A stretch of 64,000 bases of DNA. Source: an uncultured Acidobacteriota bacterium (GTDB lineage Bacteria > Acidobacteriota > Thermoanaerobaculia > Multivoradales > UBA5704). This document shows positions 1-64,000 of the stretch, piece after piece; position 1 is the first letter of the stretch; each line of letters starts with the position of its first letter. A program made the translations under genes and the position numbers. Location: positions 132,975 to 196,974 of the forward strand of contig CAVWOZ010000015.1 in assembly GCA_963756595.1 (NCBI GenBank), given 5' to 3'. The notes beneath the pieces are model-generated. The model did no database searches and had not been told where the DNA came from. It was given only the letters and a program-made list of their open reading frames with translations.

Positions 1-1896
1 GCGCGCTACGTCAACGCCGTCGAGCTGGCGCCGGGGGAGATCGCCGGCCATCTCGCCAAGGCCGGCCGCTCGGCCGCCGGCAAGGAGGTCGTGCAGTACC
101 TCGCCGCCATCGGCCGCCCCGCCACCACGGCCGAGGTGGCGGACGCCGTCGGCTGCACGCCGGCCGTGGTCCGCCGCCTCGTCGCGCTCGGCGTCCTCCG
201 CCAGTTCACCCAGATCGAACGCCTCTCGCTCGACCGCCACCGGATGAACGCGGCGCCCGGGACCCCCGGATCACCGCCCGAGATCCACCTCCGTCCGGAT
301 CAGGCGCACGCGCTCGACCGCCTCACCGGCGTCCTCGAGCGCCGCGAGTTCGCGCCGCTGCTCCTCCAGGGGATGACCGGCTCGGGCAAGACCGAGGTCT
401 ACCTGCGCGCCGCCGAGGCGGCGCTCGCGCTCGGCCGGTCGACGATCCTGCTGGTCCCCGAGATCTCGCTCGTCCCCGCTCTCGCCCGCGCCGTCGAGCG
501 CCGCTTCGGCGATCACGTGGCGATCCTTCATTCCGGGATGGGGACGGGCGAGCGGCACCAGGAGTGGGAGCGGGTCCGCCGCGGCGAGGCGCGCATCGTC
601 CTCGGCCCCCGCTCGGCCCTCTTCGCGCCGGTCGTCGACCTCGGCCTGATCGTGGTCGACGAGGAGCAGGACACCTCCTACAAGCAGGAGCTCTCGCCGC
701 GCTACAACGCCCGCGACCTGGCGCTCGTCCGCGGCCGCGACGCCGGCGCCGCGGCCCTCCTCGTCTCGGCGACCCCGAGCCTCGAGAGCCGCTGGAATGT
801 CGAGCGCGGCAAGGTGGAGCTCCTCCTGCTGACCGAGCGCGCCGGCCAGGGGACGCTCCCCACGGGGATCCTGGTCGACCTGCGCGAAGCCGGGGTCTCG
901 CGCCGGCCGGGGGAGATCCATTTCACCGAGCGGCTGCAAGCGGAAATCCGCCAGACGCTCGCCGACGGCGACCAGGTGATCCTGCTGCGCAACCGGCGCG
1001 GCTACTCGCCGATGCTCCTCTGCCGCGCCTGCGGCGAGGACCTGCGCTGCGAGGACTGCGGCCTGCCTCGCACCTTCCACCGCCGCGACCGCCGGCTGGT
1101 CTGCCACTACTGCGGCTCGATGATCCCCACCCCCAAGGTCTGCCCGACCTGCAAGGAGGAGGCGCTCGAGCCGATCGGCGCCGGCACCGAGCGGGTGGAG
1201 GAGGACTTCAAGGAGCTCTTCCCCGGCGTCACGGTCGACGTCCTCGACCGCGACACCGCCCGCCGCCCCGGCGGCCCGGCCGCTCTGCTCGAGCGCTTCG
1301 AGCGTGGCGAGATCCAGGTGCTGATCGGCACCCAGATGGTGTCGAAGGGGCACCACTTCCCAAACGTGGCGCTGACCGCCGTGCTGGCGGCGGACGCCTA
1401 CCTGAGCTTCCCGGACTTCCGCGCCGTCGAGCGCACCTACAACCTGCTCGTCCAGGTGGCCGGCCGGGCGGGGAGGGGAGAGCACCCGGGCCGGGTGGTG
1501 ATCCAGACCTACCATCCCGACCACTACGCCATCCAGGCCGCGCTGCGCCAGGACGACGAGGGCTTCGCCCGCGAGGAGATGCGCTTCCGCCGCGTCTTCC
1601 ACTATCCCCCGTACACCCGCATGGTGCAGCTCCTGGTGCGCGACAAGAACCGCGACCGCGCCTGGTCGCTGATCTCCGCCCTCGCCGCCGACCTCGCGGC
1701 CCACCCCTTCGCCCGCTCCGTCCGCCTCTCCGGGCCCGCCCCCGCGCCGCTCGAGCGCCTGCGCGGCGAATGGCGCTTCCAATTGCTCGCCCGTTCGGCC
1801 GACGGGCGCGGTCTCCACCGCATGCTGAAAGAAGTCCTGCCGAAGAACCCCGGCTACGACCTCGTCATCGACATCGATCCGCAGCAGCTTCTCTGA
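1..1896 (+). CDS. priA: Primosomal protein N' (PriA helicase), 5'-partial (frame open to window edge)
   Basis: Walker A 'GMTGSGKTEVY', 'VVDEEQD', Cys-rich zinc cluster 'CRACGEDLRCEDCG..CHYCG..CPTC', 'QVAGRAGRG'. Frame 1 has no stop from nt 1, so the GTG at 91 is not necessarily the start. Confidence 0.93.
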   Translation, partial: ARYVNAVELAPGEIAGHLAKAGRSAAGKEVVQYLAAIGRPATTAEVADAVGCTPAVVRRLVALGVLRQFTQIERLSLDRHRMNAAPGTPGSPPEIHLRPDQAHALDRLTGVLERREFAPLLLQGMTGSGKTEVYLRAAEAALALGRSTILLVPEISLVPALARAVERRFGDHVAILHSGMGTGERHQEWERVRRGEARIVLGPRSALFAPVVDLGLIVVDEEQDTSYKQELSPRYNARDLALVRGRDAGAAALLVSATPSLESRWNVERGKVELLLLTERAGQGTLPTGILVDLREAGVSRRPGEIHFTERLQAEIRQTLADGDQVILLRNRRGYSPMLLCRACGEDLRCEDCGLPRTFHRRDRRLVCHYCGSMIPTPKVCPTCKEEALEPIGAGTERVEEDFKELFPGVTVDVLDRDTARRPGGPAALLERFERGEIQVLIGTQMVSKGHHFPNVALTAVLAADAYLSFPDFRAVERTYNLLVQVAGRAGRGEHPGRVVIQTYHPDHYAIQAALRQDDEGFAREEMRFRRVFHYPPYTRMVQLLVRDKNRDRAWSLISALAADLAAHPFARSVRLSGPAPAPLERLRGEWRFQLLARSADGRGLHRMLKEVLPKNPGYDLVIDIDPQQLL

Positions 1897-1915
1897 CGCG
1901 AAGTCCGCCGGGTTG

Positions 1916-2394
1916 TCGCGAGGCTTCTCCGCGGGCTTCGCTTCCCGGGACATTGCGGCAGGGACTCTTATTTCGCGGCAGAGATTCTTGCTTCGCGACA
2001 GGGCTTCTTATTTCGCGACAGATCTGGAAACTTTGCGGCGGCTCTCTTGGCTTCGCCCCAGAGACTTTTACCCTGCGGCAGCTCTGTTTGATTGGCGGCG
2101 GAGATTCTCACTTCGCGACAGCGCTGCTTGCCCTGCGGCAGAGATTCTTGCCTCGCGACGGCTCTCCTTGTTTCGCGGCAGAGATTCTAATTTTGCGACG
2201 GAGATCCTTATCCTGCGGCAGCTCTTCTTAGTCTGCGCCAGAGCTTATTATCTCGCGCCAGGAATTCTTACTCTGCGCCAGATCTGGAGGTTTCAAGGAA
2301 ACTCCATGGATTTACGGCAGAGCGATTAACTCTGCGTCAGAGATGCTGGCGTCGCGACAGAGAAACCAGCCCTGCGGCAGAGCCACAGAAGAGA
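1916..2394. repeat. Degenerate tandem array with a strict 20-nt period (~22 units), consensus about GCGRCAGAGATTCTTRYYTY
   Basis: Seventeen consecutive units begin with GCG(G/A/C)C at 1956, 1976, 1996 ... 2276 with no indel. There are 2 degenerate units upstream, a 20-nt non-matching insert at 2296-2315, then 4 more units (2316, 2335, 2355, 2375). The array is visibly lower in G+C than its flanks and lies between convergent genes. Confidence 0.9.
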
Positions 2395-2446
2395 GACGTC
2401 TTTTCTCGGTTGGCGTTGAAGATGGGGAGCTATCCCGGGGATCTCC

Positions 2447-2641
2447 GAGGCAAAGCCCCGAAGGGGCGATAGCATAAGCCCCAGGTGCTGGTTCCAGTCT
2501 GAATCCGATAGCCCCGAAGGGGCGACAGCAGACCCTCTCGAATCGGTCTGCTGCCGCCCCTTCGGGGCTGGAATTGGGTTGGGGCGGATTCCCTGGGGCT
2601 TACGCCCCAGGCTTTATGCTGTCGCCCCTTCGGGGCTTTGC
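2447..2641. repeat. Nested inverted repeat (~190 nt) built from four copies of an AGCCCCGAAGGGGCGAYAGCA module (two forward, two reverse)
   Basis: Forward copies lie near 2453-2474 and 2509-2530. Reverse-complement copies lie near 2549-2570 and 2616-2640. The centre is GCAGACC..GGTCTGC at ~2528-2551. Each module contains the self-complementary GCCCC-GAA-GGGGC. Confidence 0.85.
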
Positions 2642-2646
2642 GATTC

Positions 2647-3450
2647 TTATTCGGCTTCGGTTTTCCAGAGCTGCGCCAATTCCGCTCGCAGCCTCGCGAC
2701 TTCGGCCTCGGCATTCCTGGCTCGTTCGTCCGGAGAAGGCAGCCGCTCTCCCGTCTCGGCATTCAGAATGGCGAGAGTCTTCCCGTCCTCTTCAACACCG
2801 AATCGGAGGGCCGTGGTCTCGGAGAGAAGGTGCCCTTCCGAATCAGGCTCGATTCGACGATACCGTCCGTCGCTACCCAACCGATAGCCGGTGAGGAGGA
2901 GAAGACCCTTCGTGGCCGAAGTTGGAGGGTCGAGGATCAGATACTCCGCCACTCCAGCCTTCCGGTAAATCTCCACCTTTTTCTCATAATCATTCCGGCG
3001 GACCTCGGAGTCGAGAGACGAAACCACCTCGATGATGAGAGAGGGGCGAGCCCCTTCCTTCAGGACATCGAAGCTTCCGCGATCCGGATCGTCCTTCTGG
3101 CGTACTCCCGGAATGACGGCGATGTCGGGAGCCGGATTCGCGAGGCCGGGAATCCCCCAGAAGATCTTCATGTCGCCGGCGACCAGAACGTCATCGCGGG
3201 ACTCGAAGTGCCCTCTCAGGAGATTGGCCAGTAGAAGGAAATAATTGAAATGCGGTCCGCTCTGGGTCACTTCGTCTCCGAGCTCGGGGTCGAGGAGGTC
3301 TTCCGGCGTCAACGGAATCGGTTGCTCGGTGACTTGGCCATTCGGCAGGCGGACTCGCCGCCAGCGGGTTCCATAGCGGAAGGGGTCGACGCTCGCGGAA
3401 GAGGTCTCCGGCTCCCCGGCGGCCGGCAGCTTGCGGACGGGCTCAGCCAT
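2647..3450 (-). CDS. Uma2-family (DUF820) putative endonuclease
   Basis: Translation from the ATG at 3450 begins 'MAEPVRK...'. It carries the typical Uma2 core 'PDIAVIPG..', 'PSLIIEVVSSLDSEVRRNDYEKKVEIYRKAGVAEYLILDP'. The track ORF's upstream extension to 3582 is not supported by the paralog alignment. Confidence 0.8.
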   Translation of the reverse strand: MAEPVRKLPAAGEPETSSASVDPFRYGTRWRRVRLPNGQVTEQPIPLTPEDLLDPELGDEVTQSGPHFNYFLLLANLLRGHFESRDDVLVAGDMKIFWGIPGLANPAPDIAVIPGVRQKDDPDRGSFDVLKEGARPSLIIEVVSSLDSEVRRNDYEKKVEIYRKAGVAEYLILDPPTSATKGLLLLTGYRLGSDGRYRRIEPDSEGHLLSETTALRFGVEEDGKTLAILNAETGERLPSPDERARNAEAEVARLRAELAQLWKTEAE

Positions 3451-4263
3451 GGGAATCGGCCTTCTCGGCATGCATCCTGAGCTGTTCCAACTCGGCGCGA
3501 AGCTGTGCGACTTCGGCCTCGGCGGCGCGGCGAGCCGCCTCTTCCTGACTGGCGGTGAGAAGCCACCGGCCCGTCGCTCCATCGGCTATCCGCACCGAAC
3601 GTCCGTCTTCGGAAGGAGCAAAGAAGAGGTCGGTCGTCTCGGAGTGGAGCCGGCCCTGCGCATCGGGCTCGATCTTCCGATACCGCCGATCGGACGCGAG
3701 ACGATATCCGGTCAGCTCGAGGCGATCCTCCGGGAGGAAGGAGGATCGACGACCAGGTACTCCGGGATCCCGGCCCGCTGGTAGATCTCCACCTTCCTTT
3801 CGTAGTCGTTCCTCCGCACCTCGGGGTCGGAGTTGGAGACGATCTCCAGGATCAGGCAGGGCCGGACCCTTTCCTCGGCGACCTTGAAGATCGACCGGCT
3901 CCGATCCTTCTCGTGGATGCCGCGGATTATGGCTATGTCCGGCGAAGGGTTGGGGAGACCGGGAATCCCCCAGATCATCTTCATGTCGAAGAGGACCAGG
4001 ACGTCCGCAGTTGCGGCGAACCAGCGGGTCAGCAGGTCGAAGAGGGTCGTGGCGACGAGGCTGTGCGGTCCGCTCTGGGTCACTTCGTCTCCGAGCTCGG
4101 GATCGAGAAGGTCTTCCGGCGTCAACGGAATCGGCTGCTCGGTGACTTGGCCGTTGGGCAGGCGGACGCGCCGCCATCGCGTTCCATAACGGAAGGGGTC
4201 GGCGCTCGCGGGAGAGGTCTCCGGCTCCCCGGCGGCCGGCAGCTTGCGGACGGGCTCGGCCAT
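3443..4263 (-). pseudogene. Uma2-family endonuclease paralog, interrupted by a 1-nt frameshift (or sequencing error) near 3715-3745
   Basis: The N-terminal two-thirds ('MAEPVRK...EVRRNDYERKVEIYQRAGIPEYLVVDPPSS') lies in the frame of ORF 3712..4494. The homologous C-terminus ('LELTGYRLASDRRYRKIEPD...AEAEVAQLRAELEQL') lies in the frame of ORF 3443..4300. Its stop TGA (3443-3445) overlaps the downstream paralog's ATG (ATGGCTGA). Confidence 0.7.
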
Positions 4264-4350
4264 GGAGGAAGTATACGGCAGGGCTCGTGGGGACGGGCAA
4301 TGTCGCGGGAATCGGGAACCGGCCAAGCTGAGGCTGCCTGGTCTCCTAAG

Positions 4351-4368
4351 GATGTCGGCGCGCCGACA
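4351..4368. repeat. GATGTCGGCGCGCCGACA, containing the perfect 16-bp palindrome TGTCGGCGCGCCGACA; an identical 18-mer recurs at 19996-20013
   Basis: Exact string match read in both places. This copy lies between the divergent Uma2 and accA starts. Confidence 0.8.
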
Positions 4369-4456
4369 ATCTCTCAAGCGATACCTCTGAGGTGATACAT
4401 GAGGGTTCGGCCTCACGTTGACCTCCGGGCGGGGCTTTGCTAGGTTGCGAGACGCC

Positions 4457-5410
4457 ATGCAGTCCTCCGACTCCTTTTTCGAAGAACCTCTCAACGAGAT
4501 GCGGCGCCAGATCGAAGAGCTGGAGGGGTTCCCTCCGGGCGGCGGTCAGGAGAAGGAGCTCGAGCGCCTGCGCTCCACGCTCCGGAAGTCGACCGCCGAC
4601 GTCTACGGCAACCTCAACCGCTGGCAGAAGACCCTGGTGGCCCGCCATCAGGAGCGCCCGTATACCCTCGACTACGTCGACTGCCTGATGAGCGACTGGG
4701 TGGAGATGCACGGGGACCGGGCGTTCGCCGACGATCCGGCGATCGTCGCCGGGCTCGCCGAGTTCCGCGGGCGGAGCGTGGCGGTGATCGGCCACCAGAA
4801 GGGACGCGACACTAAGGAGCGGATCTACCGCAACTTCGGCCAGCCGCGCCCCGACGGCTACCGCAAGGCGCTGCGGGTGATGAAGCTCGCCGAGCGCTTC
4901 CGGCTGCCGGTGCTCACCTTCATCGACACCGCCGGCGCCTACCCGGGGCTCGACGCCGAGGAGCGCGGGCAGGCCGAGGCGATCGCCCGCAACCTGATCG
5001 AGATGGCCGCGCTGGAGGTGCCGATCGTAGTCACCATCACCGGCGAGGGGGGGAGCGGCGGCGCGCTCGCCCTGGGCGTCGGGGACCGCGTGTTCATCCT
5101 CGAGTACGCCACCTACTCGGTGATCTCCCCCGAGGGGTGCGCCGCCATCCTCTGGAAGGACCAGGATCGCAAGAACGAAGCGGCCGAGGCGATGCGCCTC
5201 ACCGCGCCGGACCTCCTGGCGCTGGGGGTGGTCGACGAGATCATCCCCGAGCCTCCGGGCGGCGCGCACACCGACCCCGGCGCCAGCTGCCACCGGGTGG
5301 GGGACGCCATCGAGCGCGCCCTGAACGAGCTGCTGCGCCTGTCGACCCAGGAGCTGATCGCCCGCCGCTACGAGAAGTTCCGGGCCCTCGGGGCCCACGA
5401 CGAAGGATAG
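4457..5410 (+). CDS. accA: Acetyl-CoA carboxylase carboxyltransferase subunit alpha
   Basis: 'HGDRAFADDPAIVAGLAEFRGRSVAVIGHQKGRDTKERIYRNFGQPRPDGYRKALRVMKLAERFRLPVLTFIDTAGAYPGLDAEERGQAEAIARNL' closely parallels E. coli AccA. I chose the ATG at 4457; the track ORF opens at 4418. Confidence 0.93.
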   Translation: MQSSDSFFEEPLNEMRRQIEELEGFPPGGGQEKELERLRSTLRKSTADVYGNLNRWQKTLVARHQERPYTLDYVDCLMSDWVEMHGDRAFADDPAIVAGLAEFRGRSVAVIGHQKGRDTKERIYRNFGQPRPDGYRKALRVMKLAERFRLPVLTFIDTAGAYPGLDAEERGQAEAIARNLIEMAALEVPIVVTITGEGGSGGALALGVGDRVFILEYATYSVISPEGCAAILWKDQDRKNEAAEAMRLTAPDLLALGVVDEIIPEPPGGAHTDPGASCHRVGDAIERALNELLRLSTQELIARRYEKFRALGAHDEG

Positions 5411-5432
5411 CCCCCTGGCACCGACGGAGTGG

Positions 5433-7094
5433 GTGGCTGCGGCGGTGCCGGAGAGCGCGGCGAGCCTCGAGGCGGCCGGGGTGGCGCCGTGGCTGGCGGC
5501 CCTCCTCGCGCGGCGCGGGGTGGCGGACGCGGAGGGGGCCGAGCGCTTCCTGCACCCATCCCTCGATCAGCTCCATGACCCTTTCCTGCTCGCCGGGATG
5601 GAGGAGTCGGTCGCCCGGCTGTTGGCGGCCCGCGACCGCGGGGAGACGGTGGCGATCGTCGGCGACTACGACGTCGACGGGATCTCCTCGACCGCCCTGC
5701 TGGTCGCCGTGCTCACGGCCTGCGGCATCGCGGCGAAGCCGATCCTGCCGCACCGGCTGCGCGAGGGGTACGGCTTCCAGCCGGTGCATGCCGAGCGGGC
5801 GCGCGACCTCGGCTGCGCCCTGATCGTCACGGCGGACTGCGGCAGCTCGTCGGTCGAGGCGGTCGAGCGGGCGCAGGCGCTCGGCATCGACGTCATCGTC
5901 ACCGACCATCACCTGCCGGGGTGTGAGCTGCCGGCCGGAGCGCTGCACATCAACCCGCACCAGGCGTGCTGCACCTACCCGTTCCGCGAGCTCGCGGCGG
6001 TGGGGCTGGCGTTCAAGCTCTCCCTGGCGCTCGCCGCGCGCTCCGGCAAGCCGCTCGATCCGGCGCCCCTGCTGCGCATCGCCTGCCTGGGGACGATCGC
6101 CGACCTGGTGCCGCTCCAGGGGGAGAACCGGGTGATCGCCGCCCTCGGGCTCGCGGCGCTGGCGGGGACGAAATCGCTGGGCCTGAAGGCGCTGATCCAG
6201 CAGTCGGGGATGAAGCCGCCGTTCACCGCCTCGGACATCGGCTTCCGGATCGGCCCGCGGATCAACGCCGCCGGCCGCCTCCACGACCCCGAGCGGGCGC
6301 TCGAGCTGCTGCTCAGCCGGGACGCCGTGCGTTCGGCGGCGCTGGCGCTCGAGCTCGACGGCTGGAACCGCGAGCGGCAGGCGGCGGAGGCGAAGGTGGT
6401 CGAGGAGGCGTCGAAGCTGTTCGCCACACGGGCTTCGGACGGCGGCCTGCCGCCGATCCTGGTCGCCTGGAGTGAGGGGTGGCACAAAGGGGTGGTGGGG
6501 GTGGCGGCGGGGCGGGTGGCGAAGGATCTCCACCGGCCGGTGGTGCTGCTCGGCGTCGAGGGAGGTACGGCGACGGGGTCGGGGCGCTCGGTCCCCGGGC
6601 TCGAGCTGCACGGCTTCCTCAACGACTGGAAGGGGCGGATGGTGAAGTTCGGCGGCCACGCGCAGGCGATCGGGCTGACCGTCGAGACCGGCTCCCTCGA
6701 AGCATTGCGCGGGGAGTGGGAGGCGGCGGGGAGCGCGTGGCCGGCCGAACTCCTCGCCCGCCGCGTCGAGTACGAGCTCCATCTGCCGCCGCGCGAGGTG
6801 ACCTCGGCCCTGGTGGCCCAGCTCGCGGCGCTCGAGCCCTACGGCCAGGGGAACCCGCGGCCGCTCCTGCGCACCGGCGCGCTGCGCATCGAGGGGGAGC
6901 CGCGGAATTTCGGCAACGGCCATCTCTCGGCGCGGGCGCGGGGGGAGGACGGCTCGCGGGTCGAGCTGGTAGGGTGGAAGTGGCAGGAGCGGGTGCGCGA
7001 CCTGCGCGGCAGCTTCGAGGTGCTCGCCTCGGTCGAGCACGACGCCTATCGCGGCGGTCCGGTGCTGCGGCTGGTGGACAGCCGGCCGCTCTGA
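5433..7094 (+). CDS. recJ: Single-stranded-DNA-specific exonuclease RecJ
   Basis: DHH-family motifs 'IVGDYDVDGISS', 'VTADCG', 'IVTDHHLP', and the DHHA1 region 'GGHAQAIGL'. GTG start. Confidence 0.9.
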   Translation: MAAAVPESAASLEAAGVAPWLAALLARRGVADAEGAERFLHPSLDQLHDPFLLAGMEESVARLLAARDRGETVAIVGDYDVDGISSTALLVAVLTACGIAAKPILPHRLREGYGFQPVHAERARDLGCALIVTADCGSSSVEAVERAQALGIDVIVTDHHLPGCELPAGALHINPHQACCTYPFRELAAVGLAFKLSLALAARSGKPLDPAPLLRIACLGTIADLVPLQGENRVIAALGLAALAGTKSLGLKALIQQSGMKPPFTASDIGFRIGPRINAAGRLHDPERALELLLSRDAVRSAALALELDGWNRERQAAEAKVVEEASKLFATRASDGGLPPILVAWSEGWHKGVVGVAAGRVAKDLHRPVVLLGVEGGTATGSGRSVPGLELHGFLNDWKGRMVKFGGHAQAIGLTVETGSLEALRGEWEAAGSAWPAELLARRVEYELHLPPREVTSALVAQLAALEPYGQGNPRPLLRTGALRIEGEPRNFGNGHLSARARGEDGSRVELVGWKWQERVRDLRGSFEVLASVEHDAYRGGPVLRLVDSRPL

Positions 7095-7156
7095 TCGCCG
7101 GCTGTCTTACCGCGAAATAGAGCTCAAGGTTCCAATCCCGCTAGAATCCACCGCGC

Positions 7157-9301
7157 ATGGTCACCAAAGCCCGCTCGCCCGTCGCCGCGTTCCGCAGAAT
7201 CCTCCTCACCGTGCTGGTGCTCGTGGTGGCGGCGATCGCCGGCCTCTTCCTGTTCGGCAAGGCGGGGGGCCCCAAGAAGGAGAAGCCGGCCCCGGAGAAG
7301 GCGACGCCGGGCGCCAAGGGGATGGCCCTGATCGGCGAGGACTTCGACTACACCTTCACCGAGGGGTCGAAGCCGCTCTTCCACATCAAGGGGGAGAGCG
7401 TGAAGGCCGACAAGGAGGGGACGGTCTACCTCGACCACGTGGCCGTCACCCTCTGGGACCACCAGGGGCGGATCTTCCATGTCGAGAGCCATAACGCGAG
7501 CTTCAACCGCGAGTCGAACGAGGGGAAGCTCGAGGGGGACGTCGTGCTCCGCGGGCCGCAGGGGCTCGAGCTGCGGACCGCGCAGCTCAACCTCCGCCAG
7601 AAGGGGAACCAGGTGACCAGTGACGTGCCGGTCGAGATCCACTACGGCGACAAGTATGTGGCGCATGCCGGCGCGCTGGACGTCGACCTGGGCGGCGAGG
7701 ACTACATCCTCAAATCGGGCGCCCGCGTCGAGAGCGTGCCCGGGGTGACGCCGCCGGTCCTCCTCACCTCGCAGCGGCTCGACTACGAGCGGCCGAAGCA
7801 GTGGCTCCACATCGAGGGCGGGGCGATGCTGCGCCACGGCCAGGACTGGCTCGCGGCGCAGCGGATCTACGCCATCCTCTCGGACGACGAGAAGGGGCTG
7901 CAGTTCGTGCATGGCTTCTGGGAGATCTCGGGCGAGACCCACTCCTCGTCGCCGGCGCTCGCTGCCAAGCCCGGGGGAGCGGCGCCGACCATCGTCCACT
8001 TCAGCAACGGCAGCGACCTCTCGGTCAACCTGCAGCCGAAGGGGAACCAGGTGCGGCGGGTCGAGCTCGAGGCGCCGGGGGATGCCAAGGTCACGATGCA
8101 GTCGACCGGCGGCGGGATCGTCCGCATCCTCACCGCCCACCGCATCGAGGGGGACTTGGCCGACGGGGTGCTGAGCGCGGCGGACGCCCTGGGCGGGGTC
8201 GAGATCCGGGAGACGGCGCGGCCGGCGGGTAAGCCCACGATGCGCCAGGCGACCGGACAGAAGGCGTCGGCGACCTTCAAGCCGGACGGCCATCTCGCCA
8301 CCGTCGACCTCACCAACAACGTGGTCTACCACGACGGCGCGGGGGTCACCGCCACGGGCGACCACGGCAACCTCGACATGGACGCGGGGAAGGGGGAGTT
8401 CGTCGGCGAGCCGGTGGTGGTCACCAGCGACCGCGGGCGCATCGAGGCGCCGCGGATGGTCTACAGCACCGACCAGCAGATCGTCAACGCGCGCGGAGGG
8501 GTCCGTGCGCTGCTGCAGAAAGTGGAGGAGACGGCGCTCTCTGGCACACCGCTTGCTAACGGCCAGGGCCCGGTGCATGTAGAATCCCAGGAGGCGTTCT
8601 GGCGCCAGCAGCCGTCGTCGTTCATCTTCCGCGGCGACGTGCGGGCCTGGCGGGGCGAGAACCTGCTGCTGGCCCCCGAGCTGCGGGGGGACAAGGCGGC
8701 CGATCAGCTCAACGCCACCGGCGGGGTGAAGACGATCTGGTATCCCACCTCGGATCAGGCGGCCAAGGCGTCGGCGAGCCCGGCAGGGACGCCGCCGGGG
8801 ACGGCTGGAGCGAAGGCGGCGTCGGGGGCGGGGGCGGGGGCGGCCGGCAAGCCGAGCCCGATCCATGCGTCGGCGAACGATCTCCAGTACCAGCAGAAGG
8901 AGGGGGTGCTGATCTATACCGGCAACGTGCGCGTCGACCAGGAGGGGAAGACCCTGACCTGCCAGCGGCTGGAGGTGGTGCTGGGGGCTGACCATCAGGC
9001 GAAGACGATGACCTGCACCGGCGACACCAAGCTCAACGACCCCAAGGCGGGACGGCGCATCGACGGCCAGAAGGCCGTCTACGTGACCAGCCAGCGGCAG
9101 ATCGAGATCACCGGCGAGCCGGTGGTGATGAACGACAAGGACGGCAACCAGGTGCGCGGCAAGCGGGTGCTCTACTACCTCGACGGCGGCCGGGCGGTCG
9201 TCCAGGGGCAAGAGGGGGAGGTCCCGGCCTCGCCCATCGTGCCCGTCCCGCAGAAACCGCCCGCGAAACCGGGTGGCGCCCAGGGCGGACAACTGCGATG
9301 A
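7157..9301 (+). CDS. Large membrane-anchored OstA/LptA-LptC-like lipopolysaccharide transport protein (tentative)
   Basis: It has an N-terminal TM anchor '[19 protein letters not shown]' and repeated beta-rich segments of the LptC/LptA (OstA-like) type. It sits immediately upstream of lptB, translationally coupled to it (ATGA overlap at 9298-9301). The call rests mainly on context. Confidence 0.55.
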
Positions 9302-10191
9302 GTCGTCCGGTGAGTCAGAAGCCCGGGCAGGCGAAGTCGATGCTGGCCTCCCGCAAGGGATCGCCACCGAATGCCGCGGATGCCGCGGACGCCGCAGCCA
9401 CCGCGGTCGCGCCCCCTCCGGCCGAGGAGCCGGCGGCGGACCCCGGTGCGGTCGCCGAGGCCAACGGGGCGCGCAAGCTGTCGACCACCAACCTGCGCAA
9501 GGTGTATCGCGGCCGGGCGGTGGTGCAGGACGTCTCGGTCGAGGTCGGCCCCGGGGAGATCGTGGGGCTGCTGGGGCCGAACGGCGCCGGCAAGACGACG
9601 ACCTTCTACATGGTGGTCGGCCTCACCCCGCCCGACTCCGGCAACGTGCTGCTGGGCGACGAGGACATCACCGAGCTGCCGATGTACCTGCGGGCGCAGC
9701 GGGGGATCAGCTACCTGCCGCAGGAGCCGTCCGTCTTCCGCCGCATGTCGGTCGAGGACAACCTGCGGGCGATCTTCGAGACCCTCGACCTCTCGCACGG
9801 CGAGCAGGAGCGGCGGATCGACCAGCTGATCGCCGACCTCGGGCTGTCCAAAGTGCGCCGCACCAAGGGGGCCCTGCTCTCCGGCGGCGAGCGGCGGCGG
9901 GTCGAGATCGCGCGGGCCCTGGTGATCAGCCCGTGGTATATCCTCCTCGACGAACCGTTCGCAGGGATCGATCCGATCGCGGTGCTGGACATCCAGGGGA
10001 TCATCCGGCACCTCAAGTCGATGGGGATCGGGATCCTGATCACCGACCATAACGTGCGGGAAACATTGAAAATAACCGACCGGGCCTATATCATCAACAA
10101 CGGCGAAATCCTACGCTCCGGCACTCCGCAGGAGCTCTCGACAGACCCGCAAGTCCGAAAAATCTATCTCGGCGAAGACTTCACTCTGTAG
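9298..10191 (+). CDS. lptB: LPS export ABC transporter ATP-binding protein LptB, with an Ala/Pro-rich N-terminal extension
   Basis: '[44 protein letters not shown]', '[15 protein letters not shown]', '[12 protein letters not shown]'. There is no in-frame ATG/GTG/TTG between 9340 and the conserved core. Confidence 0.9.
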
Positions 10192-10202
10192 GCAGAAGCT
10201 GA

Positions 10203-11663
10203 ATGGCGTTAGAGCAAAAACTATCCCTGAGGATGTCCCAGAAGCTGGTGATGACGCCTTCTTTGCAGCAGGCGATCAAGCTGCTGCAGATGACGCGCAT
10301 GGAGCTCGACACGCTCCTCACCCAGGAGCTGGTGGAGAACCCGGTGCTCGAGGAGTCCGGGGACATCACCGAGGACGAGACCCCGCAGCGGGAGGAGGTC
10401 GAGGCGGCGCCCGAGGCCCCGGTCAACGGCGACGGGCTCGACCACGAGAAGTCGATGGAGAACATCGACCTCGACGCCTACTTCGGCGACTACTGGGAAG
10501 GCCCCGGCGCCTCCTCGATGATGGAGGAGCGCGAGGAGCCGCCGATTGAGAACAGCCTGCGCCGCGAGGCGGACCTCTACGACCACCTCCTCTGGCAGCT
10601 CCACATGGCCGAGGTGGGCCCCCGCCAGCGCGAGATCGTCGAGCTGATCATCGGCAACCTCACCCCCGACGGCTTCCTGGTCGCCACCCTCGAGGAGATC
10701 CAGGCGATGGGGGAGGTCGAGGAGCGCGCCTATACCCTGGAGGAGATCGAGGAGGGGCTGCGCATCGTGCGCGCCTTCGATCCTCCCGGGATCGCCTGCG
10801 TCGACCTGCGCGAGAGCCTGCTGCTGCAGATGGACATCAAGGGGATCGCCCCGGACGCGCTGGCGCGGCGGATGATCTTCGAGGCCTGGGACCTCTTCCT
10901 GCGCCGGCAGTTCCCGGCGCTGGCCAAGAAGCTGGGGGTCGACCTGCCGGAGCTCGAGGCGGAGATCGAGATCATCAAGACCCTCGAGACCCACCCCGGC
11001 CGCCAATTCAGCACCGACCGGCCGCACTACATCGAGCCGGACGTCTTCGTCCGCCGGGTGGGCGACGAGTACGTGATCCAGCTCAACGACGACGGCCTGC
11101 CGCGGCTGCGGGTCAGCCGCGCCTACCGCCGCATGCTGCAGACCATGCGCAGCGAGGGGCGGCAGAGCGAGGCGCAGACCTTCATCAAGGACAAGATCCG
11201 CTCGGCGGTCTGGCTGATCAAGAGCCTCGACCAGCGGCAGCGGACGATCTACAAGGTCGCCTCTTCGATCGTCCGCCAGCAGCGCGAGTTCCTCGACCGC
11301 GGCATCGAGCATCTGCGGCCGATGGTGCTGCGCGACGTCGCCGAGGACATCGGCATGCACGAGTCGACGGTCAGCCGGGTGGTCTCCAACAAGTACATCC
11401 ACACCCAGCGCGGCCTCTTCCCGATGAAGTTCTTCTTCCACAGCGGCATCGACCGCGAGTACGGCGACAACATCTCCTCGCTGACGGTGAAGCGCAAGAT
11501 CGAGCAGCTCGTGCAGGCCGAGGACCCCAAGCGCCCGCTCTCCGACAGCGAGCTGATGCGGATCCTGAACCGCGAGGGGATCCAGATCGCCCGCCGCACG
11601 GTGGCGAAGTACCGCGACGAGCTGAACATCCCCTCCTCGACCGATCGCAAGCAGATCTTCTAG
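10203..11663 (+). CDS. rpoN: RNA polymerase sigma-54 factor
   Basis: N-terminal 'LQQAIKLLQMTRMELD' and the C-terminal RpoN box 'ARRTVAKYRDELNIPSS'. Confidence 0.95.
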   Translation: MALEQKLSLRMSQKLVMTPSLQQAIKLLQMTRMELDTLLTQELVENPVLEESGDITEDETPQREEVEAAPEAPVNGDGLDHEKSMENIDLDAYFGDYWEGPGASSMMEEREEPPIENSLRREADLYDHLLWQLHMAEVGPRQREIVELIIGNLTPDGFLVATLEEIQAMGEVEERAYTLEEIEEGLRIVRAFDPPGIACVDLRESLLLQMDIKGIAPDALARRMIFEAWDLFLRRQFPALAKKLGVDLPELEAEIEIIKTLETHPGRQFSTDRPHYIEPDVFVRRVGDEYVIQLNDDGLPRLRVSRAYRRMLQTMRSEGRQSEAQTFIKDKIRSAVWLIKSLDQRQRTIYKVASSIVRQQREFLDRGIEHLRPMVLRDVAEDIGMHESTVSRVVSNKYIHTQRGLFPMKFFFHSGIDREYGDNISSLTVKRKIEQLVQAEDPKRPLSDSELMRILNREGIQIARRTVAKYRDELNIPSSTDRKQIF

Positions 11664-11679
11664 AGCCGGAGCGTCGCGG

Positions 11680-12135
11680 GTGTCACTCGCTGCCCTGGTC
11701 CGGCAGGATCTGATCTTCCCGGATGTCCCGGCGGCGGAACGGGCGGAGCTGCTGCGCGCCCTCGCCGAGCGGATCGCGGCGCGCGGCGGGGTGCGCAGCG
11801 CCGACGAGCTGTTCCAGGGGCTCTGGGAGCGCGAGCAGCAGGGCTCGACCGGGATCGGCTCCGGGGTCGCCATCCCGCACTGCAAGGTGCCGGGGCTGCG
11901 GCGCGGCCTGATCGCGGTCGGCAGGGTGCCGGCCGGAGTGGACTTCGAGGCGGCCGACGGCGAGCCGGTGAGGCTCCTCTTCGTGGTGGTGTCACCCGCC
12001 GAGTCGCCGGAAGAGCACCTGCGGAGCCTGGCTGCCATCTCGCGCTGGCTGAGGATCAAAGGGAACGCCGCGAGGCTTCTCGCCCTGCGCGATCCGGCGG
12101 CGGTGTACGATCTGCTCTGCGGGGAAGAGGACTGA
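11680..12135 (+). CDS. ptsN: PTS EIIA(Ntr)-type regulatory protein
   Basis: 'GSTGIGSGVAIPHCKV' phosphorylatable-His region. Position directly after rpoN. GTG start. Confidence 0.85.
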   Translation: MSLAALVRQDLIFPDVPAAERAELLRALAERIAARGGVRSADELFQGLWEREQQGSTGIGSGVAIPHCKVPGLRRGLIAVGRVPAGVDFEAADGEPVRLLFVVVSPAESPEEHLRSLAAISRWLRIKGNAARLLALRDPAAVYDLLCGEED

Positions 12136-12136
12136 G

Positions 12137-13129
12137 ATGGAAAACGATCGCGCCAGTCATCGAGAAAATAATCGAGAGAATAATAGCGTCCCGGTTGCCG
12201 AGCTCCTGGGAGAGGAGCTGAGCTATCTCCACCTCAGCGTCCTCTCCGGGCAGTCGCACCTCGACAACTCGATCACCCACCCGCGGGTGCAGAAGCCGGG
12301 GCTCGCCTTCGCCGGCTACTACGAGTACATCAAGCCGGGGCGGGTGCAGATCATCGGCGAGAGCGAGGCCGAGTATCTGAAGACCCTGGGTGAGGAAGAG
12401 CGTTTCGAGCGGCTCGACCAGATCACCGCCCTGCCGATCCCGGTGTTCGTCATCACCAAGGGGCTGCCGCCGCTGCCGGGCTTCCTCACCCTCTGCCAGA
12501 ACCGCGAGGTCCCCGTCCTCTCCTCGCCGGCCCTGTCGTCGACCGTCATCAAGGGGATCAGCTACTTCCTCGAGGACCATCTGGTCCCCTCGACCTCCGT
12601 CCACGGCGTGCTGCTCGAGATCTACGGGCTCGGCGTGCTGCTGATCGGCCAGAGCGGGGTGGGGAAGAGCGAGTCGGCCCTCGACCTGATCACCCGCGGC
12701 CACAGCTTGGTGGCCGACGACCGCGTCCACATCAAGCGCTATCCGAACGGCGAGCTGGTCGGCTACAGCGAGGGGACGTTGCGGCACCATATGGAGCTCA
12801 GAGGGATCGGCATCATCAACGTCCAGGACCTCTTCGGCCTCGCCTCCGTCCGCGAGCGGACGACGATCGACCTGGTGGTCGAGCTGGAGCCCTGGAAGGA
12901 CGGCCAGGCGTACGACCGGCTCGGCCTCGACGAGAGCCTGTACACCATTCTCGAGACCCCCTGCCCCTACATCCGGATGCCGGTCGCCATGGGGCGGAAC
13001 ATCAGCGTCCTGGTCGAAATCGCGGCGCGCAACCACGTGCTGAAGCTCCAGGGACATCACTCCGCACGGGAGTTCGCCCGCAAACTCGAGGCCCAGCTTG
13101 AACGAAATCGAAAAGGCTCCTCCCGGTAA
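12137..13129 (+). CDS. hprK: HPr kinase/phosphorylase
   Basis: 'HGVLLEIYGLGVLLIGQSGVGKSESALDLITRGHSLVADD' and 'LRGIGIINV'. Confidence 0.92.
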   Translation: MENDRASHRENNRENNSVPVAELLGEELSYLHLSVLSGQSHLDNSITHPRVQKPGLAFAGYYEYIKPGRVQIIGESEAEYLKTLGEEERFERLDQITALPIPVFVITKGLPPLPGFLTLCQNREVPVLSSPALSSTVIKGISYFLEDHLVPSTSVHGVLLEIYGLGVLLIGQSGVGKSESALDLITRGHSLVADDRVHIKRYPNGELVGYSEGTLRHHMELRGIGIINVQDLFGLASVRERTTIDLVVELEPWKDGQAYDRLGLDESLYTILETPCPYIRMPVAMGRNISVLVEIAARNHVLKLQGHHSAREFARKLEAQLERNRKGSSR

Positions 13130-13988
13130 GGCCAGACTCGTCATCATCACGGGCCTCTCCGGCTCGGGCAAGAGCGTCGTCGCCAAGTGCTTCGAGGACC
13201 TGTCGTACTACACGGTCGACAACCTGCCGCTGCCGCTGCTGCGGACTTTCCTCGACAATCCGCTCGAGCTGGTGGGTGGGGTCGATCGCATCGCGGTGGT
13301 GACCGACGTGCGGGCTCCCGGCTTCGCCGAGGAGTTCCCGCGCCTGTTCGCCGAGATCGACCGCGAGCGGATCGAGCCGCGCCTCCTCTTTCTCGAGAGT
13401 TCCGACGAGGTGCTGGTGCGGCGCTTCTCGGAGACCCGGCGCCCCCACCCGCTGGCGGTCGACCTGCCGGTGATCGAGGGGATCCGCCGCGAGCGCGAGA
13501 TGCTCGCCGAGCTGCGGGCGCGGGCCGACATGGTGTTCGACACCAGCGAGTGGTCGATCCACGAGATCCGCAGCCAGGTCTATCGCGAATTCGCCAGCAA
13601 TCCCGGTGATGAGCCCGGGATGGTGGTCTCCCTGGTAAGCTTCGGGTTCAAATACGGGATTCCGTACGGCACCGATCTCCTGTTCGACGTGCGGTTTCTG
13701 CCCAACCCCCACTTCGTGCCCGGGTTGCGCGAGCAGACGGGGCAGGACGAGGGGGTGGTCACGTATCTGGAGCGGCAGCCGGACTTCGGCGACCTCGTGG
13801 AGCGTCTGGGCGACCTCCTGGCGTATCTGCTGCCCCGTTACCGCCGCGAGAACCGGAGCTACCTGTCGATCGCCATCGGTTGCACGGGCGGCAGGCACCG
13901 CTCGGTGGCGGTCGCCGAGCGGCTGAAGAGGGCGCTCGACGTGCAGGGGTGGCCGGCCCGGGTGATTCACCGGGATATCGCGCGATGA
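13098..13988 (+). CDS. rapZ: RNase adapter / nucleotide-binding protein RapZ (YvcJ family)
   Basis: 'LVIITGLSGSGKSVVAKCFEDLSYYTVDNLP' and 'IAIGCTGGRHRSVAV'. TTG start at 13098 (start uncertain), overlapping the hprK 3' end. Confidence 0.88.
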   Translation: MNEIEKAPPGKARLVIITGLSGSGKSVVAKCFEDLSYYTVDNLPLPLLRTFLDNPLELVGGVDRIAVVTDVRAPGFAEEFPRLFAEIDRERIEPRLLFLESSDEVLVRRFSETRRPHPLAVDLPVIEGIRREREMLAELRARADMVFDTSEWSIHEIRSQVYREFASNPGDEPGMVVSLVSFGFKYGIPYGTDLLFDVRFLPNPHFVPGLREQTGQDEGVVTYLERQPDFGDLVERLGDLLAYLLPRYRRENRSYLSIAIGCTGGRHRSVAVAERLKRALDVQGWPARVIHRDIAR

Positions 13989-14152
13989 CGCTGGATCGAC
14001 GGCTGCCGGCGCCGTGGGAGCTTCCTGGGAGACGGCGGAATCGCCGGGCGGCGAGGGTGGTTACGAGTCTCGGAGGCCCATGCATTGAATTTTTGGCAAC
14101 ATCGATGGTTGGGGAACGGACAAAAGGGGCGCTCTCGTAAAGCGAAAACGCG

Positions 14153-14611
14153 ATGATCGGCAAACTGATATTGACGCACGGCGGCGTGGCTCGCGAGCTG
14201 CTCGCCACCGCGAACGTGATCTCGGGCCGCCTCAGCGGCTTCGAGGCTTTGTCGCTCGACTGGAGCGACGGATTCGACGAGGCGCGGGCCAAGGTGGCCG
14301 CCGCGCTCGCGCGGCTCGACCAGGGGCAGGGGGTGTTGATCCTCACCGACATGTTCGGCGGCACCCCGTGCAACATCAGCATGACCTTCTACGAGCCGGG
14401 AAGGGTGGAGATCCTCACTGGGGTCAACCTTCCCATGGTGCTGCGGATGGCCTGCCAGATCAAGGACGAGGAGACCAACGTTTCAGAGGTGGCGCGTTGG
14501 CTGCAGACCAAGGCTCAGAAGAGCGTCTGCCTGGCGGGCGAGCTGATCGAGGGCCGACGGTGCGAGATGACGCATCCGGTCGAGATCGTGGCGGGGAAAC
14601 GGCATGATTGA
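14153..14611 (+). CDS. PTS EIIA component, mannose/fructose family
   Basis: 'MIGKLILTHGGVARELL' (active-site His near the N-terminus) and 'VLILTDMFGGTPCN'. Confidence 0.85.
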   Translation: MIGKLILTHGGVARELLATANVISGRLSGFEALSLDWSDGFDEARAKVAAALARLDQGQGVLILTDMFGGTPCNISMTFYEPGRVEILTGVNLPMVLRMACQIKDEETNVSEVARWLQTKAQKSVCLAGELIEGRRCEMTHPVEIVAGKRHD

Positions 14612-14873
14612 GCGTGAGACGGAGATCGTGAACCGGCTGGGCCTGCATGCGCGGGCCGCGGCGAAGCTGGTCCATACGGCGGGCCGTTTCACGAGCCAGG
14701 TCATGGTGTGCAGGGATGGGGAAGAGGTGGACGCCAAGAGCATCCTGGGCGTTCTTCTGCTCGCGGCAGGACAGGGGAGCCGGGTAACCGTTCGCTGCGA
14801 GGGGCAGGACGAGGAGGATGCCATGCAGGCCGTCACCACCCTGATCGCCAACCGTTTCGACGAGGAGAGTTGA
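14604..14873 (+). CDS. ptsH: Phosphocarrier protein HPr/NPr
   Basis: 'IVNRLGLHARAAAKLV' (His-15 region) and 'DAKSILGVLLL' (Ser-46 region, the HprK target). Confidence 0.9.
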   Translation: MIERETEIVNRLGLHARAAAKLVHTAGRFTSQVMVCRDGEEVDAKSILGVLLLAAGQGSRVTVRCEGQDEEDAMQAVTTLIANRFDEES

Positions 14874-16633
14874 TGCCTCACAACGAAATGCAGGTCTTGC
14901 AGGGGATGGGGGTGTCGGGCGGCATCGCCATCGGCCGCGCCATCTGCATCGAGACCCGCGCGGACGTCCTGAGGCTCCACGTCCCCGAGAGCCAGCTCGA
15001 CAAGGAGGTCTTGCGCCTGCGCGACGGCGCCCTCCATGCGCGGGGCGAGCTGCAACGGCTGCGCGCCCGCGCCGAGGAGGATCTGGGGAGCGATCTCGCG
15101 GCCATCTTCGACGCCCATGTGCTGCTGCTCTCCGACGCCAAGTTCCTCGGCCGGGTCGAGGAGCGGATCCGCACCCATCAGGTCAACGCGGAGTGGGCGG
15201 TGCACAAGACCGCCGAGGAGCTCGACGAGCGTTTCGCCCAGATGGGCGATTCCTACATCCGCGAGCGCAGCGAGGATCTGACCGACGTCAGCCGCCACCT
15301 GCTGCGCAGCCTCCAGGGGATCTCGCATCACGACCTCTCGGAGCTGCCGAACGACATCGTCATCGTGGCCGACGACCTGACGCCGTCCGACGCCATCCGG
15401 CTGGGCCGTGAGCGGGTGATCGGCTTCGCCGTCGAGACCGGCGGCAGGACCTCCCACACCACGATCATCGCCCGCTCGCTCAACATCCCGGCGGTGGCGG
15501 GGCTGACCGGGGTGATGAGCCTGCTGCGCGACGAGGTGCCGGTGATCATCGACGGCGAGACCGGAAAGGTGATCCTGCACCCTTCGGAAGAGATCCTTCT
15601 GCAGTACCGCTCCCTCAAGGAAGAGCTCGACCGGCGCGACCGCGACCTGCTGGCGACGAGGGAGCTCGCAGCGGTGACCCGCGACGGGGTCGAGATCTCC
15701 CTGATGGCCAACATCGACCTTCCCGAGGAGGTCGAGGAGGTGGCCCCGTTCGGCGCCGCCGGCGTCGGGCTCTATCGCAGCGAGTTCCTCTACATCGAGA
15801 AGAGCCCGCACATGCCGACCGAGGAGGAGCACTTCGAGATCTATCGCCGGCTGGTGGAGTTCGCGGCGCCGCACCCCGCCATCATCCGGACCTATGACCT
15901 GGGTGGGCGCAAGCTGGCGCGCGAGATGATGGCGACCGAAGAGGAGAACCCGGTGCTCGGGCTGCGCGGCATCCGCCTGACCCTGGCGCGGCCGGACGTC
16001 TTCCGCAGCCAGATCCGCGCCCTCTATCGCGCCGGGCTGTACGGCGACCTCTGGATCATGCTCCCGATGGTGAGCACCGTCGAGGAGGTGCGGCAGTTCC
16101 GCGCCTTCGCCGCCGAGGTCATGGTGGCGATGGAGGAGGAGGGGGTCCCGTTCCGCCGCGACGTGCGGCTGGGGGTGATGATCGAGGTGCCGTCCGCGGC
16201 GATGATCGCCGACGTGCTGGCGAGCGAGGTCGACTTCTTCTCGATCGGCACCAACGACCTGATCCAGTACTCGATCGCGGTCGATCGCAACAACGAGCAC
16301 GTATCGCACCTCTACCAGCCGCTTCATCCCGGGATTCTGCGCATGCTACGCTTCATCGTCGACAGCGCGCGAGCGGCCGGGATCGAGGTCAGCCTGTGCG
16401 GCGAGATGGGGGGCGACCCCCGTTTCGCCCTGATGCTGATCGGCCTCGGCATGCGCCGCCTGTCGATGAGCCCGCGACGGATTCCAGAGGTCAAGGCGTG
16501 GCTGCGGGAGGCCGCCGTCTCGGAGCTCAGCGAGCTGGCGACCCAGTGTCTGCAACACAGCACCGCCGCCGAGGTGCAGGAGCATCTCGACGCCTTCGTC
16601 GAATGCTCGCGCTCCTCGCGGGTGAGCGCCTGA
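14873..16633 (+). CDS. ptsI: Phosphoenolpyruvate-protein phosphotransferase (PTS enzyme I)
   Basis: 'ETGGRTSHTTIIARSLNIPAV' (active-site His), 'GLYRSEFLY', 'FFSIGTNDLIQY', 'CGEMGGDP'. The ATG at 14873 overlaps the HPr stop (TGATG). The track ORF's upstream extension was rejected. Confidence 0.93.
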   Translation: MPHNEMQVLQGMGVSGGIAIGRAICIETRADVLRLHVPESQLDKEVLRLRDGALHARGELQRLRARAEEDLGSDLAAIFDAHVLLLSDAKFLGRVEERIRTHQVNAEWAVHKTAEELDERFAQMGDSYIRERSEDLTDVSRHLLRSLQGISHHDLSELPNDIVIVADDLTPSDAIRLGRERVIGFAVETGGRTSHTTIIARSLNIPAVAGLTGVMSLLRDEVPVIIDGETGKVILHPSEEILLQYRSLKEELDRRDRDLLATRELAAVTRDGVEISLMANIDLPEEVEEVAPFGAAGVGLYRSEFLYIEKSPHMPTEEEHFEIYRRLVEFAAPHPAIIRTYDLGGRKLAREMMATEEENPVLGLRGIRLTLARPDVFRSQIRALYRAGLYGDLWIMLPMVSTVEEVRQFRAFAAEVMVAMEEEGVPFRRDVRLGVMIEVPSAAMIADVLASEVDFFSIGTNDLIQYSIAVDRNNEHVSHLYQPLHPGILRMLRFIVDSARAAGIEVSLCGEMGGDPRFALMLIGLGMRRLSMSPRRIPEVKAWLREAAVSELSELATQCLQHSTAAEVQEHLDAFVECSRSSRVSA

Positions 16634-16657
16634 GATCAACCTTGGAGAGGACCTTCG

Positions 16658-17011
16658 ATGCGTTTTCCGATTCGCCGAGTCGACAAGCCCTGGGGCTATG
16701 AGCTGATCTTCGCCCACACCGACCGCTACGTGGGGAAGGTCCTGCACGTCAACGCCGGCCACGCCCTTTCGCTCCAGTACCACGAGATCAAGGACGAGAC
16801 CCTCTATCTCGCCGACGGCGAAGTGGAGCTGGTGGTGGAGGAGGATGGCGCCCTGGTCAGCACCCGCCTCCGGGGCGGCGATTCGTACCACATCAAGCCG
16901 TTCACCCGCCATCGTATGGTCGCGGGGGAGGACGGCTGCGACATCATCGAGGTCTCCACCCCGGAGCTCGACGACGTGGTCCGGCTGGAGGATCGCTATG
17001 GCCGCACATAA
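16658..17011 (+). CDS. Cupin-domain protein (mannose-6-phosphate-isomerase-type cupin)
   Basis: 'KPWGYELIFAHTDRYVGKVLHVNAGHALSLQYHEIKDETLYLADGEVEL'. Confidence 0.7.
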   Translation: MRFPIRRVDKPWGYELIFAHTDRYVGKVLHVNAGHALSLQYHEIKDETLYLADGEVELVVEEDGALVSTRLRGGDSYHIKPFTRHRMVAGEDGCDIIEVSTPELDDVVRLEDRYGRT

Positions 17012-17987
17012 GGCCGGTTGGGTTCTCCTCTCTCTCGGCACGTTGGCCCTGGCGCTGTCGATGGGGGGATGCCGTGGCACTCCCCAACCGGTGGCACGCA
17101 CCGCTCCCCCGGCTCAGAAGGCTCCCGCCGCTTCGACCCCCCAAGAACTTCCCTCCGCCACGAATCACTCGGTCCCCTCGCGGGACGTCGTCGCCGGCAA
17201 GGAGCACACGGCCGTGCCCGCGGTGGTGGTCGATCCCGGGACCGAGGAAGGGGGGGCGCCGCCCAGCCTGATCGAGGCTTCCAAGGCGGAGAAGGAGCGC
17301 CGCGCCAATTCCGCCAAGGCCGGCACGGTGATCAACGACAAGACGCTCCCCCGCTACGCCAGCAAGGGGCAGATCACCGTGATGGCGCCGCCCAAGGCCA
17401 AGAAGAAGGGGAGCGCGGCGAAGGCCGGCGCCGCGGAAGCGGCGGCGTCAGGGGCGCCCGGCGACGTGCACGACGAGGCATACTGGCGCGGCCGGGGGCT
17501 CGAGATCCGCCAGCGCTGGCGCCAGTCGGCCGACGAGGTCAAGGCGCTCGAGCAGAAGTCGACCGAGCTGCGCCAGAAGTTCTACATGGAGAACGACCTC
17601 TTCGTGCGCGACAACCGGATCAAGCCGGATTGGGACCGGGTGCTCGACCGTCTGCGCCAGGCCCGCCTCGACACGGAGGCCGCCCGGCAGGAGCTGGCCG
17701 ACTTCCTGGAGGAGGGGAGAAGGGCTGGGGTGCTGCCGGGCTGGCTGCGGGACGGCGAGGACGACGAGCCCGGCCAGGCGTCGGGAAAGGGTCCCCAGAC
17801 CAAGGAGCAGAGCAAGGGGCGCGACGGCCTGCCGCCGGCGCAGTCGATCGAGCCCCCGATCCTCGACGAGAAGGAGCAGTCGCGACGGCCGCCACCGGCT
17901 GCCGGCGAGACGCGGGACAACCACAAGGACAACAAGCTGAAGAACCCGCGCAACGCCGGCGACCCGGCCGATGGGGATGGCCAATGA
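16998..17987 (+). CDS. Lipoprotein, low-complexity/coiled-coil, function unknown
   Basis: From the ATG at 16998: 'MAAHKAGWVLLSLGTLALALSMGGC' (lipobox L-S-M-G-G-C). The remainder is Ala/Lys/Glu-rich. The stop overlaps the miaB start (ATGA). Confidence 0.6.
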   Translation: MAAHKAGWVLLSLGTLALALSMGGCRGTPQPVARTAPPAQKAPAASTPQELPSATNHSVPSRDVVAGKEHTAVPAVVVDPGTEEGGAPPSLIEASKAEKERRANSAKAGTVINDKTLPRYASKGQITVMAPPKAKKKGSAAKAGAAEAAASGAPGDVHDEAYWRGRGLEIRQRWRQSADEVKALEQKSTELRQKFYMENDLFVRDNRIKPDWDRVLDRLRQARLDTEAARQELADFLEEGRRAGVLPGWLRDGEDDEPGQASGKGPQTKEQSKGRDGLPPAQSIEPPILDEKEQSRRPPPAAGETRDNHKDNKLKNPRNAGDPADGDGQ

Positions 17988-19342
17988 CGCCGAAGACGCC
18001 GATGACGCCGCCGCGCCATTTCTTCATCGAGACCTGGGGCTGCCAGATGAACGAGCTGGACACCCAGCGCATGTCCGGCCAGCTCATGCAGCAGGGGCTG
18101 CTCCCCACCCGCAAGCCGGAGGAGGCGGACATCATCCTGCTCAACTCGTGCAGCGTCCGCGAGAAGGCCGAGCAGAAGGTCTACTCGCGGCTGGGCGAAT
18201 ACCGCCTGTTCAAGCGGGAGAGGAAAGACCTCCTGATCGGCCTCTGCGGCTGCGTCGCCCAGCAGGAAGGGGAGCAGGCCCTGGAGCGGGTCCCCGACCT
18301 CGACTTCGTGCTGGGGCCGGCGCGGGTGGGGGAGTTGCAGGATGTGATGGCACGCCGCCGGGCCGGCGAGCGGGTGATCGCGACCGGCTTTCCCGCGGAG
18401 CGGCACTACGACATCGACGCGGTCTCCCGCCACGGCGAATACAAGGGGATGGTGACGATCGTCGAGGGGTGCAACAAGAACTGCACCTTCTGCATCGTCC
18501 CCAAGACCCGGGGGCCCGAGCGCAGCCGGCCGCTGGCCGACATCCTGCGCGAGGTCGAACACCTGGTGGACTACGGTTTCCGGGAGATCGAGCTGCTGGG
18601 CCAGACCGTCAACCACTGGCGGGAGCCGGGAGGCGATCAGGATTTCGCCGACCTGCTCGAGCGCGTCTCGGGCGTTCCGGGAGTGCAGCGGCTGCGCTTC
18701 GTCACCTCCTATCCGCGCGACTTCACGCCGCGGATGGTGGAGCAGGTGGGGAAGCAGGCCAACATCTGTCCTTATCTTCACTTGCCGGTCCAGTCGGGGT
18801 CGGACCGTGTGCTGCGCCGCATGGGGCGGGGTTATACCGCGGCCGAGTACCTCGATCTGGCCGCGCAGCTCCGCGGCGCGCGCCCCGGCCTTGCCCTGTC
18901 GACCGATCTCATCGTCGGCTTTCCCGGCGAGACGGAGGAGGACTTCGAGCAGACGCTCGAGCTGGTGCGCCGGGTGCGCTTCTCGGCCACCTACGCTTTC
19001 AAGTACTCGCCACGCCCTGGCACGGCCGCGCCGCGGCTCGATGGAGCCGTGCCGGCGGAGGTTGCCGACGAGCGCCTCCAGCGCTTGTTCGCGTTGCAGG
19101 AGGGGATTCAGCGTGAGATCAACGAGGGGCTGGTCGGCCAGGAGCTCGAGGTGATCGTGACCGGCTGGGGGAAGCAGCCCGGAATGCAGACCGGCCGCAC
19201 CACCTGCCACCGCGTGGTCCACTTCCAAGCCGGCAGCGAGCCGGCAGCCTTGGGGAGCACCACCCACGTCGAGGTCGAGGCCGGCTTTCCCTACAGCCTG
19301 GCCGGAAGGCGTCTCGGCACCGCCGCCGCCATATCTCCCTGA
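17984..19342 (+). CDS. miaB: tRNA (N6-isopentenyl-adenosine-37)-C2 methylthiotransferase
   Basis: 'FFIETWGCQMNELD', radical-SAM 'EGCNKNCTFCIVP', and a C-terminal TRAM-like region. I chose the ATG at 17984; the long upstream track extension is Arg/Gly/Pro-rich shadow. Confidence 0.92.
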   Translation: MTPKTPMTPPRHFFIETWGCQMNELDTQRMSGQLMQQGLLPTRKPEEADIILLNSCSVREKAEQKVYSRLGEYRLFKRERKDLLIGLCGCVAQQEGEQALERVPDLDFVLGPARVGELQDVMARRRAGERVIATGFPAERHYDIDAVSRHGEYKGMVTIVEGCNKNCTFCIVPKTRGPERSRPLADILREVEHLVDYGFREIELLGQTVNHWREPGGDQDFADLLERVSGVPGVQRLRFVTSYPRDFTPRMVEQVGKQANICPYLHLPVQSGSDRVLRRMGRGYTAAEYLDLAAQLRGARPGLALSTDLIVGFPGETEEDFEQTLELVRRVRFSATYAFKYSPRPGTAAPRLDGAVPAEVADERLQRLFALQEGIQREINEGLVGQELEVIVTGWGKQPGMQTGRTTCHRVVHFQAGSEPAALGSTTHVEVEAGFPYSLAGRRLGTAAAISP

Positions 19343-19373
19343 GGCTCGGAAGGAACCCGATCCCTACCTGACG

Positions 19374-19400
19374 GCGCGGTGCTCACCGCGCCGTTTTTTG
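19374..19400 (+). terminator. Rho-independent terminator after miaB
   Basis: GGCGCGG-tgctca-CCGCGCC followed by GTTTTTT. Confidence 0.75.
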
Positions 19401-19439
19401 CGCCTTGACCTTCTCCGCTTGGCGCGCCCAGAATACGAC

Positions 19440-19949
19440 ATGAGCAACTCGAGCGACCCGAACGACGAGCTCCAGGTGGAGATCAAGGGGCTGATGCTGG
19501 ACCCCTCCTCCAACATTCCGATCGTCATCCTCCGCGACCTTGGCAGCCAGCTCTTCCTACCGATCTGGATCGGCGTCTTCGAGGCCAATGCCATCGCTCT
19601 CCGCCTCGAAGGAGTCGAGCCGCCGCGCCCTCTGACTCACGACCTGCTGCGCTCGGTGATCGAGCAACTCGGCGGCCGGATCGGGAAGATCGTCATCTCT
19701 GACCTGCGGGAGAGCACCTTCTTCGCGATGATCCATGTCCAGAGCTCCGACCATGACGTGACGATCGACGCCCGGCCGAGCGACGCCATCGCGCTCGCGC
19801 TACGCACCGGATCGCCGATCTTCGTGCTCCGCTCCGTGCTCGAGAAGGCCCAGGCGGTCGATCTCGCCGCCGAGGTCAGCGACGAGGACAAGCTCAAACG
19901 GTGGCTCGAGGAGATCAGCCCCGACGAGCTCGGCAAGTGGACGATGTGA
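19440..19949 (+). CDS. Bifunctional nuclease (BFN/DUF151) family protein
   Basis: 'IPIVILRD..LPIWIGVFEANAIALRLEGVEPPRPLTHDLL' and 'IDARPSDAIALALR'. I chose the ATG at 19440. Confidence 0.8.
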   Translation: MSNSSDPNDELQVEIKGLMLDPSSNIPIVILRDLGSQLFLPIWIGVFEANAIALRLEGVEPPRPLTHDLLRSVIEQLGGRIGKIVISDLRESTFFAMIHVQSSDHDVTIDARPSDAIALALRTGSPIFVLRSVLEKAQAVDLAAEVSDEDKLKRWLEEISPDELGKWTM

Positions 19950-19992
19950 GCTGCCTCTTCACGGCGAAGCCTCATAAAATGAGCGGTTTATG

Positions 19993-20024
19993 CCCGATGT
20001 CGGCGCGCCGACATCGGGTTTGTT
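19993..20024 (+). terminator. Palindromic hairpin plus T-tract after the BFN gene; contains the same 18-mer as 4351-4368
   Basis: CCCGATGTCGGCGCGCCGACATCGGG (perfect 26-nt palindrome) followed by TTTGTT. Confidence 0.6.
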
Positions 20025-20067
20025 CCCTTGACCTGGGGCAGGCCATTCCTTAGACTCCGCGCCGTCT

Positions 20068-20826
20068 ATGATCATTGCCATCACGAACCAGAAGGGTGGG
20101 GTCGGTAAGACGACGACCGCCATCAACCTCGCCGCGGCCCTGGCCAGTAAGGGGAGAAAGACCCTCCTGGTGGACCTCGACCCTCAGTCGAACAGCTCGA
20201 TGTCCTTCCTCGACATCCACGAGCTTCGACTCTCGATGTACGACGCCCTCACGGACGACCAGATCCACCTCGTCGACATTCTGAAACCCGCGGAGAAAAT
20301 CGAGAACCTCTCGATCGCCCCCTCGACGATCGCGCTGGCAAAGATCGAGGCGAAGCTGATCGGCGAGCTCGACAGTCACTACCGCCTCAAGGATGAGTTG
20401 GAACGGATCCAGGAAGATTTCGACTACGTGATCATCGACACGCCGCCCACCCTGGGGATCATCACCGTCAACGCCCTGGTGGCGGCGAGCCATGTGCTGA
20501 TCCCCATCCAGGCAAGTTACTTTGCCCTCGAGGGGACGGACGACCTGCTGGAAACGATCGACAAGATCAAGGTGCGGGCCAACCCCCAACTCCAGATCCT
20601 CGGCGCCCTGATCACCATGTACGACAAACGGACGCTGCTCGCCAAGGACATCTATGAGCAGATCCAGCGGGTCTTCGGCATCAAGGTCTTCCAGACGGTG
20701 ATCACCAAGAGCGTCCGGCTGGAGGAAAGCCCGGCCTATCGCGAGTCGATCTTCACCTTCGCGCCGCGCTCGACCGGAGCCTACGAGTACTACCGCCTTT
20801 CCGAGGAGGTCTTGAGCCGTGTCTGA
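20068..20826 (+). CDS. parA: Chromosome-partitioning ATPase ParA/Soj
   Basis: 'MIIAITNQKGGVGKTTTAINLAAALA', 'VIIDTPP'. Confidence 0.92.
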   Translation: MIIAITNQKGGVGKTTTAINLAAALASKGRKTLLVDLDPQSNSSMSFLDIHELRLSMYDALTDDQIHLVDILKPAEKIENLSIAPSTIALAKIEAKLIGELDSHYRLKDELERIQEDFDYVIIDTPPTLGIITVNALVAASHVLIPIQASYFALEGTDDLLETIDKIKVRANPQLQILGALITMYDKRTLLAKDIYEQIQRVFGIKVFQTVITKSVRLEESPAYRESIFTFAPRSTGAYEYYRLSEEVLSRV

Positions 20827-21721
20827 CCCTGCCCGCGATCCCATCCGCAAGCGTGGCCTCCCGGTGCGAGTCAAGATGCGCCACGACAACCATTTCGTCG
20901 AAGAGCTCACCGCGCGGCACGAAACGCCGGTGGGGAAGATGATCCCCCTGGCCGCCATCGAGCCCGATCCGGAGCAGCCGCGTTCGACGATGGGAGACCT
21001 CGACGACCTGGTCGCCTCGATCCGCGACAAGGGGGTCCTGGAGCCGATCCTGGTCCGTTCCCGTCCCGGCCTCCGGCCGGGTCTCGACGACGGCGAGCCG
21101 GCGCTCTCCGGCGTCCTCTACCGGATCATCTCCGGCGAGCGGCGCTATCGGGCGGCTCAGGAAGCCGGCCTGTACGAAGTGCCGGCGATCGAGATGGACG
21201 TCACGGACGAAGAGGCGCTCGAGATCGCCCTGATCGAGAACCTCCAGCGGAAGGACCTGACCCCGTTCGAGGAAGCCGAAGGGTACCGGAGGCTCGCCGA
21301 GAGCCATCGCTACACCCACGAGGAGATCTCCGAAGCGGTCGGCAAGTCGCGTACGGTGGTCACCGAGAGCCTCTCCTTGCTGCAGATGCCGCCGCGGGTC
21401 CGCGACACGGTGCAGGCGCTGGGAATCACCTCGAAGTCGTTGCTGCTCGAGGTTCTGAAAGCAGGCAGCGAGACCGAGATGATCGACTTGCTGGAAGAGG
21501 TGGCCCGCCGCGGCCTCAACCGGGACGACCTCCGCCAGCGCCTGCGGCGGGACAGCAAGGGGGGCAAACCCAGCCGCCGGAAGCCCTATGTCTTCCGTTT
21601 CAAAGATCCGGAGCGGACCTTCAGTCTGGCGCTGAGCTTTCGCCAGAGCGAGGTCGACAAGGGGGATCTCATTCGCGCCCTCGAACAGATCCTCTCGGAC
21701 CTGCGCCAGGAACGCGGCTGA
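20819..21721 (+). CDS. parB: Chromosome-partitioning protein ParB/Spo0J
   Basis: 'ISGERRYRAAQEAGL', 'IALIENLQRKDLTPFEEAEGYRRL', 'HEEISEAVGKSRTVVTESLSLL'. The GTG start overlaps the parA 3' end. Confidence 0.9.
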   Translation: MSDPARDPIRKRGLPVRVKMRHDNHFVEELTARHETPVGKMIPLAAIEPDPEQPRSTMGDLDDLVASIRDKGVLEPILVRSRPGLRPGLDDGEPALSGVLYRIISGERRYRAAQEAGLYEVPAIEMDVTDEEALEIALIENLQRKDLTPFEEAEGYRRLAESHRYTHEEISEAVGKSRTVVTESLSLLQMPPRVRDTVQALGITSKSLLLEVLKAGSETEMIDLLEEVARRGLNRDDLRQRLRRDSKGGKPSRRKPYVFRFKDPERTFSLALSFRQSEVDKGDLIRALEQILSDLRQERG

Positions 21722-21828
21722 AGCTCCGCCGGCGCCGATCCGGGGCGCCAGAATCGGCCCGCGCATCAAGTCTGATAAGACGCATTATGTTAATACATCG
21801 ACGCGGCGGCGCTTCGGACTGAGCCGCT

Positions 21829-22260
21829 TCAGCCGGCGGTCCATTCCGCGGCGAGGTCTTCATCCTCTTCGAGCCGTAGCCTCTCGAGCCGGTTCCCTGC
21901 CGGTAACCGGCCTGCCAGCTCGTCGTGAATCCAGCGGACCAGGTTCTCGCTCGACGGGACGGCTCCTCCTTCTACGAACTCCGGGAGCGCGGCGTTGAGG
22001 TGCTGATGGTCCAGCCGTTCGACGACGTGCTCCTGGACCAGCGCGTCGAGCCGGCCGAGGTCGATTAGGAAACCTGTCTGGGCGTCGATCTCCCCGCTCA
22101 CCGTCACGAACAGGCGGTAGTTGTGCCCGTGTCCGGGGAGGTTCGCACACTTCCCGAACCGCGCCCGGTTCTCGGCCTCGCTCCACTCGGGGCGCCGGTA
22201 GAGGTGGCTGGCGCTGAAGCGATAGCGGCGCTGGAGCATGATCTTCGTCCTCGTCGTCAT
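21829..22260 (-). CDS. queD: 6-carboxy-5,6,7,8-tetrahydropterin synthase
   Basis: 'FSASHLY..FGKCANLPGHGHNYRLFVTVSGEID' and 'LDHQHLN'. Confidence 0.88.
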   Translation of the reverse strand: MTTRTKIMLQRRYRFSASHLYRRPEWSEAENRARFGKCANLPGHGHNYRLFVTVSGEIDAQTGFLIDLGRLDALVQEHVVERLDHQHLNAALPEFVEGGAVPSSENLVRWIHDELAGRLPAGNRLERLRLEEDEDLAAEWTAG

Positions 22261-22324
22261 GGGGGGCTCTCCTCAGGGTCGGCGCGGAATCGCCTTCCGC
22301 GCTTTGGGCCCATATAATGCGCCG

Positions 22325-24718
22325 GTGCGGAAGCTCGATCGCTATATCTTCACTGAAATCCTCGGTCCTCTCGGGCTGGGATTCCTAGTCTATACCTTCA
22401 TTCTCCTCATCCGTTTTCTCTTCCAGTCGGCGGAGATGATCATCCGGCGCGGGCTGCCGGTGTCGATCGTCGGCAAGCTGCTGCTGATGACGCTGCCCAA
22501 CATCGTCGTCCTCACCCTGCCGATGTCTCTCCTGTTCGGCACGCTGATCGCAGTCGGGCGGCTGTCGTCGGACAGCGAGCTGATCGCCATGCGGGCCTCG
22601 GGGGTGAGCCTGCTGACCCTCTACCGCCCGGTCCTGATGCTCTCGGGGCTGCTGACCCTGCTCAACATCGTGCTGATGGTCTACGTGCTGCCCTGGGGCA
22701 ACCACGCTCTGCAGGAGCTGCGGCTCGAGATCACCACCCAGACCGTCTCGCAACAGGTCCAGCCGCGGGTCTTCTACGAGGAGTGGGAGGGGAAGGTCGT
22801 CTACGTCTTCGAGGTGCCTCCCGAGGGGAAACGATGGAAGGGGGTCTTCCTCGCCGAATCGATCCCATCGAGCCAGAACAACCAGATCACCATCGCCGAC
22901 TGGGGGGAGGTCCTCGTCGACCAGGCCGGAGAGCGGGTGGTCCTCCGCCTCTACAACGCGACCCAGCACAAGGTGGACTTGAACGCCCCCGACCGTTACG
23001 AGATCAGCCGGCACAAGCGGCTCGATCTCGTGCTGGACGACCAGTTCACCAGCGAGCAGAAGGCCAAGATGTCGGTCTCGAAGGGAATCCGCGAGCTCAC
23101 CCTCTCGGAGCTCCACGATCTCGAGCGCGACCTGTCGGTCGCCGCGGAGGACCGGAACCTGGCCCGCGTCGAGATCAACAAGAAGTTCTCGATCCCGTTC
23201 GCGTGCCTGGTCTTCGGCCTCTTCGCCCTGCCGCTGGGGATCAACAACCGGCGGGGCGGCAAGGCGTCGGGCTTCGCGCTGTCGATCGGGATCCTGATCG
23301 TCTACTACATCATGCTGAACAACGGCGAGGAGGCGGCCCGCTTCGGCAAGATGCCCGCCTGGCTGGCGATGTGGCTGCCCAACCTCCTGCTGGCGAGCCT
23401 GGGGGTCTTCCTCCTGGTCCGGCGCAACCGGGACAAGAGCCTGCTGCTGACGCGCATCGACCGCTGGGTCCGGGAAGACGTCTGGGGAGGGCTGCTGCGC
23501 CTGGACAAGATCCGCCGAGCCCGCCGGCGGGAGCACCGGGAGGAGCGGTTGCGCCGGGTGGCGGAGCGCTCGCAGAAGGCTGCCCGCGTGCCGCGGCTCG
23601 TCCTCCTCCTCCCCCGCCCGCGGATCGTCTTCCCAAACCTTCTCGACCGCTATGTCGGCAGGCTCTTCTCCTGGGTCTTCCTGCTGGTCGTCGCCTCGGG
23701 AGTGTCGCTGTTCATCATCTTCGACCTCTCCGAGAACTTCGACGACATCCTGAAGTACAAGGCCGCGCCGGGCGTCGTGCTCAACTACTACAAGTACCTC
23801 TCCTTGCAGATGTTCTACGACATCGCGCCGATCGTGGTCCTGGTGACGACGCTGCTGACCTTCAGCCTGCTGGCGCGCACCAACGAGATCACCGCGTGCA
23901 AGGCGTTGGGGATGAGCCTCTACCGGCTGGCTCTGCCGGCGCTCGCCGCGGCGCTCCTGGTGACCGTCTTCTGCGGCTACCTGGAGTCCTCGATCCTGCC
24001 GGCCTCGAACGAGAAGGTCGCGCGGCTCAAAGACCGTATCCACGGTCGCGAGACCGCCCGCACCTACCGCCGCGCGGATCGCCAGTGGCTGTTCGGCCAG
24101 AGGCGTTTCATCTACAACTACATCCACTACGACCCGCAGCAGGCGAACCTGCAACGGCTGCAGGTGTTCGATTTCGACGACCAGCATCGCATCACCCGCC
24201 GCCTCTTCGCGGAGTCGGCCCATTACGTCGGAGACGACGCCTGGGTCTTCTCGAACGGCTGGGCCCGGTCGTTTCAGGGGCTGGACGTGACCGCCTACAC
24301 GCGCTTCAAGGAGCCGAAGATCGTCCGCTATCCCGAGACCCCGGACTACTTCGATTCGGAGATCCGTCCGCCGGATCAGATGCGCTACGGAGAGCTCAAG
24401 GACTATATCGAGGAGCTCAAGGAGAGCGGCCAGGCGGTCCCGGAGCTGCAGGTGCAGCTGGCGGACAAGATCGCGCTTCCGGTGGCCTCCTTGATCATGG
24501 CGCTGGTGGCGCTCCCCTTCGCCTTCCGGCTGGGGCGCCAGGGAGCGCTCTACGGGATCGGGCTCTCGATCGGCTTGGGGATCGTCTTCATGGCCGTCTT
24601 CGCCTTCTTCACCAAGCTCGGCGAAGCCGGCGCCCTGCCGCCGGTGGTCGCGGTCTGGAGCCCGGCGGCGATCTTCGCGCTCTTCTCGAGCTACCTGTTC
24701 CTGGGAGTGCGGACGTGA
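22325..24718 (+). CDS. Fused LptF-LptG-type LPS export permease (two YjgP/YjgQ domains in one polypeptide)
   Basis: The first domain starts 'RKLDRYIFTEILGPLGLGF'. The second starts 'LLDRYVGRLFSWVFLLVV', after a basic linker 'RRARRREHREERLRRVAERSQKAAR'. The start is uncertain: GTG 22325 fits the family N-terminus, and ATG 22259 is an alternative. Confidence 0.8.
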   Translation: MRKLDRYIFTEILGPLGLGFLVYTFILLIRFLFQSAEMIIRRGLPVSIVGKLLLMTLPNIVVLTLPMSLLFGTLIAVGRLSSDSELIAMRASGVSLLTLYRPVLMLSGLLTLLNIVLMVYVLPWGNHALQELRLEITTQTVSQQVQPRVFYEEWEGKVVYVFEVPPEGKRWKGVFLAESIPSSQNNQITIADWGEVLVDQAGERVVLRLYNATQHKVDLNAPDRYEISRHKRLDLVLDDQFTSEQKAKMSVSKGIRELTLSELHDLERDLSVAAEDRNLARVEINKKFSIPFACLVFGLFALPLGINNRRGGKASGFALSIGILIVYYIMLNNGEEAARFGKMPAWLAMWLPNLLLASLGVFLLVRRNRDKSLLLTRIDRWVREDVWGGLLRLDKIRRARRREHREERLRRVAERSQKAARVPRLVLLLPRPRIVFPNLLDRYVGRLFSWVFLLVVASGVSLFIIFDLSENFDDILKYKAAPGVVLNYYKYLSLQMFYDIAPIVVLVTTLLTFSLLARTNEITACKALGMSLYRLALPALAAALLVTVFCGYLESSILPASNEKVARLKDRIHGRETARTYRRADRQWLFGQRRFIYNYIHYDPQQANLQRLQVFDFDDQHRITRRLFAESAHYVGDDAWVFSNGWARSFQGLDVTAYTRFKEPKIVRYPETPDYFDSEIRPPDQMRYGELKDYIEELKESGQAVPELQVQLADKIALPVASLIMALVALPFAFRLGRQGALYGIGLSIGLGIVFMAVFAFFTKLGEAGALPPVVAVWSPAAIFALFSSYLFLGVRT

Positions 24719-24722
24719 GGTC

Positions 24723-26033
24723 TCAGGCCCGCTCGCTCCGTAGCGCCGGATCCTGCCGGGCGAGGTGGAGGTAGCGCTGCAGATCGGCGAGGCGCCCATC
24801 CCTGAACTCCAGGCTCGCCGCCTGCCGGAACGCGATCAGCGCGGCGATCGCCTCACACTCGAGGCCCCGCGACTGGAAGATCGCGAGGACCTCCTCGGCC
24901 AAACGCCGCACCTCGGGAATCCGTCCCTGGCCGGCGCAAAGGCTGGCGAGGTCGAGGGAGACCGCGGCTGCGCTGAATCCGACTTCGAGCTCGATGAACC
25001 CTGAACGAGCTTCCCGCAGTGCCCTTTCGGCTTCCTGCGGAAAGCTCAGCGCTTCGTAGATCTTCCCTTCGAGCCAGCGCAAACGGAAAAGAAGCAACGG
25101 ACTGCCGTAGCGTTGGAACTCATCGCGGGAAGCCTTGAGCAGAAAGCGGGCCTCTCGCGGCCGACCACTCTCCTGTAAGTAGGCCATCAGGCTGTGCCGG
25201 GTCGCGAGGTCGACGTACCTCTCGCAGGTGGGATCGAGCAGACCGAGTCCCTTGCGCAGCCAGGACATCGCCCGGTTCAAATCACCCGAGGTTCCATACA
25301 CACGCCCCTTCTGGGCGAAGGCCCGGCCGAGGAGATGGGTGTCTCCGTACCGCTTGTAGATGGCGATCGCTTCGTCGAGCGTGCGATGGGCCTCGGCCGG
25401 ACAGCGCCGGTCGCGATGGAACGCGGCTTTCAGCTCGAGCACGAACGCCTTCTCCAGAGGGTCTCCCGATCCCCGGGCAGCGAAGCCTTCGGCGGCTTCG
25501 AAGGATCTCTGGGCCCCTCGGAGATCGGACCGGCGACGCAGCGTTTCGCCGCGGCAAGCCCACGCACGAGCCCGCAGATCGTTGATCAGGGCACCACCAT
25601 AGAGGTCGGCGAGGAGCTTTTCCGCGACGGTCACGGCACAGTCGGCCAAGGCCTCGGCCCGGCCGAAATCCACATAGGAGGCTCTCAGGCTCTCCTCGAT
25701 CAGCCATTCACCGACCGCCCAGGTATGGAAGGCTGAGTCGGACTCGACCAAGACGTTCGGGGCTTGCGACTTCGCCTGCAGGCGGGCGATGAGGAGGGGG
25801 AGTTGCTGGCGCTCGTGAGCGAACCGATGGGCATACTCCCCCACCCGCGGCAGGAAATCTCTGAAAGCCCGGCTGTAATCCTTTGCCATGAACCTCCAGG
25901 AACCCAGGAGGAGGTCACCTCCCCGCCGGCTTTCGTCGCCGGGGGTGAGCGGTTCACCGTGTCGCTTGGTGAAGCCGTCGATCCTGGCGGGGACGTCCGG
26001 CTGAGAATTGGGATCGGGAGGGTTGACGGTCAT
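24723..26033 (-). CDS. Helical-repeat (TPR-like) sensor-domain protein, paralog S1, with no recognisable output domain
   Basis: Aligns by eye along ~350 aa with 26197..27585, 29260..30609 and 52269..53864. Examples: 'DLRARAWACRGETLRRRSDLRGAQRSF', 'LFRLRWLEGKIY', 'AAAVSLDLASL', 'GRIPEVRRLAEEVLAIFQSRGLECEAIAALIAFRQAA'. It lacks both the CPxC motif and an HTH. Confidence 0.75.
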   Translation of the reverse strand: MTVNPPDPNSQPDVPARIDGFTKRHGEPLTPGDESRRGGDLLLGSWRFMAKDYSRAFRDFLPRVGEYAHRFAHERQQLPLLIARLQAKSQAPNVLVESDSAFHTWAVGEWLIEESLRASYVDFGRAEALADCAVTVAEKLLADLYGGALINDLRARAWACRGETLRRRSDLRGAQRSFEAAEGFAARGSGDPLEKAFVLELKAAFHRDRRCPAEAHRTLDEAIAIYKRYGDTHLLGRAFAQKGRVYGTSGDLNRAMSWLRKGLGLLDPTCERYVDLATRHSLMAYLQESGRPREARFLLKASRDEFQRYGSPLLLFRLRWLEGKIYEALSFPQEAERALREARSGFIELEVGFSAAAVSLDLASLCAGQGRIPEVRRLAEEVLAIFQSRGLECEAIAALIAFRQAASLEFRDGRLADLQRYLHLARQDPALRSERA

Positions 26034-26140
26034 GGCAACTCCTGGCAGTCAACGCGCACCCAGAAGGCACCGCAGTCCTTCTCGCAGCTCCTCTCGAGGG
26101 TACCCGAGAGCCATCACGAAAAGGGATGCGTGTGTGCGCT

Positions 26141-26165
26141 GGTACTATTTTAGCAGAATAGTACC
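26141..26165. promoter_or_regulatory. Perfect inverted repeat GGTACTATT-N7-AATAGTACC (candidate operator or terminator hairpin)
   Basis: Read directly. It is the most AT-rich spot of the cluster. It lies 32 nt downstream of the stop at 26197 and ~108 nt upstream of the S1 start at 26033 (minus strand). Confidence 0.4.
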
Positions 26166-26196
26166 GCGTAAGAACGCAACAGCGGGTGGAAGCGGA

Positions 26197-27585
26197 TCAG
26201 GAAGGCTGGGGAAAACGAAGGTCCGGATTGTTACGCACACGCTTGAGGAAGCTCGAGACCTCGCGGACGAGATCGAGCCCGGCCCGATCGATGCGCGCGG
26301 CACTCGAGAAGACGAGCAGGGCCGCCAGCGATTCACCGTGTGTATGGTGAGTCTGAAAGATCGCCAGGGTCTCTTCCGAGAGACGCCGCACTTCCGCGGT
26401 GCGCCCCTGAAGGACATAGACACCTGCGAGATCGAGCGAAGCGAGCGCGGCGTCGTAGGCCAGACCGAGCTCGACGAAGGCCTCACGGACTTCGCGGAAA
26501 GCGGCCTCCGCCTGATCGGTCCGCTGCAAGCCGAAGGCGACCAGCCCCTCCAGCCAGCGCAGCTTCAGCAGGTTCATCCGGTCGCCGGCTTTGAGATAGA
26601 GCGGCCGGCTGTGATACAGGAGGGCGAAGGCTTCCCGCACGCTCCCCCGTTCGTAGAGCGCGTGAATCAGGTTGTGACGGGCGGCGAGGAATACCCGGGG
26701 GTCGGCTTGGGGGTCGATCAGGTCGAGCGCCCGCCGGAGCAGCTTCATCTCTCCCTCGACATCGCCGGCCCAGCTGCAAACCAGCGACTTCTGCAGCAGG
26801 GTGCGGCCGAGCAGATGCCATTGGCCGAGCTTCTTGTAGATCGCGGCGACCCGGTCGAAGAGCTGGAGGGACTCTCCGAAGCGGTGCTGGGACCTCCGGC
26901 AGGACGCCAGGAGGGAGAGAACTTTGGCCTTCTCCGCGAGCGGAACCTGCGTTTCGGCCAGCACGGACTCGGTCACCGAGAACGCAGCCTCGGACGCGGC
27001 GAAGTCGGAGTTGATCCGGTACGCGTTGCCGAGTTGGGCCCAGGCGCGGGCGCGCAGGCCGGCGAGATCCTCTGCCCTACCCCATTCGCCGGCTCCCAGC
27101 CGGTCGGCCACCAGGACCGCCAGCTTCGCGAGCTCGACAGCGCGGCGCGGCTCCTCGAAGCCCGCCTCGTAGCTCGTCTCGGTAAGCCGCTCGCAGAGCA
27201 TCCGGTTCTGAAACCGCTGGCTGTTACTCAACAGGAGGTGACGACGCTCGGCCGGGCAATCCATGAGCTCCTGATAGAGGCTCTGGCCCTGGTTACGCTG
27301 CTGGGTGAGGCGGGCCTCGGTCGTCACCGCCTGTCCGAAGACGCGGTCGAGAACCTCGTCATAACCATCGCGGGCATCATGGGCGTCCTCCTCCGTGAGA
27401 TCCACCGTATCGAGCGCCTGCGGATCCTCGAAGACGTCGGCAGGCTCCCAGAGCCCCACCGTGACCTCCTGGCATTCCGGGCATCCCTCCAGCAGATGCC
27501 GAGCCACCTCGCGCATCTCCATCGTCGAGAGCCGTCCGAGAACGAACTCCTCGAGCGCCTCCGCGGTAGGATGCAGCGCGCTCAG
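26197..27585 (-). CDS. Soluble zf-HC2-like anti-sigma module fused to a TPR-like sensor domain (paralog S2, partner of sigma C)
   Basis: N-terminus 'HPTAEALEEFVLGRLSTMEMREVARHLLEGCPECQ' aligns with 'HPQRSLLSRFGRGRLRRHQNREIVRHLLAECPDCR' of 29260..30609. No TM-like hydrophobic stretch. The C-terminal sensor is homologous to S1/S3/S4. The start is uncertain. CTG 27585 overlaps the sigma stop (CTGA) and fits the alignment. TTG 27648 and ATG 27522 are alternatives. Confidence 0.75.
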   Translation of the reverse strand: MSALHPTAEALEEFVLGRLSTMEMREVARHLLEGCPECQEVTVGLWEPADVFEDPQALDTVDLTEEDAHDARDGYDEVLDRVFGQAVTTEARLTQQRNQGQSLYQELMDCPAERRHLLLSNSQRFQNRMLCERLTETSYEAGFEEPRRAVELAKLAVLVADRLGAGEWGRAEDLAGLRARAWAQLGNAYRINSDFAASEAAFSVTESVLAETQVPLAEKAKVLSLLASCRRSQHRFGESLQLFDRVAAIYKKLGQWHLLGRTLLQKSLVCSWAGDVEGEMKLLRRALDLIDPQADPRVFLAARHNLIHALYERGSVREAFALLYHSRPLYLKAGDRMNLLKLRWLEGLVAFGLQRTDQAEAAFREVREAFVELGLAYDAALASLDLAGVYVLQGRTAEVRRLSEETLAIFQTHHTHGESLAALLVFSSAARIDRAGLDLVREVSSFLKRVRNNPDLRFPQPS

Positions 27586-28115
27586 ACCCCCACCTTCTTC
27601 TTGCCGACTCCCGACGTGACCAGTTGCCGCGTCAGCGTCGCGAGGCAACGCGTCGTGATCTTGCTGATGCTCGCCGGGCTGTATCCCAGCCGCTCGGCGA
27701 GCTCGGCGGGAGCGTACCCCTGACGGTAGCGCAGGGACAGCAGCGAGCGGCAGCGCTCCGGCAAGCGCTCCAGCGCGCTGTCGAGGTCGCGGCGCATGTC
27801 CGCCCCTTCCTGTGCCGGATGGAGCGGCTCCGCCATGGCATCGAGCACCGCGGCGTCGACCGCATCGTAGATCTTGCGTCGCTGCTCTCGCCAGTACAGC
27901 AGGCACTTGTTACGGACGGTACCGAGCAGCCAGGCCTCCGGATCGCGGATGCCATCGCGATGGTAGACCAAGGCGAGCAAGGCCTGCTGGAGGATGTCTT
28001 CGGTGTCCTGCGGAGGGATGCGGTAATGTGCGAACAGGGCTTTCAAACGAGCCCGAGCCCCTTGGAGACAACCCTCAAGCGGCGACTCGACTTGGGGTTG
28101 GTCCAATGCACTCAT
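27582..28115 (-). CDS. ECF-type sigma-70 family factor (sigma C)
   Basis: Region 2 'RIPPQDTEDILQQALLALV..WLLGTVRNKCLLYWR'. Region 4 'RCRSLLSLRYRQGYAPAELAERLGYSPASISKITTRCLATLTRQL'. Confidence 0.88.
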   Translation of the reverse strand: MSALDQPQVESPLEGCLQGARARLKALFAHYRIPPQDTEDILQQALLALVYHRDGIRDPEAWLLGTVRNKCLLYWREQRRKIYDAVDAAVLDAMAEPLHPAQEGADMRRDLDSALERLPERCRSLLSLRYRQGYAPAELAERLGYSPASISKITTRCLATLTRQLVTSGVGKKKVGV

Positions 28116-28192
28116 CTTCCAAAAAGCATGTCAGACTAATCTACGATAAGGTACCACCAACGGCTGAATGATGTCCAGTCAGCCGCCGTGCT

Positions 28193-28217
28193 CCGCCGGG
28201 GCGGATCGCCCCGGCGG
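28193..28217 (-). terminator. GC-rich hairpin (11-bp stem, 3-nt loop) 20 nt after the small-protein stop; no U-tract
   Basis: CCGCCGGGGCG-gat-CGCCCCGGCGG. Confidence 0.4.
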
Positions 28218-28236
28218 TCCCCCGCTACGCGGCGTC

Positions 28237-28437
28237 CTAGCGATTTCCATCCGGGTCGATCTGCGGTCCCGCCAGGGGCAGCAGATGCGTCACGAGATCC
28301 CAGAGCCAGGAGAGAGTCCCTTGATCGTTCTGCACCGCCACCGTGGCGACCGCATGGGCCGGATGGACCGATGTCGCTCCGAGGACGAAGCTCAGGAGCA
28401 GGGCTGGGAAGGCGCGACGGAGATGCGGGCTGGTCAT
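28237..28437 (-). CDS. Small secreted protein/propeptide (66 aa), homolog of 54103..54387
   Basis: The ATG at 28437 is preceded by AAGGAGA with ~6-nt spacing. Signal peptide 'MTSPHLRRAFPALLLSFVLGATSVHPAHA|VAT'. The mature part 'VATVAVQNDQGTLSWLWDLVTHLLPLAGPQIDPDGNR' shares TLSxW and IDPxGN with the second copy. Confidence 0.65.
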   Translation of the reverse strand: MTSPHLRRAFPALLLSFVLGATSVHPAHAVATVAVQNDQGTLSWLWDLVTHLLPLAGPQIDPDGNR

Positions 28438-28613
28438 GGTGTTCTCCTTTTTTAAATTCGCCATCTTGGCTTAATAGCCATAGGCAATTAAAGAAACCCC
28501 ACAGATAAGTTCCCGCAGGACCGTCGGGAAGGACAGTCGCAGAGAAAAAATCTTCGCGGTCCGCTTCACGGCGGCCCGTCGAGACCAGCTAGGTCAGAGG
28601 AAGAGAAGGGAGA

Positions 28614-29159
28614 TCAGGATCCGGCCTGGAAGCCGGCGCCCAGGAGTTGCTCGGTCAGGGAGGCCAGACAACGGCGTGTCACTTTACGAATACTGGACTT
28701 GCAGTACCCCATTCGCTCCGCCGTCTCGGCGGTGCTGCAGCCGAATCCGTAGCGCAGCCTGAGCAGAGACCTGCAGCGATCCGGCAACTCGGCGAGGAGA
28801 GACTCGAGGTCGTAGCGCAGGTCCGCCCGCTCCTGGGGGGGCGCCTCCACATCGGCCAGCAGCTCGAGGAGCGTGCTGTCGACGAGGTCCCAGAGCTTGG
28901 CGCGGTGCTTCCGCCAGTAGATGATGCAGCGGTTGGCCAGCGTCGCAACCAGCCAAGGGTCGGGGTTGCGGATGCTCCCCGCCTTCGACACCATGATCAG
29001 GAACGTCTCCTGCAACAGATCTTCAGCGTCCTGGGCTGGAATGCGATAGCGGCCGAGCACCCTGCGGAGCTTGGGTTCTGCCCGCTCGAGGATCTCCTCC
29101 AGAGACGCCTCCACCAGCTCGGATGGGACCATCGGGTCCATGGCCTTATCTATCGACAT
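28614..29159 (-). CDS. ECF-type sigma-70 family factor (sigma B), with no adjacent anti-sigma gene
   Basis: 'RIPAQDAEDLLQETFLIMV..WLVATLANRCIIYWR' and 'RCRSLLRLRYGFGCSTAETAERMGYCKSSIRKVTRRCLASLTEQL'. Confidence 0.88.
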   Translation of the reverse strand: MSIDKAMDPMVPSELVEASLEEILERAEPKLRRVLGRYRIPAQDAEDLLQETFLIMVSKAGSIRNPDPWLVATLANRCIIYWRKHRAKLWDLVDSTLLELLADVEAPPQERADLRYDLESLLAELPDRCRSLLRLRYGFGCSTAETAERMGYCKSSIRKVTRRCLASLTEQLLGAGFQAGS

Positions 29160-29259
29160 TTAAGAACTAAAGATTATCATTCCCTGCTGGGGTTGTCCAG
29201 GTACTCGAGCGCGCATAGCGCAAGCCCTCTCTGCGCCATCCTGGAAGCGAAGAGCGGCT

Positions 29260-30609
29260 TCAGGAAGCGCGGGATTCCTTGAGGTAGCCGCTCACCTCCC
29301 GGATCAATCCCAGGGTCACACGCTCCATCTCCGCCGCCTTCTGGAAGACGAACAGGGCGGCCACGGCTTCCCGATGGATGTCCCGCGACTTGAAGATTTG
29401 CAGCATCTCTTCGGCCAGCCGCCGCATCTCGGAGGTCCGCCCGTCGCGGGCGTAAATGGTCGCCAGGTCGAGCGACAGCAGCGCGGCGTCGTAGCCCAAC
29501 TCGCGGTCGATCAGCTCCCTGTGCACGCTGCGCAGGAAGTCTTCGGCCTCTTTGAAGTGCCCCAGCGCGCTGGCGATCTTCCCCTCCAGCCAACGCAGGC
29601 GCAGGAGGTTCATCTGGTCGCCGATCTGATGGTAGAGAGGGCGCGCGCTGTTGAGCAGCTGGAGGGCTTCCACGTAGCGGCCGCTCTCGACCAGGTAGAG
29701 GGTCAGATTGTGCTGCGCCGCCACCACGAGCCGCGGATCGGACGTCGGCTCCACTCGCTGCAACCCCTCGGTGAGGTTCCGGATCGCCGCTTCCGGATCG
29801 CCGGCCAGGCCGAGCAGGAAGCCGCGGGTGATCAGGGCCCGGCCGCACAGGTGCGAGTCGTCGCAGCGGCGGCCGATGGCCCCCACCCGGTCGAGGATGC
29901 GAAAGGCCTCCCGGAAGCGCTGCTGGTTGCCATAGAGGGAGGCCTTGATCAGCAGGATCTGCGCTTTCTCGATCGGGTCGCCGGTTCCCGCCTTGAGCAG
30001 CCGCTCGGCCCGCGCGAAGCTGCGCTCCGCCGCCCGGAAATCCGAACGGATCCGCTGCGCGTTGCCCAGGCATGCCCAGGCGCGCGCTCCCAGGTCGTCG
30101 ACCCGGGCCTTGCCGTAGGTCTCGGCGTCGAGGTGCTCCACGACCGCGACGCCGAGCGTCGCGAGGGCGAGGGCGCGCGCGGGATCTTGAAAACCCCATT
30201 CGCTGGCCGAGTCGAGGAGCAGCTCGCAGAATCCCCAGGTGTTGAACCGGGAAGCCTCCTCGCTGATCAGGGCCTGCTGGCGTTCGAACGGCTGAGCGAG
30301 GAGCTCCCGCAACAGCTCGGCGGCCACCGCCCGCTCGGCCTGGAGAGCGATCGACCGCCGGTCGACCTCGGCTCCCGCGCGGGCGAAGGCCGGCCCATAG
30401 TGGAGACGAGGCACCCGGATCCTGACGTCGCTCTGGTGGCTCTCGGCGCCCGGCTCGGTTCCCATGCCCGACGGGAGCAGCCGGGACGTGAGTTGGCGGC
30501 AGTCCGGACACTCCGCGAGGAGGTGCCGGACGATCTCCCGGTTCTGATGGCGACGGAGCCGGCCGCGTCCGAAACGGGAGAGCAGGGATCGCTGGGGGTG
30601 TCTAACCAT
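29260..30609 (-). CDS. Soluble zf-HC2-like anti-sigma module fused to a TPR-like sensor domain (paralog S3, partner of sigma A)
   Basis: 'MVRHPQRSLLSRFGRGRLRRHQNREIVRHLLAECPDCRQL', then the sensor domain ('DLGARAWACLGNAQRIRSDFRAAERSF', 'LLRLRWLEGKI', 'DAALLSLDLATIY', 'GRTSEMRRLAEEMLQIFKSRDIHREAVAALFVFQKAA'). The ATG at 30609 overlaps the sigma A stop by 8 nt (ATGGTTAG). Confidence 0.82.
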   Translation of the reverse strand: MVRHPQRSLLSRFGRGRLRRHQNREIVRHLLAECPDCRQLTSRLLPSGMGTEPGAESHQSDVRIRVPRLHYGPAFARAGAEVDRRSIALQAERAVAAELLRELLAQPFERQQALISEEASRFNTWGFCELLLDSASEWGFQDPARALALATLGVAVVEHLDAETYGKARVDDLGARAWACLGNAQRIRSDFRAAERSFARAERLLKAGTGDPIEKAQILLIKASLYGNQQRFREAFRILDRVGAIGRRCDDSHLCGRALITRGFLLGLAGDPEAAIRNLTEGLQRVEPTSDPRLVVAAQHNLTLYLVESGRYVEALQLLNSARPLYHQIGDQMNLLRLRWLEGKIASALGHFKEAEDFLRSVHRELIDRELGYDAALLSLDLATIYARDGRTSEMRRLAEEMLQIFKSRDIHREAVAALFVFQKAAEMERVTLGLIREVSGYLKESRAS

Positions 30610-31153
30610 CCTGAGGCTCGGCCGCAGGCTCCCGATCGAACCCGACCGCCAGGAGCTGCCGGGTAAGGGCCGCCAGACAGCGGTTGGTCACTTTACGGAT
30701 GCTGGAGGTCCGGTAGCCCATCTGCTCCGCCACCTCGGTCGGACCGTAGCCGAGCCCGTAGCGCAGCTTGAGCAGCGACCGGCAGCGGGTCGACAGCCGG
30801 GAGAGCACCCGGTTGAGGTCGTAGGTCAGCTCCGTCTTCTCCTGGTCCGGGGCCTGCGGTACCGCCAGCAGGTCGAGGATCGCCGTATCGACGGCTTCGC
30901 AGAGACTGCCGCGCCGCTTGCGCCAGTACATGATGCACTTCTTCTTGACCGTGCCGATCAGCCAGCTCTCGGGGCTGCGGATCTTGTCCCACTTGTACAA
31001 CAGGGTGAGCTGCGCATCCTGAAGGATGTCTTCAGCGTCTTCCGGCGGGATCTCAAAGTTCCTCAAGACTCGCTCCAGCCGGGGCCGGGAGTTCTTCAGG
31101 AGAATGTTGAGCGATTCCCGCAGTTCAGGATGGTCAAGAGTTGCCATAGCCAC
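30602..31153 (-). CDS. ECF-type sigma-70 family factor (sigma A)
   Basis: 'EIPPEDAEDILQDAQLTLL..WLIGTVKKKCIMYWR' and 'RCRSLLKLRYGLGYGPTEVAEQMGYRTSSIRKVTNRCLAALTRQL'. Confidence 0.88.
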   Translation of the reverse strand: MAMATLDHPELRESLNILLKNSRPRLERVLRNFEIPPEDAEDILQDAQLTLLYKWDKIRSPESWLIGTVKKKCIMYWRKRRGSLCEAVDTAILDLLAVPQAPDQEKTELTYDLNRVLSRLSTRCRSLLKLRYGLGYGPTEVAEQMGYRTSSIRKVTNRCLAALTRQLLAVGFDREPAAEPQDG

Positions 31154-31265
31154 TATTTATGCCGTCGACAGTCGGTAGGCTAACACCCCGTTCGCCACCT
31201 GTCCATAGACGAAGGGAAGTTCCGGCCGGGCCGGCTGGTGACCGGCGCGCCGCGACGGGATCTGC

Positions 31266-31304
31266 CCCCAAAAGCATAACGGCGGCCCTGGCAGGGCCGC
31301 CGTT
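31266..31304 (-). terminator. Rho-independent terminator after metK
   Basis: On the minus strand: AACGGCGGCCCT-loop-AGGGCCGCCGTT (12-bp stem) followed by ATGCTTTTGG. Confidence 0.7.
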
Positions 31305-31329
31305 ACAGCCGGGTCACGGAAGGGGATTC

Positions 31330-32508
31330 TCAGGCGGAGGCGCCCACCGGCACGGCCTCGAGGCCGGCCGCCGCGCGCAGCTTGGCGGCGTGATGGGTGC
31401 TCTCCCAGGGGAAGCCCTTCTCGTTGCGGCCGAAGTGGCCGAACGAGGCGGTCGCCTGGTAGATCGGGCGGCGCAGGTCGAGATCCTCGATGATCCCACG
31501 CGGCGAGAGCGGGAAGTGCTCGCGCACCAGGCGCTCGATCTGGCGGTCGGGAATGGCGCCGGTGCCGAAGGAGTCCACCCGTACGGAGACCGGCTCGGCG
31601 ACGCCGATCGCGTAGGCGAGCTGGACCTCGACGCGATCCGCGATGCCGGCGGCGACCAGGTTCTTGGCGACGTGGCGGGCCATGTAGCAGGCCGAGCGAT
31701 CCACCTTCGTGGGATCTTTCCCCGAGAAGGCGCCACCGCCGTGCCGGCCGTAGCCGCCGTAGGTGTCGACGATGATCTTGCGGCCGGTCAGGCCGCAGTC
31801 CCCTTGGGGTCCGCCGATCACGAACCGGCCGGTCGGGTTGATGTGGTAGATGGTCCGGCCGTCCAGCAGCTCGGCGGGGATGACCGGCTTGACGATCTTC
31901 TCGATCACCTCGCTGCGGATCTGCTCCATCGTCGCCTCGGGATCGTGCTGGGTCGAGATCACCACGGTGTGGACGCGGACCGGGCGGTGGCCGTCGTACT
32001 CGACCGTCACCTGGCTCTTGCCGTCCGGCCGCAGCCAGGGGAGCTCGCCGGACTTGCGGGCCTCGGAGAGCCGGCGGGTCAGGCGGTGCGCGAGGGCGAT
32101 CGGCAGCGGCATCAGCTCGGGGGTCTCGTTGCAGGCGAAGCCGAACATCAGCCCCTGGTCGCCGGCGCCGCCGGTGTCGACCCCCTGGGCGATGTCGGGC
32201 GACTGCGGGTCGATCGCCGAGAGCACACCGCAGGTGGCGAAGTCGAAGCCGAACTCGGCCTTGGTGTAGCCGATCTCGCGGACGACCCGCCGCACGGTTC
32301 CGGGGAAGTCGACGTAGGCCTTGGTGCTGATCTCGCCGGCGAGGAAGACCGTGCCGGTGGTCACCAACGTCTCGCAGGCCACGCGCCCCATGGGGTCCTG
32401 GCGCAGCACCTCGTCGAGAATGGCATCGGAAATCTGGTCGGCCACCTTGTCGGGATGACCCTCGGTGACGGATTCCGACGTGAACAGGTGGATATCTGGC
32501 TCGCTCAT
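31330..32508 (-). CDS. metK: S-adenosylmethionine synthase
   Basis: '[24 protein letters not shown]', '[12 protein letters not shown]', '[16 protein letters not shown]'. Confidence 0.96.
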
Positions 32509-32664
32509 GTTCGCACCTCTAGCGTGACCTCGGATGGATCCCGGACATCGATGCCGGAGCTCGGCGTGGGGATGGAGAGCGGTTCTCTCGGAGTCGCCGG
32601 GCGACGAATGCTAGCAACTGACCGAGGGCCGGTCAACGGCGACCGCCCGGCGCGAGCTCGCGCC

Positions 32665-33258
32665 TCAGCGCAGGGGACGGCTCTCCATCACACCATAGAA
32701 CAGTGTCGACAGAGCATGAAACGTGGACAGCGCGATGTTCTTGCGGCGCGTCTCGAGGCCGCCGGTGAGCGAGCTGGTGATGCCGCCGCTGCGCCGCGTG
32801 CCGGGCACCGCGAAGGGGATCTGCGCGGAGTCGAGCCCGGCGACCAGACGGTCCGGGAGCTGGATGGCGCCGCTCGAGCCCCAGGCCTCCCCCAGCGCGC
32901 TGCGCATCACCGTCCAGTTGCGGATCAGGTAGCGCTGGACGCCGTCCAGCTCGAGGGATTCGATCCCTCCCTCGCTGGCGATGTAGAAATGGTAGGTGCC
33001 CCCCAGACGCTCCTCCAGGCTGACGGCCTTGCGGCGCGCCTCGCGGACCACCTCCTCGTCGGACACCAGGAGGCCGACCGGCTCCTCCTCGACCGACTGC
33101 GGCACCACCACGACGGAGACCGCGCGGTCCAGGCCGTCATGGAAGAAGCGGAGGAAGCCGTCGCGCACGCCGAGCAGCTTGTCCGGCGCATGCCCCGCCA
33201 CCGCCACCTCGACGCCCGTTTGGAGCCGCTGCCAGAAGTTCTTAAGATCCATGCCCAT
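32665..33258 (-). CDS. DUF84/YjjX-like non-canonical NTP phosphatase (tentative)
   Basis: Weak by-eye resemblance: 'VAVAGHAPDKLLGVRDGF' at the N-terminus and 'SGGITSSLTGGLETRRKNIALSTFHAL' near the C-terminus. Start is ATG 33258 or 33252, or GTG 33264. Confidence 0.4.
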   Translation of the reverse strand: MGMDLKNFWQRLQTGVEVAVAGHAPDKLLGVRDGFLRFFHDGLDRAVSVVVVPQSVEEEPVGLLVSDEEVVREARRKAVSLEERLGGTYHFYIASEGGIESLELDGVQRYLIRNWTVMRSALGEAWGSSGAIQLPDRLVAGLDSAQIPFAVPGTRRSGGITSSLTGGLETRRKNIALSTFHALSTLFYGVMESRPLR

Positions 33259-34111
33259 GATCACCAGTCGTCAGAATCAGCGGGTGAAGGATATTCGGCG
33301 TCTCCGGCGAAGTAAAGGCGACCTCGCCCTTCTCGAGGGACCCCACCTGGTGGAGGCGGCGTTGCGGGCGGGGCACGTTCTCGAGGAAGTGCTGGCGACT
33401 CCCCCCTTCCTCGCCAGCCTCGAGGGGGAGGATCTCGTCCGCTCTCTCCCCCTGCCGCCGCTGGTGGTGAGCCCCGAGCTGCTCGCGGAGCTGACCGACG
33501 CCGACTCCCCCCGCGGGCTGCTCGCCGTGGCCCGGCTCCCCCGCTTCGGGGTCGAGACCCTCCCCGTCCGTCCGGACTGCCCCTACCTCTACCTCGAGGG
33601 GCTCCAGGATCCCGGCAACCTGGGAGCGCTCGCCCGCGTCGCCGAAGCGGCCGGCGCCGCCGGCCTCGCGCTGTCGCCGGGGTGCGCCCACCCGAACCAC
33701 CCCCGCGCCCTCCGCGCCTCGGCAGGGAGCCTGCTGCGCCTCCCCATCGCCGTCGGGGTCACCGCCGAGGCACTCGAAGAGCATCTCGCGCTCGCCCATC
33801 CCCGCTGGGCCGCCCTGGTCCCCCGCGGCGGCGAGGATCTCTACCGGGCCCGCCTCGACGGCACCGCGATCCTCGCCGTGGGCGCCGAGGGGCCCGGCCT
33901 CTCCCCCGCCCTCCTCGCCCGCGCCGGCCTGCGCGCCGGCTTGCTGCTGACGATCCCGATGGCGCCGGCGGTCGAGTCGCTCAACGCCACGGTGGCGGCG
34001 GCGCTCGTCCTCTTCGAGATGCGGCGGCGGAGCGCGGCGGACGATGGCGTACAATCCCGAGCCGAACGCCAGGACCCGAACGGCAGCGCGTCTCAAGGAG
34101 AGCAAGGATGA
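33251..34111 (+). CDS. TrmH/SpoU-family RNA 2'-O-methyltransferase
   Basis: 'ITSRQNQRVKDIRRL', 'LEGLQDPGNLGALARVAEAAG', 'ILAVGAEGPGLS', 'ESLNATVAAALVLFE'. I chose the ATG at 33251. Confidence 0.82.
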   Translation: MPMITSRQNQRVKDIRRLRRSKGDLALLEGPHLVEAALRAGHVLEEVLATPPFLASLEGEDLVRSLPLPPLVVSPELLAELTDADSPRGLLAVARLPRFGVETLPVRPDCPYLYLEGLQDPGNLGALARVAEAAGAAGLALSPGCAHPNHPRALRASAGSLLRLPIAVGVTAEALEEHLALAHPRWAALVPRGGEDLYRARLDGTAILAVGAEGPGLSPALLARAGLRAGLLLTIPMAPAVESLNATVAAALVLFEMRRRSAADDGVQSRAERQDPNGSASQGEQG

Positions 34112-34539
34112 AGATCGGCATCGGCTCCGACCACGCCGGCTACCGCTACAAGGAAGAGATCAAGAAGTACCTCGCCCAGCAGGGCCATGAGGTGCAGGAC
34201 TTCGGGACGAACTCGGAGATGACGGTCGATTACCCGGCGTTCATCCGCCCGGTGGCCCTGGCGGTCGCCGCCGGCGAGGTCGAGCGGGGGATCGTGCTCG
34301 GCGGCTCGGGGAACGGCGAGGCGATCACCGCCAACCGGGTGCGCGGCATCCGCTGCGTCCTCTGCTGGAACGAGGAGTCGGCGCGCCTCGGCCGCCAGCA
34401 CAACGACGCCAACATGCTCTCTCTCGGCCAGCGCATGATCCCTCTCGAGATGGCCCTCGCCATCGTGCAGATCTGGCTCGACACCCCGTTCGAAGGGGGG
34501 CGGCACGTCCGCCGGATCCAGATGATCGACGAGCCGTGA
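34108..34539 (+). CDS. rpiB: Ribose-5-phosphate isomerase B
   Basis: 'MKIGIGSDHAGY', 'GIVLGGSGNGEAITANRVRGIRCVLCW', 'HNDANMLSLG'. The ATG overlaps the upstream stop (ATGA). Confidence 0.92.
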   Translation: MKIGIGSDHAGYRYKEEIKKYLAQQGHEVQDFGTNSEMTVDYPAFIRPVALAVAAGEVERGIVLGGSGNGEAITANRVRGIRCVLCWNEESARLGRQHNDANMLSLGQRMIPLEMALAIVQIWLDTPFEGGRHVRRIQMIDEP

Positions 34540-35486
34540 GCCGGCCGGCCGGCGGAACCGAGGCGCTGGTCCGCGAGCTGGGCCCCGACCGGGTGAGGAC
34601 GGGCGAGATCCTCGCTCCCTACACCACGTTCCGGATCGGCGGCCCGGCCGACCTCTTCTACGAGGCGAGGACGTCTGAGGAGCTCGCCGCGGCCGTCCGC
34701 GCCTCCCGCGAGCACGGCGTCCCCTTCTTCCTGCTCGGGCTGGGCGCGAACATCCTGGTCGGCGACCGCGGCTTCCGGGGGCTGGTGATCCGCAACCTGG
34801 CGCGACGCCTCGACTTCTCCCCCGAGCAACGGACGGTGCGCGCCGAGAGCGGGGCGATCGTCTACCCGGACCTGATCGACGCCGCCATCGCCCACGGCCT
34901 CTCCGGGCTCGAGCACTATGCGGGGATCCCCTCGACGGTCGGCGGCGCGCTCTGGCAGAACCTCCACTTCCTCTCCCCCGCCCCGGAGCGCGAACGGACG
35001 ATGTTCATCGCCGAGGTGACGCGAGGGGCCGAGATCCTGACCCCGGAGGACGAGCGGCGGACGGTCGACGTCTCTTACTTCGAGTTCGGCTACGACACGT
35101 CGGTCCTCCACCAGCGGCCGGACATCGTTCTCGCCGCCACCTTCGAGCTGGTGCCCGCGGAGCCCGAGCGGATGCGCGGCATCGTCGCGGAGAACCTCGA
35201 GTGGCGTCACGCCCGCCATCCTCCCCTCGACAGCGAGCCGAGCGCCGGCTCCATCTTCAAGAAGATCGAGGGGATCGGCGCCGGCCGCCTGATCGACGAG
35301 TGCGGCCTCAAAGGGACCCGCATCGGCGGCGCCGAGATCACCCGGCGGCACGCCAACATCTTCATCAATCGCGGCGGCGCCACCGCCGCCGACGTCCAGG
35401 CGCTGATCGACCGCTGCCAGGAGGAGGTCTCGGCGCGGCTCGGCTACCGGCTGGAGGTCGAGATCTCGCGGGTCGGCGAGTTCTAG
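34536..35486 (+). CDS. murB: UDP-N-acetylenolpyruvoylglucosamine reductase
   Basis: 'YTTFRIGGPADLF', 'FFLLGLGANILV', 'PSAGSIFKK', 'GGAEITRRHANIFINRG'. The GTG start overlaps the rpiB stop. Confidence 0.9.
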   Translation: MSRPAGGTEALVRELGPDRVRTGEILAPYTTFRIGGPADLFYEARTSEELAAAVRASREHGVPFFLLGLGANILVGDRGFRGLVIRNLARRLDFSPEQRTVRAESGAIVYPDLIDAAIAHGLSGLEHYAGIPSTVGGALWQNLHFLSPAPERERTMFIAEVTRGAEILTPEDERRTVDVSYFEFGYDTSVLHQRPDIVLAATFELVPAEPERMRGIVAENLEWRHARHPPLDSEPSAGSIFKKIEGIGAGRLIDECGLKGTRIGGAEITRRHANIFINRGGATAADVQALIDRCQEEVSARLGYRLEVEISRVGEF

Positions 35487-36667
35487 AGGATTCGGTCGTA
35501 CTCCGCGAGCAGCCGCTTCGCCACCTCTTCCGGATCGTGTCGCTCCCGGCGCGCCCGCCGTCCCTCCGCGACCAGCGCGGCGGCGAGCCCGGGCTCCTGG
35601 TGAATCCGCGCGAGCGCCGCCGCGAAGGCCCGGGCATCCCCGGCCACCAGGGCCTCGACGCCGTCCCTCGCCTCCAGCCCGGCGAGGGCGGCCGGGGTCG
35701 CCACCACCGGCACGCCGCGGGCCCAAGCCTCGAGGATCTTGATGCGGACGCCGGACGCGATCCGCAGCGGCACAGCGAGGATCGAGCCCGGAGCGTAGGC
35801 CTCGGCGCTCTCCCGGGGCGAGGGATACGCGACGATCCCCTGCGCCTCTCTGGCCGGCGACGCTCCGAAGAGATACAGGACGGCGCCCGGCAGCGCCTCG
35901 CGCACCCGCGGCCAGACCTCGGCCAGGAACCAGGCGGTCCCCTCCTCGTTCGGCAGCCACCCCCGGCTGCCGAAGAGGACGACCGCCGGCTCCCCCGCGA
36001 GCCGCCCCGTTCCGGGAGGGATATCGGGGAACGGTGCGCGGACGACTCCCACCTTCTCCTCAACCGCCTCCCCTCCCGCCAGCTCGCATAGCCGCGCGGC
36101 ATCCTCGCGAGTCAGCGCCAGGGTCCTGGCGACCCGGCGCACCGCACGTCCCTCCCAGGCTGCCAGCTTCCCCGCTTCCCCCTTCAGGAAGAATCCCCGC
36201 AGCCCCCTCCCCTGCCGGGCCGTCGCCGCCCAGAGGTCGCTCTCCACGTTCTGGGCCCGCAGGATCACCGGCAGCCCGCGCGCGAAGGCCGGCTCCGCCT
36301 GCGGCAACGCCTGGAGCTGCTCGGCGTGGACGAGATCGAAGCGACCGGCCGCCAATCGCTTCTCTACCTCTTCCTGTACCGCCGGCAGGGAGTGCCGGGC
36401 GATCGACAGCGGCCCTCCCGCGGCCCGCAGCAGTGCAGCGACGGCCGGCAGCGGTGCCGCCGGGACCAATGCGGGCTCGCACCAGGGGGAGAGCTGGCGG
36501 GCGACCTCGGCGAGATCGAAGGCTCTGGGGTCGACCGGCGCCACCAGAGTCGCGCGGCACCCCGCGTCGGCCAGCCCTTGCAGGGTATTGAGGAGGAGGA
36601 GCCGCCCGCCGTCGACCGGCGGCCAGGGGGACTTGGTCGCCACGACGAGGACGTTGAGAGGGCTCAT
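35483..36667 (-). CDS. Glycosyltransferase, GT4 (GT-B fold) family
   Basis: 'LNVLVVATKSPWPPVDGG', C-terminal 'PLRIASGVRIKILEAWARGVPVVAT'. I chose ATG 36667; the track ORF opens at TTG 36691. Confidence 0.8.
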   Translation of the reverse strand: MSPLNVLVVATKSPWPPVDGGRLLLLNTLQGLADAGCRATLVAPVDPRAFDLAEVARQLSPWCEPALVPAAPLPAVAALLRAAGGPLSIARHSLPAVQEEVEKRLAAGRFDLVHAEQLQALPQAEPAFARGLPVILRAQNVESDLWAATARQGRGLRGFFLKGEAGKLAAWEGRAVRRVARTLALTREDAARLCELAGGEAVEEKVGVVRAPFPDIPPGTGRLAGEPAVVLFGSRGWLPNEEGTAWFLAEVWPRVREALPGAVLYLFGASPAREAQGIVAYPSPRESAEAYAPGSILAVPLRIASGVRIKILEAWARGVPVVATPAALAGLEARDGVEALVAGDARAFAAALARIHQEPGLAAALVAEGRRARRERHDPEEVAKRLLAEYDRIL

Positions 36668-36750
36668 TTGGGGTCTGAAGGGGGTCGACAAACCCTTGTG
36701 GCTCTAGGCACAAAAAGTTTGGAGGGTGATTTTACGTCTATTCAGGCTTC

Positions 36751-38274
36751 ATGCTAGCCAGAACCACAGCAGCAACCCCATGGGGAATCGAAGCCCGTCC
36801 CGTCCAGGTAGAGGTCGACGTCCACAACGGACTCCCGCAGGTCCAGATCGTGGGACTTGCCGACGCCGCGGTCCGCGAGAGCCGCGAGCGTGTGCGCGCC
36901 GCGATCAAGAACTGCGGCTTCGACCTGGATCCCAAGTCCATCATCATCAATCTCGCTCCCGCCGACCTCCGCAAGGAGGGGAACCACCTCGACCTCGCCA
37001 TCGCGCTCGCCATGCTGGCGGCCTACGAGCAGATCCCTCAGTGTGCGCTCGACGGCCGCCTGATCTGCGGCGAGCTGGGGCTCGACGGCGCCATCCGCAC
37101 GGTCCGCGGCGGCCTCGCCATCGCCGACCTCGGCCGGCGGCTCGGCTACCGCGAGGTCCTCCTTCCCGCCGCCAACGCCGCCGAGGCGGCAGCGCTCGAG
37201 GCGCTTCCGGTGGTGGGGCTCCGCGGCCTCGCCGAGGCGGTGCAGCACCTGACCGGCGAGTCGGAGATCCTCGCCACACCGGCCGCCTTCTTTGCCGGGT
37301 TCCCGAGCAGCGGCGTCGCCGACCTCGCGGAGGTTCGCGGCCAGGAGACGGCGAAGCGGGCCCTCGAGGTGGCGGCGGCTGGAGGGCACAACCTCCTCTT
37401 CCTGGGCCCCCCCGGCTCGGGGAAGACGATGCTCGCCCGCCGCCTGCCCGGCCTCCTCCCGCCGCTCAGCCTGGCGGAGTCGATCGCGGTCACCAAGATC
37501 CACTCCCTGGTCGCCGAGGAGCCGCCGGCCGGCCTGCTGCGCGAACGTCCCTTCCGCAGCCCGCACACCGGCACCAGCACCGCCGGGATGATCGGCGGCG
37601 GCAGCAATCCCCGTCCCGGCGAGGCGAGCCTGGCCCACAACGGCGTCCTCTTCCTCGACGAGCTCCCCGAGTTCCGGCGCGACACCCTGGAGGCCCTGCG
37701 CCAGCCGCTCGAGGAAGGGACGGTCAGCGTCGTGCGAGCCCGCGCCCGCATGCTTTTTCCAGCCCGCTTCTCCCTCCTCGCCGCGATGAATCCGTGCCCG
37801 TGCGGACATCTGGGAGACCCTCGCTACTCCTGCAGATGTCCGCCGCCCCTCGTCGAGCGCTACCGGGGACGGGTCTCCGGGCCGCTGCTCGACCGCATCG
37901 ACCTCCACGTCGAGGTGCCGGCGGTGAGCTTGAAGGAATTGCGCTCCTCGGCCGGCGAGAGCACAGAGACCGTGGCGGCCCGCGTCGCCGGCGCCCGCGC
38001 CCTCCAGGTCGAGCGCTTCGGATCGCAGGTCGCGACGCCGACCAACGCCGCCATGGGCCCCGACCAGCTCCGCCGGTTCTGCCGGGTCGACCCGGCCGGC
38101 CGGGCGCTGCTCGACGCCGCCTTCGAGAAGCTCGGCCTCTCCGCCCGCGCCCTCGACCGCGTCCTCAAGGTAGCCCGCACCATCGCGGACCTCAACGGCA
38201 GCGAAGCCGTCCGCGCCGCCCACCTCGCCGAGGCGATCCAGTACCGCAGCCTCGACCGGCGGGTGGTGGGGTGA
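36751..38274 (+). CDS. comM: YifB/ComM-family Mg-chelatase-like ATPase
   Basis: N-terminal Lon-like 'VEVDVHNGLPQVQIVGLADAAVRESRERV', Walker A 'LFLGPPGSGKTMLARRL', 'GVLFLDELPEF'. Confidence 0.9.
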   Translation: MLARTTAATPWGIEARPVQVEVDVHNGLPQVQIVGLADAAVRESRERVRAAIKNCGFDLDPKSIIINLAPADLRKEGNHLDLAIALAMLAAYEQIPQCALDGRLICGELGLDGAIRTVRGGLAIADLGRRLGYREVLLPAANAAEAAALEALPVVGLRGLAEAVQHLTGESEILATPAAFFAGFPSSGVADLAEVRGQETAKRALEVAAAGGHNLLFLGPPGSGKTMLARRLPGLLPPLSLAESIAVTKIHSLVAEEPPAGLLRERPFRSPHTGTSTAGMIGGGSNPRPGEASLAHNGVLFLDELPEFRRDTLEALRQPLEEGTVSVVRARARMLFPARFSLLAAMNPCPCGHLGDPRYSCRCPPPLVERYRGRVSGPLLDRIDLHVEVPAVSLKELRSSAGESTETVAARVAGARALQVERFGSQVATPTNAAMGPDQLRRFCRVDPAGRALLDAAFEKLGLSARALDRVLKVARTIADLNGSEAVRAAHLAEAIQYRSLDRRVVG

Positions 38275-38297
38275 CTTGAAATGACCTTTGACAATCT

Positions 38298-38315
38298 GTT
38301 AACGGGAGAGTTAAC
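38298..38315. promoter_or_regulatory. Two GTTAAC palindromes 6 nt apart, abutting the toxin start codon (candidate TA operator)
   Basis: GTTAAC-gggaga-GTTAAC-ATG. A TTGACA hexamer lies at 38288-38293. Confidence 0.3.
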
Positions 38316-38723
38316 ATGAACCTCGTTCGAATCGCCAAGCTCCGTTGGGATGTGCTGGCGATCCTCGACGCCCGGGGTCGCTGCCCGGTCCTCGAGTTTC
38401 TGGAAGACCTTCAAGGGCCTCAGCGCACTGCCGCGGACCAGATGTTGGTTTTATTGCGCCACCAGATCCCGGCGAACGGACCGCCCAAAGGGGCGCCAGT
38501 CTGCAAGCCCTTGGGTGATGGGCTCTACGAGCTACGCCGCCAACCCAAGGGGAAGAAGCTGCGGCTCGTTTGGTTCTACGGCGGCGGTGCCGTGATCGTC
38601 TGCGCCGCCGCTTTCACCAAAGCCGAGCGTACGCCACGGACCGAGCTCGAGCGTGCGAAGCAGGCGAAAGAAGATTACTGGCACGCCCGGGCGCGCTCCG
38701 AGCTGCGGATCGTGGAACGTTAG
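38316..38723 (+). CDS. RelE/ParE-superfamily toxin (Gp49/HigB-like)
   Basis: 'CPVLEFLEDL', 'LGDGLYELRRQPKGKKLRLVWFYGGGAVIVCAAAFTK'. It is followed by an HTH gene (toxin-first order, as in HigBA). Confidence 0.7.
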   Translation: MNLVRIAKLRWDVLAILDARGRCPVLEFLEDLQGPQRTAADQMLVLLRHQIPANGPPKGAPVCKPLGDGLYELRRQPKGKKLRLVWFYGGGAVIVCAAAFTKAERTPRTELERAKQAKEDYWHARARSELRIVER

Positions 38724-38743
38724 ACCGTCAGGAGGTATCTTCA

Positions 38744-39130
38744 ATGAGCACCAAAGGCCTGGACCCTGAGAGCGCCGACAAGTACCGTGCCTTCTTCGCA
38801 CGGGCCGAGTCCTCCCCGGACTACTGGATGGGTATCCCCATCGTCGAGCTGACCGAGGACATCTGCCGGCTGATGGAAGAGAAGCAAATCTCGCGCGCCG
38901 AGCTGGCCCGCCGCTTGGGGACCTCGCGGGCCTATGTCACGAAGCTCCTCGACGGCAACGCCAATTTCACCCTCGCCACCATGGTCAAGCTCGCCATGGC
39001 GCTCGACGGCGCTCTCCACCTTCATATCGCGGACCGGCGGGCAGCGACCCGCTGGTACGACGAGATGCCGGCGGAAGGTGAAACGGTGGAGGCCCAAGCC
39101 CCTGCGGCCAGCCGGTCCGCGGCCCGATAG
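38744..39130 (+). CDS. XRE-family HTH antitoxin (HigA-like)
   Basis: 'KQISRAELARRLGTSRAYVTKLLDGNANFTLATMVKLAMAL'. ATG at 38744. Confidence 0.7.
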   Translation: MSTKGLDPESADKYRAFFARAESSPDYWMGIPIVELTEDICRLMEEKQISRAELARRLGTSRAYVTKLLDGNANFTLATMVKLAMALDGALHLHIADRRAATRWYDEMPAEGETVEAQAPAASRSAAR

Positions 39131-39324
39131 GCGGCGAGATGTACAGCCCCAGGGAGTGTAAATTCGCGCATCCCTGGCATGCTGATTTCCCATATGTTAC
39201 CAAAGGGCTTGACACCGGGATGTCAGGGTCTAGAATACGCTCCGCGCTTGCCGCTGGGTTCCAAAAATTTGGTTTTCCTGGGCTCGACGGTGTCCAGCTC
39301 AACGGGCTCCTTGTAAGAAGATTC

Positions 39325-40215
39325 ATGGCAAAACGACACCACACGATCATCCTCATCCCCCACGCGCACGCCAAGCTGCGCAAGTGGCAGGTGACCAGCC
39401 TCCAGGTCGGGATCGTCGCCGGTGTCTTCCTTCTCCTCTCGCTCGCCGCGGGGCTCTTCACCTGGCTCCACTTCAGCCGCAACGTCAATCCCGTCGAGAT
39501 CGCCCGCCTGAAGAGCGAGAACCAGCAGCTCCAGAAGGCGAACCAGGACTTCGAGTCGAGCCTGAAGAAGCTCCAGAACCAGCTCTCCGGGTACGAGGAG
39601 CGGACGCGGCAGCTCGCCATCGTCGCCGGCGTCGAGGGACTGGCGAACGGCGCCGAGCCGGGGATCGGCGGCGCGGCGGCTTCCGAGGAGATCGGCGCCG
39701 CGGCTCTCCCGCAGATGTCGCAGATGTCAGCACGCGCCGGCGGGCTCGCGGGCGCCCTCGACGCGGTCGAGACCAAGCTCAACGAGCGGATGCGCTGGAT
39801 CTCCTCCACTCCGGCGATCTCCCCCGTCAAGGGGATCTTCACCAGCGGCTTCGGCGTGCGCGCCGATCCCCTGACCCACGGCCGCGGCGTCCACCAGGGG
39901 GTCGACATCGCGGCGCCGCCGGGGCAGCCGGTCCACGCCAGCGCCGACGGCGTGGTGGTCGAGGCCGGCGAGGTCGGCGGCTACGGCCAGGCGGTCTTCG
40001 TCGCCCACGGCTTCGGCGTCACCACCCGCTACGGCCACATGTCCCACATCGACGTGCGGCCGGGACAGCGGGTCCGGCGCGGCGACATCGTGGGGCGGGT
40101 CGGCAACACCGGCCGCTCGACCGGCTACCACCTGCACTACGAAGTCCGCGTCGACGGCGACCCCGTCAACCCCCTCGCCTACATCCTCGACGACACGGCA
40201 GCCGGCGCCTCCTAG
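39325..40215 (+). CDS. M23-family metallopeptidase with N-terminal membrane anchor and coiled coil
   Basis: 'HQGVDIAAPPGQPVHASADGVV', 'GYGQAVFVAHGFGVTTRYGHMS', 'GNTGRSTGYHLHYEV'. I chose ATG 39325 ('MAKRHHTIILIP'). Confidence 0.88.
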   Translation: MAKRHHTIILIPHAHAKLRKWQVTSLQVGIVAGVFLLLSLAAGLFTWLHFSRNVNPVEIARLKSENQQLQKANQDFESSLKKLQNQLSGYEERTRQLAIVAGVEGLANGAEPGIGGAAASEEIGAAALPQMSQMSARAGGLAGALDAVETKLNERMRWISSTPAISPVKGIFTSGFGVRADPLTHGRGVHQGVDIAAPPGQPVHASADGVVVEAGEVGGYGQAVFVAHGFGVTTRYGHMSHIDVRPGQRVRRGDIVGRVGNTGRSTGYHLHYEVRVDGDPVNPLAYILDDTAAGAS

Positions 40216-40344
40216 GCCGCCGCGCGCCGGTCCCTCCCCGCGCTCCCCCCGGGGCGTTGCATGGAATCTTTCTGGTAGACTGCGGGTTGTAAACGCGTGC
40301 TTTCGAGCTCGATCCCGAGCCTTCCCTCCCCTGAGCGAGAACTG

Positions 40345-43041
<2,697 letters not shown>

Positions 43042-43067
43042 CGTCTTCGGGACGGAGACTCGAGAGC

Positions 43068-43094
43068 AAAGGGGCGGCCGGTCGGCCGCCCTTT
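43068..43094 (+). terminator. Rho-independent terminator after secA
   Basis: AAA-GGGCGGCC-ggtc-GGCCGCCC-TTTT. Confidence 0.75.
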
Positions 43095-43188
43095 TCACAG
43101 GCGACCTGATATCCTGCGGGCGTCACCCGATCCGGTCCCCCGTGCTCTCGTTGAACCATCGTTTCGTTTTGAAGGAACCATTGTACGC

Positions 43189-44658
<1,470 letters not shown>

Positions 44659-44687
44659 TCGGAACGAACCGAACGAACCGGCGGCGG

Positions 44688-45602
44688 TTACCAGCTGCTC
44701 GAGGAGCCGCCGCCGCCGAAGCTGCCGCCGCCTCCCGAGAAACCGCCGCCTCCCCCACCTCCGCCCCAGCCGCCCCGTCCTCCCCCGCCGCCCCAGCCTC
44801 CGGGGCCGCCCATCCACCATCCGCCCGGCCCGCGGAACCCTCCGGAGGACGGGGTCTTCGGCAGGACCATGCGCAGGATCGGGAAGAGGATCAGCCAGAT
44901 TCCGGCCGCCACCAGCCCGACCACCGTGCTCGCCAGCGAGCCCAGGAAGAAGAGGATGGGGAGCACCACGATGTAGACGATCCAGCTCCCGCTGCGGATG
45001 GCGTTGAGGATGAAGGGGCCGAGGGCGAAGAGGGCGAAGATCAGGAGGCCCGGCCACGAGCGGGACTCGCCGCCGTTCCCCTCCGGCTGCTGCGCCGCCG
45101 GCGTCGCCAGCGGCTTCCCCTGGAGGGTGGTGACGAGGGCGTCGACCCCGGCCTCGATGCCGCCGCCGAAGTCCCCCTGCTTGAAGTGGGGGATGATGAT
45201 CTGGGTCTGGATGATGTTGGTCTGCAGGTCGGTGAGCTCGGGCTCCAGGCCATAGCCGACCTCGATCCGCATCTTGCGGTCCTCTTTGGCGACCAGCAGG
45301 ATCACGCCGTTGTTCTTCCCCTTCTGGCCGAGCGCCCAGGCGCGCCCCGTCTTGTTGGCGAAGTCCTCGATCGGATCGCCGTCCAGGCTGTCGACGGTGA
45401 GCACCGCGAGCTGGTCGCCGGTCTGCTTCTCGAGCGCCGCGAGCTGGGTCTCGATCCGCTGCCGCTGCTCGGGAGAGAGCAGGTTCGCCTGATCGACCAC
45501 CCGGCCGGTGAGCGGCGGCACGTCCTTGGCGCTCGCCCGCCCTGGTGAGCCGAGGAGGAGAAGGAGAGCGATCAGCGGCAGCAGCGGCAGCAAACGGCGC
45601 AT
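44688..45602 (-). CDS. TPM-domain protein (YgcG-like) with signal peptide, TM segments and Gly-rich tail
   Basis: 'LTGRVVDQANLLSPEQRQRIETQLAALEKQTGDQLAVLTV', 'GVILLVAKEDRKMRIEVGYGLE', C-terminal 'GGGGGRGGWGGGGGGGGFSGGGGSFGGGGSSSSW'. Confidence 0.8.
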   Translation of the reverse strand: MRRLLPLLPLIALLLLLGSPGRASAKDVPPLTGRVVDQANLLSPEQRQRIETQLAALEKQTGDQLAVLTVDSLDGDPIEDFANKTGRAWALGQKGKNNGVILLVAKEDRKMRIEVGYGLEPELTDLQTNIIQTQIIIPHFKQGDFGGGIEAGVDALVTTLQGKPLATPAAQQPEGNGGESRSWPGLLIFALFALGPFILNAIRSGSWIVYIVVLPILFFLGSLASTVVGLVAAGIWLILFPILRMVLPKTPSSGGFRGPGGWWMGGPGGWGGGGGRGGWGGGGGGGGFSGGGGSFGGGGSSSSW

Positions 45603-45603
45603 C

Positions 45604-46266
45604 TCATTCCTTTTCCAGACGGAGGGCGTTCGGAAGCTCGTCCTGGTCGTCAGCCTGGCGCGCCACGCCGTGAGTCGCCAACAGCTCGCCGCAGGCGCCG
45701 ATCGCCTCGACCAGCGCGGGCCCCGGCCGCCCCTCGCGAATCCCCCGCGCCAGCTTGCCGGTGATCTCCTCCCAGGCCCCCTCCTTCACCGCCTGGTGAA
45801 TCCCCGCGTCGGCGAGCAGCACGACCCGGCGCTCGAAGAGGGAGAGGAAGAGGAGGATGCCGGTGCGGTCGCGGGTGCGGAAGACCTCCTGATCGAGGAA
45901 GGCCGCGGCGGCCCGCCGGCGGGCGCGGGCGTCGAGCGCCGCCTCCCCCGCCAGGGCACGGCGGAGCGGCGGCAGCAGGGAGAGCAGATAGCCGAGCGCG
46001 CCACCCAGCAAGGCCGGCAGGGCGATCCACAGTTCGGGCGAAACGCCCCAGATCGATCCCCAGCGGTAGAGCGCGAACGCCGCCATCGGCCCGAGGAGCG
46101 CGCCGAGCGCCGCGCCCTTCCACGGGGAAGTCGCGTAGTCGTCGCTCCGCTCCACGACGTAGGGGACGATCTCCCCCGACGTCTTCCCCTCCGCCGCGGC
46201 CACGGCGGCTTCGATGGCCGCCCGGTCGGCGGGGGTGAAGAGGCGTTCGGTCTCCATCGTCGTCAT
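45604..46266 (-). CDS. TPM-domain membrane protein
   Basis: This is the C-terminal part of the long track ORF: 'ERLFTPADRAAIEAAVAAAEGKTSGEIVPYVVERSD', two TM stretches, 'RTGILLFLSLFERRVVLLADAGI'. Start is ATG 46266 or 46257. Confidence 0.65.
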   Translation of the reverse strand: MTTMETERLFTPADRAAIEAAVAAAEGKTSGEIVPYVVERSDDYATSPWKGAALGALLGPMAAFALYRWGSIWGVSPELWIALPALLGGALGYLLSLLPPLRRALAGEAALDARARRRAAAAFLDQEVFRTRDRTGILLFLSLFERRVVLLADAGIHQAVKEGAWEEITGKLARGIREGRPGPALVEAIGACGELLATHGVARQADDQDELPNALRLEKE

Positions 46267-46280
46267 CCTATCCCGGTTTG

Positions 46281-46697
46281 TCATTCCGTCGGGATTCCTC
46301 GCTCCCGCTTGCGCTGGCTCTGCCGGCGCTTCTCGTCGAGGCGGCGGGCCTTGGCGGCGCGGGAGGGGCGGGTCTTCCGGCGCGGCGCCTCCTCCTTGAG
46401 GTTCTCCCGCAGCAGCTCGGCGAAGCGTTCGACGGCGGCCTCGCGGTTCGCCCCCTGGGTGCGGTGGCGCTGCGCGGTGATGTGGAGGACGCCGTCGCGG
46501 GTGATCCGCGTCGCCAGGCGCTCGCGCAGGCGGAGCTTCTGCTCCTCGGAGAGGGCACCCGAGCCGGCGAGGTCGAAGCGCAGGGTCACCCGGGTCTCCA
46601 GCTTGTTGACATTCTGCCCGCCGGGGCCGCCGCTCCTCGAGGTCGCGAAGGTGACGTCTTCGTCGGGGATGGCGAGGTGGTCGTCGATCGGAATCAT
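46281..46697 (-). CDS. arfB: Alternative ribosome-rescue factor ArfB (peptidyl-tRNA hydrolase, YaeJ family)
   Basis: 'SRSGGPGGQNVNKLETRVTLRF' (GGQ motif) and a basic C-terminal tail. Confidence 0.88.
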   Translation of the reverse strand: MIPIDDHLAIPDEDVTFATSRSGGPGGQNVNKLETRVTLRFDLAGSGALSEEQKLRLRERLATRITRDGVLHITAQRHRTQGANREAAVERFAELLRENLKEEAPRRKTRPSRAAKARRLDEKRRQSQRKRERGIPTE

Positions 46698-46746
46698 GAT
46701 TCAGTATCCCAGGTAAGATGGCGTTACGAAACAGGAGATCTCGCTC

Positions 46747-48717
46747 ATGGCACGCATCCTTCGTTCCTCCGTTCTCGCCATCGCACTGCTCACCCTGTTG
46801 TGGATCGCCGGCGCGGCCTTCGCCAAGCCTTCCCTCTCGTCGACCCCGGCGCCCTCGACCGGCCCCTTCCCCGTCGCCGGCACGCTCAGCGGCGTCGCCG
46901 TGACGCAGATCGCGAGCGGCCTCGGCACCATCACCGGCATCACCCACGCCGGCGACGCCCGGCTCTTCCTCACCGCCCGCGACGGGCGCATCCTGATCCG
47001 CTCCGGCGGCGTCGGCGGCAACGTCCTCCCCCAGCCGTTCCTCGACATCCGCGACAAGACGACGACCGACGGCGAGCGCGGCCTGCTGTCGACCGCCTTC
47101 CACCCCCACTACGCCGAGACCGGCTTCTTCTTCGTCAACTATACGAATCTTCAGGGGAACACGGTGATCGCCCGCTACCACGTCGCGGCCGGCGATCCCA
47201 ACCGGGCCGACCCGGCGAGCGCGAAGATCCTGCTCACCATCGCGCAGCCGTTCTCGAACCACAACGGCGGCCAGCTCCAGTTCGGCCCCGACGGCTACCT
47301 CTACATCGGCATGGGGGACGGCGGCGACGCCAACGACCCCGCCTGCCGCGCCCAGCGCACCGACAACCTGCTCGGCAAGATGCTGCGCATCGACGTCGAT
47401 CAGAACGTCGCCACCCCGCCCTACTACGGGATTCCCCCCTCGAACCCGTTCCGCGGCGGCGCCGGCCCGTTCGCGTCCGAGGTGTGGGCGAGCGGCGTGC
47501 GCAATCCCTGGCGCTTCTCCTTCGACCGCCAGACGGGGGACCTGTGGATCGCCGACGTCGGGCAGGGGCGGCGCGAGGAGATCGACTTCCAGCCCGCCGG
47601 CGATCACGGCGGCGAGAACTACGGCTGGAAGATCATGGAGGGGACGCTCTGCAACCTGAGCGACGCCTGCCCCGCCTCCGTCCCCGCCTGCGACTCGCCG
47701 GCCTTCACGCCGCCGGTCCTCGAGTACGACCACAGCTCCGGCTGCGCGATCACCGGCGGCTACGTCTACCGGGGCAACGCCGTCGCCGCCCTCCAGGGCT
47801 CCTACGTCTTCGGCGATCTCTGCGCCGGCACGATCTGGGTCGCTTCCCGCCAGGGGACCGGCTTCACGGTGCGCACCCTCCCCTCCACCCTTTCGCAGCC
47901 GATCAACTTCGGCGAGGACAGCAGCGGCGAGCTCTACGCCTCGAACGTCGACGGGCAGCTCTTCCGCTTCGACCCGACCCCGCAGGCGCATCCGGTGACG
48001 GTGGGTCTCTACGATCCGCCGGACTCCCTCTTCGACCTGAAGAGCGGCAACTCCGCCAGCGCCGCCGTCCGCGTCGTCCGCTTCGGCCCGCGCGGCAACC
48101 CGTGGGTGCCGCTCGCCGGCGACTGGAACGGCGACGGCAAGACCACCATCGGCTTCTACGATCCGGCCAATTCCCTCTTCCGGCTCAAGAACTCGACCGC
48201 GGGGGGTGCCGCCGACATCCTGCTGCAGGTGAATGCCCCCTCCCGCCACGCGCTCCCCGTGGTCGGCGACTGGGACGGCGACGGCAAGGATACGGTCGGG
48301 CTCTACGAGCCGTCCACCCGCACCTTCTACCTGAAGAACACGCTCACCGGTCCGGGTTTCGACCTCACCTTCGCCTTCGGTCCCTCCCTCGCCGGCCTGA
48401 TTCCGGTCGCCGGTGACTGGGATGGCGACGGCCATGACAGCGTGGGGGTCTTCGACCCCGTCCACTCGATCTTCTACCTCACCAACGGCACGGCCGACGC
48501 GGCCCCCGACCTCCAGGTCCAGTTCGGCCCCGCCGGCCGCGGCTCGCTGCCGGTGACCGGCGCCTGGACGGGCGGCGCGCAGAGCGGCCTCGGCGTCTAC
48601 GATCCGGCCTCCGCGGTCTTCCGGCTGCGCAACACGCCGACGCCTGGAGCCCCGGATGTCCAGTTCGCCTTCGGCCCCCGCCGCAAGGGGTGGAAGCCGC
48701 TCGCCGGGAGCTGGTGA
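46747..48717 (+). CDS. Secreted PQQ-dependent sugar dehydrogenase-like (SGDH) beta-propeller fused to C-terminal FG-GAP/VCBS-like repeats
   Basis: Signal peptide 'MARILRSSVLAIALLTLLWIAGAAFA'. SGDH motifs 'ERGLLSTAFHP', 'HNGGQLQFGPDGYLYIGMGDGG', 'VWASGVRNPWRFSFD'. About 57-aa repeats carry 'GDWNGDGKTTIGFYDP', 'GDWDGDGKDTVGLYEP', 'GDWDGDGHDSVGVFDP'. Confidence 0.8.
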   Translation: MARILRSSVLAIALLTLLWIAGAAFAKPSLSSTPAPSTGPFPVAGTLSGVAVTQIASGLGTITGITHAGDARLFLTARDGRILIRSGGVGGNVLPQPFLDIRDKTTTDGERGLLSTAFHPHYAETGFFFVNYTNLQGNTVIARYHVAAGDPNRADPASAKILLTIAQPFSNHNGGQLQFGPDGYLYIGMGDGGDANDPACRAQRTDNLLGKMLRIDVDQNVATPPYYGIPPSNPFRGGAGPFASEVWASGVRNPWRFSFDRQTGDLWIADVGQGRREEIDFQPAGDHGGENYGWKIMEGTLCNLSDACPASVPACDSPAFTPPVLEYDHSSGCAITGGYVYRGNAVAALQGSYVFGDLCAGTIWVASRQGTGFTVRTLPSTLSQPINFGEDSSGELYASNVDGQLFRFDPTPQAHPVTVGLYDPPDSLFDLKSGNSASAAVRVVRFGPRGNPWVPLAGDWNGDGKTTIGFYDPANSLFRLKNSTAGGAADILLQVNAPSRHALPVVGDWDGDGKDTVGLYEPSTRTFYLKNTLTGPGFDLTFAFGPSLAGLIPVAGDWDGDGHDSVGVFDPVHSIFYLTNGTADAAPDLQVQFGPAGRGSLPVTGAWTGGAQSGLGVYDPASAVFRLRNTPTPGAPDVQFAFGPRRKGWKPLAGSW

Positions 48718-48826
48718 GGCGGAGTGCGTCCGAAGTTCCGCTGAAACGCTGAAATCTTTCGGACGCATCCGTCATACTTGAGAAGAGGCGGTCCGTCTCC
48801 GGGCCGCCATCCACCTGGGAGGTCTC

Positions 48827-50488
48827 ATGGCCAAGCAGACTCCATCCCCGGCAGATCCCGGCGAACGCCAGCCGCTCGACGAGCACCCTCGCCCGCGCCA
48901 CCTCCGCCCCGCGCCTGCGGCCTCTCGCGCCGCCGCGCCGGCCGCCGATCACCAGTGCACCCCGACGACGATCCGGAAGACCGGCAGCAACGGCGACGAG
49001 GAGCGCTTCAAGGGTCCCGGCGGCAAGCCGAGCTACATCGGCAACTTCAGCAAGGGGCTTCCCCACGACGAATTCGGCGAGGTCCATCGCGACGCCTACA
49101 AGTCTCTCCTCCACGCCGTCGACGAGGAGAAGGACTTCGACCAGATCACCCTCGGGCTCGGCCGCAAGCTGACCAACCCGCAGGCGGGGCTGGCGACCGA
49201 CACCGAGGGGCCCGATCCGAAGGACCTCAAGATCCTCGCCGCGCCCAGCCTCGACTCCGCCGAAGAGGCGGCCGAGGGGGTCGAGCTCTACTGGATGGCC
49301 CTGCTGCGCGACGTGCCGTTCACCGACTTCGCGACCAACGCGGACGTCGCCACGGCGGCGGCGGAGCTCTCCGGGCTCAAGGACTACACCGGCCCCAAGG
49401 TTGGCGGCAAGGTCACGGCGCAGACGATCTTCCGCGGCTGCGAGGCGGGGGACCTCGCCGGGCCGCTCGTCTCGCAGTACCTCCTCCACGACATCGGCTA
49501 CGGCGCGCTGACCCTCTCGCAGCGCATGCAGACCGTGCTGGCGGGGAAGGACTACCTGAGCGGCTTCGCCGAGTGGCTGCAGATCCAGAACGGCGGCAAC
49601 CCGGCGACCGGCGACGCCTTCGATCCCACGCCGCGCTACATCCGCAACATGCGCGACTTCGGCCAGTGGGTGCACGTCGACGCCCTCTACCAGGCCTACC
49701 TCGACGCCTGTCTGATCCTGCTCGACAGCGGCGCGCCGTTCGACGCCGGCAATCCGTACGTCAAGCCCCATCCGGACGAGAAGACGCAGATCGGCTTCGG
49801 CACCTTCGGCGGCCCGCACATCCTGAGCCTGGTCACCGAGGTGGCGACGCGGGCGCTCAAGGCCGTCTGGTACCAGAAGTGGTTCGTGAATCGCCGGCTG
49901 CGCCCGGAGGCCTTCGGCGGCCTGATCCAGGTCAAGCTCGAAGGGGTCGGCGGCGTCAAACGGGACTATCCGATCGATCCCCAGATCCTCAATTCCGAGG
50001 CCTTGAAGCGGACGCGCGCGAAGTTCGGCTCCTACCTGCTGCCGATGGCCTTCCCGGAAGGGAGCCCGACCCATCCCGCCTACGGGGCCGGGCACGCCAC
50101 CGTCGCCGGCGCCTGCGTGACGATCCTCAAGGCGTGGTTCGACGAGGACGCGCCGCTCCCCTTCAAGCCGCAGGTGCCGAATGCCGACGGCACCGCCCTG
50201 GTCGACTATACGGGGCCGGACGCCGGCGGCCTCACGGTCGGCGGCGAGCTCAACAAGGTGGCGGCCAACATCGCCATCGCCCGCAACATGGCGGGGGTCC
50301 ATTGGCGCAGCGACTACCAGCAGTCGGTCTACCTCGGGGAGAAGGTGGCGCTCCACATCCTGCGCAAGCAGCGCCGCGACTACCACGAGAAAGGGTGGTC
50401 GTTCACCCTGCGCCGCTTCGACGGCACCCGGGTGACGATCGACCGCAAGGGGGTCCACGACGAGAACGGCCACTCGGTGGACGTATAA
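48827..50488 (+). CDS. PAP2-superfamily / vanadium-dependent haloperoxidase-like protein
   Basis: 'RRLRPEAF', 'PEGSPTHPAYGAGHATVAGACVTILKAWF', 'IARNMAGVHWRSDY' (acid-phosphatase/haloperoxidase motif order). Confidence 0.75.
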   Translation: MAKQTPSPADPGERQPLDEHPRPRHLRPAPAASRAAAPAADHQCTPTTIRKTGSNGDEERFKGPGGKPSYIGNFSKGLPHDEFGEVHRDAYKSLLHAVDEEKDFDQITLGLGRKLTNPQAGLATDTEGPDPKDLKILAAPSLDSAEEAAEGVELYWMALLRDVPFTDFATNADVATAAAELSGLKDYTGPKVGGKVTAQTIFRGCEAGDLAGPLVSQYLLHDIGYGALTLSQRMQTVLAGKDYLSGFAEWLQIQNGGNPATGDAFDPTPRYIRNMRDFGQWVHVDALYQAYLDACLILLDSGAPFDAGNPYVKPHPDEKTQIGFGTFGGPHILSLVTEVATRALKAVWYQKWFVNRRLRPEAFGGLIQVKLEGVGGVKRDYPIDPQILNSEALKRTRAKFGSYLLPMAFPEGSPTHPAYGAGHATVAGACVTILKAWFDEDAPLPFKPQVPNADGTALVDYTGPDAGGLTVGGELNKVAANIAIARNMAGVHWRSDYQQSVYLGEKVALHILRKQRRDYHEKGWSFTLRRFDGTRVTIDRKGVHDENGHSVDV

Positions 50489-50508
50489 CCGCGGCGGGCC
50501 GCGGGCGT

Positions 50509-51822
50509 TCAGAGGGTCGCGAACATCCCCACGGCCGCCGCGGTCATGATCGCCGCGGTGGCCCAGCCGAGCCAGCGCAGGGAGCGGGAGCTCACCCGCT
50601 CCCCCATCACTTGCGGATCGCTGGTCAGCAGCACCACCAGCACCACCAGCGGCGGCGACAGCACGCCGTTGAGGACCGCCGAGTAGAAGAGCATCTTGAT
50701 GGCGTCGAGGCCGACGTAGTTGAGCACCAGGCCGAGCAGCATCGAGACGGCGATCACCGTGTAGAACTTCCGCGACAGGCGCGGCCGGTCCTCGAGCGTC
50801 CCCCGCCACTCCCTGGCCTCCGACACCGCGTAGGCGGCCGACCCCGCAAGCACCGGGACGGCGAGCATCCCCGTGCCGATCAGGCCGAGGGTGAAGAGGA
50901 GATAGGCGCCGTGGCCGGCCAAGGGGCGCAACGCCTCGGCCGCCTGCCGGGCGGAGGCGATGTGGGTCTGGCCGTGCGCGTGCAGGGTGGCGGCGGTGGT
51001 CAGGATGATGAAATACATCACCAGGTTCGAGAAGAACATCCCGGTCAGCACGTCGGTCCGCGCCGCCCGCAGCTCCTCGTCGCTCGCCCCTTGCCGCTCC
51101 TCCACCGTCGTCCGCCCGCGGGCGCTCTCGTCCTCGACCTCCTGCGACGCCTGCCAGAAGAAGAGGTAAGGGGAGATCGTGGTCCCGAGGATGCCGACGA
51201 GGGTCGCCAGGAAGGCGCTCGATCCCTCCACCCGCGGGATGAAGGTCGCCCGGAGCACGGCCGACCAGTCCGGCCTGGCGAGGAACGCCGCCACCACGTA
51301 GGCGAAGAGGACGAGCGTCAGCCATTTGAAGAGGCGCGCCATCTGCCGGTAGGAGGAGAAAAAGAGGAGGGAGATGATCAGCAGGGTGTAGAACGGCGTC
51401 CACCAGTAGGCCCGGATCCCCGTCACCATCTCGGTCGCCTCGGCCATCCCCCCGAGGTCGGCGCCGATGTTGAAGACGTTCGCCACGATCAGCAGGGCGC
51501 AGGCGCTCCACAGCACCCAGGGCGGATACTTCCGCCGCACCACCCCGGCGAGCCCGCGGCCGGTGACCATCCCCAGCCGCGCGCACATGAGTTGCACCGC
51601 CGCCATCAGCGGAAAGGAGAAGAGCGCCGTCCACAGCGGCATGTAGCCGAAGGAGGCCCCGGTGACCGAGTAGGTGGAGATCCCCGACGGATCGTCGTCC
51701 GCCGCGCCGGTGATCAGCCCGGGGCCGAGGTTGCCGAAGAAGGTGCGGACCCTGCCGGGGAAACGAGGCACCCGCGGCTGGCCCGAGGCGGGACCGGAGA
51801 CGCTCCTCGTGTCGCTTTTCAT
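50509..51822 (-). CDS. NRAMP-family divalent metal cation transporter
   Basis: 'GPGLITGAADDDPSGISTYS', multiple TM segments, 'MLFYSAVLNG'. Confidence 0.88.
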   Translation of the reverse strand: MKSDTRSVSGPASGQPRVPRFPGRVRTFFGNLGPGLITGAADDDPSGISTYSVTGASFGYMPLWTALFSFPLMAAVQLMCARLGMVTGRGLAGVVRRKYPPWVLWSACALLIVANVFNIGADLGGMAEATEMVTGIRAYWWTPFYTLLIISLLFFSSYRQMARLFKWLTLVLFAYVVAAFLARPDWSAVLRATFIPRVEGSSAFLATLVGILGTTISPYLFFWQASQEVEDESARGRTTVEERQGASDEELRAARTDVLTGMFFSNLVMYFIILTTAATLHAHGQTHIASARQAAEALRPLAGHGAYLLFTLGLIGTGMLAVPVLAGSAAYAVSEAREWRGTLEDRPRLSRKFYTVIAVSMLLGLVLNYVGLDAIKMLFYSAVLNGVLSPPLVVLVVLLTSDPQVMGERVSSRSLRWLGWATAAIMTAAAVGMFATL

Positions 51823-52082
51823 GCCGCGGCCAGTCTCTCACAGGAGGAGATCTGAGAATCTCCTACGGCGCGTAGCCTCCTCGTCGATCCAAAACGGTCC
51901 CTTCGAGCGAAGAAAACGTCGCCAGAAGCTTGTCGAGTGTGTCCGCGAGGCTCAAGAACTCTGTCACGTCGCTTGAAACCGTCCCCACCACGCTCTAGAG
52001 ACGATGTTTGAAGCGGTGCGGAGGCGTTTGCAATCGTGTTGGGCGACTCTTCGACCTCGTGAGGCTACGTTGCGAGCCTGGC

Positions 52083-52134
52083 GAGACCAGTTTCCAGGCT
52101 TCCGAGACGAGATTTCAAGCCTCGAAATGGTCTC
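52083..52134. other. Long imperfect hairpin inside a ~450-nt non-coding gap
   Basis: GAGACCA(G)TTTC(C)AGGCTT - 15-nt loop - AAGCCT(C)GAAATGGTCTC. About 17 paired positions, with one bulge and one mismatch. Confidence 0.5.
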
Positions 52135-52268
52135 CGCAAGCTTCCGGAGCCTCTTTGCAAGGCAACGCGGCTCGTTTTCCGGAGAAATACCATCCCGACG
52201 ACCGTGAGGGCCCCTCCTCGCCCGCTTCCGACGTCTCGTATCGTTCGTTTGCGGCCCGGTCGTGAGCC

Positions 52269-53864
52269 TCAATCGCCCGCGCCATCGAACCGGAGGTCCG
52301 GTTCAAACCGTGCCCTGCGGAGGTAGAGGAGCACTTCGCGGGCGAACGCCTCCGTCACCCGTTCCCGCTCCGCCGCCTGGCGGAAGAGGGTCAGGGCGGC
52401 GAGCGCTTCGCGATGAACATCCTGAGCCTGAAAGATGGGTGCCATGTGGCGGGCGAGAATCTTCACCTGGTCCGACCGCCCCAGACCGGCATAACAGACG
52501 GCAAGTTCGAGCGAGACGAGCGCCGTGTCGTAACCCAGGTTGCGAGAGGCGAATTCTCCGCGCACCCGAGAGAGCGTGGCAATTCCAGCGGAAACATCGC
52601 CCTGGCCGGCGGCTATCCGTCCCTCAGTCCACAGGACGCGAAAGAGATTCAGCTCCCCTCCGTACTTCAGGCACAAGCTACGGGCCTCCGGCAAGAGCGC
52701 CGCCGCCTCCTCCATTTGCCCTAGCCTGCTCAGGCCGTCAGCCAAGTTGTGTCGAATCCATAAGCGGACTCTTCCTTCCTCGTCGGAACGAATACTCTCG
52801 TTCAAGCCCCGGAGGATCCCCACTGCCTGCCGGAGATCCCCTAGGTCGCCGAAGAGCTTGGCTCTGTTGACGAGCACCTCAACCCGGAATCTTGAGCTGC
52901 GGGCGACTGCGAGGGCCTGATCGAGAAGCTCGGCGGCTTCGTCGGAGCGCCGCTGTGCCCGGCGCAGGGACGCCTTGAGCGAATAGAAGAGTCCTTCCTC
53001 GAGAAGCTCGTTCTGGGCCTGCCTACCGTCCTTCCACAGTTCCTCGGCCGAGACGAAGGCTCGTTCCGCGGCGGGGAGGTCGCCTTGAACCCGGATGGCG
53101 TTCCCTATGTGCGCCCATGCGAAGCCGCGAAGCCTCGCGCGCCAGGCATCGTCACCCTCTGCACGATCGGCGGCAGAGAGCGCCAGCTCCGCGACGGCAC
53201 GGCCCTGGATCGGATCATCGGCGCACAAACGATGCGTCTCAAGGCAAAGCGTCTCGCAGACCGCCCATTGCAACTCGGCGGGGGCGTCGCTAAGCCTTGC
53301 CGCCTGCTCGTCGCTCGGCATTCCGCGGAGGCGCTCCCAGAGTTCGCTCGCGGCAGCCCGATCACACTCGGAAGGGGAAGACGCAGCGGCGATCTTCTGA
53401 GCCCCACCTCCCGCCCTAAGAATCCGGGCCAGGTGGTCGAGCCTGGCAGCGGTCCTGCTCATCTCCGCCGCCTGGATGCTGAGCTTCTCCGCCTCGCCTG
53501 CAAGGAAGGAAAGCTCGCCGAGCTCGGCGTCTGCGTCCTCCGAGGTTCTGCAGTCGGTGAGGAGCCGTTCGATGAACCACGCTCCAAGGTCGATCGCCGA
53601 CCAGCGGAATCGCATGGCAGCGAGGAGCTTCTCCAGAGTCGAGGCATCGGGCGTGGTGAGCGCCCGCTCATACTCCGAGATGGAAGCGCGCTTGACCCGA
53701 GCGAGCCGCGCGAGGTCCGATTGCGTCAAGCCGAGAGCCGTCCGGAGGGCCGCAAGCACCCTTCCGAGGTGGAGCGCTCCAAGCCCTTCAACCTTCTTCC
53801 GTGCCCGGGCTCGGCGAGCCGCCCGCGCGCCCTCTTCACCCGTCGTGCGGAGATTCCTCATCAT
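52269..53864 (-). CDS. XRE-family HTH fused to TPR-like sensor domain (paralog S4)
   Basis: HTH 'LRTALGLTQSDLARLARVKRASISEYERALTTPDASTLEKLLAAM'. C-terminal sensor homologous to S1-S3: 'RLRGFAWAHIGNAIRVQGDLPAAERAF', 'LFRVLWTEGRI', 'DTALVSLELAVCY', 'GRSDQVKILARHMAPIFQAQDVHREALAALTLFRQAAERERVT', 'YLRRARFEPDLRF'. Confidence 0.85.
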   Translation of the reverse strand: MMRNLRTTGEEGARAARRARARKKVEGLGALHLGRVLAALRTALGLTQSDLARLARVKRASISEYERALTTPDASTLEKLLAAMRFRWSAIDLGAWFIERLLTDCRTSEDADAELGELSFLAGEAEKLSIQAAEMSRTAARLDHLARILRAGGGAQKIAAASSPSECDRAAASELWERLRGMPSDEQAARLSDAPAELQWAVCETLCLETHRLCADDPIQGRAVAELALSAADRAEGDDAWRARLRGFAWAHIGNAIRVQGDLPAAERAFVSAEELWKDGRQAQNELLEEGLFYSLKASLRRAQRRSDEAAELLDQALAVARSSRFRVEVLVNRAKLFGDLGDLRQAVGILRGLNESIRSDEEGRVRLWIRHNLADGLSRLGQMEEAAALLPEARSLCLKYGGELNLFRVLWTEGRIAAGQGDVSAGIATLSRVRGEFASRNLGYDTALVSLELAVCYAGLGRSDQVKILARHMAPIFQAQDVHREALAALTLFRQAAERERVTEAFAREVLLYLRRARFEPDLRFDGAGD

Positions 53865-54102
53865 CCGGTCTCCCTCAAAGCAGTGTCATGAATAGAGGAC
53901 TTTTGCCCTTAAAGAGATGGTGTGTGCTGGGGCTAGAGGCGAGCCGTTCCGGCAGATCGGGTCTCGCTTGACCGGTCCGAGAGTCATCTTGTACCGTCCA
54001 AGGGACTGTTTGTCCCTCCTTGCGGCACCTCTCTAGGAAGAGAGCGGAACCCGGGTGCCGCTTTGGCGGCCGGACTTGTTCCGCCCAGAAAGGACGAGTG
54101 TC

Positions 54103-54387
54103 ATGTCCCGTACGCGCCGACTGCATGTCGCACCTCTCCTCCTCGCTTCCTTCTTGATCGCCTGGCCTGCTCCGGGTGCTGCCGCGGAACGTCGGTCGGA
54201 AGGCCAGCCTGTTCACTTCTCACTGCTTCGGATTTTCTTGCCGGCGTGGAGGGCTACCCTCTCGTTTTGGGAGAAAGAAGGAAGCTCCATTGACCCCTAT
54301 GGCAATCCCAAGCCGAACGCTATAGCGCCTGTGCCGGGGAGCAACGGAATTCCTCCGACGCAAAGCAATCCCGGATCGACGAGTTAG
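54103..54387 (+). CDS. Small secreted protein/propeptide (94 aa), homolog of 28237..28437
   Basis: ATG at 54103 after AAAGGACGAG. Signal peptide 'MSRTRRLHVAPLLLASFLIAWPAPGAAA|ERR'. The mature part contains 'ATLSFWEKEGSSIDPYGNPKPN' (compare 'GTLSWLWD...GPQIDPDGNR') and a Pro-rich tail. It is divergent from the XRE-sensor gene. Confidence 0.6.
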   Translation: MSRTRRLHVAPLLLASFLIAWPAPGAAAERRSEGQPVHFSLLRIFLPAWRATLSFWEKEGSSIDPYGNPKPNAIAPVPGSNGIPPTQSNPGSTS

Positions 54388-54441
54388 CCAGGGCGCCGCG
54401 GCCTCTTCATCTTCCCAATCCTCACGGTCATTTGTGCCTCA

Positions 54442-54464
54442 GAGGGGTACGCAACGTACTCCTC
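54442..54464 (+). terminator. Hairpin downstream of the small secreted-protein gene (no clear U-tract)
   Basis: GAGGGGTACG-caa-CGTACTCCTC (9 of 10 paired). Confidence 0.35.
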
Positions 54465-54512
54465 TCAGTCCTTCCATTGTCGAAGGTCGCGGGAGCGTGC
54501 ATAGATTCCTCT

Positions 54513-55121
54513 ATGAAGACCCTCATGGCCGACTCGATCGATGGACTCGACATCCTGTCCATTCCGACTCTGGAGACGGAACGCCTGCGGCTCAGGTCGT
54601 TCCGCAAGAGCGACCTCGACGACTACGCCGCGCTGAACGCCGATCGGGAGGTCTTGCGCTATCGGACCACGGGGACGGAGCCCTGGGACCGGGGCCGATC
54701 CTCTCGCCACATGGCCTTCCTCGTCGGACACTGGAAGCTCTGGGACGCCGGCACGTGGGCGATGGAGGACAAGGAGTCCGGCGCGTTCCTCGGGATGGTC
54801 GGCTTTTCCTCGCCGGAGGGTTGGCCCGGGTTCGAGCTGGCTTGGACGCTCGCGCGGCGGGCTTGGGGCAATGGCTATGCGACGGAGGGGGCCCGGGCCG
54901 CCATGGACCACGCGTTCGTCGTCTGGAAGAGGGCTCACATCATCAGCCTCATCGCGCCCGAGAACCGGGCCTCCATCCGCGTCGCCGAGCGCCTCGGCGA
55001 GCGCCTGGAGGAACGCATTCTCCACCTTGGACGGGAGATGCTCCGCTATGGGCTCGGCCGGGAAACCTACCTGAGCGAGGTCGCCCCGGGCGGCGCCTTG
55101 GCTCTGCACGGCGAAACCTGA
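54513..55121 (+). CDS. GNAT-family N-acetyltransferase (RimJ/RimL-like)
   Basis: 'LETERLRLRSFRKSDLDDYAAL', 'WGNGYATEGARAAMDHAF', 'NRASIRVAERLG'. ATG at 54513. Confidence 0.85.
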   Translation: MKTLMADSIDGLDILSIPTLETERLRLRSFRKSDLDDYAALNADREVLRYRTTGTEPWDRGRSSRHMAFLVGHWKLWDAGTWAMEDKESGAFLGMVGFSSPEGWPGFELAWTLARRAWGNGYATEGARAAMDHAFVVWKRAHIISLIAPENRASIRVAERLGERLEERILHLGREMLRYGLGRETYLSEVAPGGALALHGET

Positions 55122-55140
55122 GGCCTCGCCTCGAAGCGCG

Positions 55141-55905
55141 TCACAACCCCCCGCGCAAGATCTCGAAGTACCGCGGGCTCCCGGAGATGGAGTTGTGCCC
55201 GACGCCCGGCAGGACCTTGAGATAGGCGATGCCGGGATTGAACCTCGTCGCCAGCCGCCGGGTGCTGGCGGCGGGGATGACCTCGTCCTGCTCCGCCATC
55301 AGGATCAGCGTCGGCACCCGGATGGCCGGCGCGTAGCGCCAGGACTCGAACCTGTCGCGCAGGATCCAGGAGACCGGGACGTAGGGGAACTGCCCGGCCG
55401 CCAGCTCCTCCAGGCTGTCGTAGGGGGTCACCAGGACGAGGCGCGCGACCGGACGGCGGCTGGCGAGGCGGATGGCGACGCCGCTCCCCAGGCTGCGGCC
55501 GAGGACGGCGATCTCCCGATGCGTTTTGTGGACGAGGTCGAAGAGGGCCTCGGCGTCGCTCTGCAGCGCCTCCTCCGTGGGCTTCCCGGAGCTGCCGCCG
55601 TACCCCCGATAGTGCATCAGGTAGAGGGCGCGGTCGGGAAATTCCTGCGCGAACGCCGGCAGGCTCTGCGCCACGTCCTCGGCGTTGCCGCCGAAATAGA
55701 GCAGCGCCCTGGGGCCGTCGTGCGGCCGCACCGACACCGCCAAGCTCGCCCCGGGGACCTGGAGGCTCAGCGTGTCCGCCGGGTCCTGCAGGTCGCTCCC
55801 GGCCTGGGGGAAATAGATCAGCGAGCGCTGGAACAGCGCCAGGCCGACGCAGAGCGCCAGGTAGAGCAGCAGGAAGATCGCCAGCAGCCAGAGGACGGCC
55901 TTCAC
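55141..55905 (-). CDS. Alpha/beta-fold hydrolase with N-terminal membrane anchor
   Basis: 'VLWLLAIFLLLYLALCVGLALF', nucleophile elbow 'VLGRSLGSGVA', 'GVGHNS'. GTG 55905 overlaps the upstream stop (GTGA). The longer track ORF extension was rejected. Confidence 0.8.
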   Translation of the reverse strand: MKAVLWLLAIFLLLYLALCVGLALFQRSLIYFPQAGSDLQDPADTLSLQVPGASLAVSVRPHDGPRALLYFGGNAEDVAQSLPAFAQEFPDRALYLMHYRGYGGSSGKPTEEALQSDAEALFDLVHKTHREIAVLGRSLGSGVAIRLASRRPVARLVLVTPYDSLEELAAGQFPYVPVSWILRDRFESWRYAPAIRVPTLILMAEQDEVIPAASTRRLATRFNPGIAYLKVLPGVGHNSISGSPRYFEILRGGL

Positions 55906-56393
55906 GATCCGACCGCCGCCGAGACCGCGGCGTTCGCCGCGCTGTGCTTCTGACGTTTCCACATCAGCAGGACCAGCCAGAAGAGGAACGCCTGCTCGGG
56001 CACCGGCCAGACGGCCGGCAGGTCGATCACGGCGCGCCGCGAGAACAGGCTCAGCCGGGAGACGCTCCCTACCACGCGGTCCGACTGACGGACCTCGTAG
56101 GTCTTGCCGAGGAGGGAGGCGCACTTCAAAAAGTAGCTCCGCCCGTCGAGCTCGAAGTCGAACTGCGACCGGAAGGCGCTCAGCTTGGTGGCCTTGAGCA
56201 GGGGGCGCCCGTCCTTCTCGAGGACGAAGTCGCCGCTGAACAGCCCCTCCCGGAAGAGCCGGTAGGGCGCGCCCTCGACGGTGAGCGCCGCGGCTTCCTT
56301 GAATCGCGAGGCGTCGAGCTCGGCGATCGTCTGCCCCGCGGCGACGAGGCTGTAGTGGCGGGAGAAGAAATTGCGCGGCCGGGCTTCGATCAT
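55902..56393 (-). CDS. Hypothetical protein with C-terminal TM segment
   Basis: The ORF has normal composition and is translationally coupled to the hydrolase gene. I recognised no family. Confidence 0.45.
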   Translation of the reverse strand: MIEARPRNFFSRHYSLVAAGQTIAELDASRFKEAAALTVEGAPYRLFREGLFSGDFVLEKDGRPLLKATKLSAFRSQFDFELDGRSYFLKCASLLGKTYEVRQSDRVVGSVSRLSLFSRRAVIDLPAVWPVPEQAFLFWLVLLMWKRQKHSAANAAVSAAVGS

Positions 56394-56414
56394 AGGAGTC
56401 CTCCTGCGCCTCGT

Positions 56415-56927
56415 TCAGGGGCGTGAGTCGGCGAGCACGGCCCAGCGCTCGTGGTCGCGCCAGCGTCCGCCGATCTTGAGGTAGCGCGGCGAGTACCCTT
56501 CGCGCGCGAAGCCGCAGGACCTGACCAGGGCGATCGAGGCCAGATTGCCGGGTTGGATGTTGGCCTCGAGGCGATGCAGCTTCAGCGACCGGAACGCGTG
56601 GCGGACGACAGCGTTCAATCCTTCGCGCAGGAAACCCTGGCGCTCATGGCCGGCGAAGGCGTAATAGCCAAGATAGCCGCTGCGGAAGAAGCCGAGGACG
56701 ATGTTGCTGAGATTGATCACGCCGGCGATCTCATCGCTGTCGCGCCGGCAGACGAGAAAAGGGGCGCTCGCGGGCTGGCCCATCCGTTCGAGGTAGGCCC
56801 GGAACTGCGCGGGCGTGGCGGGAGCCGTGATCCAGGGGCGGTGCAGCGACCGGCTCCTTCGCGCCGCCGCCAGGATCTCGTCCTGGTCGGAGACTTCCGG
56901 GGGCCGAAGGTAGATCCTTGCGCTCAT
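56415..56927 (-). CDS. GNAT-family N-acetyltransferase (RimJ-like)
   Basis: 'IYLRPPEVSDQDEIL', 'GYYAFAGHERQGFLREGLNAVVRHAF', 'LHRLEANIQPGNLASIALVRSCGF'. Confidence 0.85.
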   Translation of the reverse strand: MSARIYLRPPEVSDQDEILAAARRSRSLHRPWITAPATPAQFRAYLERMGQPASAPFLVCRRDSDEIAGVINLSNIVLGFFRSGYLGYYAFAGHERQGFLREGLNAVVRHAFRSLKLHRLEANIQPGNLASIALVRSCGFAREGYSPRYLKIGGRWRDHERWAVLADSRP

Positions 56928-57039
56928 CGCAACCGCCGCAGCAGCGTCTCGGCTCAGCCTAAGCGATCCACAGATCCTGCGTCAACGAACGCATCCCTCT
57001 CATTTGACCGATTCCGTAGCACGTGGGAGTATTTAAGTT

Positions 57040-57606
57040 ATGGAAGGAAATCCTCACAGCGTCCTCTGGCGTCGGATCGACCAGCCGGGGCACGAAGGCT
57101 GTCGGCTGATCCCGCGCAACGGCGGCTGGCAGTTCTCGGGAAGCGCGGTCTTCTCCTACCGGGGAGAGGCCTGCCGGCTCGCTTATACGATCCACTGCAA
57201 CGCCGAGTGGCGCACTCTCTCAGCGGCGGTTTCAGGGTGGGTCGGAGAGCGGGACCTCCACGTCGAGGTGTCCCGCGACGAAACCGGAATCTGGCAGCTC
57301 AACGGCGCCGAGATCCCCGCCGTGGCGGGGTTCCTCGACATCGACCTCAACTTCAGCCCCTCCACCAACTCACTGCCGATCCGCCGGCTCGATCTCGAGA
57401 TCGGGGAGTCGGCGACCGTGCAGGCGGCCTGGCTCCGCTTCCCCAGCTTCGCCCTCGAGCCGCTCGAGCAGTCGTACACCCGCCTCGCCGCGGACCGCTA
57501 CCGCTACGAGAGCGCCGGCGGCCGGTTCGTGGCGGAGGTCACGGTCGACGGCCTCGGGCTGGTCCTCGACTACGGCGAGATCTGGCGGCGCGAACGGCCG
57601 GTCTGA
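57040..57606 (+). CDS. Putative glycolipid-binding domain protein (COG3554/DUF1089-like, tentative)
   Basis: Recollected family features: 'LDIDLNFSPSTNSLPIRRL', 'QSYTRL', 'VTVDGLGLVLDYGEIW'. Confidence 0.5.
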   Translation: MEGNPHSVLWRRIDQPGHEGCRLIPRNGGWQFSGSAVFSYRGEACRLAYTIHCNAEWRTLSAAVSGWVGERDLHVEVSRDETGIWQLNGAEIPAVAGFLDIDLNFSPSTNSLPIRRLDLEIGESATVQAAWLRFPSFALEPLEQSYTRLAADRYRYESAGGRFVAEVTVDGLGLVLDYGEIWRRERPV

Positions 57607-57650
57607 CGATAGACTCCGGCACCGCAGGATTTCGATCCCGAGGAGGTGCC

Positions 57651-59348
57651 GTGAAGAGACAGGACGACGATCCCGCCGCGGGAGCCTGGACGCGCCGCGA
57701 TCTGGTGAAGGCGAGCCTCGCCGGCGGCGCGATCGCGGCCGTGTCGGCGGCGGCCTCTCCCCTGCTGGGGCAAAGCCCCGCAACGCCCGCCGCCGCCACT
57801 CCGCCGCCCCCCTTCGAGCTGGCGGAGAGGACGATCGCCGAGCTTCAGGCGGACCTGCGGTCGGGGAAGGAGACGGCGCGCTCGCTGACCGAGAAGTACC
57901 TGGCGCGAATCGCGGCGACGAACACCGAGGGGCCCGAGCTGCGGGCGGTGATCGAGGTCAATCCGGAGGCGCTGGCGATCGCCGACCTCCTGGACGCCGA
58001 GCGGCGCGCCGCTCCCGAGGCGAAGCGCGGCGCGCTCCACGGCATCCCCATCCTGCTCAAGGACAACGTCGGCACCGCCGACCGGATGATGACCACGGCC
58101 GGCTCGCTGGCGCTCGAGGGGTCGATCCCTCCCCGCGACGCCTTCGTGGCGGAGCGGCTGCGGGCGGCGGGGGCGATCCTGCTCGGCAAGGCGAACCTCT
58201 CCGAGTGGGCGAACTTCCGCTCCTCGCGCTCCTCGAGCGGCTGGAGCAGCCGCGGCGGGCAATGCCGGAACCCCTACGCGCTCGACCGCAACGCCTCGGG
58301 CTCCAGCTCGGGCTCGGCCGCCGCGGTGGCGGCGAGCCTCTGCGCCGCGGCGGTCGGCTCGGAGACCGACGGCTCGATCGTCTCGCCGTCGTCGATCTGC
58401 GGCATCGTGGGGATCAAGCCGACCGTCGGACTGCTCAGCCGCGCGGGGTTCATCCCCATCTCGCACACCCAGGACACCGCCGGCCCGATGGCCCGCACCG
58501 TCGCCGACGCCGCGCTCCTGCTCGGCGCGATGACCGGCGTCGACGAGCGCGACGAGGCGACCCGCGCCAGCCGCGGCAAGGCGCTCGCCGACTACACCCC
58601 GTATCTCGATCCCCGCGGTTTGAAAGGGGCGCGGATCGGCGTCTATCTCCCCCGCTCGCTGGCCAAGAACCCGTGGACCAACCCGGTCCTCGCGGAGGCG
58701 GTGGCGGCGATGCGCGCGGCGGGAGCCACCGTCGTCGAGGGGGTCCGCATGCCGTCCGAGGGGAAGGCCGGGACCAGCGAGTTCCAGGTCCTGCTCTACG
58801 AGTTCAAGGCGGACCTCGACCGCTACCTCGCGGAGCTGGGGCCTGAGGCGCCGGTCCATAGCCTGAAGGAGGCGATCGCCTTCAACGAGGCGCACAAGGA
58901 GCGCGTGATGCCCTGGTTCGGCCAGGAGATCTTCCTCGAGGCCGAGGCCAAGGGACCGCTCACCGAGCCCGCCTACCAGAAGGCGCTCGCGGCCTGCCGC
59001 AAGACCTCGCGCGAGCAGGGGATCGACGCCATGCTGGCCGCCCACAAGCTCGACGCCGTGGTGGCTCCGACCGGCGGCCCGGCCTGGCTGATCGACCTCG
59101 TGAACGGCGATTCCGAGACCGGCGGCAGCTCGTCCCCCGCCGCGGTGGCGGGCTACCCCAGCATCACCGTGCCGGCCGGCTTCGCCTGCGGGCTGCCGAT
59201 CGGCATCTCCTTCTTCGGGCGCGCCTGGAGCGAGCCGCAACTGATCAAGCTCGCCTACGCCTTCGAGAGGGCGACGAGGGCCCGCAAGCCGCCCCGCTTC
59301 CGGGCGTCGGCGGAGGTGGGGCTCGCGCCGGTCTCGGGGTCCAGATGA
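57651..59348 (+). CDS. Secreted amidase (amidase-signature family) with twin-arginine-type signal
   Basis: GTG 57651 follows AGGAGG. 'TRRDLVKASLAGGAIAAVSAAA'. Signature 'GIPILLKDN', 'GSSSGSAAAVAASLCAAAVGSETDGSIVSPS'. Confidence 0.88.
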   Translation: MKRQDDDPAAGAWTRRDLVKASLAGGAIAAVSAAASPLLGQSPATPAAATPPPPFELAERTIAELQADLRSGKETARSLTEKYLARIAATNTEGPELRAVIEVNPEALAIADLLDAERRAAPEAKRGALHGIPILLKDNVGTADRMMTTAGSLALEGSIPPRDAFVAERLRAAGAILLGKANLSEWANFRSSRSSSGWSSRGGQCRNPYALDRNASGSSSGSAAAVAASLCAAAVGSETDGSIVSPSSICGIVGIKPTVGLLSRAGFIPISHTQDTAGPMARTVADAALLLGAMTGVDERDEATRASRGKALADYTPYLDPRGLKGARIGVYLPRSLAKNPWTNPVLAEAVAAMRAAGATVVEGVRMPSEGKAGTSEFQVLLYEFKADLDRYLAELGPEAPVHSLKEAIAFNEAHKERVMPWFGQEIFLEAEAKGPLTEPAYQKALAACRKTSREQGIDAMLAAHKLDAVVAPTGGPAWLIDLVNGDSETGGSSSPAAVAGYPSITVPAGFACGLPIGISFFGRAWSEPQLIKLAYAFERATRARKPPRFRASAEVGLAPVSGSR

Positions 59349-60805
59349 AACGAATCCTCGTCGTTCTCGCCTCCCTGCTGGTCCTGGTCCTCGCCATCTG
59401 CCTGCTGCGGATGATCCTCCTGAAGACCCACCAGGTGCAGCGGGTGGAGCCGGTCACGGACCTCAAGATCGACGCGCGGGTGGCGGCGGAGCGCCTCGCC
59501 GGCGCGTTGCGCTTCCCCACCATCTCGCACGAGAACGGCGCGGACATGGACGCGGCGGCGTTCGCGGGGCTGCACCGCTACCTCGAGCAGACTTTCCCGA
59601 AGGTGCATGCGACGCTCGCGCGCGAAACGCTGGGCGGATCCAGCCTGCTCTACACCTGGAAGGGGAAGCAGCCGGGGTTGCCGCCGATCCTGCTGCTTGC
59701 CCATCAGGACGTGGTACCGGTCGAGCCGGGGACGGAGGGGTCGTGGACCCATCCCGCCTTTTCGGGTTTCGTCGACGGCGAATGGGTCTGGGGGCGCGGA
59801 GCGCTCGACGACAAGGTTGGGATGATGGGGCTCCTCGAAGCGGTGGAGACGCTGCTCGCCGCGGGCTTCCAGCCGGACCGCACCGTCTACTTCGCCTTCG
59901 GCCACGACGAGGAGGTGGGCGGCCACGGCGCGGCGGCGATCGCGGCGCTGCTCAAAGCCCGCGGGGTGCATCCGGCGTTCCTCCTCGACGAGGGGGGGGC
60001 GATCCTGGAGGGGGCCATCCCGGGGATCGCTCACCCGGCGGCGATGATCGGCACCGCGGAGAAGGGGGCGCTGAGCGTCGAGCTGATCGCCGAGAGCCCG
60101 GGGGGGCACTCGTCGATGCCGCTCCGCCACGGCGCCATCGGCAAGCTGGCGGCGGCGATCACGAAGCTCGAGGAGCACCCGATGCCAGCCCATCTCGAAG
60201 GGGCCACCCGGCGCTCCTACCAATACCTGGCCTCCGAGCTCCCCTTCGGCCAGCGCTTCCTGCTCGCCAACCTCTGGCTGTTCAGCCCGCTGATCGAGGC
60301 GCAGGCCGACGCCGACCCGGCGACCGCCGCCCGCCTGCGCACCACGACGGCGCCGACGATCTTCCAAGCCGGTGTCAAGGAGAACGTCCTCCCCCACCAG
60401 GCGCGCGCGGTGGTGAACTTCCGCATCCTCCCCGGGGACTCCGTCGCCGGGGTGCTCCACCACGTCCGCGCGACGGTCGGCCCCGGCATCCGGGTCCAGG
60501 CCACCGGGACGCTGAACGGCGAGGCATCTCCCGAGTCGGACGTCCGCGCTCCGGAGTTCGGCGTGCTCCAGCGCACCCTCGCCCAGATCCTCCCGGAAGC
60601 GATCGTCGCCCCCAACCTCCTCGCCGGCGCCACGGACTCGCGGCACTACCGGGATCTCACCCCGAACGTCTACCGCTTCGTGCCGATGCGGCTGAAGCCG
60701 GCCGATCTCGCCCGCCTGCACGGGCGCGACGAGCGGGTAGGGGTCAAGAACTATGGGGAGATCGTGCGCTTCTACGCGCAGTTGCTGCGGAACGGGGCCG
60801 TCTGA
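59345..60805 (+). CDS. M20-family metallopeptidase with N-terminal membrane anchor
   Basis: 'LLLAHQDVVPV', 'GRGALDDKVGMM', 'FAFGHDEEVGGHGAAA'. The ATG overlaps the amidase stop (ATGA). Confidence 0.85.
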   Translation: MKRILVVLASLLVLVLAICLLRMILLKTHQVQRVEPVTDLKIDARVAAERLAGALRFPTISHENGADMDAAAFAGLHRYLEQTFPKVHATLARETLGGSSLLYTWKGKQPGLPPILLLAHQDVVPVEPGTEGSWTHPAFSGFVDGEWVWGRGALDDKVGMMGLLEAVETLLAAGFQPDRTVYFAFGHDEEVGGHGAAAIAALLKARGVHPAFLLDEGGAILEGAIPGIAHPAAMIGTAEKGALSVELIAESPGGHSSMPLRHGAIGKLAAAITKLEEHPMPAHLEGATRRSYQYLASELPFGQRFLLANLWLFSPLIEAQADADPATAARLRTTTAPTIFQAGVKENVLPHQARAVVNFRILPGDSVAGVLHHVRATVGPGIRVQATGTLNGEASPESDVRAPEFGVLQRTLAQILPEAIVAPNLLAGATDSRHYRDLTPNVYRFVPMRLKPADLARLHGRDERVGVKNYGEIVRFYAQLLRNGAV

Positions 60806-60821
60806 ACGGGGCAGGGTCGGG

Positions 60822-61271
60822 CTAGAACTTGAACAGCGCGTCGAAGGCCGATCGCGCATCCCCCGGCGACCCCTTGTTGGAGTCCTGGCCGAACTCCTGG
60901 GCCACCTTGGGGGTGAAGAGGGGGCACTCGTTCCTGTCCCGCTTCTTGGCGATCCGCGCCGGGATCTCCGCGTTCTTCCGGCACTCCCAATGGACCGAGG
61001 TGTCGAAATTCACGCAGTTCGAGCAGGTGTGGAGATCGGCGCCGCACTTGTGGCAGGTCGCGTCGAAGGCGAGCGGCTCCTCGCCGAGGATCACCGGCCG
61101 CTTCTCGCCGCAAGCCGAGCACCGGAACACCGACTCCGTCGGCGCCCCCAGCCCCCGGCCGCGCGGCCCTTCCTTCTTCTCCCGCGGCCCCTGCAACCCC
61201 GGACGGGGCTTCTCGTCCCGGCGCTCCGAATCCTTGTAGCCCCGCTGGCGGTACTTTGTGTCGTCGGCCAT
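60822..61271 (-). CDS. Basic N-terminal / Cys-rich zinc-ribbon-like hypothetical protein
   Basis: 'FRCSACGEKR...ATCHKCGADLHTCSNCVNFD...WECRKN...ECPLF'. ATG at 61271. Confidence 0.55.
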   Translation of the reverse strand: MADDTKYRQRGYKDSERRDEKPRPGLQGPREKKEGPRGRGLGAPTESVFRCSACGEKRPVILGEEPLAFDATCHKCGADLHTCSNCVNFDTSVHWECRKNAEIPARIAKKRDRNECPLFTPKVAQEFGQDSNKGSPGDARSAFDALFKF

Positions 61272-61297
61272 GCTCGAATCTGTCTCCTGAAATCCGC

Positions 61298-61561
61298 TCA
61301 GCGGTAGTGGTACTTGCAAGCCACGATCGTCACGGCATCCTGCTCCACCTTGTAGACCAAACGGTGCTGGGCATCGATGCGGCGCGACCAGTAACCCTTC
61401 AACTCGTGACGCAAGGGCTCGGGCTTGCCCAAACCCGAAAAGGGTTCTCTCAGGGTGTCCAGGATAAGGGCGACGATCCTGCGGTGAATGTTCTTGTCGG
61501 TTGTCGCCCAAGCCGAAAAATCTTCAAAAGCGTCCCGTTCGAAGACGATCTTCCTGCTCAT
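61298..61561 (-). CDS. yoeB: YoeB/Txe-family toxin
   Basis: 'FERDAFEDFSAW..DKNIHRRIVALILDTLREPFSGLGKPEPLRHELKGYWSRRIDAQHRLVYKV...VTIVACKYHY'. Confidence 0.9.
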   Translation of the reverse strand: MSRKIVFERDAFEDFSAWATTDKNIHRRIVALILDTLREPFSGLGKPEPLRHELKGYWSRRIDAQHRLVYKVEQDAVTIVACKYHYR

Positions 61562-61797
61562 GAAAGGTCGTCGAGGTCCAGAACCTCGAGATTCCGCCCT
61601 TGAGCCACGTTCTCGATCGCCTTCAACAGCCGGTCGCGGTTGGCTGGAGAGCGCAGCAGATAGGCCGTCTCGTCCTCCGCGACATCCGCCGCTTCCGAGA
61701 CCACGATCTCGATCTCGCGATCCTGAAACTGACTCTTGAGGCTGTCGAGGAACCGCTGATCGAGCTCGTCCGCGTGGAGCTTGTAAATCGTGTACAT
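61558..61797 (-). CDS. Antitoxin with a YefM-like C-terminal toxin-binding segment and a non-canonical N-terminus
   Basis: From ATG 61797: 'MYTIYKLHADELDQRFLDSLKSQFQDREIEIVVSEAADVAEDETAYLLRSPANRDRLLKAIENVAQGRNLEV'. 'ETAYLLRSPANRDRL' matches the YefM C-terminal region. The stop overlaps the yoeB ATG (ATGA). Confidence 0.7.
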   Translation of the reverse strand: MYTIYKLHADELDQRFLDSLKSQFQDREIEIVVSEAADVAEDETAYLLRSPANRDRLLKAIENVAQGRNLEVLDLDDLS

Positions 61798-61828
61798 CTC
61801 TGTGCCCTCTTCCGATGATGAAACTGAC

Positions 61829-61854
61829 AGGCGCCGGCCCATCCGCCGGCGCCT
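61829..61854 (-). terminator. GC-rich hairpin after coxL
   Basis: AGGCGCCGGC-6 nt-GCCGGCGCCT, with a weak T-tract on the minus strand (GTCAGTTTC). Confidence 0.4.
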
Positions 61855-61865
61855 CCCAGACAACT

Positions 61866-64000
61866 CTACAGCGCCACGCCCTTCTCCCGCAAAACGTTCC
61901 ACACCCGCTCCGGCGTCATCGGGATCTCCATGTGCTGGACGCCGAGGTGGGAGAGGGCGTCGACGACGGCGTTGACGATCGCCGGCGGGGCTCCGACGGT
62001 GGCCGATTCGCCGACCCCTTTGGCTCCGAAGGGGTGGTGCGGGCAGGGGGTGACCGTCTTGTCGGTCTCCCAGCTCGGCGTCTCCATCGAGGTGGGGACG
62101 AGGTAGTCCATGAAGCTGCCGCCCGAGATGTTGCCGCTCTCGTCGTAGCTGATCTCCTCGAAGAGGGCGGGGGCGAGCCCCATGCTCAAGCCGCCGTGGA
62201 TCTGGCCGTCGACGATCATCGGATTGATGATGTTGCCGCAGTCGTCGACCGCCAGGAAGCGGCGCACCTTGACCTCGCCGGTGCCGCGGTCGATGTCCAC
62301 GATGCAGATGTAGCTGCCGAAGGGGAAGGTGAGGTTCGGCGGATCGTAGTAGTCGACCGCCTCGAGCCCGGCCTCCATCCCCGGCGGGTGGTTGGTGTAG
62401 GCGGCGAAGGCGATCTCCTGGATCGTCTTCGCCTTCTGCGGCGCCCCCTTGACGAAGAACTTGCCGGGCTCCCACTCGAGGTCCGCCTCGTCGGCTTCGA
62501 GGAGGTAGGCGGCGATCTTCTTCGCCTTGGCGCGGATCTTCCGGGCAGCCACCGCCGCCGCCGCGCCGGAGGTCGGCGTCGAGCGGCTGGCGTAGGTGCC
62601 GAGGCCGTAGGGGGCGGTGTCGGTGTCCCCCTCCTCCACCTGGACGTGCGCCGCCGGGATGCCGAGCTCCTCGGCGACGATCTGGGCGTAGGTCGTCTCG
62701 TGCCCCTGCCCCTGCGACTTGGTGCCGAAGCGGGCGATCGCCTTCCCCGTCGGGTGGATGCGGATCTCCGCCGAGTCGAACATCTTGATCCCCAGGATGT
62801 CGAAGTCCTTCGACGGCCCGGCGCCGACGATCTCGGTGAACGAGCAGATGCCGATCCCCATCAGCTCCCCCTTGGCGCGCTTCTCCGCCTGCTCGCGGCG
62901 GAGGCCGGCATAGTCGACCCCGGCCATAGCCTTCTCGAGCGCGGCTTTGTAGTTGCCGCTGTCGTACTCCCAGCCGAGCGCCGACTTGTAGGGGAACTGG
63001 TCGGGGCGGATGAAGTTCTTGAAGCGCAGCTCCGCCGGGTCCATCTTCAGCTCCTGGGCCAGGCGGTCGGTGACCCGCTCGATCGCGTGCACCGCCTCGG
63101 TGACGCGGAACGAGCAGCGGTAGGCGACGCCGCCGGGGGGCTTGTTGGTGTAGACGGCGTCCATCTCGGTGAAGGCGTGCTTGATGTCGTAGGAGCCGGT
63201 GCAGATCGAGAACAGGCCGGCCGGGTACTTCGAAGGGTTGGCGGCGGCGTCGGTGTAGCCGTGGTCGGCGAGCGTCGTGATGCGCAGGGCGGTCATCGTG
63301 CCGTCTTTCTTCGCGGCCAGCTCGGCGGTCATGTGGTAGTCGCGGGCGAAGGAGTCGGCCTGCAGGTTCTCCATGCGGTCCTCGACCCACTTGACCGGCT
63401 TGCCGATCACCACCGAGGCGGCGGTCGCGATCACGTAGCCGGGATAGACCGGCACCTTGCCGCCGAAGCCGCCGCCGATGTCGGGGGAGATGATGCGGAT
63501 CTTCTCCTCCGAGAGGCCGACGTGGCCGGCCACCAGGGCGAAGACGGTGCGGATGGCGTGCGGCGCCTGGGTGGTCATGTAGACGGTGAGATGCCCCATC
63601 CCCTTGTTGAAGTCGGCCACGCAGCCGCAGGTCTCGATCGAGGCGACGTGGATGCGGGGGATGTAGATCTCCTGCTTCACCGTCACGTCCGCCTCGGCGA
63701 AGGCGCGCTCGGTCCCCGCGCGGTCGCCGGTCTCCCAGTGCCAGATGTGGTTGTCGGTCTTCCCTTCCTTGTCGGTGCGCAGCACCGGGGCGCCGGGGTC
63801 CATCGCCTTCTTGGGATCGATCACCACCGGCAGCGGCTCGTACTCGACCTCCACCGCCTCGACGCCGTCGGCGGCGATGTAGCGGTCGGTGGCAATCACC
63901 GCCGCCACCTCCTGGGCCTGGTACATCACCTTGTCGACGGGGAGCACCATCTGGGTGTCCGACATCAGGGTGGGCATCCAGTGCAGGTTGAACCCCTTCA
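61866..64000 (-). CDS. coxL: Molybdopterin-binding large subunit of aerobic CO dehydrogenase / xanthine-dehydrogenase family, N-terminally truncated by the window edge
   Basis: Contains 'GGVAYRCSFRVTEAV', i.e. the AYXCSFR active-site loop that I recall as diagnostic of form I CoxL. Also 'GGGFGGK' and 'GVGESATVGAPPAIVNAV'. The frame stays open to nt 64000. Confidence 0.85.
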   Translation of the reverse strand, partial: KGFNLHWMPTLMSDTQMVLPVDKVMYQAQEVAAVIATDRYIAADGVEAVEVEYEPLPVVIDPKKAMDPGAPVLRTDKEGKTDNHIWHWETGDRAGTERAFAEADVTVKQEIYIPRIHVASIETCGCVADFNKGMGHLTVYMTTQAPHAIRTVFALVAGHVGLSEEKIRIISPDIGGGFGGKVPVYPGYVIATAASVVIGKPVKWVEDRMENLQADSFARDYHMTAELAAKKDGTMTALRITTLADHGYTDAAANPSKYPAGLFSICTGSYDIKHAFTEMDAVYTNKPPGGVAYRCSFRVTEAVHAIERVTDRLAQELKMDPAELRFKNFIRPDQFPYKSALGWEYDSGNYKAALEKAMAGVDYAGLRREQAEKRAKGELMGIGICSFTEIVGAGPSKDFDILGIKMFDSAEIRIHPTGKAIARFGTKSQGQGHETTYAQIVAEELGIPAAHVQVEEGDTDTAPYGLGTYASRSTPTSGAAAAVAARKIRAKAKKIAAYLLEADEADLEWEPGKFFVKGAPQKAKTIQEIAFAAYTNHPPGMEAGLEAVDYYDPPNLTFPFGSYICIVDIDRGTGEVKVRRFLAVDDCGNIINPMIVDGQIHGGLSMGLAPALFEEISYDESGNISGGSFMDYLVPTSMETPSWETDKTVTPCPHHPFGAKGVGESATVGAPPAIVNAVVDALSHLGVQHMEIPMTPERVWNVLREKGVAL

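What the first reader, a model, noticed from the sequence alone, without database searches (positions are those of the whole stretch)
24723..31153. Array of three paralogous ECF sigma genes controlled by soluble zinc-finger/TPR-like 'sensor' anti-sigma proteins
Seen in sequence, on the minus strand in order:
- Sigma A (30602-31153), then S3 (29260-30609), whose ATG overlaps the sigma stop by 8 nt.
- Sigma B (28614-29159), then a 66-aa signal-peptide protein (28237-28437), then a GC hairpin.
- Sigma C (27582-28115), then S2 (26197-~27585), whose start overlaps the sigma stop.
- A sensor-only paralog S1 (24723-26033).

The three sigmas are clear paralogs: they share IPxxDxEDxLQ, YWR, RCRSLLxLRY and SIxKxTxRCLAxLTxQL.

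S2 and S3 open with HP-x23-RHLLxxCPxC. This is H-x4-C-x2-C, one residue longer than the classical ZAS H-x3-C-x2-C. There is a further His 25 residues upstream. As I recall, that is the spacing of the zinc ligands H6/H31 in R. sphaeroides ChrR. About 350 aa of helical repeats follow, with no TM-like segment.

Inference: these are cytoplasmic anti-sigma factors whose large repeat domain is the signal-receiving part. That differs from the usual membrane-spanning or small redox-sensing anti-sigmas. Triplication suggests diversified signal specificity.
Basis: partly seen in the sequence, partly recalled or inferred. Interest (0 to 1): 0.8.

Follow-up and report, generated by a model that had tools for sequence, protein, structure and literature searches.

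The report
Peptide-linked ECF sigma/anti-sigma gene array
A conserved block of three sigma-factor genes in Thermoanaerobaculia (Acidobacteriota) is controlled by two soluble zinc-finger anti-sigma proteins whose large TPR domain probably senses a small secreted peptide encoded in the same block, a signalling logic so far known only from Gram-positive bacteria.

Summary
All seven ORFs lie at the stated coordinates. The same ordered array (SigA-S3, SigB, small ORF, SigC-S2, S1) sits between metK and lptFG in 40 of 47 related Acidobacteriota genomes.

S2 and S3 are best read as soluble class I (ZAS, His/His/Cys/Cys) anti-sigma factors.
- Their N-terminal profile hits only solved anti-sigma domains (DdvA, ChrR, RslA) and Pfam zf-HC2.
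- His4, His29, Cys34 and Cys37 are invariant.
- There is no transmembrane segment, and about nine TPR hairpins follow.

- The three sigma genes share a private promoter, TGGACA-N17-(TGn)TAnnnT. Of 112 occurrences in 868 kb, 110 lie upstream of these genes.
- SigB never has an adjacent anti-sigma gene.
- The "66-aa signal-peptide protein" belongs to a peptide family with a C-terminal K-x-G-x-x-[ILMN]-D-P-x-G unit, tandemly repeated up to five times in relatives. All 40 such ORFs found lie next to a protein carrying this TPR domain.
- That domain also occurs fused to an XRE helix-turn-helix, including a second peptide/receptor pair in this window (52269-54387).

Best reading (inferred): a peptide-gated, RRNPP-like ECF switch. 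It is a new variant of known kinds, and nothing has been shown experimentally.

The parts
30602..31153 (-). SigA, an ECF sigma factor (183 aa)
   Evidence: ORF. Pfam finds Sigma70_r2 plus r4_2, and NCBIfam finds TIGR02937 above its cut-off. Orthologs are present in 40 loci.
31177..31205 (-). Private promoter of sigA: TGGACA-N17-(TGt)TAGCCT
   Evidence: It is one of only three matches in the 64-kb window. It is nearly invariant in 38 of 39 loci. Of 112 matches in 868 kb, 110 lie upstream of SigA/B/C genes.
29260..30609 (-). S3, a soluble anti-sigma factor. The ZAS-like anti-sigma domain spans residues 1-45 (about 30475-30609), followed by a disordered linker (43-71), a long helix (72-104) and TPR hairpins (108-448).
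   Evidence: The 8-nt overlap with sigA is seen. The profile hits DdvA, ChrR and RslA. Pfam zf-HC2 matches 24 of 39 family members. The AF2 model has pLDDT 87. No transmembrane segment is present.
28614..29159 (-). SigB, an ECF sigma paralog with no adjacent anti-sigma gene
   Evidence: The gene order in 40 loci is shown.
29171..29199 (-). Private promoter of sigB: TGGACA-N17-TAATCT (orthologs have TGaTAAGCT)
28504..28537 (-). Conserved element upstream of the peptide gene: (G)TGTCC-N15-GCGGGAAC. GCGG[TGA]AAC also forms the loop of a hairpin at 28495-28522.
   Evidence: The element is conserved in about 26 loci. The hairpin is listed as terminator-like. Its function is unresolved.
28460..28485 (-). 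5' leader hairpin just upstream of the peptide gene's ribosome-binding site
   Evidence: The stem is kept by compensatory changes across loci, with entirely different sequences in L014, L016, L028 and L031. Rfam has no match.
28237..28437 (-). Small secreted peptide precursor (66 aa): Sec-type signal peptide, an amphipathic stretch, and the C-terminal unit ...LAGPQIDPDGNR
   Evidence: The family is conserved in about 30 arrays, and the unit is tandemly repeated in several of them. All 40 such ORFs lie next to an S-like TPR gene.
28193..28217 (-). GC-rich hairpin after the peptide gene, with no T-tract
   Evidence: Sequence located. The terminator scan did not score it.
28148..28177 (-). Private promoter of sigC: TGGACA-N18-TACCTT (orthologs have gGTGtTAGTGT)
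27582..28115 (-). SigC, an ECF sigma paralog (177 aa)
26197..27585 (-). S2, the second ZAS-TPR anti-sigma factor. Its CTG start overlaps the sigC TGA.
   Evidence: Orthologs start M-x-x-x-H-P, and HLLxGCxxC is invariant.
26141..26165 (-). Palindrome GGTACTATT-ctgctaa-AATAGTACC upstream of S1, containing TGCTAAAAT (extended -10-like)
   Evidence: TCTGCTAAAAT is conserved in 11 of 20 loci.
24723..26033 (-). S1, a TPR-only paralog without the anti-sigma domain (436 aa)
   Evidence: It is present in about 24 arrays and never carries the zinc motif.
52269..53864 (-). Related module: an XRE helix-turn-helix fused to the same TPR sensor domain (531 aa)
   Evidence: It matches the S-family HMM at E 1.7e-68. 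Pfam finds HTH_3 at E 1e-11. The AF2 model has pLDDT 85.5.
54103..54387 (+). Related module: a second peptide precursor (signal peptide plus ...FWEKEGSSIDPYGNPKP...), divergent from the HTH-TPR gene
   Evidence: The same pairing is seen in L048, L049, L050, L051 and L053, with up to five tandem units.

Best explanation
The locus is one conserved regulatory circuit of a Thermoanaerobaculia clade.

Three transcription units each start with the same private promoter: sigA-S3, sigB-(leader)-peptide and sigC-S2. A fourth gene, S1, has a separate extended -10-like element upstream.

S3 and S2 are cytoplasmic class I anti-sigma factors. A small N-terminal His/His/Cys/Cys zinc-finger three-helix module holds the co-translated sigma (SigA or SigC). 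The C-terminal TPR superhelix of about 350 aa is the input domain.

Most likely, the ligand of the TPR domain is a short peptide. It would be cut from the Sec-exported precursor encoded inside the array (unit K-x-G-x-[RQ]-I-D-P-D-G-N) and taken up again. Binding would change the TPR and linker conformation and free the sigma. This is the RRNPP logic of Gram-positive bacteria, but with an anti-sigma head instead of a helix-turn-helix.

The freed sigma(s) would then drive the three TGGACA promoters as positive feedback. SigB, which has no anti-sigma, would act as an amplifier, and the peptide gene would be driven too. S1, the TPR-only paralog, would compete for or buffer the same ligand.

Shown here: the gene structure, its conservation, the anti-sigma-domain homology, the absence of a membrane segment, the exclusivity of the promoter, and the peptide/TPR-gene co-occurrence.

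Inferred: sigma binding, zinc binding, the peptide being the ligand, re-import of the peptide, and which sigma reads which promoter.
For: Anti-sigma identity:
- A profile of 39 N-termini has invariant H4, L10, H29, C34 and C37.
- Its five best PDB matches are all ZAS anti-sigma domains: DdvA 2.4e-5, full-length DdvA 2e-3, ChrR about 1e-2 (two entries) and RslA 1e-2.
- Pfam zf-HC2 is matched by 24 of 39 members, and no other family by more than 2.
- The sigma stop and the anti-sigma start overlap in the window and across loci.
- Distant relatives carry the classical H-x3-C-x2-C.

Soluble TPR sensor:
- No transmembrane segment is present.
- The AF2 model has pLDDT 87 and about nine TPR hairpins.
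- Foldseek's best matches are peptide-wrapping TPR superhelices (LGN/Pins). Nearly all bacterial matches in the top 50 are RRNPP Rap receptors, including pheromone-bound forms, with target-normalised TM up to 0.64-0.65.

Peptide link:
- A six-frame scan of about 880 kb finds 40 ORFs of at most 140 aa with a signal-peptide-like start and [ILMN]D[PDG]xG. All 40 are adjacent to a gene with this TPR domain.
- The pairing holds for three receptor types and three gene arrangements: arrays; 6 of 6 orphan ZAS-TPR genes with the peptide directly upstream; and 6 of 7 XRE-TPR genes.
- The motif variant tracks the receptor type: RIDPDG, GLDPHG, SxDPFG.
- The unit is tandemly repeated 2-5 times in many precursors. 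Tandem duplication is a known feature of RRNPPA propeptides (PMC11343458).
- The architecture meets the operational RRNPP definition of an adjacent TPR receptor and a Sec propeptide of 10-100 aa (PMC10075063). The 531-aa XRE-TPR paralog slightly exceeds the 250-500 aa receptor range.

Circuit:
- TGGACA-N16-18-TAnnnT occurs three times in the window, against 0.09 expected, and all three are the sigma promoters.
- Of 112 occurrences in 868 kb, 110 are upstream of these sigma genes.
Against: - No binding of any kind was tested.
- The zinc motif has one extra residue (H-x4-C), and the window's own S3 does not reach Pfam zf-HC2 on its own.
- TPR superhelices resemble each other, so the Rap similarity (E about 1e-4) is weak evidence.
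- Co-occurrence does not give direction. The peptide could be the product of the circuit rather than its signal.
- Eight arrays, all from one clade, have no peptide gene within 10 kb.
- In a diderm cell a 10-residue peptide must cross the outer membrane twice and be imported. No oligopeptide importer was seen among the window proteins scanned.
- The motif varies little between species in the array type, unlike fast-diverging pheromones.
- The conserved TGn in the sigma promoters looks like an extended -10. ECF sigmas lack domain 3 and would not be expected to read it, so autoregulation is uncertain.
Confidence: 0.45

Rival explanations
1. The sigma/anti-sigma pairs are the same, but the peptide is an output rather than the input. 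The TPR domains would sense some other cytoplasmic ligand or partner protein. The released sigmas, or the XRE-TPR regulator in the second module, would then switch on the neighbouring small secreted, possibly membrane-active or modified, peptide as the effector.
For: - The peptide gene has its own conserved upstream element with an ECF-like GnAAC core and a structured leader, as expected for a tightly regulated target.
- Regulators commonly sit next to their targets.
- The mature part contains an amphipathic stretch.
- The XRE-linked peptides are followed by a GNAT acetyltransferase gene in 4 of 7 loci. This suggests modification or immunity.
- Eight arrays work without a nearby peptide gene.
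Against: - This reading does not explain why three receptor types with unrelated output heads all keep this one peptide family as neighbour, in 40 of 40 cases.
- It does not explain why the short C-terminal unit, rather than the whole mature peptide, is the conserved and tandemly multiplied part.
- It leaves the TPR ligand unknown.
Confidence: 0.3
2. Secretion monitoring. The TPR domains would bind the C-terminal unit of the precursor in the cytoplasm before export, in a chaperone-like way. Accumulation of unexported precursor when Sec or envelope function is compromised would titrate the anti-sigma and release the sigma, making this an envelope or secretion stress switch.
For: - TPR proteins commonly bind C-terminal peptides.
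- The receptors are cytoplasmic and the partner carries a Sec signal, so no re-import is needed.
- The array lies among envelope genes, next to lptFG and in the same window as lptC/A, lptB and secA.
Against: - Tandem multiplication of the unit and Lys-flanked repeats fit proteolytic release of several small peptides better.
- No precedent was found in the literature searches.
- Genomic neighbourhood to lpt and sec genes is weak evidence.
Confidence: 0.1
3. Redox switch. S2 and S3 would act like RsrA or RshA. Oxidation of the zinc-site cysteines would release the sigma, and the TPR domain would serve only as a scaffold or for oligomerisation.
For: - The two Cys of the motif are invariant.
- Soluble ZAS proteins are enriched among redox sensors (PMC7406223).
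- Three Cys are invariant in all three sigmas.
Against: - The ligand set is His/His/Cys/Cys, as in ChrR. From established knowledge of ChrR, its zinc site is structural and the C-terminal domain receives the signal.
- A conserved 350-aa domain shared with XRE regulators and with a TPR-only paralog points to ligand sensing.
Confidence: 0.1
4. S2 and S3 are not anti-sigma factors. The N-terminal zinc-finger-like motif would have another role, for example DNA or protein binding as a co-activator, and the adjacency to sigma genes would reflect only co-regulation.
For: - The motif spacing is non-canonical (H-x4-C).
- The window's S3 misses the Pfam zf-HC2 threshold.
- Six distant relatives have no sigma gene within 10 kb.
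Against: - The family profile hits only anti-sigma domains in the PDB.
- Pfam zf-HC2 is matched by 24 of 39 members.
- Stop/start overlap with the sigma gene is conserved across about 40 genomes.
Confidence: 0.05

Closest known systems
ChrR / sigma-E of Rhodobacter (Cereibacter) sphaeroides (PDB 2Q1Z, 2Z2S)
   Same: - It is a soluble two-domain anti-sigma factor with an N-terminal zinc anti-sigma domain and His/His/Cys/Cys ligands.
- The distal His lies 25 residues upstream.
- A separate C-terminal domain receives the signal.
- The gene is adjacent to its ECF sigma.
- The alignment is shown.
   Different: - The C-terminal domain here is a TPR superhelix of about 350 aa, not a cupin.
- The motif is H-x4-C-x2-C instead of H-x3-C-x2-C.
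- The proposed signal is a peptide rather than singlet oxygen.
- There are three sigma paralogs with a shared private promoter.
DdvA / DdvS of Myxococcus xanthus (PDB 8RLZ, 8ROT; PMC11506125)
   Same: It is the best sequence match of the N-terminal module (E 2.4e-5). DdvA is a zinc-bound three-helix anti-sigma domain followed by TPR repeats.
   Different: - DdvA has a transmembrane helix and a periplasmic TPR-CHAT protease-like domain.
- It is thought to be released by regulated proteolysis and controls a defence island.
- S2 and S3 have no membrane segment and no CHAT domain, and they lie in a core chromosomal region.
RRNPP(A) peptide quorum-sensing receptors of Bacillota (Rap, NprR, PlcR, PrgX, AimR)
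   Same: - The receptor is cytoplasmic and TPR-based, and is encoded next to a small Sec-exported propeptide.
- Tandemly duplicated peptide units occur.
- One receptor form carries an XRE helix-turn-helix and another has no DNA-binding head, like Rap and S1.
- Rap is the best bacterial structural match.
   Different: - The phylum is diderm (Acidobacteriota).
- The output head in S2 and S3 is an anti-sigma domain, which has not been described for RRNPP.
- No sequence-level membership was shown.
- Peptide binding and re-import are untested.
ECF42 sigma factors (TPR-containing C-terminal extension)
   Same: An ECF sigma is regulated through a cytoplasmic TPR domain without a membrane anti-sigma factor (PMC7826278).
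   Different: In ECF42 the TPR is fused to the sigma itself and no anti-sigma factor exists. Here the TPR is on a separate ZAS anti-sigma protein.

Membership tests
ECF (group 4) sigma-70 factors | Only the sigma2 and sigma4 domains are present, and the protein is about 170-200 aa. | tested here: met
   Pfam finds Sigma70_r2 plus Sigma70_r4_2 in all three proteins. NCBIfam TIGR02937 scores 61-72 bits against a cut-off of 42.9. Lengths are 177-183 aa.
ECF (group 4) sigma-70 factors | Membership of a defined ECF group (ECF Hub classification) | not testable with these tools
   No subgroup model reached its cut-off. The best were SigE-fam_strep at 66 bits (cut-off 141) and Sig-70_gvs1 at 66 bits (cut-off 124). 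The best PDB relatives are generic ECFs such as SigL and SigJ. The ECF Hub models and the paper's supplement were not available.
ECF (group 4) sigma-70 factors | The sigma gene is autoregulated from a group-specific promoter. | tested here: inconclusive
   The shared private promoter TGGACA-N17-TAnnnT is exclusive to the three genes. It carries an extended -10-like TGn and lacks the usual AAC/CGT signature.
Class I anti-sigma domain, zinc-binding (ZAS; Pfam zf-HC2) | Sequence or profile similarity to known anti-sigma domains | tested here: met
   The five best PDB matches of the family profile are DdvA (two entries), ChrR (two entries) and RslA. Pfam zf-HC2 is matched by 24 of 39 members, best E 3.9e-6. 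The window's S3 alone gives no Pfam hit.
Class I anti-sigma domain, zinc-binding (ZAS; Pfam zf-HC2) | Canonical motif H/C-x23-26-H-x3-C-x2-C | tested here: not met
   All S2 and S3 orthologs have H-x24-H-x4-C-x2-C, which is one extra residue. The 39-40%-identical relatives L040-L047 have the canonical x3 spacing.
Class I anti-sigma domain, zinc-binding (ZAS; Pfam zf-HC2) | The gene lies immediately downstream of, and is co-transcribed with, the cognate ECF sigma. | tested here: met
   sigA and S3 overlap by 8 nt. sigC and S2 overlap as ATGA, or CTGA in the window. This is conserved in about 40 loci.
Class I anti-sigma domain, zinc-binding (ZAS; Pfam zf-HC2) | Binds sigma2 and sigma4 of the partner and binds zinc. 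| not testable with these tools
No biochemistry is available.
ChrR-type two-domain soluble anti-sigma factors | C-terminal cupin sensor domain | tested here: not met
   The C-terminal domain is TPR.
DdvA-type anti-sigma factors | Transmembrane helix and periplasmic TPR-CHAT domain | tested here: not met
   No hydrophobic segment is present. Pfam finds no CHAT domain.
RRNPP(A) peptide signalling systems | Adjacent genes for a cytoplasmic TPR receptor of 250-500 aa and a Sec-exported propeptide of 10-100 aa | tested here: met
   The receptors are 436-531 aa, the XRE-TPR paralog being slightly over the range, and have no transmembrane segment. The precursors are 66-120 aa with a signal-peptide-like start. 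Adjacency holds in 40 of 40 cases. The definition comes from PMC10075063. The signal peptides were judged by a hydropathy and AxA heuristic only.
RRNPP(A) peptide signalling systems | Homology of the receptor to RRNPP TPR families | tested here: inconclusive
   Only generic TPR Pfam families match. Foldseek gives Rap proteins at E about 1e-4 and target-normalised TM 0.61-0.65, behind eukaryotic LGN/Pins.
RRNPP(A) peptide signalling systems | The processed peptide is re-imported and binds the TPR groove, changing the output. | not testable with these tools
   No structure coordinates, docking or experiment were available. No oligopeptide permease gene was seen among the window proteins scanned.
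RRNPP(A) peptide signalling systems | Output head is a helix-turn-helix or a Rap-type N-terminal domain; taxon is Bacillota. | tested here: not met
   S2 and S3 carry an anti-sigma head. Only the paralog at 52269-53864 has an XRE helix-turn-helix. All loci are Acidobacteriota.

The most novel reading that the evidence does not exclude
Acidobacteriota, a diderm phylum, would possess a large and undescribed family of RRNPP-like peptide signalling systems. A Sec-exported, often multi-copy precursor (unit K-x-G-x-x-[ILMN]-D-P-x-G) would be sensed by one cytoplasmic TPR domain that evolution has plugged onto three heads: a zinc anti-sigma domain (peptide-gated ECF sigma release, as in this array), an XRE helix-turn-helix, or none. 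This would be the first peptide-receptor anti-sigma factor and the first RRNPP-type communication outside Bacillota.
Probability: 0.4. Interest if true: 0.85.

Novelty: new variant of a known kind. Interest (0 to 1): 0.68.

Why it matters
ECF sigma factors are a major bacterial signalling device, yet the signals of most soluble anti-sigma factors are unknown.

This locus offers a concrete, testable candidate ligand, a defined 10-residue peptide unit, for a family of at least several thousand uncharacterised proteins (3,366 clusters at 50% identity with E <= 1e-30).

If the peptide is the signal, two things follow:
- Cytoplasmic-receptor peptide communication would extend to a dominant soil phylum with an outer membrane.
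- Anti-sigma factors would be added to the known output modules of such receptors.

Even if the peptide is only the output, the locus is useful. A fixed three-sigma circuit with a private promoter is a compact natural example of interlocked ECF feedback, and could supply orthogonal parts for synthetic biology.

Tried and rejected
- Single-sequence searches of S3 gave nothing useful. Pfam and NCBIfam showed only TPR and the PDB showed only TPR noise. The anti-sigma relationship appeared only with a family profile.
- Rfam has no match for the conserved leader hairpins. RNAalifold on my alignment returned no consensus; the hairpin is supported only by inspection of compensatory changes.
- The generic sigma-70 promoter and terminator scan found neither the private promoters nor the GC hairpin.
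- PADLOC gave no defence-system match except generic helix-turn-helix hits, so a defence-island reading was rejected. Core-genome synteny agrees.
- A RiPP reading was considered because S1 weakly matches the cyclophane RiPP TPR protein HaaT (E 0.002, far below cut-off). No maturase gene is nearby, so it was rejected.
- Assignment to an ECF group failed because the supplement of PMC7826278 is not held.
- A sigma gene was sought next to the six orphan ZAS-TPR genes. None was found even at E <= 10.

Full report
**1. Observation**

| Gene | Coordinates | Length |
|---|---|---|
| SigA | 30602-31153 | 183 aa |
| S3 | 29260-30609 | 449 aa |
| SigB | 28614-29159 | 181 aa |
| small ORF | 28237-28437 | 66 aa |
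| SigC | 27582-28115 | 177 aa |
| S2 | 26197-27585 | 462 aa |
| S1 | 24723-26033 | 436 aa |

- The S3 ATG overlaps the sigA stop by 8 nt.
- The small ORF starts at the ATG that follows a strong AAAGGAGA ribosome-binding site.
- The three sigmas are 48-50% identical and share the quoted motifs. They contain only Sigma70_r2 and r4_2.
- S1, S2 and S3 are 39-41% identical and carry TPR repeats. None has a hydrophobic stretch long enough for a membrane helix.
- One correction concerns the S2 start. No canonical start codon is present there. The codon at 27585 is CTG and overlaps the sigC TGA as CTGA. Nearly all orthologs have ATG at that position (L005 has GTG); the 90%-identical relative L001 reads Leu like the window.

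**2. Conservation**

A scan of species-representative genomes with S3 returned 47 loci. All are Acidobacteriota, mostly Thermoanaerobaculia. L045 and L047 are Holophagales.

HMM scans of their ORFs show the same ordered array in 40 of them: SigA-S3-SigB-(gap)-SigC-S2, with S1 following in about 24. The array always lies between DUF84-metK and a reversed lptFG-queD-parB block. It is therefore an old, fixed, core-chromosome feature and not a recent expansion or a mobile island. PADLOC finds no defence system.

SigB never has an adjacent anti-sigma gene. The deep-branching loci L037 and L046 lack S2 and S1 as well.

**3. The N-terminal module of S2 and S3**

- In an alignment of 39 N-termini from S3, S2 and distant orthologs, His4, Leu10, His29, Cys34 and Cys37 are invariant.
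- Searched against all PDB sequences, this profile's five best hits are exclusively zinc-binding class I anti-sigma domains: DdvA N-terminus (E 2.4e-5), full-length DdvA, ChrR (two entries, about 1e-2) and RslA (1e-2). After these come only GATA-finger noise.
- Pfam zf-HC2 is matched by 24 of the 39 members, and no other family by more than two.
- The ChrR alignment places His4 on H6 and HLLxxCxxC on H31/C35/C38 with a single-residue gap.
- Six more distant relatives (39-40% identity, L040-L047) have the canonical H-x3-C-x2-C, so the extra residue is a derived trait.
- The ligand set (His/His/Cys/Cys) is that of ChrR. From established knowledge of ChrR, its zinc site is structural and the C-terminal domain receives the signal.
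- The AF2 model of S3 (pLDDT 87) shows three short helices (7-42), a disordered linker (43-71), a long helix (72-104) and about nine TPR hairpins.
- I conclude that S2 and S3 are soluble ZAS-type anti-sigma factors.
- Soluble zinc-motif anti-sigmas are common (PMC7406223). Solubility alone is therefore not the novelty.

**4. A private promoter**

About 55-65 nt upstream of each sigma gene lies cTGGACA-N17/18-(TGn)TA[AG]nnT.

- In the 64-kb window the pattern occurs exactly three times, at these sites, against 0.09 expected.
- In 868 kb of related loci it occurs 112 times, and 110 of these are upstream of SigA/B/C genes.
- The canonical TTGACA version occurs elsewhere: 2 times in the window and 20 times in the loci.

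The three genes are thus wired to one dedicated promoter type. The natural reading is auto- and cross-activation by these ECFs. The conserved TGn, however, resembles an extended -10, which ECF sigmas are not expected to read.

**5. The small ORF is the key partner**

Its relatives have three parts: a Sec-type signal peptide with an AxA site, an amphipathic stretch, and a C-terminal unit K-x-G-[VI]-[RQ]-I-D-[PDG]-[DN]-G. In several species the unit is repeated in tandem, twice in L013, L014, L017, L028 and L036 and three times in L031.

- All six orphan ZAS-TPR genes (L040-L047) have a related precursor ending G-[NS]-G-[LI]-D-P-[HF]-G. It lies 84-162 nt upstream on the same strand, and no sigma gene is nearby.
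- Five deep-branching arrays have an additional precursor just upstream of sigA.
- A blind six-frame scan of about 880 kb looked for ORFs of at most 140 aa with a signal-peptide-like start and [ILMN]D[PDG]xG. It returns 40 ORFs, and all 40 are adjacent to a gene carrying this TPR domain.

**6. The same sensor on other heads**

The S-family HMM also hits the window gene 52269-53864 (E 1.7e-68). This gene is an XRE helix-turn-helix fused to the same TPR domain. Divergent from it, 54103-54387 encodes a signal peptide followed by ...FWEKEGSSIDPYGNPKP....

- Of six further XRE-TPR homologs examined, five have the same neighbour. The units are SxDPFG, present once to five times; L050 has KAGGSTDPFG repeated five times.
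- In four of the seven XRE-TPR loci a GNAT acetyltransferase gene follows the peptide gene.
- TPR-only forms of about 380 aa also exist, like S1.
- An exhaustive profile search finds 3,366 cluster representatives at E <= 1e-30. The best 150 are mostly proteins of about 450 aa that match from profile position 1-4, so they include the anti-sigma head.

**7. Comparison with what is known**

- Foldseek places both models nearest to peptide-wrapping TPR superhelices (LGN/Pins). Nearly all bacterial hits in the top 50 are RRNPP Rap receptors, including pheromone-bound forms, with target-normalised TM 0.61-0.65.
- RRNPP systems are operationally defined as an adjacent cytoplasmic TPR receptor and a Sec propeptide (PMC10075063). 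Tandemly duplicated pheromone units are a documented feature (PMC11343458). They are described only in Bacillota.
- I found no paper linking RRNPP-type receptors to anti-sigma factors, and none describing a cytoplasmic ZAS-TPR anti-sigma.

**8. Mechanism and rivals**

I rank the readings as follows:

| Reading | Confidence |
|---|---|
| Peptide-gated ECF switch | 0.45 |
| Peptide is the output of the circuit | 0.30 |
| Precursor sensed before export (secretion monitor) | 0.10 |
| Redox switch at the zinc site | 0.10 |
| S2 and S3 are not anti-sigma factors | 0.05 |

The co-occurrence data are strong, but they do not give the direction of information flow. Several observations still argue for caution:
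- Eight arrays, all from one clade, lack both the peptide gene and S1.
- The organism has an outer membrane that the peptide would have to cross.
- The motif changes little between species.

**9. Verdict**

The finding is real and more interesting than first described, but for partly different reasons. It is a new variant of known kinds: a ZAS anti-sigma factor with a new sensor domain, and RRNPP-like gene logic with a new output head in a new phylum. Everything functional remains inference.

Noticed in passing
window 52269-55121: A second peptide/receptor module lies here. It comprises an XRE-HTH-TPR regulator (52269-53864, minus strand), a divergent secreted-peptide gene (54103-54387) and a GNAT Acetyltransf_3 gene (54432-55121). 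The peptide-GNAT pair recurs in L049, L050 and L051, which suggests peptide modification or immunity.
   Followed up: partly
window 27583-27585: The S2 start codon is CTG, overlapping the sigC TGA as CTGA. Nearly all orthologs have ATG here. The change is shared with the 90%-identical relative L001, so it is not a sequencing error. The next in-frame ATG (M22) would remove His4 and helix 1.
   Followed up: partly
window 28460-28537: Two conserved elements lie in the sigB-peptide spacer. The first is GTGTC[CT]-N15-16-GCGG[TGA]AACTCTAC; it is hairpin-loop forming, and TGTCC is the reverse complement of the GGACA in the sigma promoters. The second is a leader hairpin kept by compensatory changes just before the ribosome-binding site. 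Rfam has no match.
   Followed up: partly
window 26141-26165: A perfect 9-bp palindrome, GGTACTATT...AATAGTACC, lies about 108 nt upstream of S1. Its loop contains TGCTAAAAT (extended -10-like). The loop sequence is conserved in 11 of 20 loci.
   Followed up: no
window 27582-31153 (SigA C73, C124, C159 and equivalents): Three cysteines are invariant in all three sigma paralogs: one in region 2 (KCxxYWR) and two in region 4 (RCRSLL, RCLA). They could form a redox or metal site in the sigma itself.
   Followed up: no
window 22238-24718 and 7157-9301: The LPS-transport genes appear fused. One 826-aa ORF carries two LptF_LptG matches. One 714-aa ORF carries an N-terminal LptC match and a C-terminal LptA/LptD_N match.
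   Followed up: no
L050 1353-1715 (minus strand); L031 and L016 SigB-SigC spacer: The peptide unit is strongly multiplied in some precursors. L050 has five tandem K[AE]G[GS]STDPFG units. L031 has three SKLGVRIDDNG units. L016 has two or three units.
   Followed up: partly
L015, L024, L027, L030, L033, L039, L043 (arrays with S2 motif HLLNGC): One clade of arrays has lost both the peptide gene and S1 together, leaving a SigB-SigC spacer of only about 80 nt. The Thermoanaerobaculum sp. MAG L024 belongs to this clade.
   Followed up: partly
L012 9456-11384; L018, L019 and L021 S2 region: There are apparent frameshifts or fusions in some MAG assemblies, with SigA fused to S3 in L012 and S2 split in L018, L019 and L021. 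These are probably assembly errors or pseudogenes.
   Followed up: no
homologs of S3: Several close S3 homologs carry a precomputed Pfam accession, PF28559.1, that is absent from the local Pfam copy. Its identity could not be checked.
   Followed up: no

Follow-up and report, generated by a model that had tools for sequence, protein, structure and literature searches.

Small export-signal peptides encoded beside TPR regulators in Thermoanaerobaculia: a possible RRNPP-like signaling system with links to ECF sigma factors

Two short genes in a 64,000-nucleotide stretch of DNA from an uncultured Acidobacteriota bacterium (the window) encode members of a single family of small precursor proteins with predicted export signals, and genes of this family recur beside regulators built around a TPR domain. 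The family is previously unnamed and unannotated. Its recurrent pairing with these regulators, the conserved and repeated core of the precursors, the lack of a predicted membrane segment in the sensors and their TPR fold are together consistent with a signaling role for the peptides. We favor the view that the pairs constitute an RRNPP-like form of peptide signaling in a diderm bacterium, which here would also gate ECF sigma factors, and we judge its chances to be close to even but somewhat short of it.

Peptide 1 is the 66-aa product of a gene at 28237-28437 on the reverse strand, and peptide 2 is the 94-aa product of a gene at 54103-54387 on the forward strand; both reading frames, and the translations quoted for them in the first-pass annotation, match the DNA exactly. 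The former carries a twin-arginine signal peptide that ends in AHA, a helix with Trp (LSWLWDLVTHLL) and, at its C-terminus, the core AGPQIDPDGNR, and the latter an AAA-ended signal peptide, an LSFWEKEG helix, a GSSIDPYGN core and a Pro/Gly-rich tail of 26 residues. An IDPxGN motif had been described in both, near or at the C-terminus of the short one, and a six-frame scan of the window for [IVL]DPxG[ND] returned four matches, of which only those in peptides 1 and 2 lie near the end of a small ORF with a signal peptide. Plausible ribosome-binding sites are likewise present as described. That of peptide 1 is AAGGAG (28444-28449, reverse strand), 6 nt before the ATG at 28437, and AAGGAG or AAGGAGA stands at an equal distance upstream of most genes of the family; peptide 2 has the weaker AAAGGA. 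The GC-rich hairpin said to follow both genes was found after only one of them. Downstream of the peptide-1 stop codon, a 10-bp stem (CCGCCGGGGC/GCCCCGGCGG; 28193-28217, reverse strand) folds at -39.7 kcal/mol (z=-2.84); it lacks a T-run, and the terminator scan makes no intrinsic terminator call there. The corresponding region of peptide 2 folds no better than shuffled sequence (z=+1.62), and a search for a terminator after this gene found none. Homologues at 71-93% identity number 13 for peptide 1 and nine for peptide 2, with dN/dS values of 0.28-0.72 for the peptide genes, and the C-terminal 27 residues are nearly invariant across the 13 peptide-1 homologues.

Direct similarity between the two peptides is weak (BLASTP E=0.14; hhalign probability 9%) and insufficient on its own, so we relied on family HMMs with leave-out controls. 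Searched against 14,227 small ORFs, models built without the clade under test recovered both peptides (E=2.5e-11 for peptide 1 and 5.6e-11 for peptide 2), and they still did so once the signal peptides had been stripped (3.7e-8 and 1.9e-6, respectively), in agreement with the original proposal that the two are homologous. One profile search assigned 174 proteins to the family, and another yielded 926 clusters at 50% identity; family members are mostly 66-150 aa long, and all those that could be named come from Thermoanaerobaculia/Acidobacteriota. Neither peptide has a match in Pfam or NCBIfam at E<=1, none of the homologues listed has a precomputed Pfam match, and no Rfam family falls in either peptide locus. 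For Cys-type members, the metagenomes were scanned with an alignment of four sequences as the query. Three giant repeat proteins from the representative search (P0145, P0195 and P0196) were set aside as candidate members because their resemblance is one of low complexity only.

Family members share a layout in which a twin-Arg signal peptide with an AxA site is followed by a Trp-containing helix and then by one to five copies of a unit of ~10 residues with the consensus K-x-G-x-x-I-D-(P)-x-G. Positions R7, G57, D61 and G64 are invariant, and R8, the Ala residues of AxA and W46 are nearly so; across 131 sequences the Arg-Arg pair is invariant or close to it. The stretch directly after the signal peptide is variable, and the C-terminal core is the constrained part, which very often forms the end of the protein (RIDGNG, RIDDNG, DPDGNR). 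A basic n-region, a hydrophobic core (Kyte-Doolittle 1.4-1.6) and the conserved AxA site are the features from which cleavage of the signal peptide, the export route and the cleavage sites are predicted, and the Arg-Arg pair could point to Tat instead of Sec export. Copies of the core are more alike within a precursor than between precursors (72% versus 53% overall, and 63% versus 40% at the variable positions), as would be expected if each copy were released as an active product. Around D-P-x-G, the core varies at positions -2, +2 and +4. Candidate mature peptides are AGPQIDPDGNR and EKEGSSIDPYGN, plus shorter or longer variants. A large clade has Cys on both sides of the core, G-C-x-I-D-P-x-G-R-C (134 cores), and for a loop of this kind to be closed by a disulfide, an oxidizing compartment outside the cytoplasm would be required. 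Versions of only 27 aa that have no signal peptide occur in two genomes (L010 and L025).

That each peptide is encoded beside a member of the sensor family was an early observation on the window, and a check of relatives for peptide ORFs adjoining sensors extends it: a family ORF is present at 55 of 75 sensor-centered loci and the pairing recurs at 47 of 51 peptide-centered ones, although independent pairing events are far fewer than loci because much of the count comes from one orthologous locus (metK...lptFG). All 57 family ORFs of the sensor-centered loci lie within 1.5 kb of the sensor, and the remaining 46% of the sequence has none. The 47 metagenome cassettes have an HTH_3+TPR receptor gene 10-60 nt from the peptide gene on the opposite strand, some of these peptide-centered loci contain tandem arrays of cassettes, and further contigs show the pairing in four of four cases. 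It is maintained across four gene arrangements (sigma-PEP-sigma, PEP then sensor, divergent and convergent) and with two output domains, either HTH_3 (XRE) or a zinc anti-sigma-like domain paired with ECF sigma factors; many sensor paralogues are accompanied by a peptide gene only, with no sigma gene nearby. Nothing besides peptide and sensor is conserved in the neighborhoods of the cassettes, where kinase, GGDEF/EAL and two-component genes and, at one locus, a subtilase come and go. Among these neighbors there is no conserved Opp-type transporter and no linked Tat or Sec component, and no import route was found.

Peptide 1 belongs to a cluster at 24.7-31.2 kb and, as first described, lies between two ECF sigma genes: that of sigma B (28614-29159, reverse strand) is directly upstream and that of sigma C (27582-28115, reverse strand) directly downstream. 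A third, sigma A, is encoded at 30602-31153 on the same strand. All three score 61-72 bits against TIGR02937 (cutoff 42.9; sigma B 72 bits, sigma C 67 bits) and have the Sigma70_r2 plus r4 composition of the ECF type. The cluster also encodes three sensors on the reverse strand. S1 (24723-26033) has the TPR domain only, with neither a zinc motif nor a coupled sigma gene. S2 (26197-27585; ~460 aa) combines an N-terminal HxxxCxxC anti-sigma-like domain with the TPR domain; its start, which is uncertain, is probably a CTG sharing bases with the stop codon of sigma C (CTGA). S3 (29260-30609; 449 aa) has the same composition, and its first 8 nt are shared with the end of the sigma A gene. An ECF-type sigma gene directly followed by a gene for an H-x3-C-x2-C domain is the hallmark of ECF sigma/ZAS anti-sigma pairs; sigma B has no coupled anti-sigma gene. 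Residues H29, C34 and C37 of the H-x3-C-x2-C motif are invariant in 11 sensors, and a profile of this N-terminal region matches ChrR (1.2e-4), DdvA (4.7e-4), RslA and RsiW, with Pfam zf-HC2 detected in just three of the 11. One sigma gene separates the peptide-1 gene from each sensor gene, which makes the sensors near neighbors. Elsewhere, no sigma gene lies within 6 kb of the ZAS-TPR genes that occur solo.

The peptide-1 gene is preceded by a two-box promoter-like motif, TGTC-N15-GCGGGAAC (28509-28535, reverse strand), that is specific to peptide genes and occurs once in the window. Across 905 kb of loci there are 50 occurrences, compared with 2.2 in shuffled sequence; 40 of the 50 immediately precede a family ORF, and most of the others lie at a degenerate peptide gene. 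A simple scan had flagged 28522-28495 as terminator-like, and a reading of the upstream element as a terminator or RNA structure was rejected. RNAalifold detected no consensus pairing in 32 aligned upstream sequences and the spacer is not conserved, and we therefore read the element as a two-box DNA motif. A second conserved block, GCCTATGGCTATT (28473-28485, reverse strand), lies ~35 nt before the start codon and recurs in many of the sequences listed from upstream of peptide genes at the metK-lptFG locus. The sigma genes have motifs of another kind. A sigma-70-like TGGACA-N-TGGTA precedes sigma C (28152-28177, reverse strand), with equivalents at 29175-29199 for sigma B and 31181-31205 for sigma A; it is conserved upstream of sigma A and sigma C in 16 of the 16 loci listed and upstream of sigma B in most. 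With its own motif set beside sigma genes that have sigma-70-like ones, the peptide gene looks like a local ECF-sigma target. The two-box motif is a candidate ECF-type promoter, and any match between it and a particular sigma factor is putative.

At the second locus, peptide 2 is divergent from a gene for an XRE-family HTH_3 domain (Pfam 1.3e-11) fused to the TPR sensor domain (TPR_12; 52269-53864, reverse strand; 531 aa), as had been noted, with 238 nt between the two genes (53865-54102). This intergenic region contains an inverted repeat, CTCTCT-AGGA-AGAGAG (54029-54044), that is also found in an orthologous locus (L070) and is a candidate operator. The four sensor paralogues in the window share a TPR domain of ~340 aa at 33-45% identity, and Pfam TPR_12 and other models score above threshold in the receptors. 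RARAWA-LGNA, RHNL and RLRWLEG mark invariant positions of the domain. No other recognizable input domain was found in the sensors, and no hydrophobic segment is long enough to form a membrane helix, which makes a cytoplasmic location probable. They model as superhelices of eight TPR repeats (pLDDT 80-95 over the TPR region of the AF2 model of S3), and the best structural matches are LGN/Pins and Rap-Phr complexes, both peptide-groove binders. The XRE-TPR model aligns with Rap-Phr structures at TM 0.64 (4gyo), 0.62 (4i9c) and 0.65 (8rsu), although LGN and designed TPRs score as well or better and the fold match is generic. By sequence, the sensor profile finds only generic TPR matches among solved structures (RapJ, E=0.01).

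In the literature examined, quorum sensing by peptides that act on cytoplasmic TPR receptors is described as characteristic of the Gram-positive Firmicutes, and its computational signature is a small exported propeptide encoded directly beside a TPR receptor, with limits of 10-100 aa and Sec export (SignalP-positive) for the propeptide and of ~250-500 aa with TPRs for the receptor (PMC10075063). The propeptide sizes found here (66 and 94 aa), the size of the TPR receptors and the adjacency seen for peptide 2 and in 47 of 51 metagenome cassettes agree with this signature, and for peptide 2 and the XRE-TPR regulator all five of its computational features are present or nearly so, with export predicted from the signal-peptide features and 531 aa being slightly long. 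As in Rap-Phr, NprR-NprX, PlcR-PapR, AimR-AimP and Rgg-SHP, an exported propeptide of 66-94 aa would accompany an intracellular TPR receptor of ~450-530 aa, the active part would be a short C-terminal stretch, paralogous cassettes occur in tandem, and the TPR model superposes on peptide-bound Rap (TM 0.62-0.65). The HTH_3+TPR composition of the locus-2 receptor is that of PlcR, NprR and AimR. Unlike the RRNPP systems, however, these cassettes reside in diderm Acidobacteriota of the class Thermoanaerobaculia, their receptors have no detectable sequence homology to RRNPP receptors, and the peptide family is unrelated, with a D-P-x-G turn core that is often present in two to five copies and sometimes Cys-flanked.

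The anti-sigma output module has no counterpart in the RRNPP and ECF literature examined (including PMC10075063). It resembles the soluble ZAS anti-sigmas ChrR, RsrA, RslA and DdvA in its N-terminal ~50 residues with the invariant H-x3-C-x2-C, in the translational coupling of its gene to an ECF sigma gene and in its lack of a predicted membrane helix. It differs from them in having a ~340-aa TPR superhelix as the sensor module, in place of a cupin or redox-only switch, and in the many paralogues that stand solo with a peptide gene. ECF signaling is also modulated through TPR domains in ECF42, which has C-terminal TPR extensions, and in ECF267, which has a TPR-containing FecR-like anti-sigma, and in these cases the presumed ligand of the TPR is a protein or peptide (PMC7826278, PMC8999054). 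There, however, the domain sits on the sigma factor itself or on a FecR-type factor instead of a ZAS-type anti-sigma, and no cognate secreted peptide gene has been described. Our literature search, whose coverage is incomplete, returned no prior description of RRNPP systems in Acidobacteria or diderms or of an ECF anti-sigma with a TPR and a peptide. Multi-copy precursors of pheromones and hormones such as yeast alpha-factor consist of a signal peptide and pro-region followed by several near-identical units of ~10 residues. The units in our family are likewise each preceded by a basic residue and homogenized within a precursor, although this is a bacterial system and the proposed receptor is cytoplasmic and not on the surface.

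According to the signaling view, the precursor would be exported by means of its N-terminal signal peptide with Arg-Arg and the AxA site, and trimming outside the cytoplasm would yield one or more beta-turn units of ~10 residues, (K)-x-G-x-x-I-D-(P)-x-G-(N). A unit would then re-enter the cytoplasm and bind the TPR superhelix of the neighboring regulator, which at 52269-53864 is an XRE-type DNA-binding protein with RRNPP-receptor architecture. In the 24.7-31.2 kb cluster, the TPR is instead attached to a zinc anti-sigma domain coupled to ECF sigma factors, and peptide binding would release or retain a sigma factor. The alternative-sigma-like promoter of the peptide gene itself would make the circuit a positive feedback loop of the kind known from quorum sensing. 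Re-import, peptide-TPR binding and the effect on sigma factor or DNA binding are all postulated steps, and the fully specified version, a diderm pheromone in which multi-copy IDPxG beta-turn peptides re-enter the cell, bind a TPR receptor in its XRE or soluble anti-sigma form and drive autoinduction via the liberated sigma, is a more tentative proposal that we would put at well under an even chance. Several observations weigh against signaling. The host is a diderm and no importer is conserved beside the cassettes, the resemblance in TPR fold is a generic one, a regulator and a gene that it controls are just as likely to be neighbors, cores closed by disulfides would lose these bonds once imported and look more like extracellular actors, the signal-less 27-aa versions do not fit a secreted signal, and peptide 1 has a sigma gene between it and the nearest sensor gene. 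The same adjacency argument and the missing importer speak for a different relationship, in which the peptides are regulated cargo, that is, secreted effectors (antimicrobial or bacteriocin-like, metal- or surface-binding, or signals for another, extracellular receptor) whose production the TPR regulators merely control on a different intracellular cue. The dedicated two-box motif upstream of the peptide gene, the multi-core, putatively Cys-bridged loops typical of stable extracellular peptides and the conserved amphipathic Trp helix, which could be membrane-active, also suit such a role. Yet it would leave the TPR, a peptide-binder-like domain and the sole putative input module, without a ligand; the immunity, export or modification genes usual for bacteriocins do not accompany the cassette; and the peptide-TPR pair persists while output domain and gene order change, which is the pattern of ligand-receptor pairing in RRNPP. 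We consider cargo the less probable role, and one that does not exclude signaling, as RRNPP receptors also control their own propeptide genes.

Alternatively, the cytoplasmic TPR may bind the precursor before export, through its C-terminal IDPxG or its twin-arginine signal peptide, so that the sigma or HTH output reports on export as a monitor of secretion or envelope stress, with a logic similar to FlgM export or to the sensing of outer-membrane-protein C-termini by DegS. TPR domains classically clamp free C-termini (Hop-EEVD, PEX5-PTS1), and very often the C-terminus of the protein is the core itself. No membrane segment is predicted in the sensors and the precursor begins its life in the cytoplasm, where the 27-aa variants could still bind; a near-invariant Arg-Arg is unusual for Sec signals and is what one expects of Tat signals, which often have cytoplasmic chaperones; and ECF systems are typically envelope-stress sensors. 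We nevertheless regard this mechanism as improbable. Internal, repeated and Cys-flanked cores make sense only as processed and oxidized extracellular products, the homogenization of units within a precursor points to released peptides, and the missing linkage to Tat or Sec components also counts against it. Least probable is that the precursors are RiPPs, leader-plus-core natural products for which the TPR proteins would serve as scaffolds or regulators of modifying enzymes. The multi-core layout, the conserved helix before the cores and a weak NCBIfam match between S1 and a cyclophane-RiPP TPR protein (E=0.0019, well short of the cutoff) hint at it, but the cassettes have no conserved neighbor gene for a radical-SAM enzyme, cyclase, protease or transporter, the precursors have classical export signals that RiPP precursors normally lack, and the TPR proteins carry DNA-binding or anti-sigma domains. 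We rejected this reading because no modifying enzyme is conserved across the loci.

Because the components are small and self-contained (a peptide gene, a receptor gene and a promoter motif), the proposed signaling function is testable in a heterologous host, and parts of the cassette could serve as orthogonal signaling modules. Should the peptides prove to be cargo, they would still form a large class of multi-core peptides that lacks annotation, some of them Cys-flanked and perhaps cyclized through disulfides. If the signaling interpretation is correct, on the other hand, these cassettes would be the first RRNPP-like quorum sensing outside the Firmicutes and would include the first case of an ECF sigma/anti-sigma switch under the control of a genetically encoded peptide, making a self-encoded peptide a new type of input for ECF sigma-factor regulation. 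Peptide quorum sensing would thereby extend to a major and largely uncultured soil phylum, by way of a cassette that is either independently evolved or very distant.

Both small ORFs of the window are real, conserved genes. The first, encoding a 66-aa product (peptide 1; 28237-28437, − strand), lies between the genes for ECF sigma B and sigma C, and the second, encoding a 94-aa product (peptide 2; 54103-54387, + strand), is divergent from a gene for an XRE-type HTH fused to a sensor TPR domain (52269-53864, − strand). Their translations are identical to those of the first-pass annotation, and homologues at 71-93% identity number 13 for peptide 1 and nine for peptide 2, with dN/dS values of 0.28-0.72 across twelve pairs of orthologues. 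Peptide 1 is variable in the stretch following its signal peptide and nearly invariant in its last 27 residues. Its gene has a strong AAGGAG 6 nt upstream of the ATG and a 10-bp GC-rich hairpin downstream of the stop codon (z=-2.84). For peptide 2 the Shine-Dalgarno sequence is weaker, and the hairpin originally assigned to this gene as well is an error, since the sequence there shows none that is significant (z=+1.62). Peptide 2 also carries 26 more residues beyond its core (PKPNAIAPVPGSNGIPPTQSNPGSTS; 54310-54384, + strand), a Pro/Gly/Ser-rich tail kept among its nine homologues and missing from most family members.

Compared pairwise, the two peptides are barely alike (E=0.14; hhalign probability 9%), and their proposed homology is borne out at the level of the family. 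HMMs built with the tested clade excluded recovered peptide 1 at 2.5e-11 and peptide 2 at 5.6e-11, and still did so (3.7e-8 and 1.9e-6) when the first 30 residues were stripped from all sequences, with alignments spanning the helix and core. In species-representative genomes we examined the surroundings of sensor homologues, 75 loci in total and all hosted by Thermoanaerobaculia, Holophagales or unclassified Acidobacteriota. Most of these loci contain a small ORF of common layout: a putative M-x4-L-R-R signal peptide, an AxA site, a variable basic linker, a Trp-containing helix and a C-terminal G-x-x-I-D-P-x-G-N, with RIDGNG, RIDDNG and INPDG...DDGH as variant endings. Of 14,227 small ORFs, the family HMM retrieved 60 at E<1e-4, cleanly separated from noise. 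Across 131 family sequences R7, G57, D61 and G64 are invariant, and R8, the AxA-site Ala and W46 nearly so. When 5.8 billion proteins were searched with a profile, 174 members were found, none with a name or Pfam domain, and an exhaustive HMMER run over 1.84 billion representatives gave 926 clusters at E<=1e-3 (some of the weaker of which may be compositional) and 71 at E<=1e-10. One protein from the representative search, P0145 (2912 aa), has >26 repeats of GMRIDGSGGMMTEPGLSSQT matching the core part of the profile and is probably unrelated, a repeat protein of low complexity.

In the window, which is 68% G+C and finds its matches in Acidobacteriota (class Thermoanaerobaculia), four sensors share a TPR domain of ~340 aa at 33-45% identity. 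Three of them belong to a minus-strand cluster (24.7-31.2 kb) that runs in the order ECF sigma A (30602-31153), sensor S3 (29260-30609), ECF sigma B (28614-29159), peptide 1, ECF sigma C (27582-28115), sensor S2 (26197 to about 27585) and sensor S1 (24723-26033); the fourth paralogue is the XRE-TPR protein. The sigA and S3 genes overlap by 8 nt. Any in-frame ATG, GTG or TTG covering the conserved N-terminal 'HP' of S2 would overlap all of sigma C, and the S2 start is likely a CTG that runs into the stop codon of sigma C (CTGA; 27582-27585, − strand), a rare start codon that would couple S2 translationally to sigma C. The sole Rfam match across the window is a full-length Acido-Lenti-1 sRNA at 2592-2637 (+ strand; 54.8 bits, gathering score 37).

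The sensors lack any hydrophobic segment of membrane-helix grade (top 19-residue Kyte-Doolittle score 1.61). S2, S3 and the solo paralogues have an invariant H-x3-C-x2-C motif in their N-terminal region, the profile of which matches the anti-sigma factors ChrR (1.2e-4), DdvA (4.7e-4), RslA and RsiW. AlphaFold2 gave confident TPR superhelices (pLDDT about 85-95 across the repeats), whose Foldseek neighbours include TPRs that grip extended peptides in their groove (LGN/Pins). The XRE protein model also resembles peptide-bound Rap (4gyo, TM 0.64; 4i9c, 0.62; 8rsu, 0.65), scores are similar for generic and designed TPRs, and searches by sequence with the sensors did not single out receptors of RRNPP, the Firmicutes class of peptide quorum sensing. 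These matches between models and structures indicate the type of binder that the TPR domain is predicted to be, not membership of the RRNPP family.

The pairing of short IDPxGN-type ORFs with sensor genes, seen twice in the window, recurs in relatives. Centred on sensors, 55/75 loci contain a family ORF, a lower bound given that an annotated member missed by the ORF filter, P0099, seems to lie in one or more of the 'negative' loci (L023), and that others scored negative have weak or degenerate peptide copies. Each of the 57 family ORFs has a sensor gene no more than 1.5 kb away, and none was found in the remaining 46% of locus sequence. When metagenomes were instead scanned with distant Cys-type peptides, a sensor-family gene directly adjoined the peptide gene in 47/51 loci. 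In these Cys-type cassettes the two genes are convergent and 10-60 nt apart, some in tandem arrays, and four of five sensors checked for domains are HTH_3+TPR proteins like that of the window (the fifth gave TPR matches only). Four further metagenome contigs found via peptides have the order sigma-sigma-PEP (peptide gene)-sigma-TPR-TPR between metK and lptFG; such cases are not independent because this locus is orthologous across the class. Independent support for the linkage comes from four different arrangements. The peptide gene can lie between sigma genes, immediately precede a solo anti-sigma-like TPR gene that lacks a sigma gene within 6 kb, or be paired with an XRE-TPR gene in either divergent or convergent orientation. 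No other gene is kept around the cassettes in the neighbourhoods compared. In five loci (L013, L019, L020, L034 and L037, one a Thermoanaerobaculum sp. MAG) sigma B abuts sigma C with no space for a peptide gene, an apparent loss of that gene from a sigma/sensor cluster that was itself retained. On the far side of the peptide gene, some Cys-type cassettes encode an additional HTH_3 protein that is shorter and has a partial TPR (273-314 aa; L096 4055-4996 and L118 3940-4758, both − strand), which brings their XRE-type regulators to two. Tandem arrays on contigs L102, L106, L110 and L114 hold at least two peptide plus HTH-TPR cassettes with differing cores, such as CRIDPDG/CRVDPDG vs CHIDPNG/CNVDPNG, a variation reminiscent, by analogy, of pherotype diversification.

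The core itself is often multiplied. Many family members have 2-5 copies (KASVRIDPDGN x2; KRGASIDGNG x3), and units are more alike within than between precursors (72% vs 53% overall; 63% vs 40% at variable positions), with the extent of identity marking a unit about 10-11 residues long whose first residue is Lys or Asp. In one large clade, whose sole named member is from Thermoanaerobaculia, Cys stands on both sides of each of 134 cores, (K/D)(E/T)G-C-[NHR]-I-D-P-[NSD]-G-R-C; if disulfide-closed into a nine-residue loop, these would need an oxidising compartment outside the cytoplasm. At locus L073 a precursor with four xIDPxG units belongs to a solo peptide-sensor pair located 2 kb upstream of a gene for a subtilisin-like (S8) protease (9473-11263, + strand), a placement that is probably coincidental because it is not kept at other loci.

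Upstream of peptide genes at the conserved locus is a two-box motif, TGTC-N15-[GC][CA]GG-N-AAC, with fixed spacing and variable spacer sequence. It occurs 50 times in 905 kb of loci vs 2.2 in shuffles and once in the window (28535-28509); 40/50 copies are directly upstream of family ORFs and most others are at short or degenerate peptide genes. AAC-containing boxes are typical of ECF −35 elements, and we found no consensus RNA fold for the element. In two genomes the peptide is a 27-aa version (L010 5344-5427; L025 5784-5867; MSQLLLWLATAVSSLDVGVRIDPDGIW) that retains the helix and VRIDPDG core and lacks the signal peptide, the motif still being upstream in L010. Each of the three ECF sigma genes is preceded by a sigma-70-like motif, TGGACA-N-TGnTA (sigma A, 31181-31205; sigma B, 29175-29199; sigma C, 28152-28177; all − strand), kept upstream of sigA and sigC in 16/16 loci compared and of sigB in most. 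This suggests that the sigma genes are transcribed constitutively and separately rather than by ECF autoregulation, the simplest reading being that they are constitutive and have the peptide gene as a local target. In the region separating the XRE-TPR gene from peptide 2, an inverted repeat (CTCTCT-AGGA-AGAGAG, 54029-54044) that is kept in the orthologous locus L070 nests within outer arms GCGGCACC...GGTGCCGC (54022-54029 and 54054-54061), a possible operator.

We tentatively favor an RRNPP-like mechanism, while giving it slightly less than an even chance. The peptide would be exported, processed to IDPxG units and re-imported, and the units would be bound by the TPR domain encoded alongside, changing its output. 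A ligand is preferred over pure cargo because the TPR domain, of the peptide-groove type, is the only candidate input module, because the peptide-TPR pair persists while output domain, orientation and neighbourhood vary, because constraint and amplification in the peptide both fall on a short unit, and because cassettes duplicate in tandem with diverging cores. Against it count the putative import across two membranes, the Cys-flanked cores, which if disulfide-closed look suited to extracellular stability, and the signal-less 27-aa versions, which a secreted-signal model leaves unexplained. Nor does adjacency tell a ligand from a target, being equally compatible with either. That the peptides are simply regulated secreted cargo we consider rather unlikely. 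The peptide gene as a local sigma target fits both such a role and an autoinduction loop. It is improbable that the unexported precursor is sensed in a manner coupled to export, and there is very little likelihood that the peptides are RiPP precursors.

The ECF literature covered describes ECF42 sigmas with TPR extensions and ECF267 with a TPR-containing FecR-like factor, and contains no account of a peptide gene accompanying a ZAS-TPR anti-sigma; the literature searched, with incomplete coverage, yielded no RRNPP system in Acidobacteria or diderm bacteria. With two exceptions, export having been judged by eye and the receptor being 531 aa, peptide 2 together with the XRE-TPR protein shows the five-point computational signature of RRNPP systems (PMC10075063). 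Unlike RRNPP systems, the cassettes belong to a different phylum and envelope type, have a different peptide family, lack detectable sequence homology of the receptor and include an anti-sigma output. If the RRNPP-like mechanism is correct, peptide binding would alter DNA binding in the XRE form and sigma sequestration in the anti-sigma form.

Follow-up and report, generated by a model that had tools for sequence, protein, structure and literature searches.

The 64-kb window (the whole stretch of DNA analysed here, 64,000 nucleotides) encodes on its minus strand a 531-aa protein, S4 (52269-53864), an open reading frame with Pfam matches to HTH_3 and TPR families that we treat as a candidate cytoplasmic receptor/regulator. 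Its Cro/C1-type helix-turn-helix (aa 37-84; 53613-53756, minus strand) matches HTH_3 (PF01381) with an E-value of 1.3e-11, above the curated cut-off, and HTH_31 with 1.1e-9, in keeping with the canonical Cro/C1-type domain that a first-pass annotation had read at the N-terminus. By this HTH_3-type domain, S4 belongs to the XRE (Cro/C1) family of regulators. The C-terminal ~365 aa match TPR_12/TPR_MalT-like models (Pfam), and an AF2 model of the protein is all-helical (mean pLDDT 86, ≥95 in the HTH region) with no hydrophobic transmembrane segment. The fusion of the sensor to HTH or anti-sigma domains and the absence of transmembrane segments suggest that it is located in the cytoplasm. An exact-sequence look-up of S4 matched no record; its homologs number 642, many of them named 'XRE-family HTH / TPR', and orthologs are 470-570 aa long and share a nearly invariant recognition-helix motif, K-R-x-S-I-S-E-Y-E.

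Divergent from S4, across a gap of 238 nt, a plus-strand gene (54103-54387; ORF, motif scan, homologs, pN/pS) encodes a small secreted protein of 94 aa, a candidate propeptide, matching the earlier description of a second IDPxGN small secreted protein about 240 nt away on the opposite strand. The protein is laid out as a signal peptide (by inspection, a basic n-region, a hydrophobic core and an Ala-rich end, ...PGAAA|ERR), an amphipathic Trp-rich helix, the unit EGSSIDPYGN (54277-54306, plus strand) and a Pro/Ser-rich tail. We regard the ORF as a real gene because it has an AAGGA Shine-Dalgarno sequence, a pN/pS of 0.08/0.25 against its ortholog in L001 and homologs in 184 protein clusters. 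A chance ORF or chance motif was ruled out by conservation, pN/pS and the uniqueness of the motif: a six-frame scan for [IVL]DPxG[NQ] over 64 kb gave only two matches, at 54289-54306 (plus) and 28243-28260 (minus), both in small signal-peptide ORFs adjoining sensor paralogs.

The family to which this protein belongs carries no existing annotation. Its members are mostly 80-135 aa long, some thus exceeding 100 aa, and align on a unit of consensus (E/A)G(S/G)(S/G)xDPxG(K/N). By inspection, 118 of 120 members have a basic-plus-hydrophobic N-terminus, with an Ala-rich end such as AGPLAAA, and the amphipathic Trp-rich helix (LSEAWAFVSRIW...) is kept family-wide together with the DPxG unit. The same 120 proteins hold 251 DPxG units, with 2-6 copies in 71 of them; copy number varies from 1 to 6 between close relatives, and K or N follows each unit.

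The divergent intergenic region (53865-54102) contains conserved regulatory blocks, with long invariant stretches in an alignment of 13 loci even though the receptors are only ~55% identical. From this alignment we identified a promoter-like element ahead of the small gene, TTGACC - 16 nt - TGTACCGT (53968-53997, plus strand), which is probably of sigma-70 type with an extended -10. It stands at a constant distance from the ATG in the window and in L001, L003, L005-L009, L011, L017 and L018, and much further upstream in L010; a layout TGGACA-N17-TGnTAnnnT is also found upstream of the ECF sigma genes described below. Just downstream of the -10 element, the alignment shows a palindrome, AGGGAC-TGTTT-GTCCCT (54001-54017; core GGAC-N5-GTCC), that occurs once in the 64-kb window, lies about -96 to -103 from the small-gene ATG in 13 of 17 regions, and is a candidate S4 operator. 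Reading it as an RNA hairpin was rejected: RNAalifold on the ~100-nt leader predicted 19 pairs, none with a compensatory change, which argues that the leader is conserved at the sequence/DNA level. Against Rfam, the intergenic region with its flanks gave sub-threshold chance matches only.

The small gene was found beside the receptor in ~19 of 21 S4-like loci (species-level genomes), all Acidobacteriota and mainly Thermoanaerobaculia, so the receptor/propeptide architecture proposed for the single locus recurs. The pair is nearly always divergent with a gap of 230-290 nt, is present in up to five paralogous copies per genome, persists down to 41% receptor identity, and also appears in [Cys-motif-TPR][HTH-TPR] operons and in an ECF cluster. 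Near a more distant HTH-TPR relative, L031, no DPxG small gene was found. The Nramp, alpha/beta hydrolase, second GNAT, amidase and other genes neighbouring S4 appear unrelated and are not kept beside S4 homologs, except for the second GNAT in L021.

A GNAT acetyltransferase gene (54513-55121, plus strand; Acetyltransf_3, Pfam E 2e-31) lies co-oriented 3' of the small gene, with no intrinsic terminator found between the two, and recurs at the equivalent position in 13 loci at 61-87% identity; it is a possible third component of the module. Its nearest solved relatives include PA3944, which acetylates polymyxins (PMC8072286), and BlmB. Since these relatives acetylate peptide antibiotics, they would fit an immunity role in the main rival to the peptide-gated reading developed below, according to which the TPR domain senses something else and the small protein is only the main regulated output of S4 and the ECF sigmas, acting either as an amphipathic peptide with envelope or antimicrobial activity or as a small protein of the periplasm, with the GNAT self-protective or unrelated. 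We consider this account rather unlikely, but the family-wide conservation of the amphipathic Trp-rich helix beside the DPxG unit speaks for it, and divergent regulator-target pairs are common among XRE regulators. Many paralogous receptor/small-gene pairs, however, lack the GNAT.

The S4 sensor domain (aa ~165-527; 52284-53372, minus strand) is shared with three paralogs, S1-S3, in a minus-strand cluster at 24.7-31.2 kb. The alignments are collinear at 31-34% identity up to the tail ...EALAAL..FRQAA....YLRRAR..PDLRF, as the first-pass annotation had described, and in-window tblastn gave E-values of 2e-26 to 2e-45 for S4 vs S1-S3 and of 3e-21 to 4e-72 for the four paralogs against one another. 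The cluster comprises ECF sigma factor C (30602-31153; Sigma70_r2), overlapping the S3 start over 30602-30609; S3 (29260-30609; alignment, model), with a zinc anti-sigma-like N-terminus ahead of the shared TPR sensor; ECF sigma factor B (28614-29159; Sigma70_r2/r4), which has no adjacent anti-sigma and is followed by small gene b; small secreted-protein gene b (28237-28437; motif scan), whose 66-aa product ends in ...LAGPQIDPDGNR*; ECF sigma factor A (27582-28115; Sigma70_r2/r4); S2 (26197 to ~27585; alignment), with an H-x4-C-x2-C N-terminus and a TPR sensor; and S1 (24723-26033; alignment), a sensor paralog without HTH or Cys motif. The start of S2 is uncertain, with no canonical start codon and a CTG that overlaps the sigma A stop codon. 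The sigma C/S3 synteny is repeated in L027-L029, and small gene b has orthologs in the equivalent slot in L027 (...VRIDPDGYH*) and L028; it is absent from the L029 ECF cluster. In these ECF-linked copies the DPxG unit sits at the extreme C-terminus (IDPDGNR*, IDPDGYH*). Both this placement and the tandem multiplication of the unit are features that the first-pass annotation did not contain.

Across genomes, the sensor-domain profile recovered 3332 representative clusters at E≤1e-30 and 25208 at E≤1e-3. Among the 150 best representatives, 101 have an N-terminal H-x3/4-C-x2-C motif (x4 in 70, x3 in 31), at least 10 have an XRE HTH and 39 have neither, a distribution that bears out the earlier suggestion of one sensor family with swapped output modules; as far as these sequences indicate, the domain is fused to an anti-sigma-like domain more often than to an HTH. 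Nearly invariant polar residues of the TPR domain (N254, R257, K296, R300, R301, N372, R408, W411, E413, Y444, D445, H483 and R484 in P0001 numbering) cluster on alternate helices in the alignment and AF2 model. That the small-protein family accompanies this sensor with each of three output modules (HTH, Cys-motif/anti-sigma, or the two combined in an operon) is left unexplained if the small protein is an output only, as are the 1-6-fold multiplication of the short unit, rather than of the helix, and its extreme C-terminal position in the ECF-linked copies.

The label 'ZAS' given earlier to S2 and S3 holds in part. Like the genes of the ZAS factors RsrA, ChrR and RslA, those of S2 and S3 follow ECF sigma genes, with the S3 start overlapping sigma C, and all ten Foldseek matches of the three-helix S3 N-terminal model are anti-sigma domains (ChrR, DdvA, RslA), with weak E-values of 0.9-10. 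However, the invariant motif of S2/S3, H-x24-H-x4-C-x2-C (H4, H29, C34, C37), is one residue longer than the canonical H-x3-C-x2-C, and Pfam zf-HC2 did not match either protein. They also differ from ZAS factors in their C-terminus, a soluble ~360-aa TPR domain instead of a redox switch, cupin or transmembrane domain, and in the gene for a small secreted DPxG protein embedded in their cluster.

Cytoplasmic TPR-receptor peptide quorum sensing has been described in Bacillota and their mobile elements (PMC10075063, PMC11343458). The RRNPP_detector signature (Bernard et al. 2023; PMC10075063) asks for a propeptide of 10-100 aa with a Sec/SPI signal, encoded by a direct neighbour of a receptor of 250-500 aa with C-terminal TPRs. 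The S4 pair agrees with four of these five criteria: the small proteins are 94 and 66 aa long, their Sec/SPI signals are apparent by inspection (basic n-region, hydrophobic run of at least 11 residues, Ala-rich end), S4 and the small gene are direct neighbours, and the receptor has C-terminal TPRs; at 531 aa the receptor is narrowly over the length range. As in the RRNPP(A) systems of Bacillota and Bacillota phages (Rap-Phr, NprR-NprX, PlcR-PapR, PrgX, Rgg-SHP, AimR-AimP), a presumably cytoplasmic receptor with C-terminal TPRs, which in S4 as in PlcR, NprR and Rgg follow an N-terminal XRE-type HTH, lies next to a gene for a Sec-type propeptide with the candidate mature peptide at or near its C-terminus, and genomes hold several diversified pairs. 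The divergent gene order also occurs in Rgg/SHP and PrgX/PrgQ. The multi-copy DPxG proteins recall some Phr propeptides, multi-pheromone propeptides being known from Rap-Phr systems (PMC11343458). In contrast to RRNPP(A), the DPxG proteins have a pro-region with an amphipathic helix that is long and conserved, a conserved GNAT gene frequently accompanies the pair, the S4-type sensor is more often on an anti-sigma-like domain than on an HTH, and the host is a diderm member of the Acidobacteriota, as the Lpt genes in the window corroborate.

The RRNPP kinship suggested earlier for the sensor found no backing in profiles. S4 has no detectable sequence homology to RRNPP receptors: Pfam and NCBIfam gave generic TPR and HTH models only and no RRNPP family, and the 60 best of 106 PDB profile matches (designed TPRs, kinesin light chain, HipB-type HTHs) included no RRNPP chain. 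Rap structures ranked 2-3, 28, 32 and 49 among the Foldseek matches of the S4 model (TMt 0.45-0.63, E ~1e-4), and the Rap-peptide complexes 4gyo, 8rst and 8rtc had the best target-normalised TM-scores (0.61-0.63); however, LGN (TMt 0.59), TTC7B and Tom71 match as well as Rap, and the similarity is thus no closer than that to generic TPRs. PlcR, NprR, Rgg and AimR were absent from the 50 best Foldseek matches listed, and a search of viral models for AimR and phage Rap returned giant-virus TPR proteins and small HTH proteins only. In full-text literature, no paper paired RRNPP with Acidobacteriota, and its pairing with 'diderm' retrieved an unrelated plasmid review alone.

No Opp-type oligopeptide importer was found in the 64-kb window or in the annotated flanks of related loci, which counts for the output-only account. 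In an alternative, an export-coupled partner switch, the TPR domain would bind the small pre-protein, or its DPxG or helical region, before export, so that the regulator or anti-sigma reports unexported substrate. The sensor is cytoplasmic by prediction, the cytoplasm is also where the small protein is made, and such a switch would face no two-membrane problem and need neither re-import nor an importer. TPR chaperone/co-activator logic is established in Gram-negative bacteria with IpgC-MxiE and the class II type III chaperones, and the TPR module could likewise couple binding of a secreted small protein to transcription. In contrast to those chaperones, the TPR module of this family forms a single protein with its HTH or anti-sigma domain. 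We consider the switch very unlikely: the small protein is a Sec rather than a type III substrate, with an ordinary signal peptide and an Ala-rich site for its cleavage, the loci have no linked secretion apparatus, and tandem units followed by K or N resemble cleavage products rather than a chaperone-binding region.

In the reading that we prefer, and hold at a little less than even confidence, a DPxG peptide, once re-imported, gates the TPR sensor in an RRNPP-like module native to diderm Acidobacteriota. We infer the following for the processing of the peptide, its uptake and binding, for the direction of regulation and for what the GNAT does. The small gene would be transcribed from the sigma-70-type promoter and its product exported by Sec, with removal of the signal peptide; the pro-region would be cut outside the cytoplasm to give one or several short peptides around xxDPxG, which occupy the C-terminus or lie close to it and reach six copies in some relatives. 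The peptide would re-enter the cell via an oligopeptide permease and bind the concave groove of the cytoplasmic S4 TPR domain, altering the occupancy by the S4 dimer of the GGAC-N5-GTCC palindrome just downstream of the small-gene -10. The result would be feedback on how much peptide is made and on the GNAT gene that follows, whose product may acetylate the imported peptide and so turn over or modify the signal. For the 24.7-31.2 kb cluster, a cognate IDPDG peptide would control ECF sigma release via the anti-sigma-like sensor fusion.

We favour this peptide-gated module because the adjacency is conserved across HTH genes, Cys-motif/HTH operons and the ECF cluster; because DPxG copy number varies, the unit can be C-terminal and the residues preceding it are variable; because of the four RRNPP_detector criteria, the Rap fold scores and the polar residues of the groove; and because the palindrome keeps a fixed position beside the promoter, the recognition helix is conserved and a cytoplasmic GNAT related to a peptide-acetylating enzyme follows. 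In particular, tandem multiplication and the extreme C-terminal unit of the ECF-linked copies favour a processed peptide. The module is weakened by the lack of any RRNPP family match and a Rap similarity no better than that to generic TPRs, by the missing importer in the window and flanks, by the need for a peptide to cross the two membranes of a diderm twice, and by the absence of the small gene from the L029 ECF cluster and near L031. In addition, RRNPP propeptides do not typically have such a long conserved amphipathic helix, which may point to a function of the small protein itself. A partial parallel within diderm bacteria is the RGSGR peptide of PatS/HetN in Anabaena, where, as proposed for the DPxG peptide, an encoded short motif controls a cytoplasmic transcription factor, HetR. 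However, HetR is no TPR protein, its gene is not paired with an adjacent peptide gene, and PatS lacks a classical Sec signal peptide.

The same mechanism could also serve a cell-autonomous reporter of envelope proteolysis, in which the exported small protein serves as bait: its cleavage by periplasmic proteases would inform the soluble anti-sigmas and S4 of the state of the envelope, not of cell density. The sensor is mostly on an anti-sigma-like domain near ECF sigmas, which are classic envelope-stress reporters, and the ECF cluster, whose synteny is kept across genomes, has Lpt envelope genes around it. However, the diversified paralogous pairs and variable DPxG-flanking positions resemble diversification of signal specificity, and we regard this variant as very unlikely. 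In the five receptor loci of MFD06742.bin.2.42, the two residues before DPFG differ among paralogous pairs (SN, YI, QT, GV, SI, GI).

If the peptide-gated module is correct, it would illustrate a way of controlling ECF sigmas through soluble anti-sigma factors for which a re-imported peptide of extracytoplasmic origin is the signal. It would also be a compact three-gene module (regulator, propeptide, GNAT) with predicted operator and ligands, and would endow the abundant, poorly cultured soil Acidobacteria with diversified peptide communication readable from genomes. More speculatively, Thermoanaerobaculia and related Acidobacteriota may possess a genetically encoded, hitherto undescribed language of secreted xxDPxG peptides, often several to a precursor, which one cytoplasmic TPR family wired to XRE repressors, soluble zinc anti-sigmas or both would read, and a dedicated acetyltransferase would act on the signal. 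On that reading, RRNPP-type peptide signalling would have its first case beyond the monoderm bacteria, and ECF sigma/anti-sigma switches their first peptide-gated one. Should the ligand be something other than the peptide, the sensor and secreted-protein families (3332 and 184 clusters) would still be new, uncharacterised and tightly linked.

The predicted peptide ligands are of DPxG type, for example SSIDPYGN and EGSSIDPYGNPKPN. In deeper clades, the x of the unit changes to F, Y, N, M, D or S. Six receptor columns separate hydrophobic-x from polar-x receptors; this candidate for specificity was set aside, being confounded by phylogeny and a frameshifted locus, and on these alignments receptor/peptide co-variation appears inseparable from shared ancestry.

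The candidate receptor S4 (52269..53864, minus strand) is an ORF of 531 aa in which Pfam placed a Cro/C1-type HTH (HTH_3, aa 37-84, E 1.3e-11) ahead of generic TPR models covering aa ~244-465; the extra NCBIfam matches were just HipB/DicA-like HTH models, below cut-off. Its C-terminal ~365 residues were collinear, at 31-34% identity and through the shared C-terminal tail, with the three sensor paralogs S1 (24723..26033), S2 (26197..~27585) and S3 (29260..30609), and tblastn within the window gave E 2e-26 to 2e-45 for S4 against them. On the other strand, 238 nt upstream of S4, lies a small gene (54103..54387, plus strand) whose product is MSRTRRLHVAPLLLASFLIAWPAPGAAA/ERR...FSLLRIFLPAWRATLSFWEKEGSSIDPYGNPKPN... 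A six-frame search for [IVL]DPxG[NQ] found just two sites in the window, one in this gene and one at 28243-28260 (minus strand), within an ORF of 66 aa that has a signal peptide and is flanked by two ECF sigma genes. The small gene, this search and the S1-S3 alignment together confirm what the first-pass annotation had observed, namely an HTH fused to the sensor of S1-S3 with a second small secreted DPxG gene nearby on the opposite strand. At the start of S2 (27583-27585, minus strand) there is no ATG, GTG or TTG near the conserved N-terminus (..LSALHPTAEALEEF..); a CTG there overlaps the TGA stop of the ECF sigma gene sigma A, and the start is either a non-canonical codon or a sequence error.

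The proposed pairing of receptor and small secreted gene holds beyond the window. A scan with each species represented by a single genome recovered 21 true S4-like loci, with a maximum of five in a single MAG. A divergent small gene of the same family was found 230-290 nt upstream in loci L001-L013, L015, L017-L019 and L021, and upstream of a two-gene operon in L014; exceptions include L016, a truncated copy without HTH and without small gene. L020 ends at a contig edge, and on its full contig, L023, two family members accompany the operon, one in divergent and the other in convergent orientation. The more distant HTH-TPR locus L030 has two tandem small genes. Comparison of the window with L001 (pN 0.08, pS 0.25) shows purifying selection on the small ORF, whose ribosome-binding site AAGGA(G) is conserved in the intergenic alignment.

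Profile searches collected the small proteins into 184 clusters, all unnamed or 'hypothetical' and none with a Pfam domain. The family has three common parts: the expected Sec-type signal-peptide N-terminus (118 of 120 proteins), a Trp-rich amphipathic helix with the consensus LSEAWxxVxxxW, and the unit (E/A)G(S/G)(S/G)xDPxG(K/N). Copies of DPxG per protein (n=120) numbered one in 49, two in 37, three in 16, four in 11, five in 6 and six in 1, and the x of DPxG in 251 units was F (176), S (34), D (21), N (16), Y (3) or L (1). One subfamily has longer spacers (EGSSLDPDG...). Paralogous pairs within one MAG differ in their small proteins chiefly in the residue pair that precedes DPFG, and the ECF-linked small proteins carry the unit at the extreme C-terminus. 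Variable tandem copies, a C-terminal site and position-specific diversification are hallmarks of processed signalling propeptides, and the same features occur in multi-pheromone Phr propeptides (PMC11343458). Predicted candidate peptides of the S4-side protein are SSIDPYGN, GSSIDPYGN and EGSSIDPYGNPKPN, with AGSSTDPFGK and QIDPDGNR as non-cognate ones. A further subfamily has a Cys-flanked unit, EGCHIDPSGC, in 2-3 copies (L023 8001-8261; homologous proteins P0233 and P0240), and these flanks suggest disulfide-cyclised peptides.

Under the mechanism that we tentatively put forward, at somewhat less than an even chance, the small protein would be exported and cut extracytoplasmically into DPxG peptides, which would be re-imported and bind the cytoplasmic TPR groove, altering operator or sigma binding. 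The main rival, which we rate as less likely, is that the small protein is solely a regulated output. Three observations weaken it: the small-protein family accompanies the sensor through different output domains, what has been multiplied is the short DPxG unit, and in the ECF-linked copies this unit sits at the C-terminus. The same export and re-import could serve as a cell-autonomous reporter of envelope proteolysis, a role we consider quite improbable, and we give equally little credence to an export-coupled cytoplasmic partner switch. Residues N254, R257, R300, N372, W411 and Y444 (P0001 numbering) of the TPR domain are conserved, and a peptide in its concave groove would be expected to contact them. 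Within the 64-kb window no gene for a binding protein or permease of the Opp type was found.

The intergenic regions of 13 loci, whose receptors are ~55% identical, keep long invariant blocks. The block upstream of the small gene, TTGACC-N16-TGTACC(G/T)T, can be read as a sigma-70 promoter with extended -10, and the same layout also precedes ECF sigma genes in four genomes. A few bases downstream lies a palindrome with the core GGAC-N5-GTCC (AGGGAC TGTTT GTCCCT at 54001-54017, unique in the window), followed directly by a leader of ~100 nt. Across the same loci the recognition helix of the HTH, KRxSISEYE, hardly varies, which fits a conserved operator, and we infer that S4 binds the palindrome as its candidate operator. 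A conserved RNA structure in the leader was unsupported, as there were zero compensatory base changes, and an Rfam scan of the regulatory region found no family. A second conserved block nearer S4 (53886-53925; in most loci ATCGTGAAcaaCGAACTTTGGCCTTCACACAGGTGGTGCC) holds a GTGAA-N15-TTCAC inverted repeat and could serve as the promoter of S4 itself or as a further operator. In L015 (5019-6000) the small gene is tandemly duplicated together with promoter, palindrome and leader, one copy having VDPNGN and the second, possibly truncated, VDPYGN; the S4-like gene there has an apparent frameshift.

A profile of the four window sensors matched 25208 representative proteins at E<=1e-3, of which 3332 reached E<=1e-30, and the named family members are Thermoanaerobaculia. 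Among the best 150 relatives, 101 have an N-terminal H-x3/4-C-x2-C motif, at least 10 an XRE HTH, and 39 have neither or are truncated; the anti-sigma form is commoner than the others. In S3 orthologs H4, H29, C34 and C37 are invariant (H-x24-H-x4-C-x2-C), and the model of this N-terminus (pLDDT 76) has three short helices whose Foldseek matches were zinc anti-sigma domains only (ChrR, DdvA and RslA, 1.6-2.6 A over ~40 residues, with weak E of 0.9-10). The motif counts and these matches support the earlier suggestion of one sensor family with swapped outputs. The cluster runs sigma C-S3-sigma B-[small gene]-sigma A-S2, with S1 next in the window, and in the window as in L027 and L029 it is syntenic, flanked by metK and lptFG; L027 and L028 retain its small gene, which L029 has lost. 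No matching group is described in the ECF classification paper.

A conserved TGGACA-N17-TGnTA(G/A/C)(C/T)CT (31154-31329, 29160-29262 and 28116-28236, minus strand), a putative housekeeping-type promoter with extended -10, stands upstream of each of the three ECF sigma genes, so these may not be autoregulated. Upstream of the cluster's small gene an ECF -35-like element, GCGG(G/T/C)AACT, and the palindrome GCCTATGGC are kept in three genomes (window 28438-28613, minus strand; L027 10019-10151; L028 10030-10192); the peptide gene may be ECF-dependent. Two-gene operons of the form [H-x4-C-x2-C-TPR][HTH-TPR], divergent from DPxG small genes, occur in L014 (4650-7515), L023 (8415-11255) and L030 (3703-6491). 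Neither these operons nor their immediate flanks contain an ECF sigma gene, and the partner of the Cys-motif paralog may in them be the HTH paralog instead of a sigma factor. Three proteins of 1090-1159 aa (P0244, P0260 and P0280) have two TPR sensor modules and HTH_3/HTH_31 matches at aa ~615-735, P0244 with an additional N-terminal HTH-like stretch; they may represent either a receptor duplicated within a single chain or genes joined in error.

The RRNPP signature comprises a small propeptide, Sec export, a receptor of 250-500 aa, TPRs and adjacency, and its search tool was applied to Firmicutes and viruses (PMC10075063). The S4 pair has every part except receptor length, which S4 slightly exceeds at 531 aa. 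Full-text literature searches returned no paper for RRNPP with Acidobacteriota, and one unrelated plasmid review for RRNPP with 'diderm'. By sequence, S4 had no RRNPP match in Pfam, NCBIfam or the best 60 of 106 matches of a PDB profile search. Its model (pLDDT 86) matched Rap-peptide complexes at TMt 0.61-0.63 in Foldseek, about equal to LGN and other TPR proteins, and PlcR, NprR, Rgg and AimR were absent among the best 50 matches listed. The likeness to RRNPP that had been claimed is supported for architecture and, receptor length aside, signature; it finds no sequence match, and in fold S4 is no closer to Rap than to LGN. On these sequence and model comparisons homology to RRNPP is not established, and we therefore describe the system as one that would work like RRNPP, not as a member. 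The pairing is genuine and conserved, and no description of it turned up in the literature searched; the RRNPP-like reading, drawn from comparative genomics, is the best available.

Directly 3' of the small gene is a GNAT acetyltransferase gene (Acetyltransf_3, ~54513..55121, plus strand), which is found at this place in 13 related loci besides the window (L002, L003, L004, L008, L009, L011, L012, L015, L017, L018, L019, L021 and L026) at 61-87% identity, above that of the receptor. GNATs use acetyl-CoA, and inspection of the N-terminus revealed no signal peptide, so the enzyme is expected to be cytoplasmic. Among its nearest relatives of solved structure are the bleomycin acetyltransferase BlmB and PA3944, which acetylates polymyxin peptides (PMC8072286). 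The gene is missing from many paralogous pairs and is thus accessory.

The closest loci all belong to Acidobacteriota MAGs (Thermoanaerobaculia/Thermoanaerobaculaceae and one Holophagales). The window belongs to the core chromosome (priA, lptC/A-like, lptB-like, hprK, rapZ, PTS, parAB, lptFG, metK, murB, secA and guaB), and its host is accordingly a diderm, LPS-making, high-G+C organism, as had been proposed. Three stretches with coding-like GC3 (48827-50488 and 45508-46716, plus strand; 60822-61511, minus strand) and a listed 163-aa ORF (55902-56393, minus strand) had no Pfam match at E<=1e-5, nor, for all except 60822-61511, an NCBIfam match at E<=1e-3; none of the four was kept beside S4 homologs where tested. 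Two adjacent Uma2-family (putative restriction endonuclease-like) genes (2647-3582 and 3712-4494, minus strand) lie in a stretch of lower G+C, 61% at 2-4 kb vs ~70% around it.
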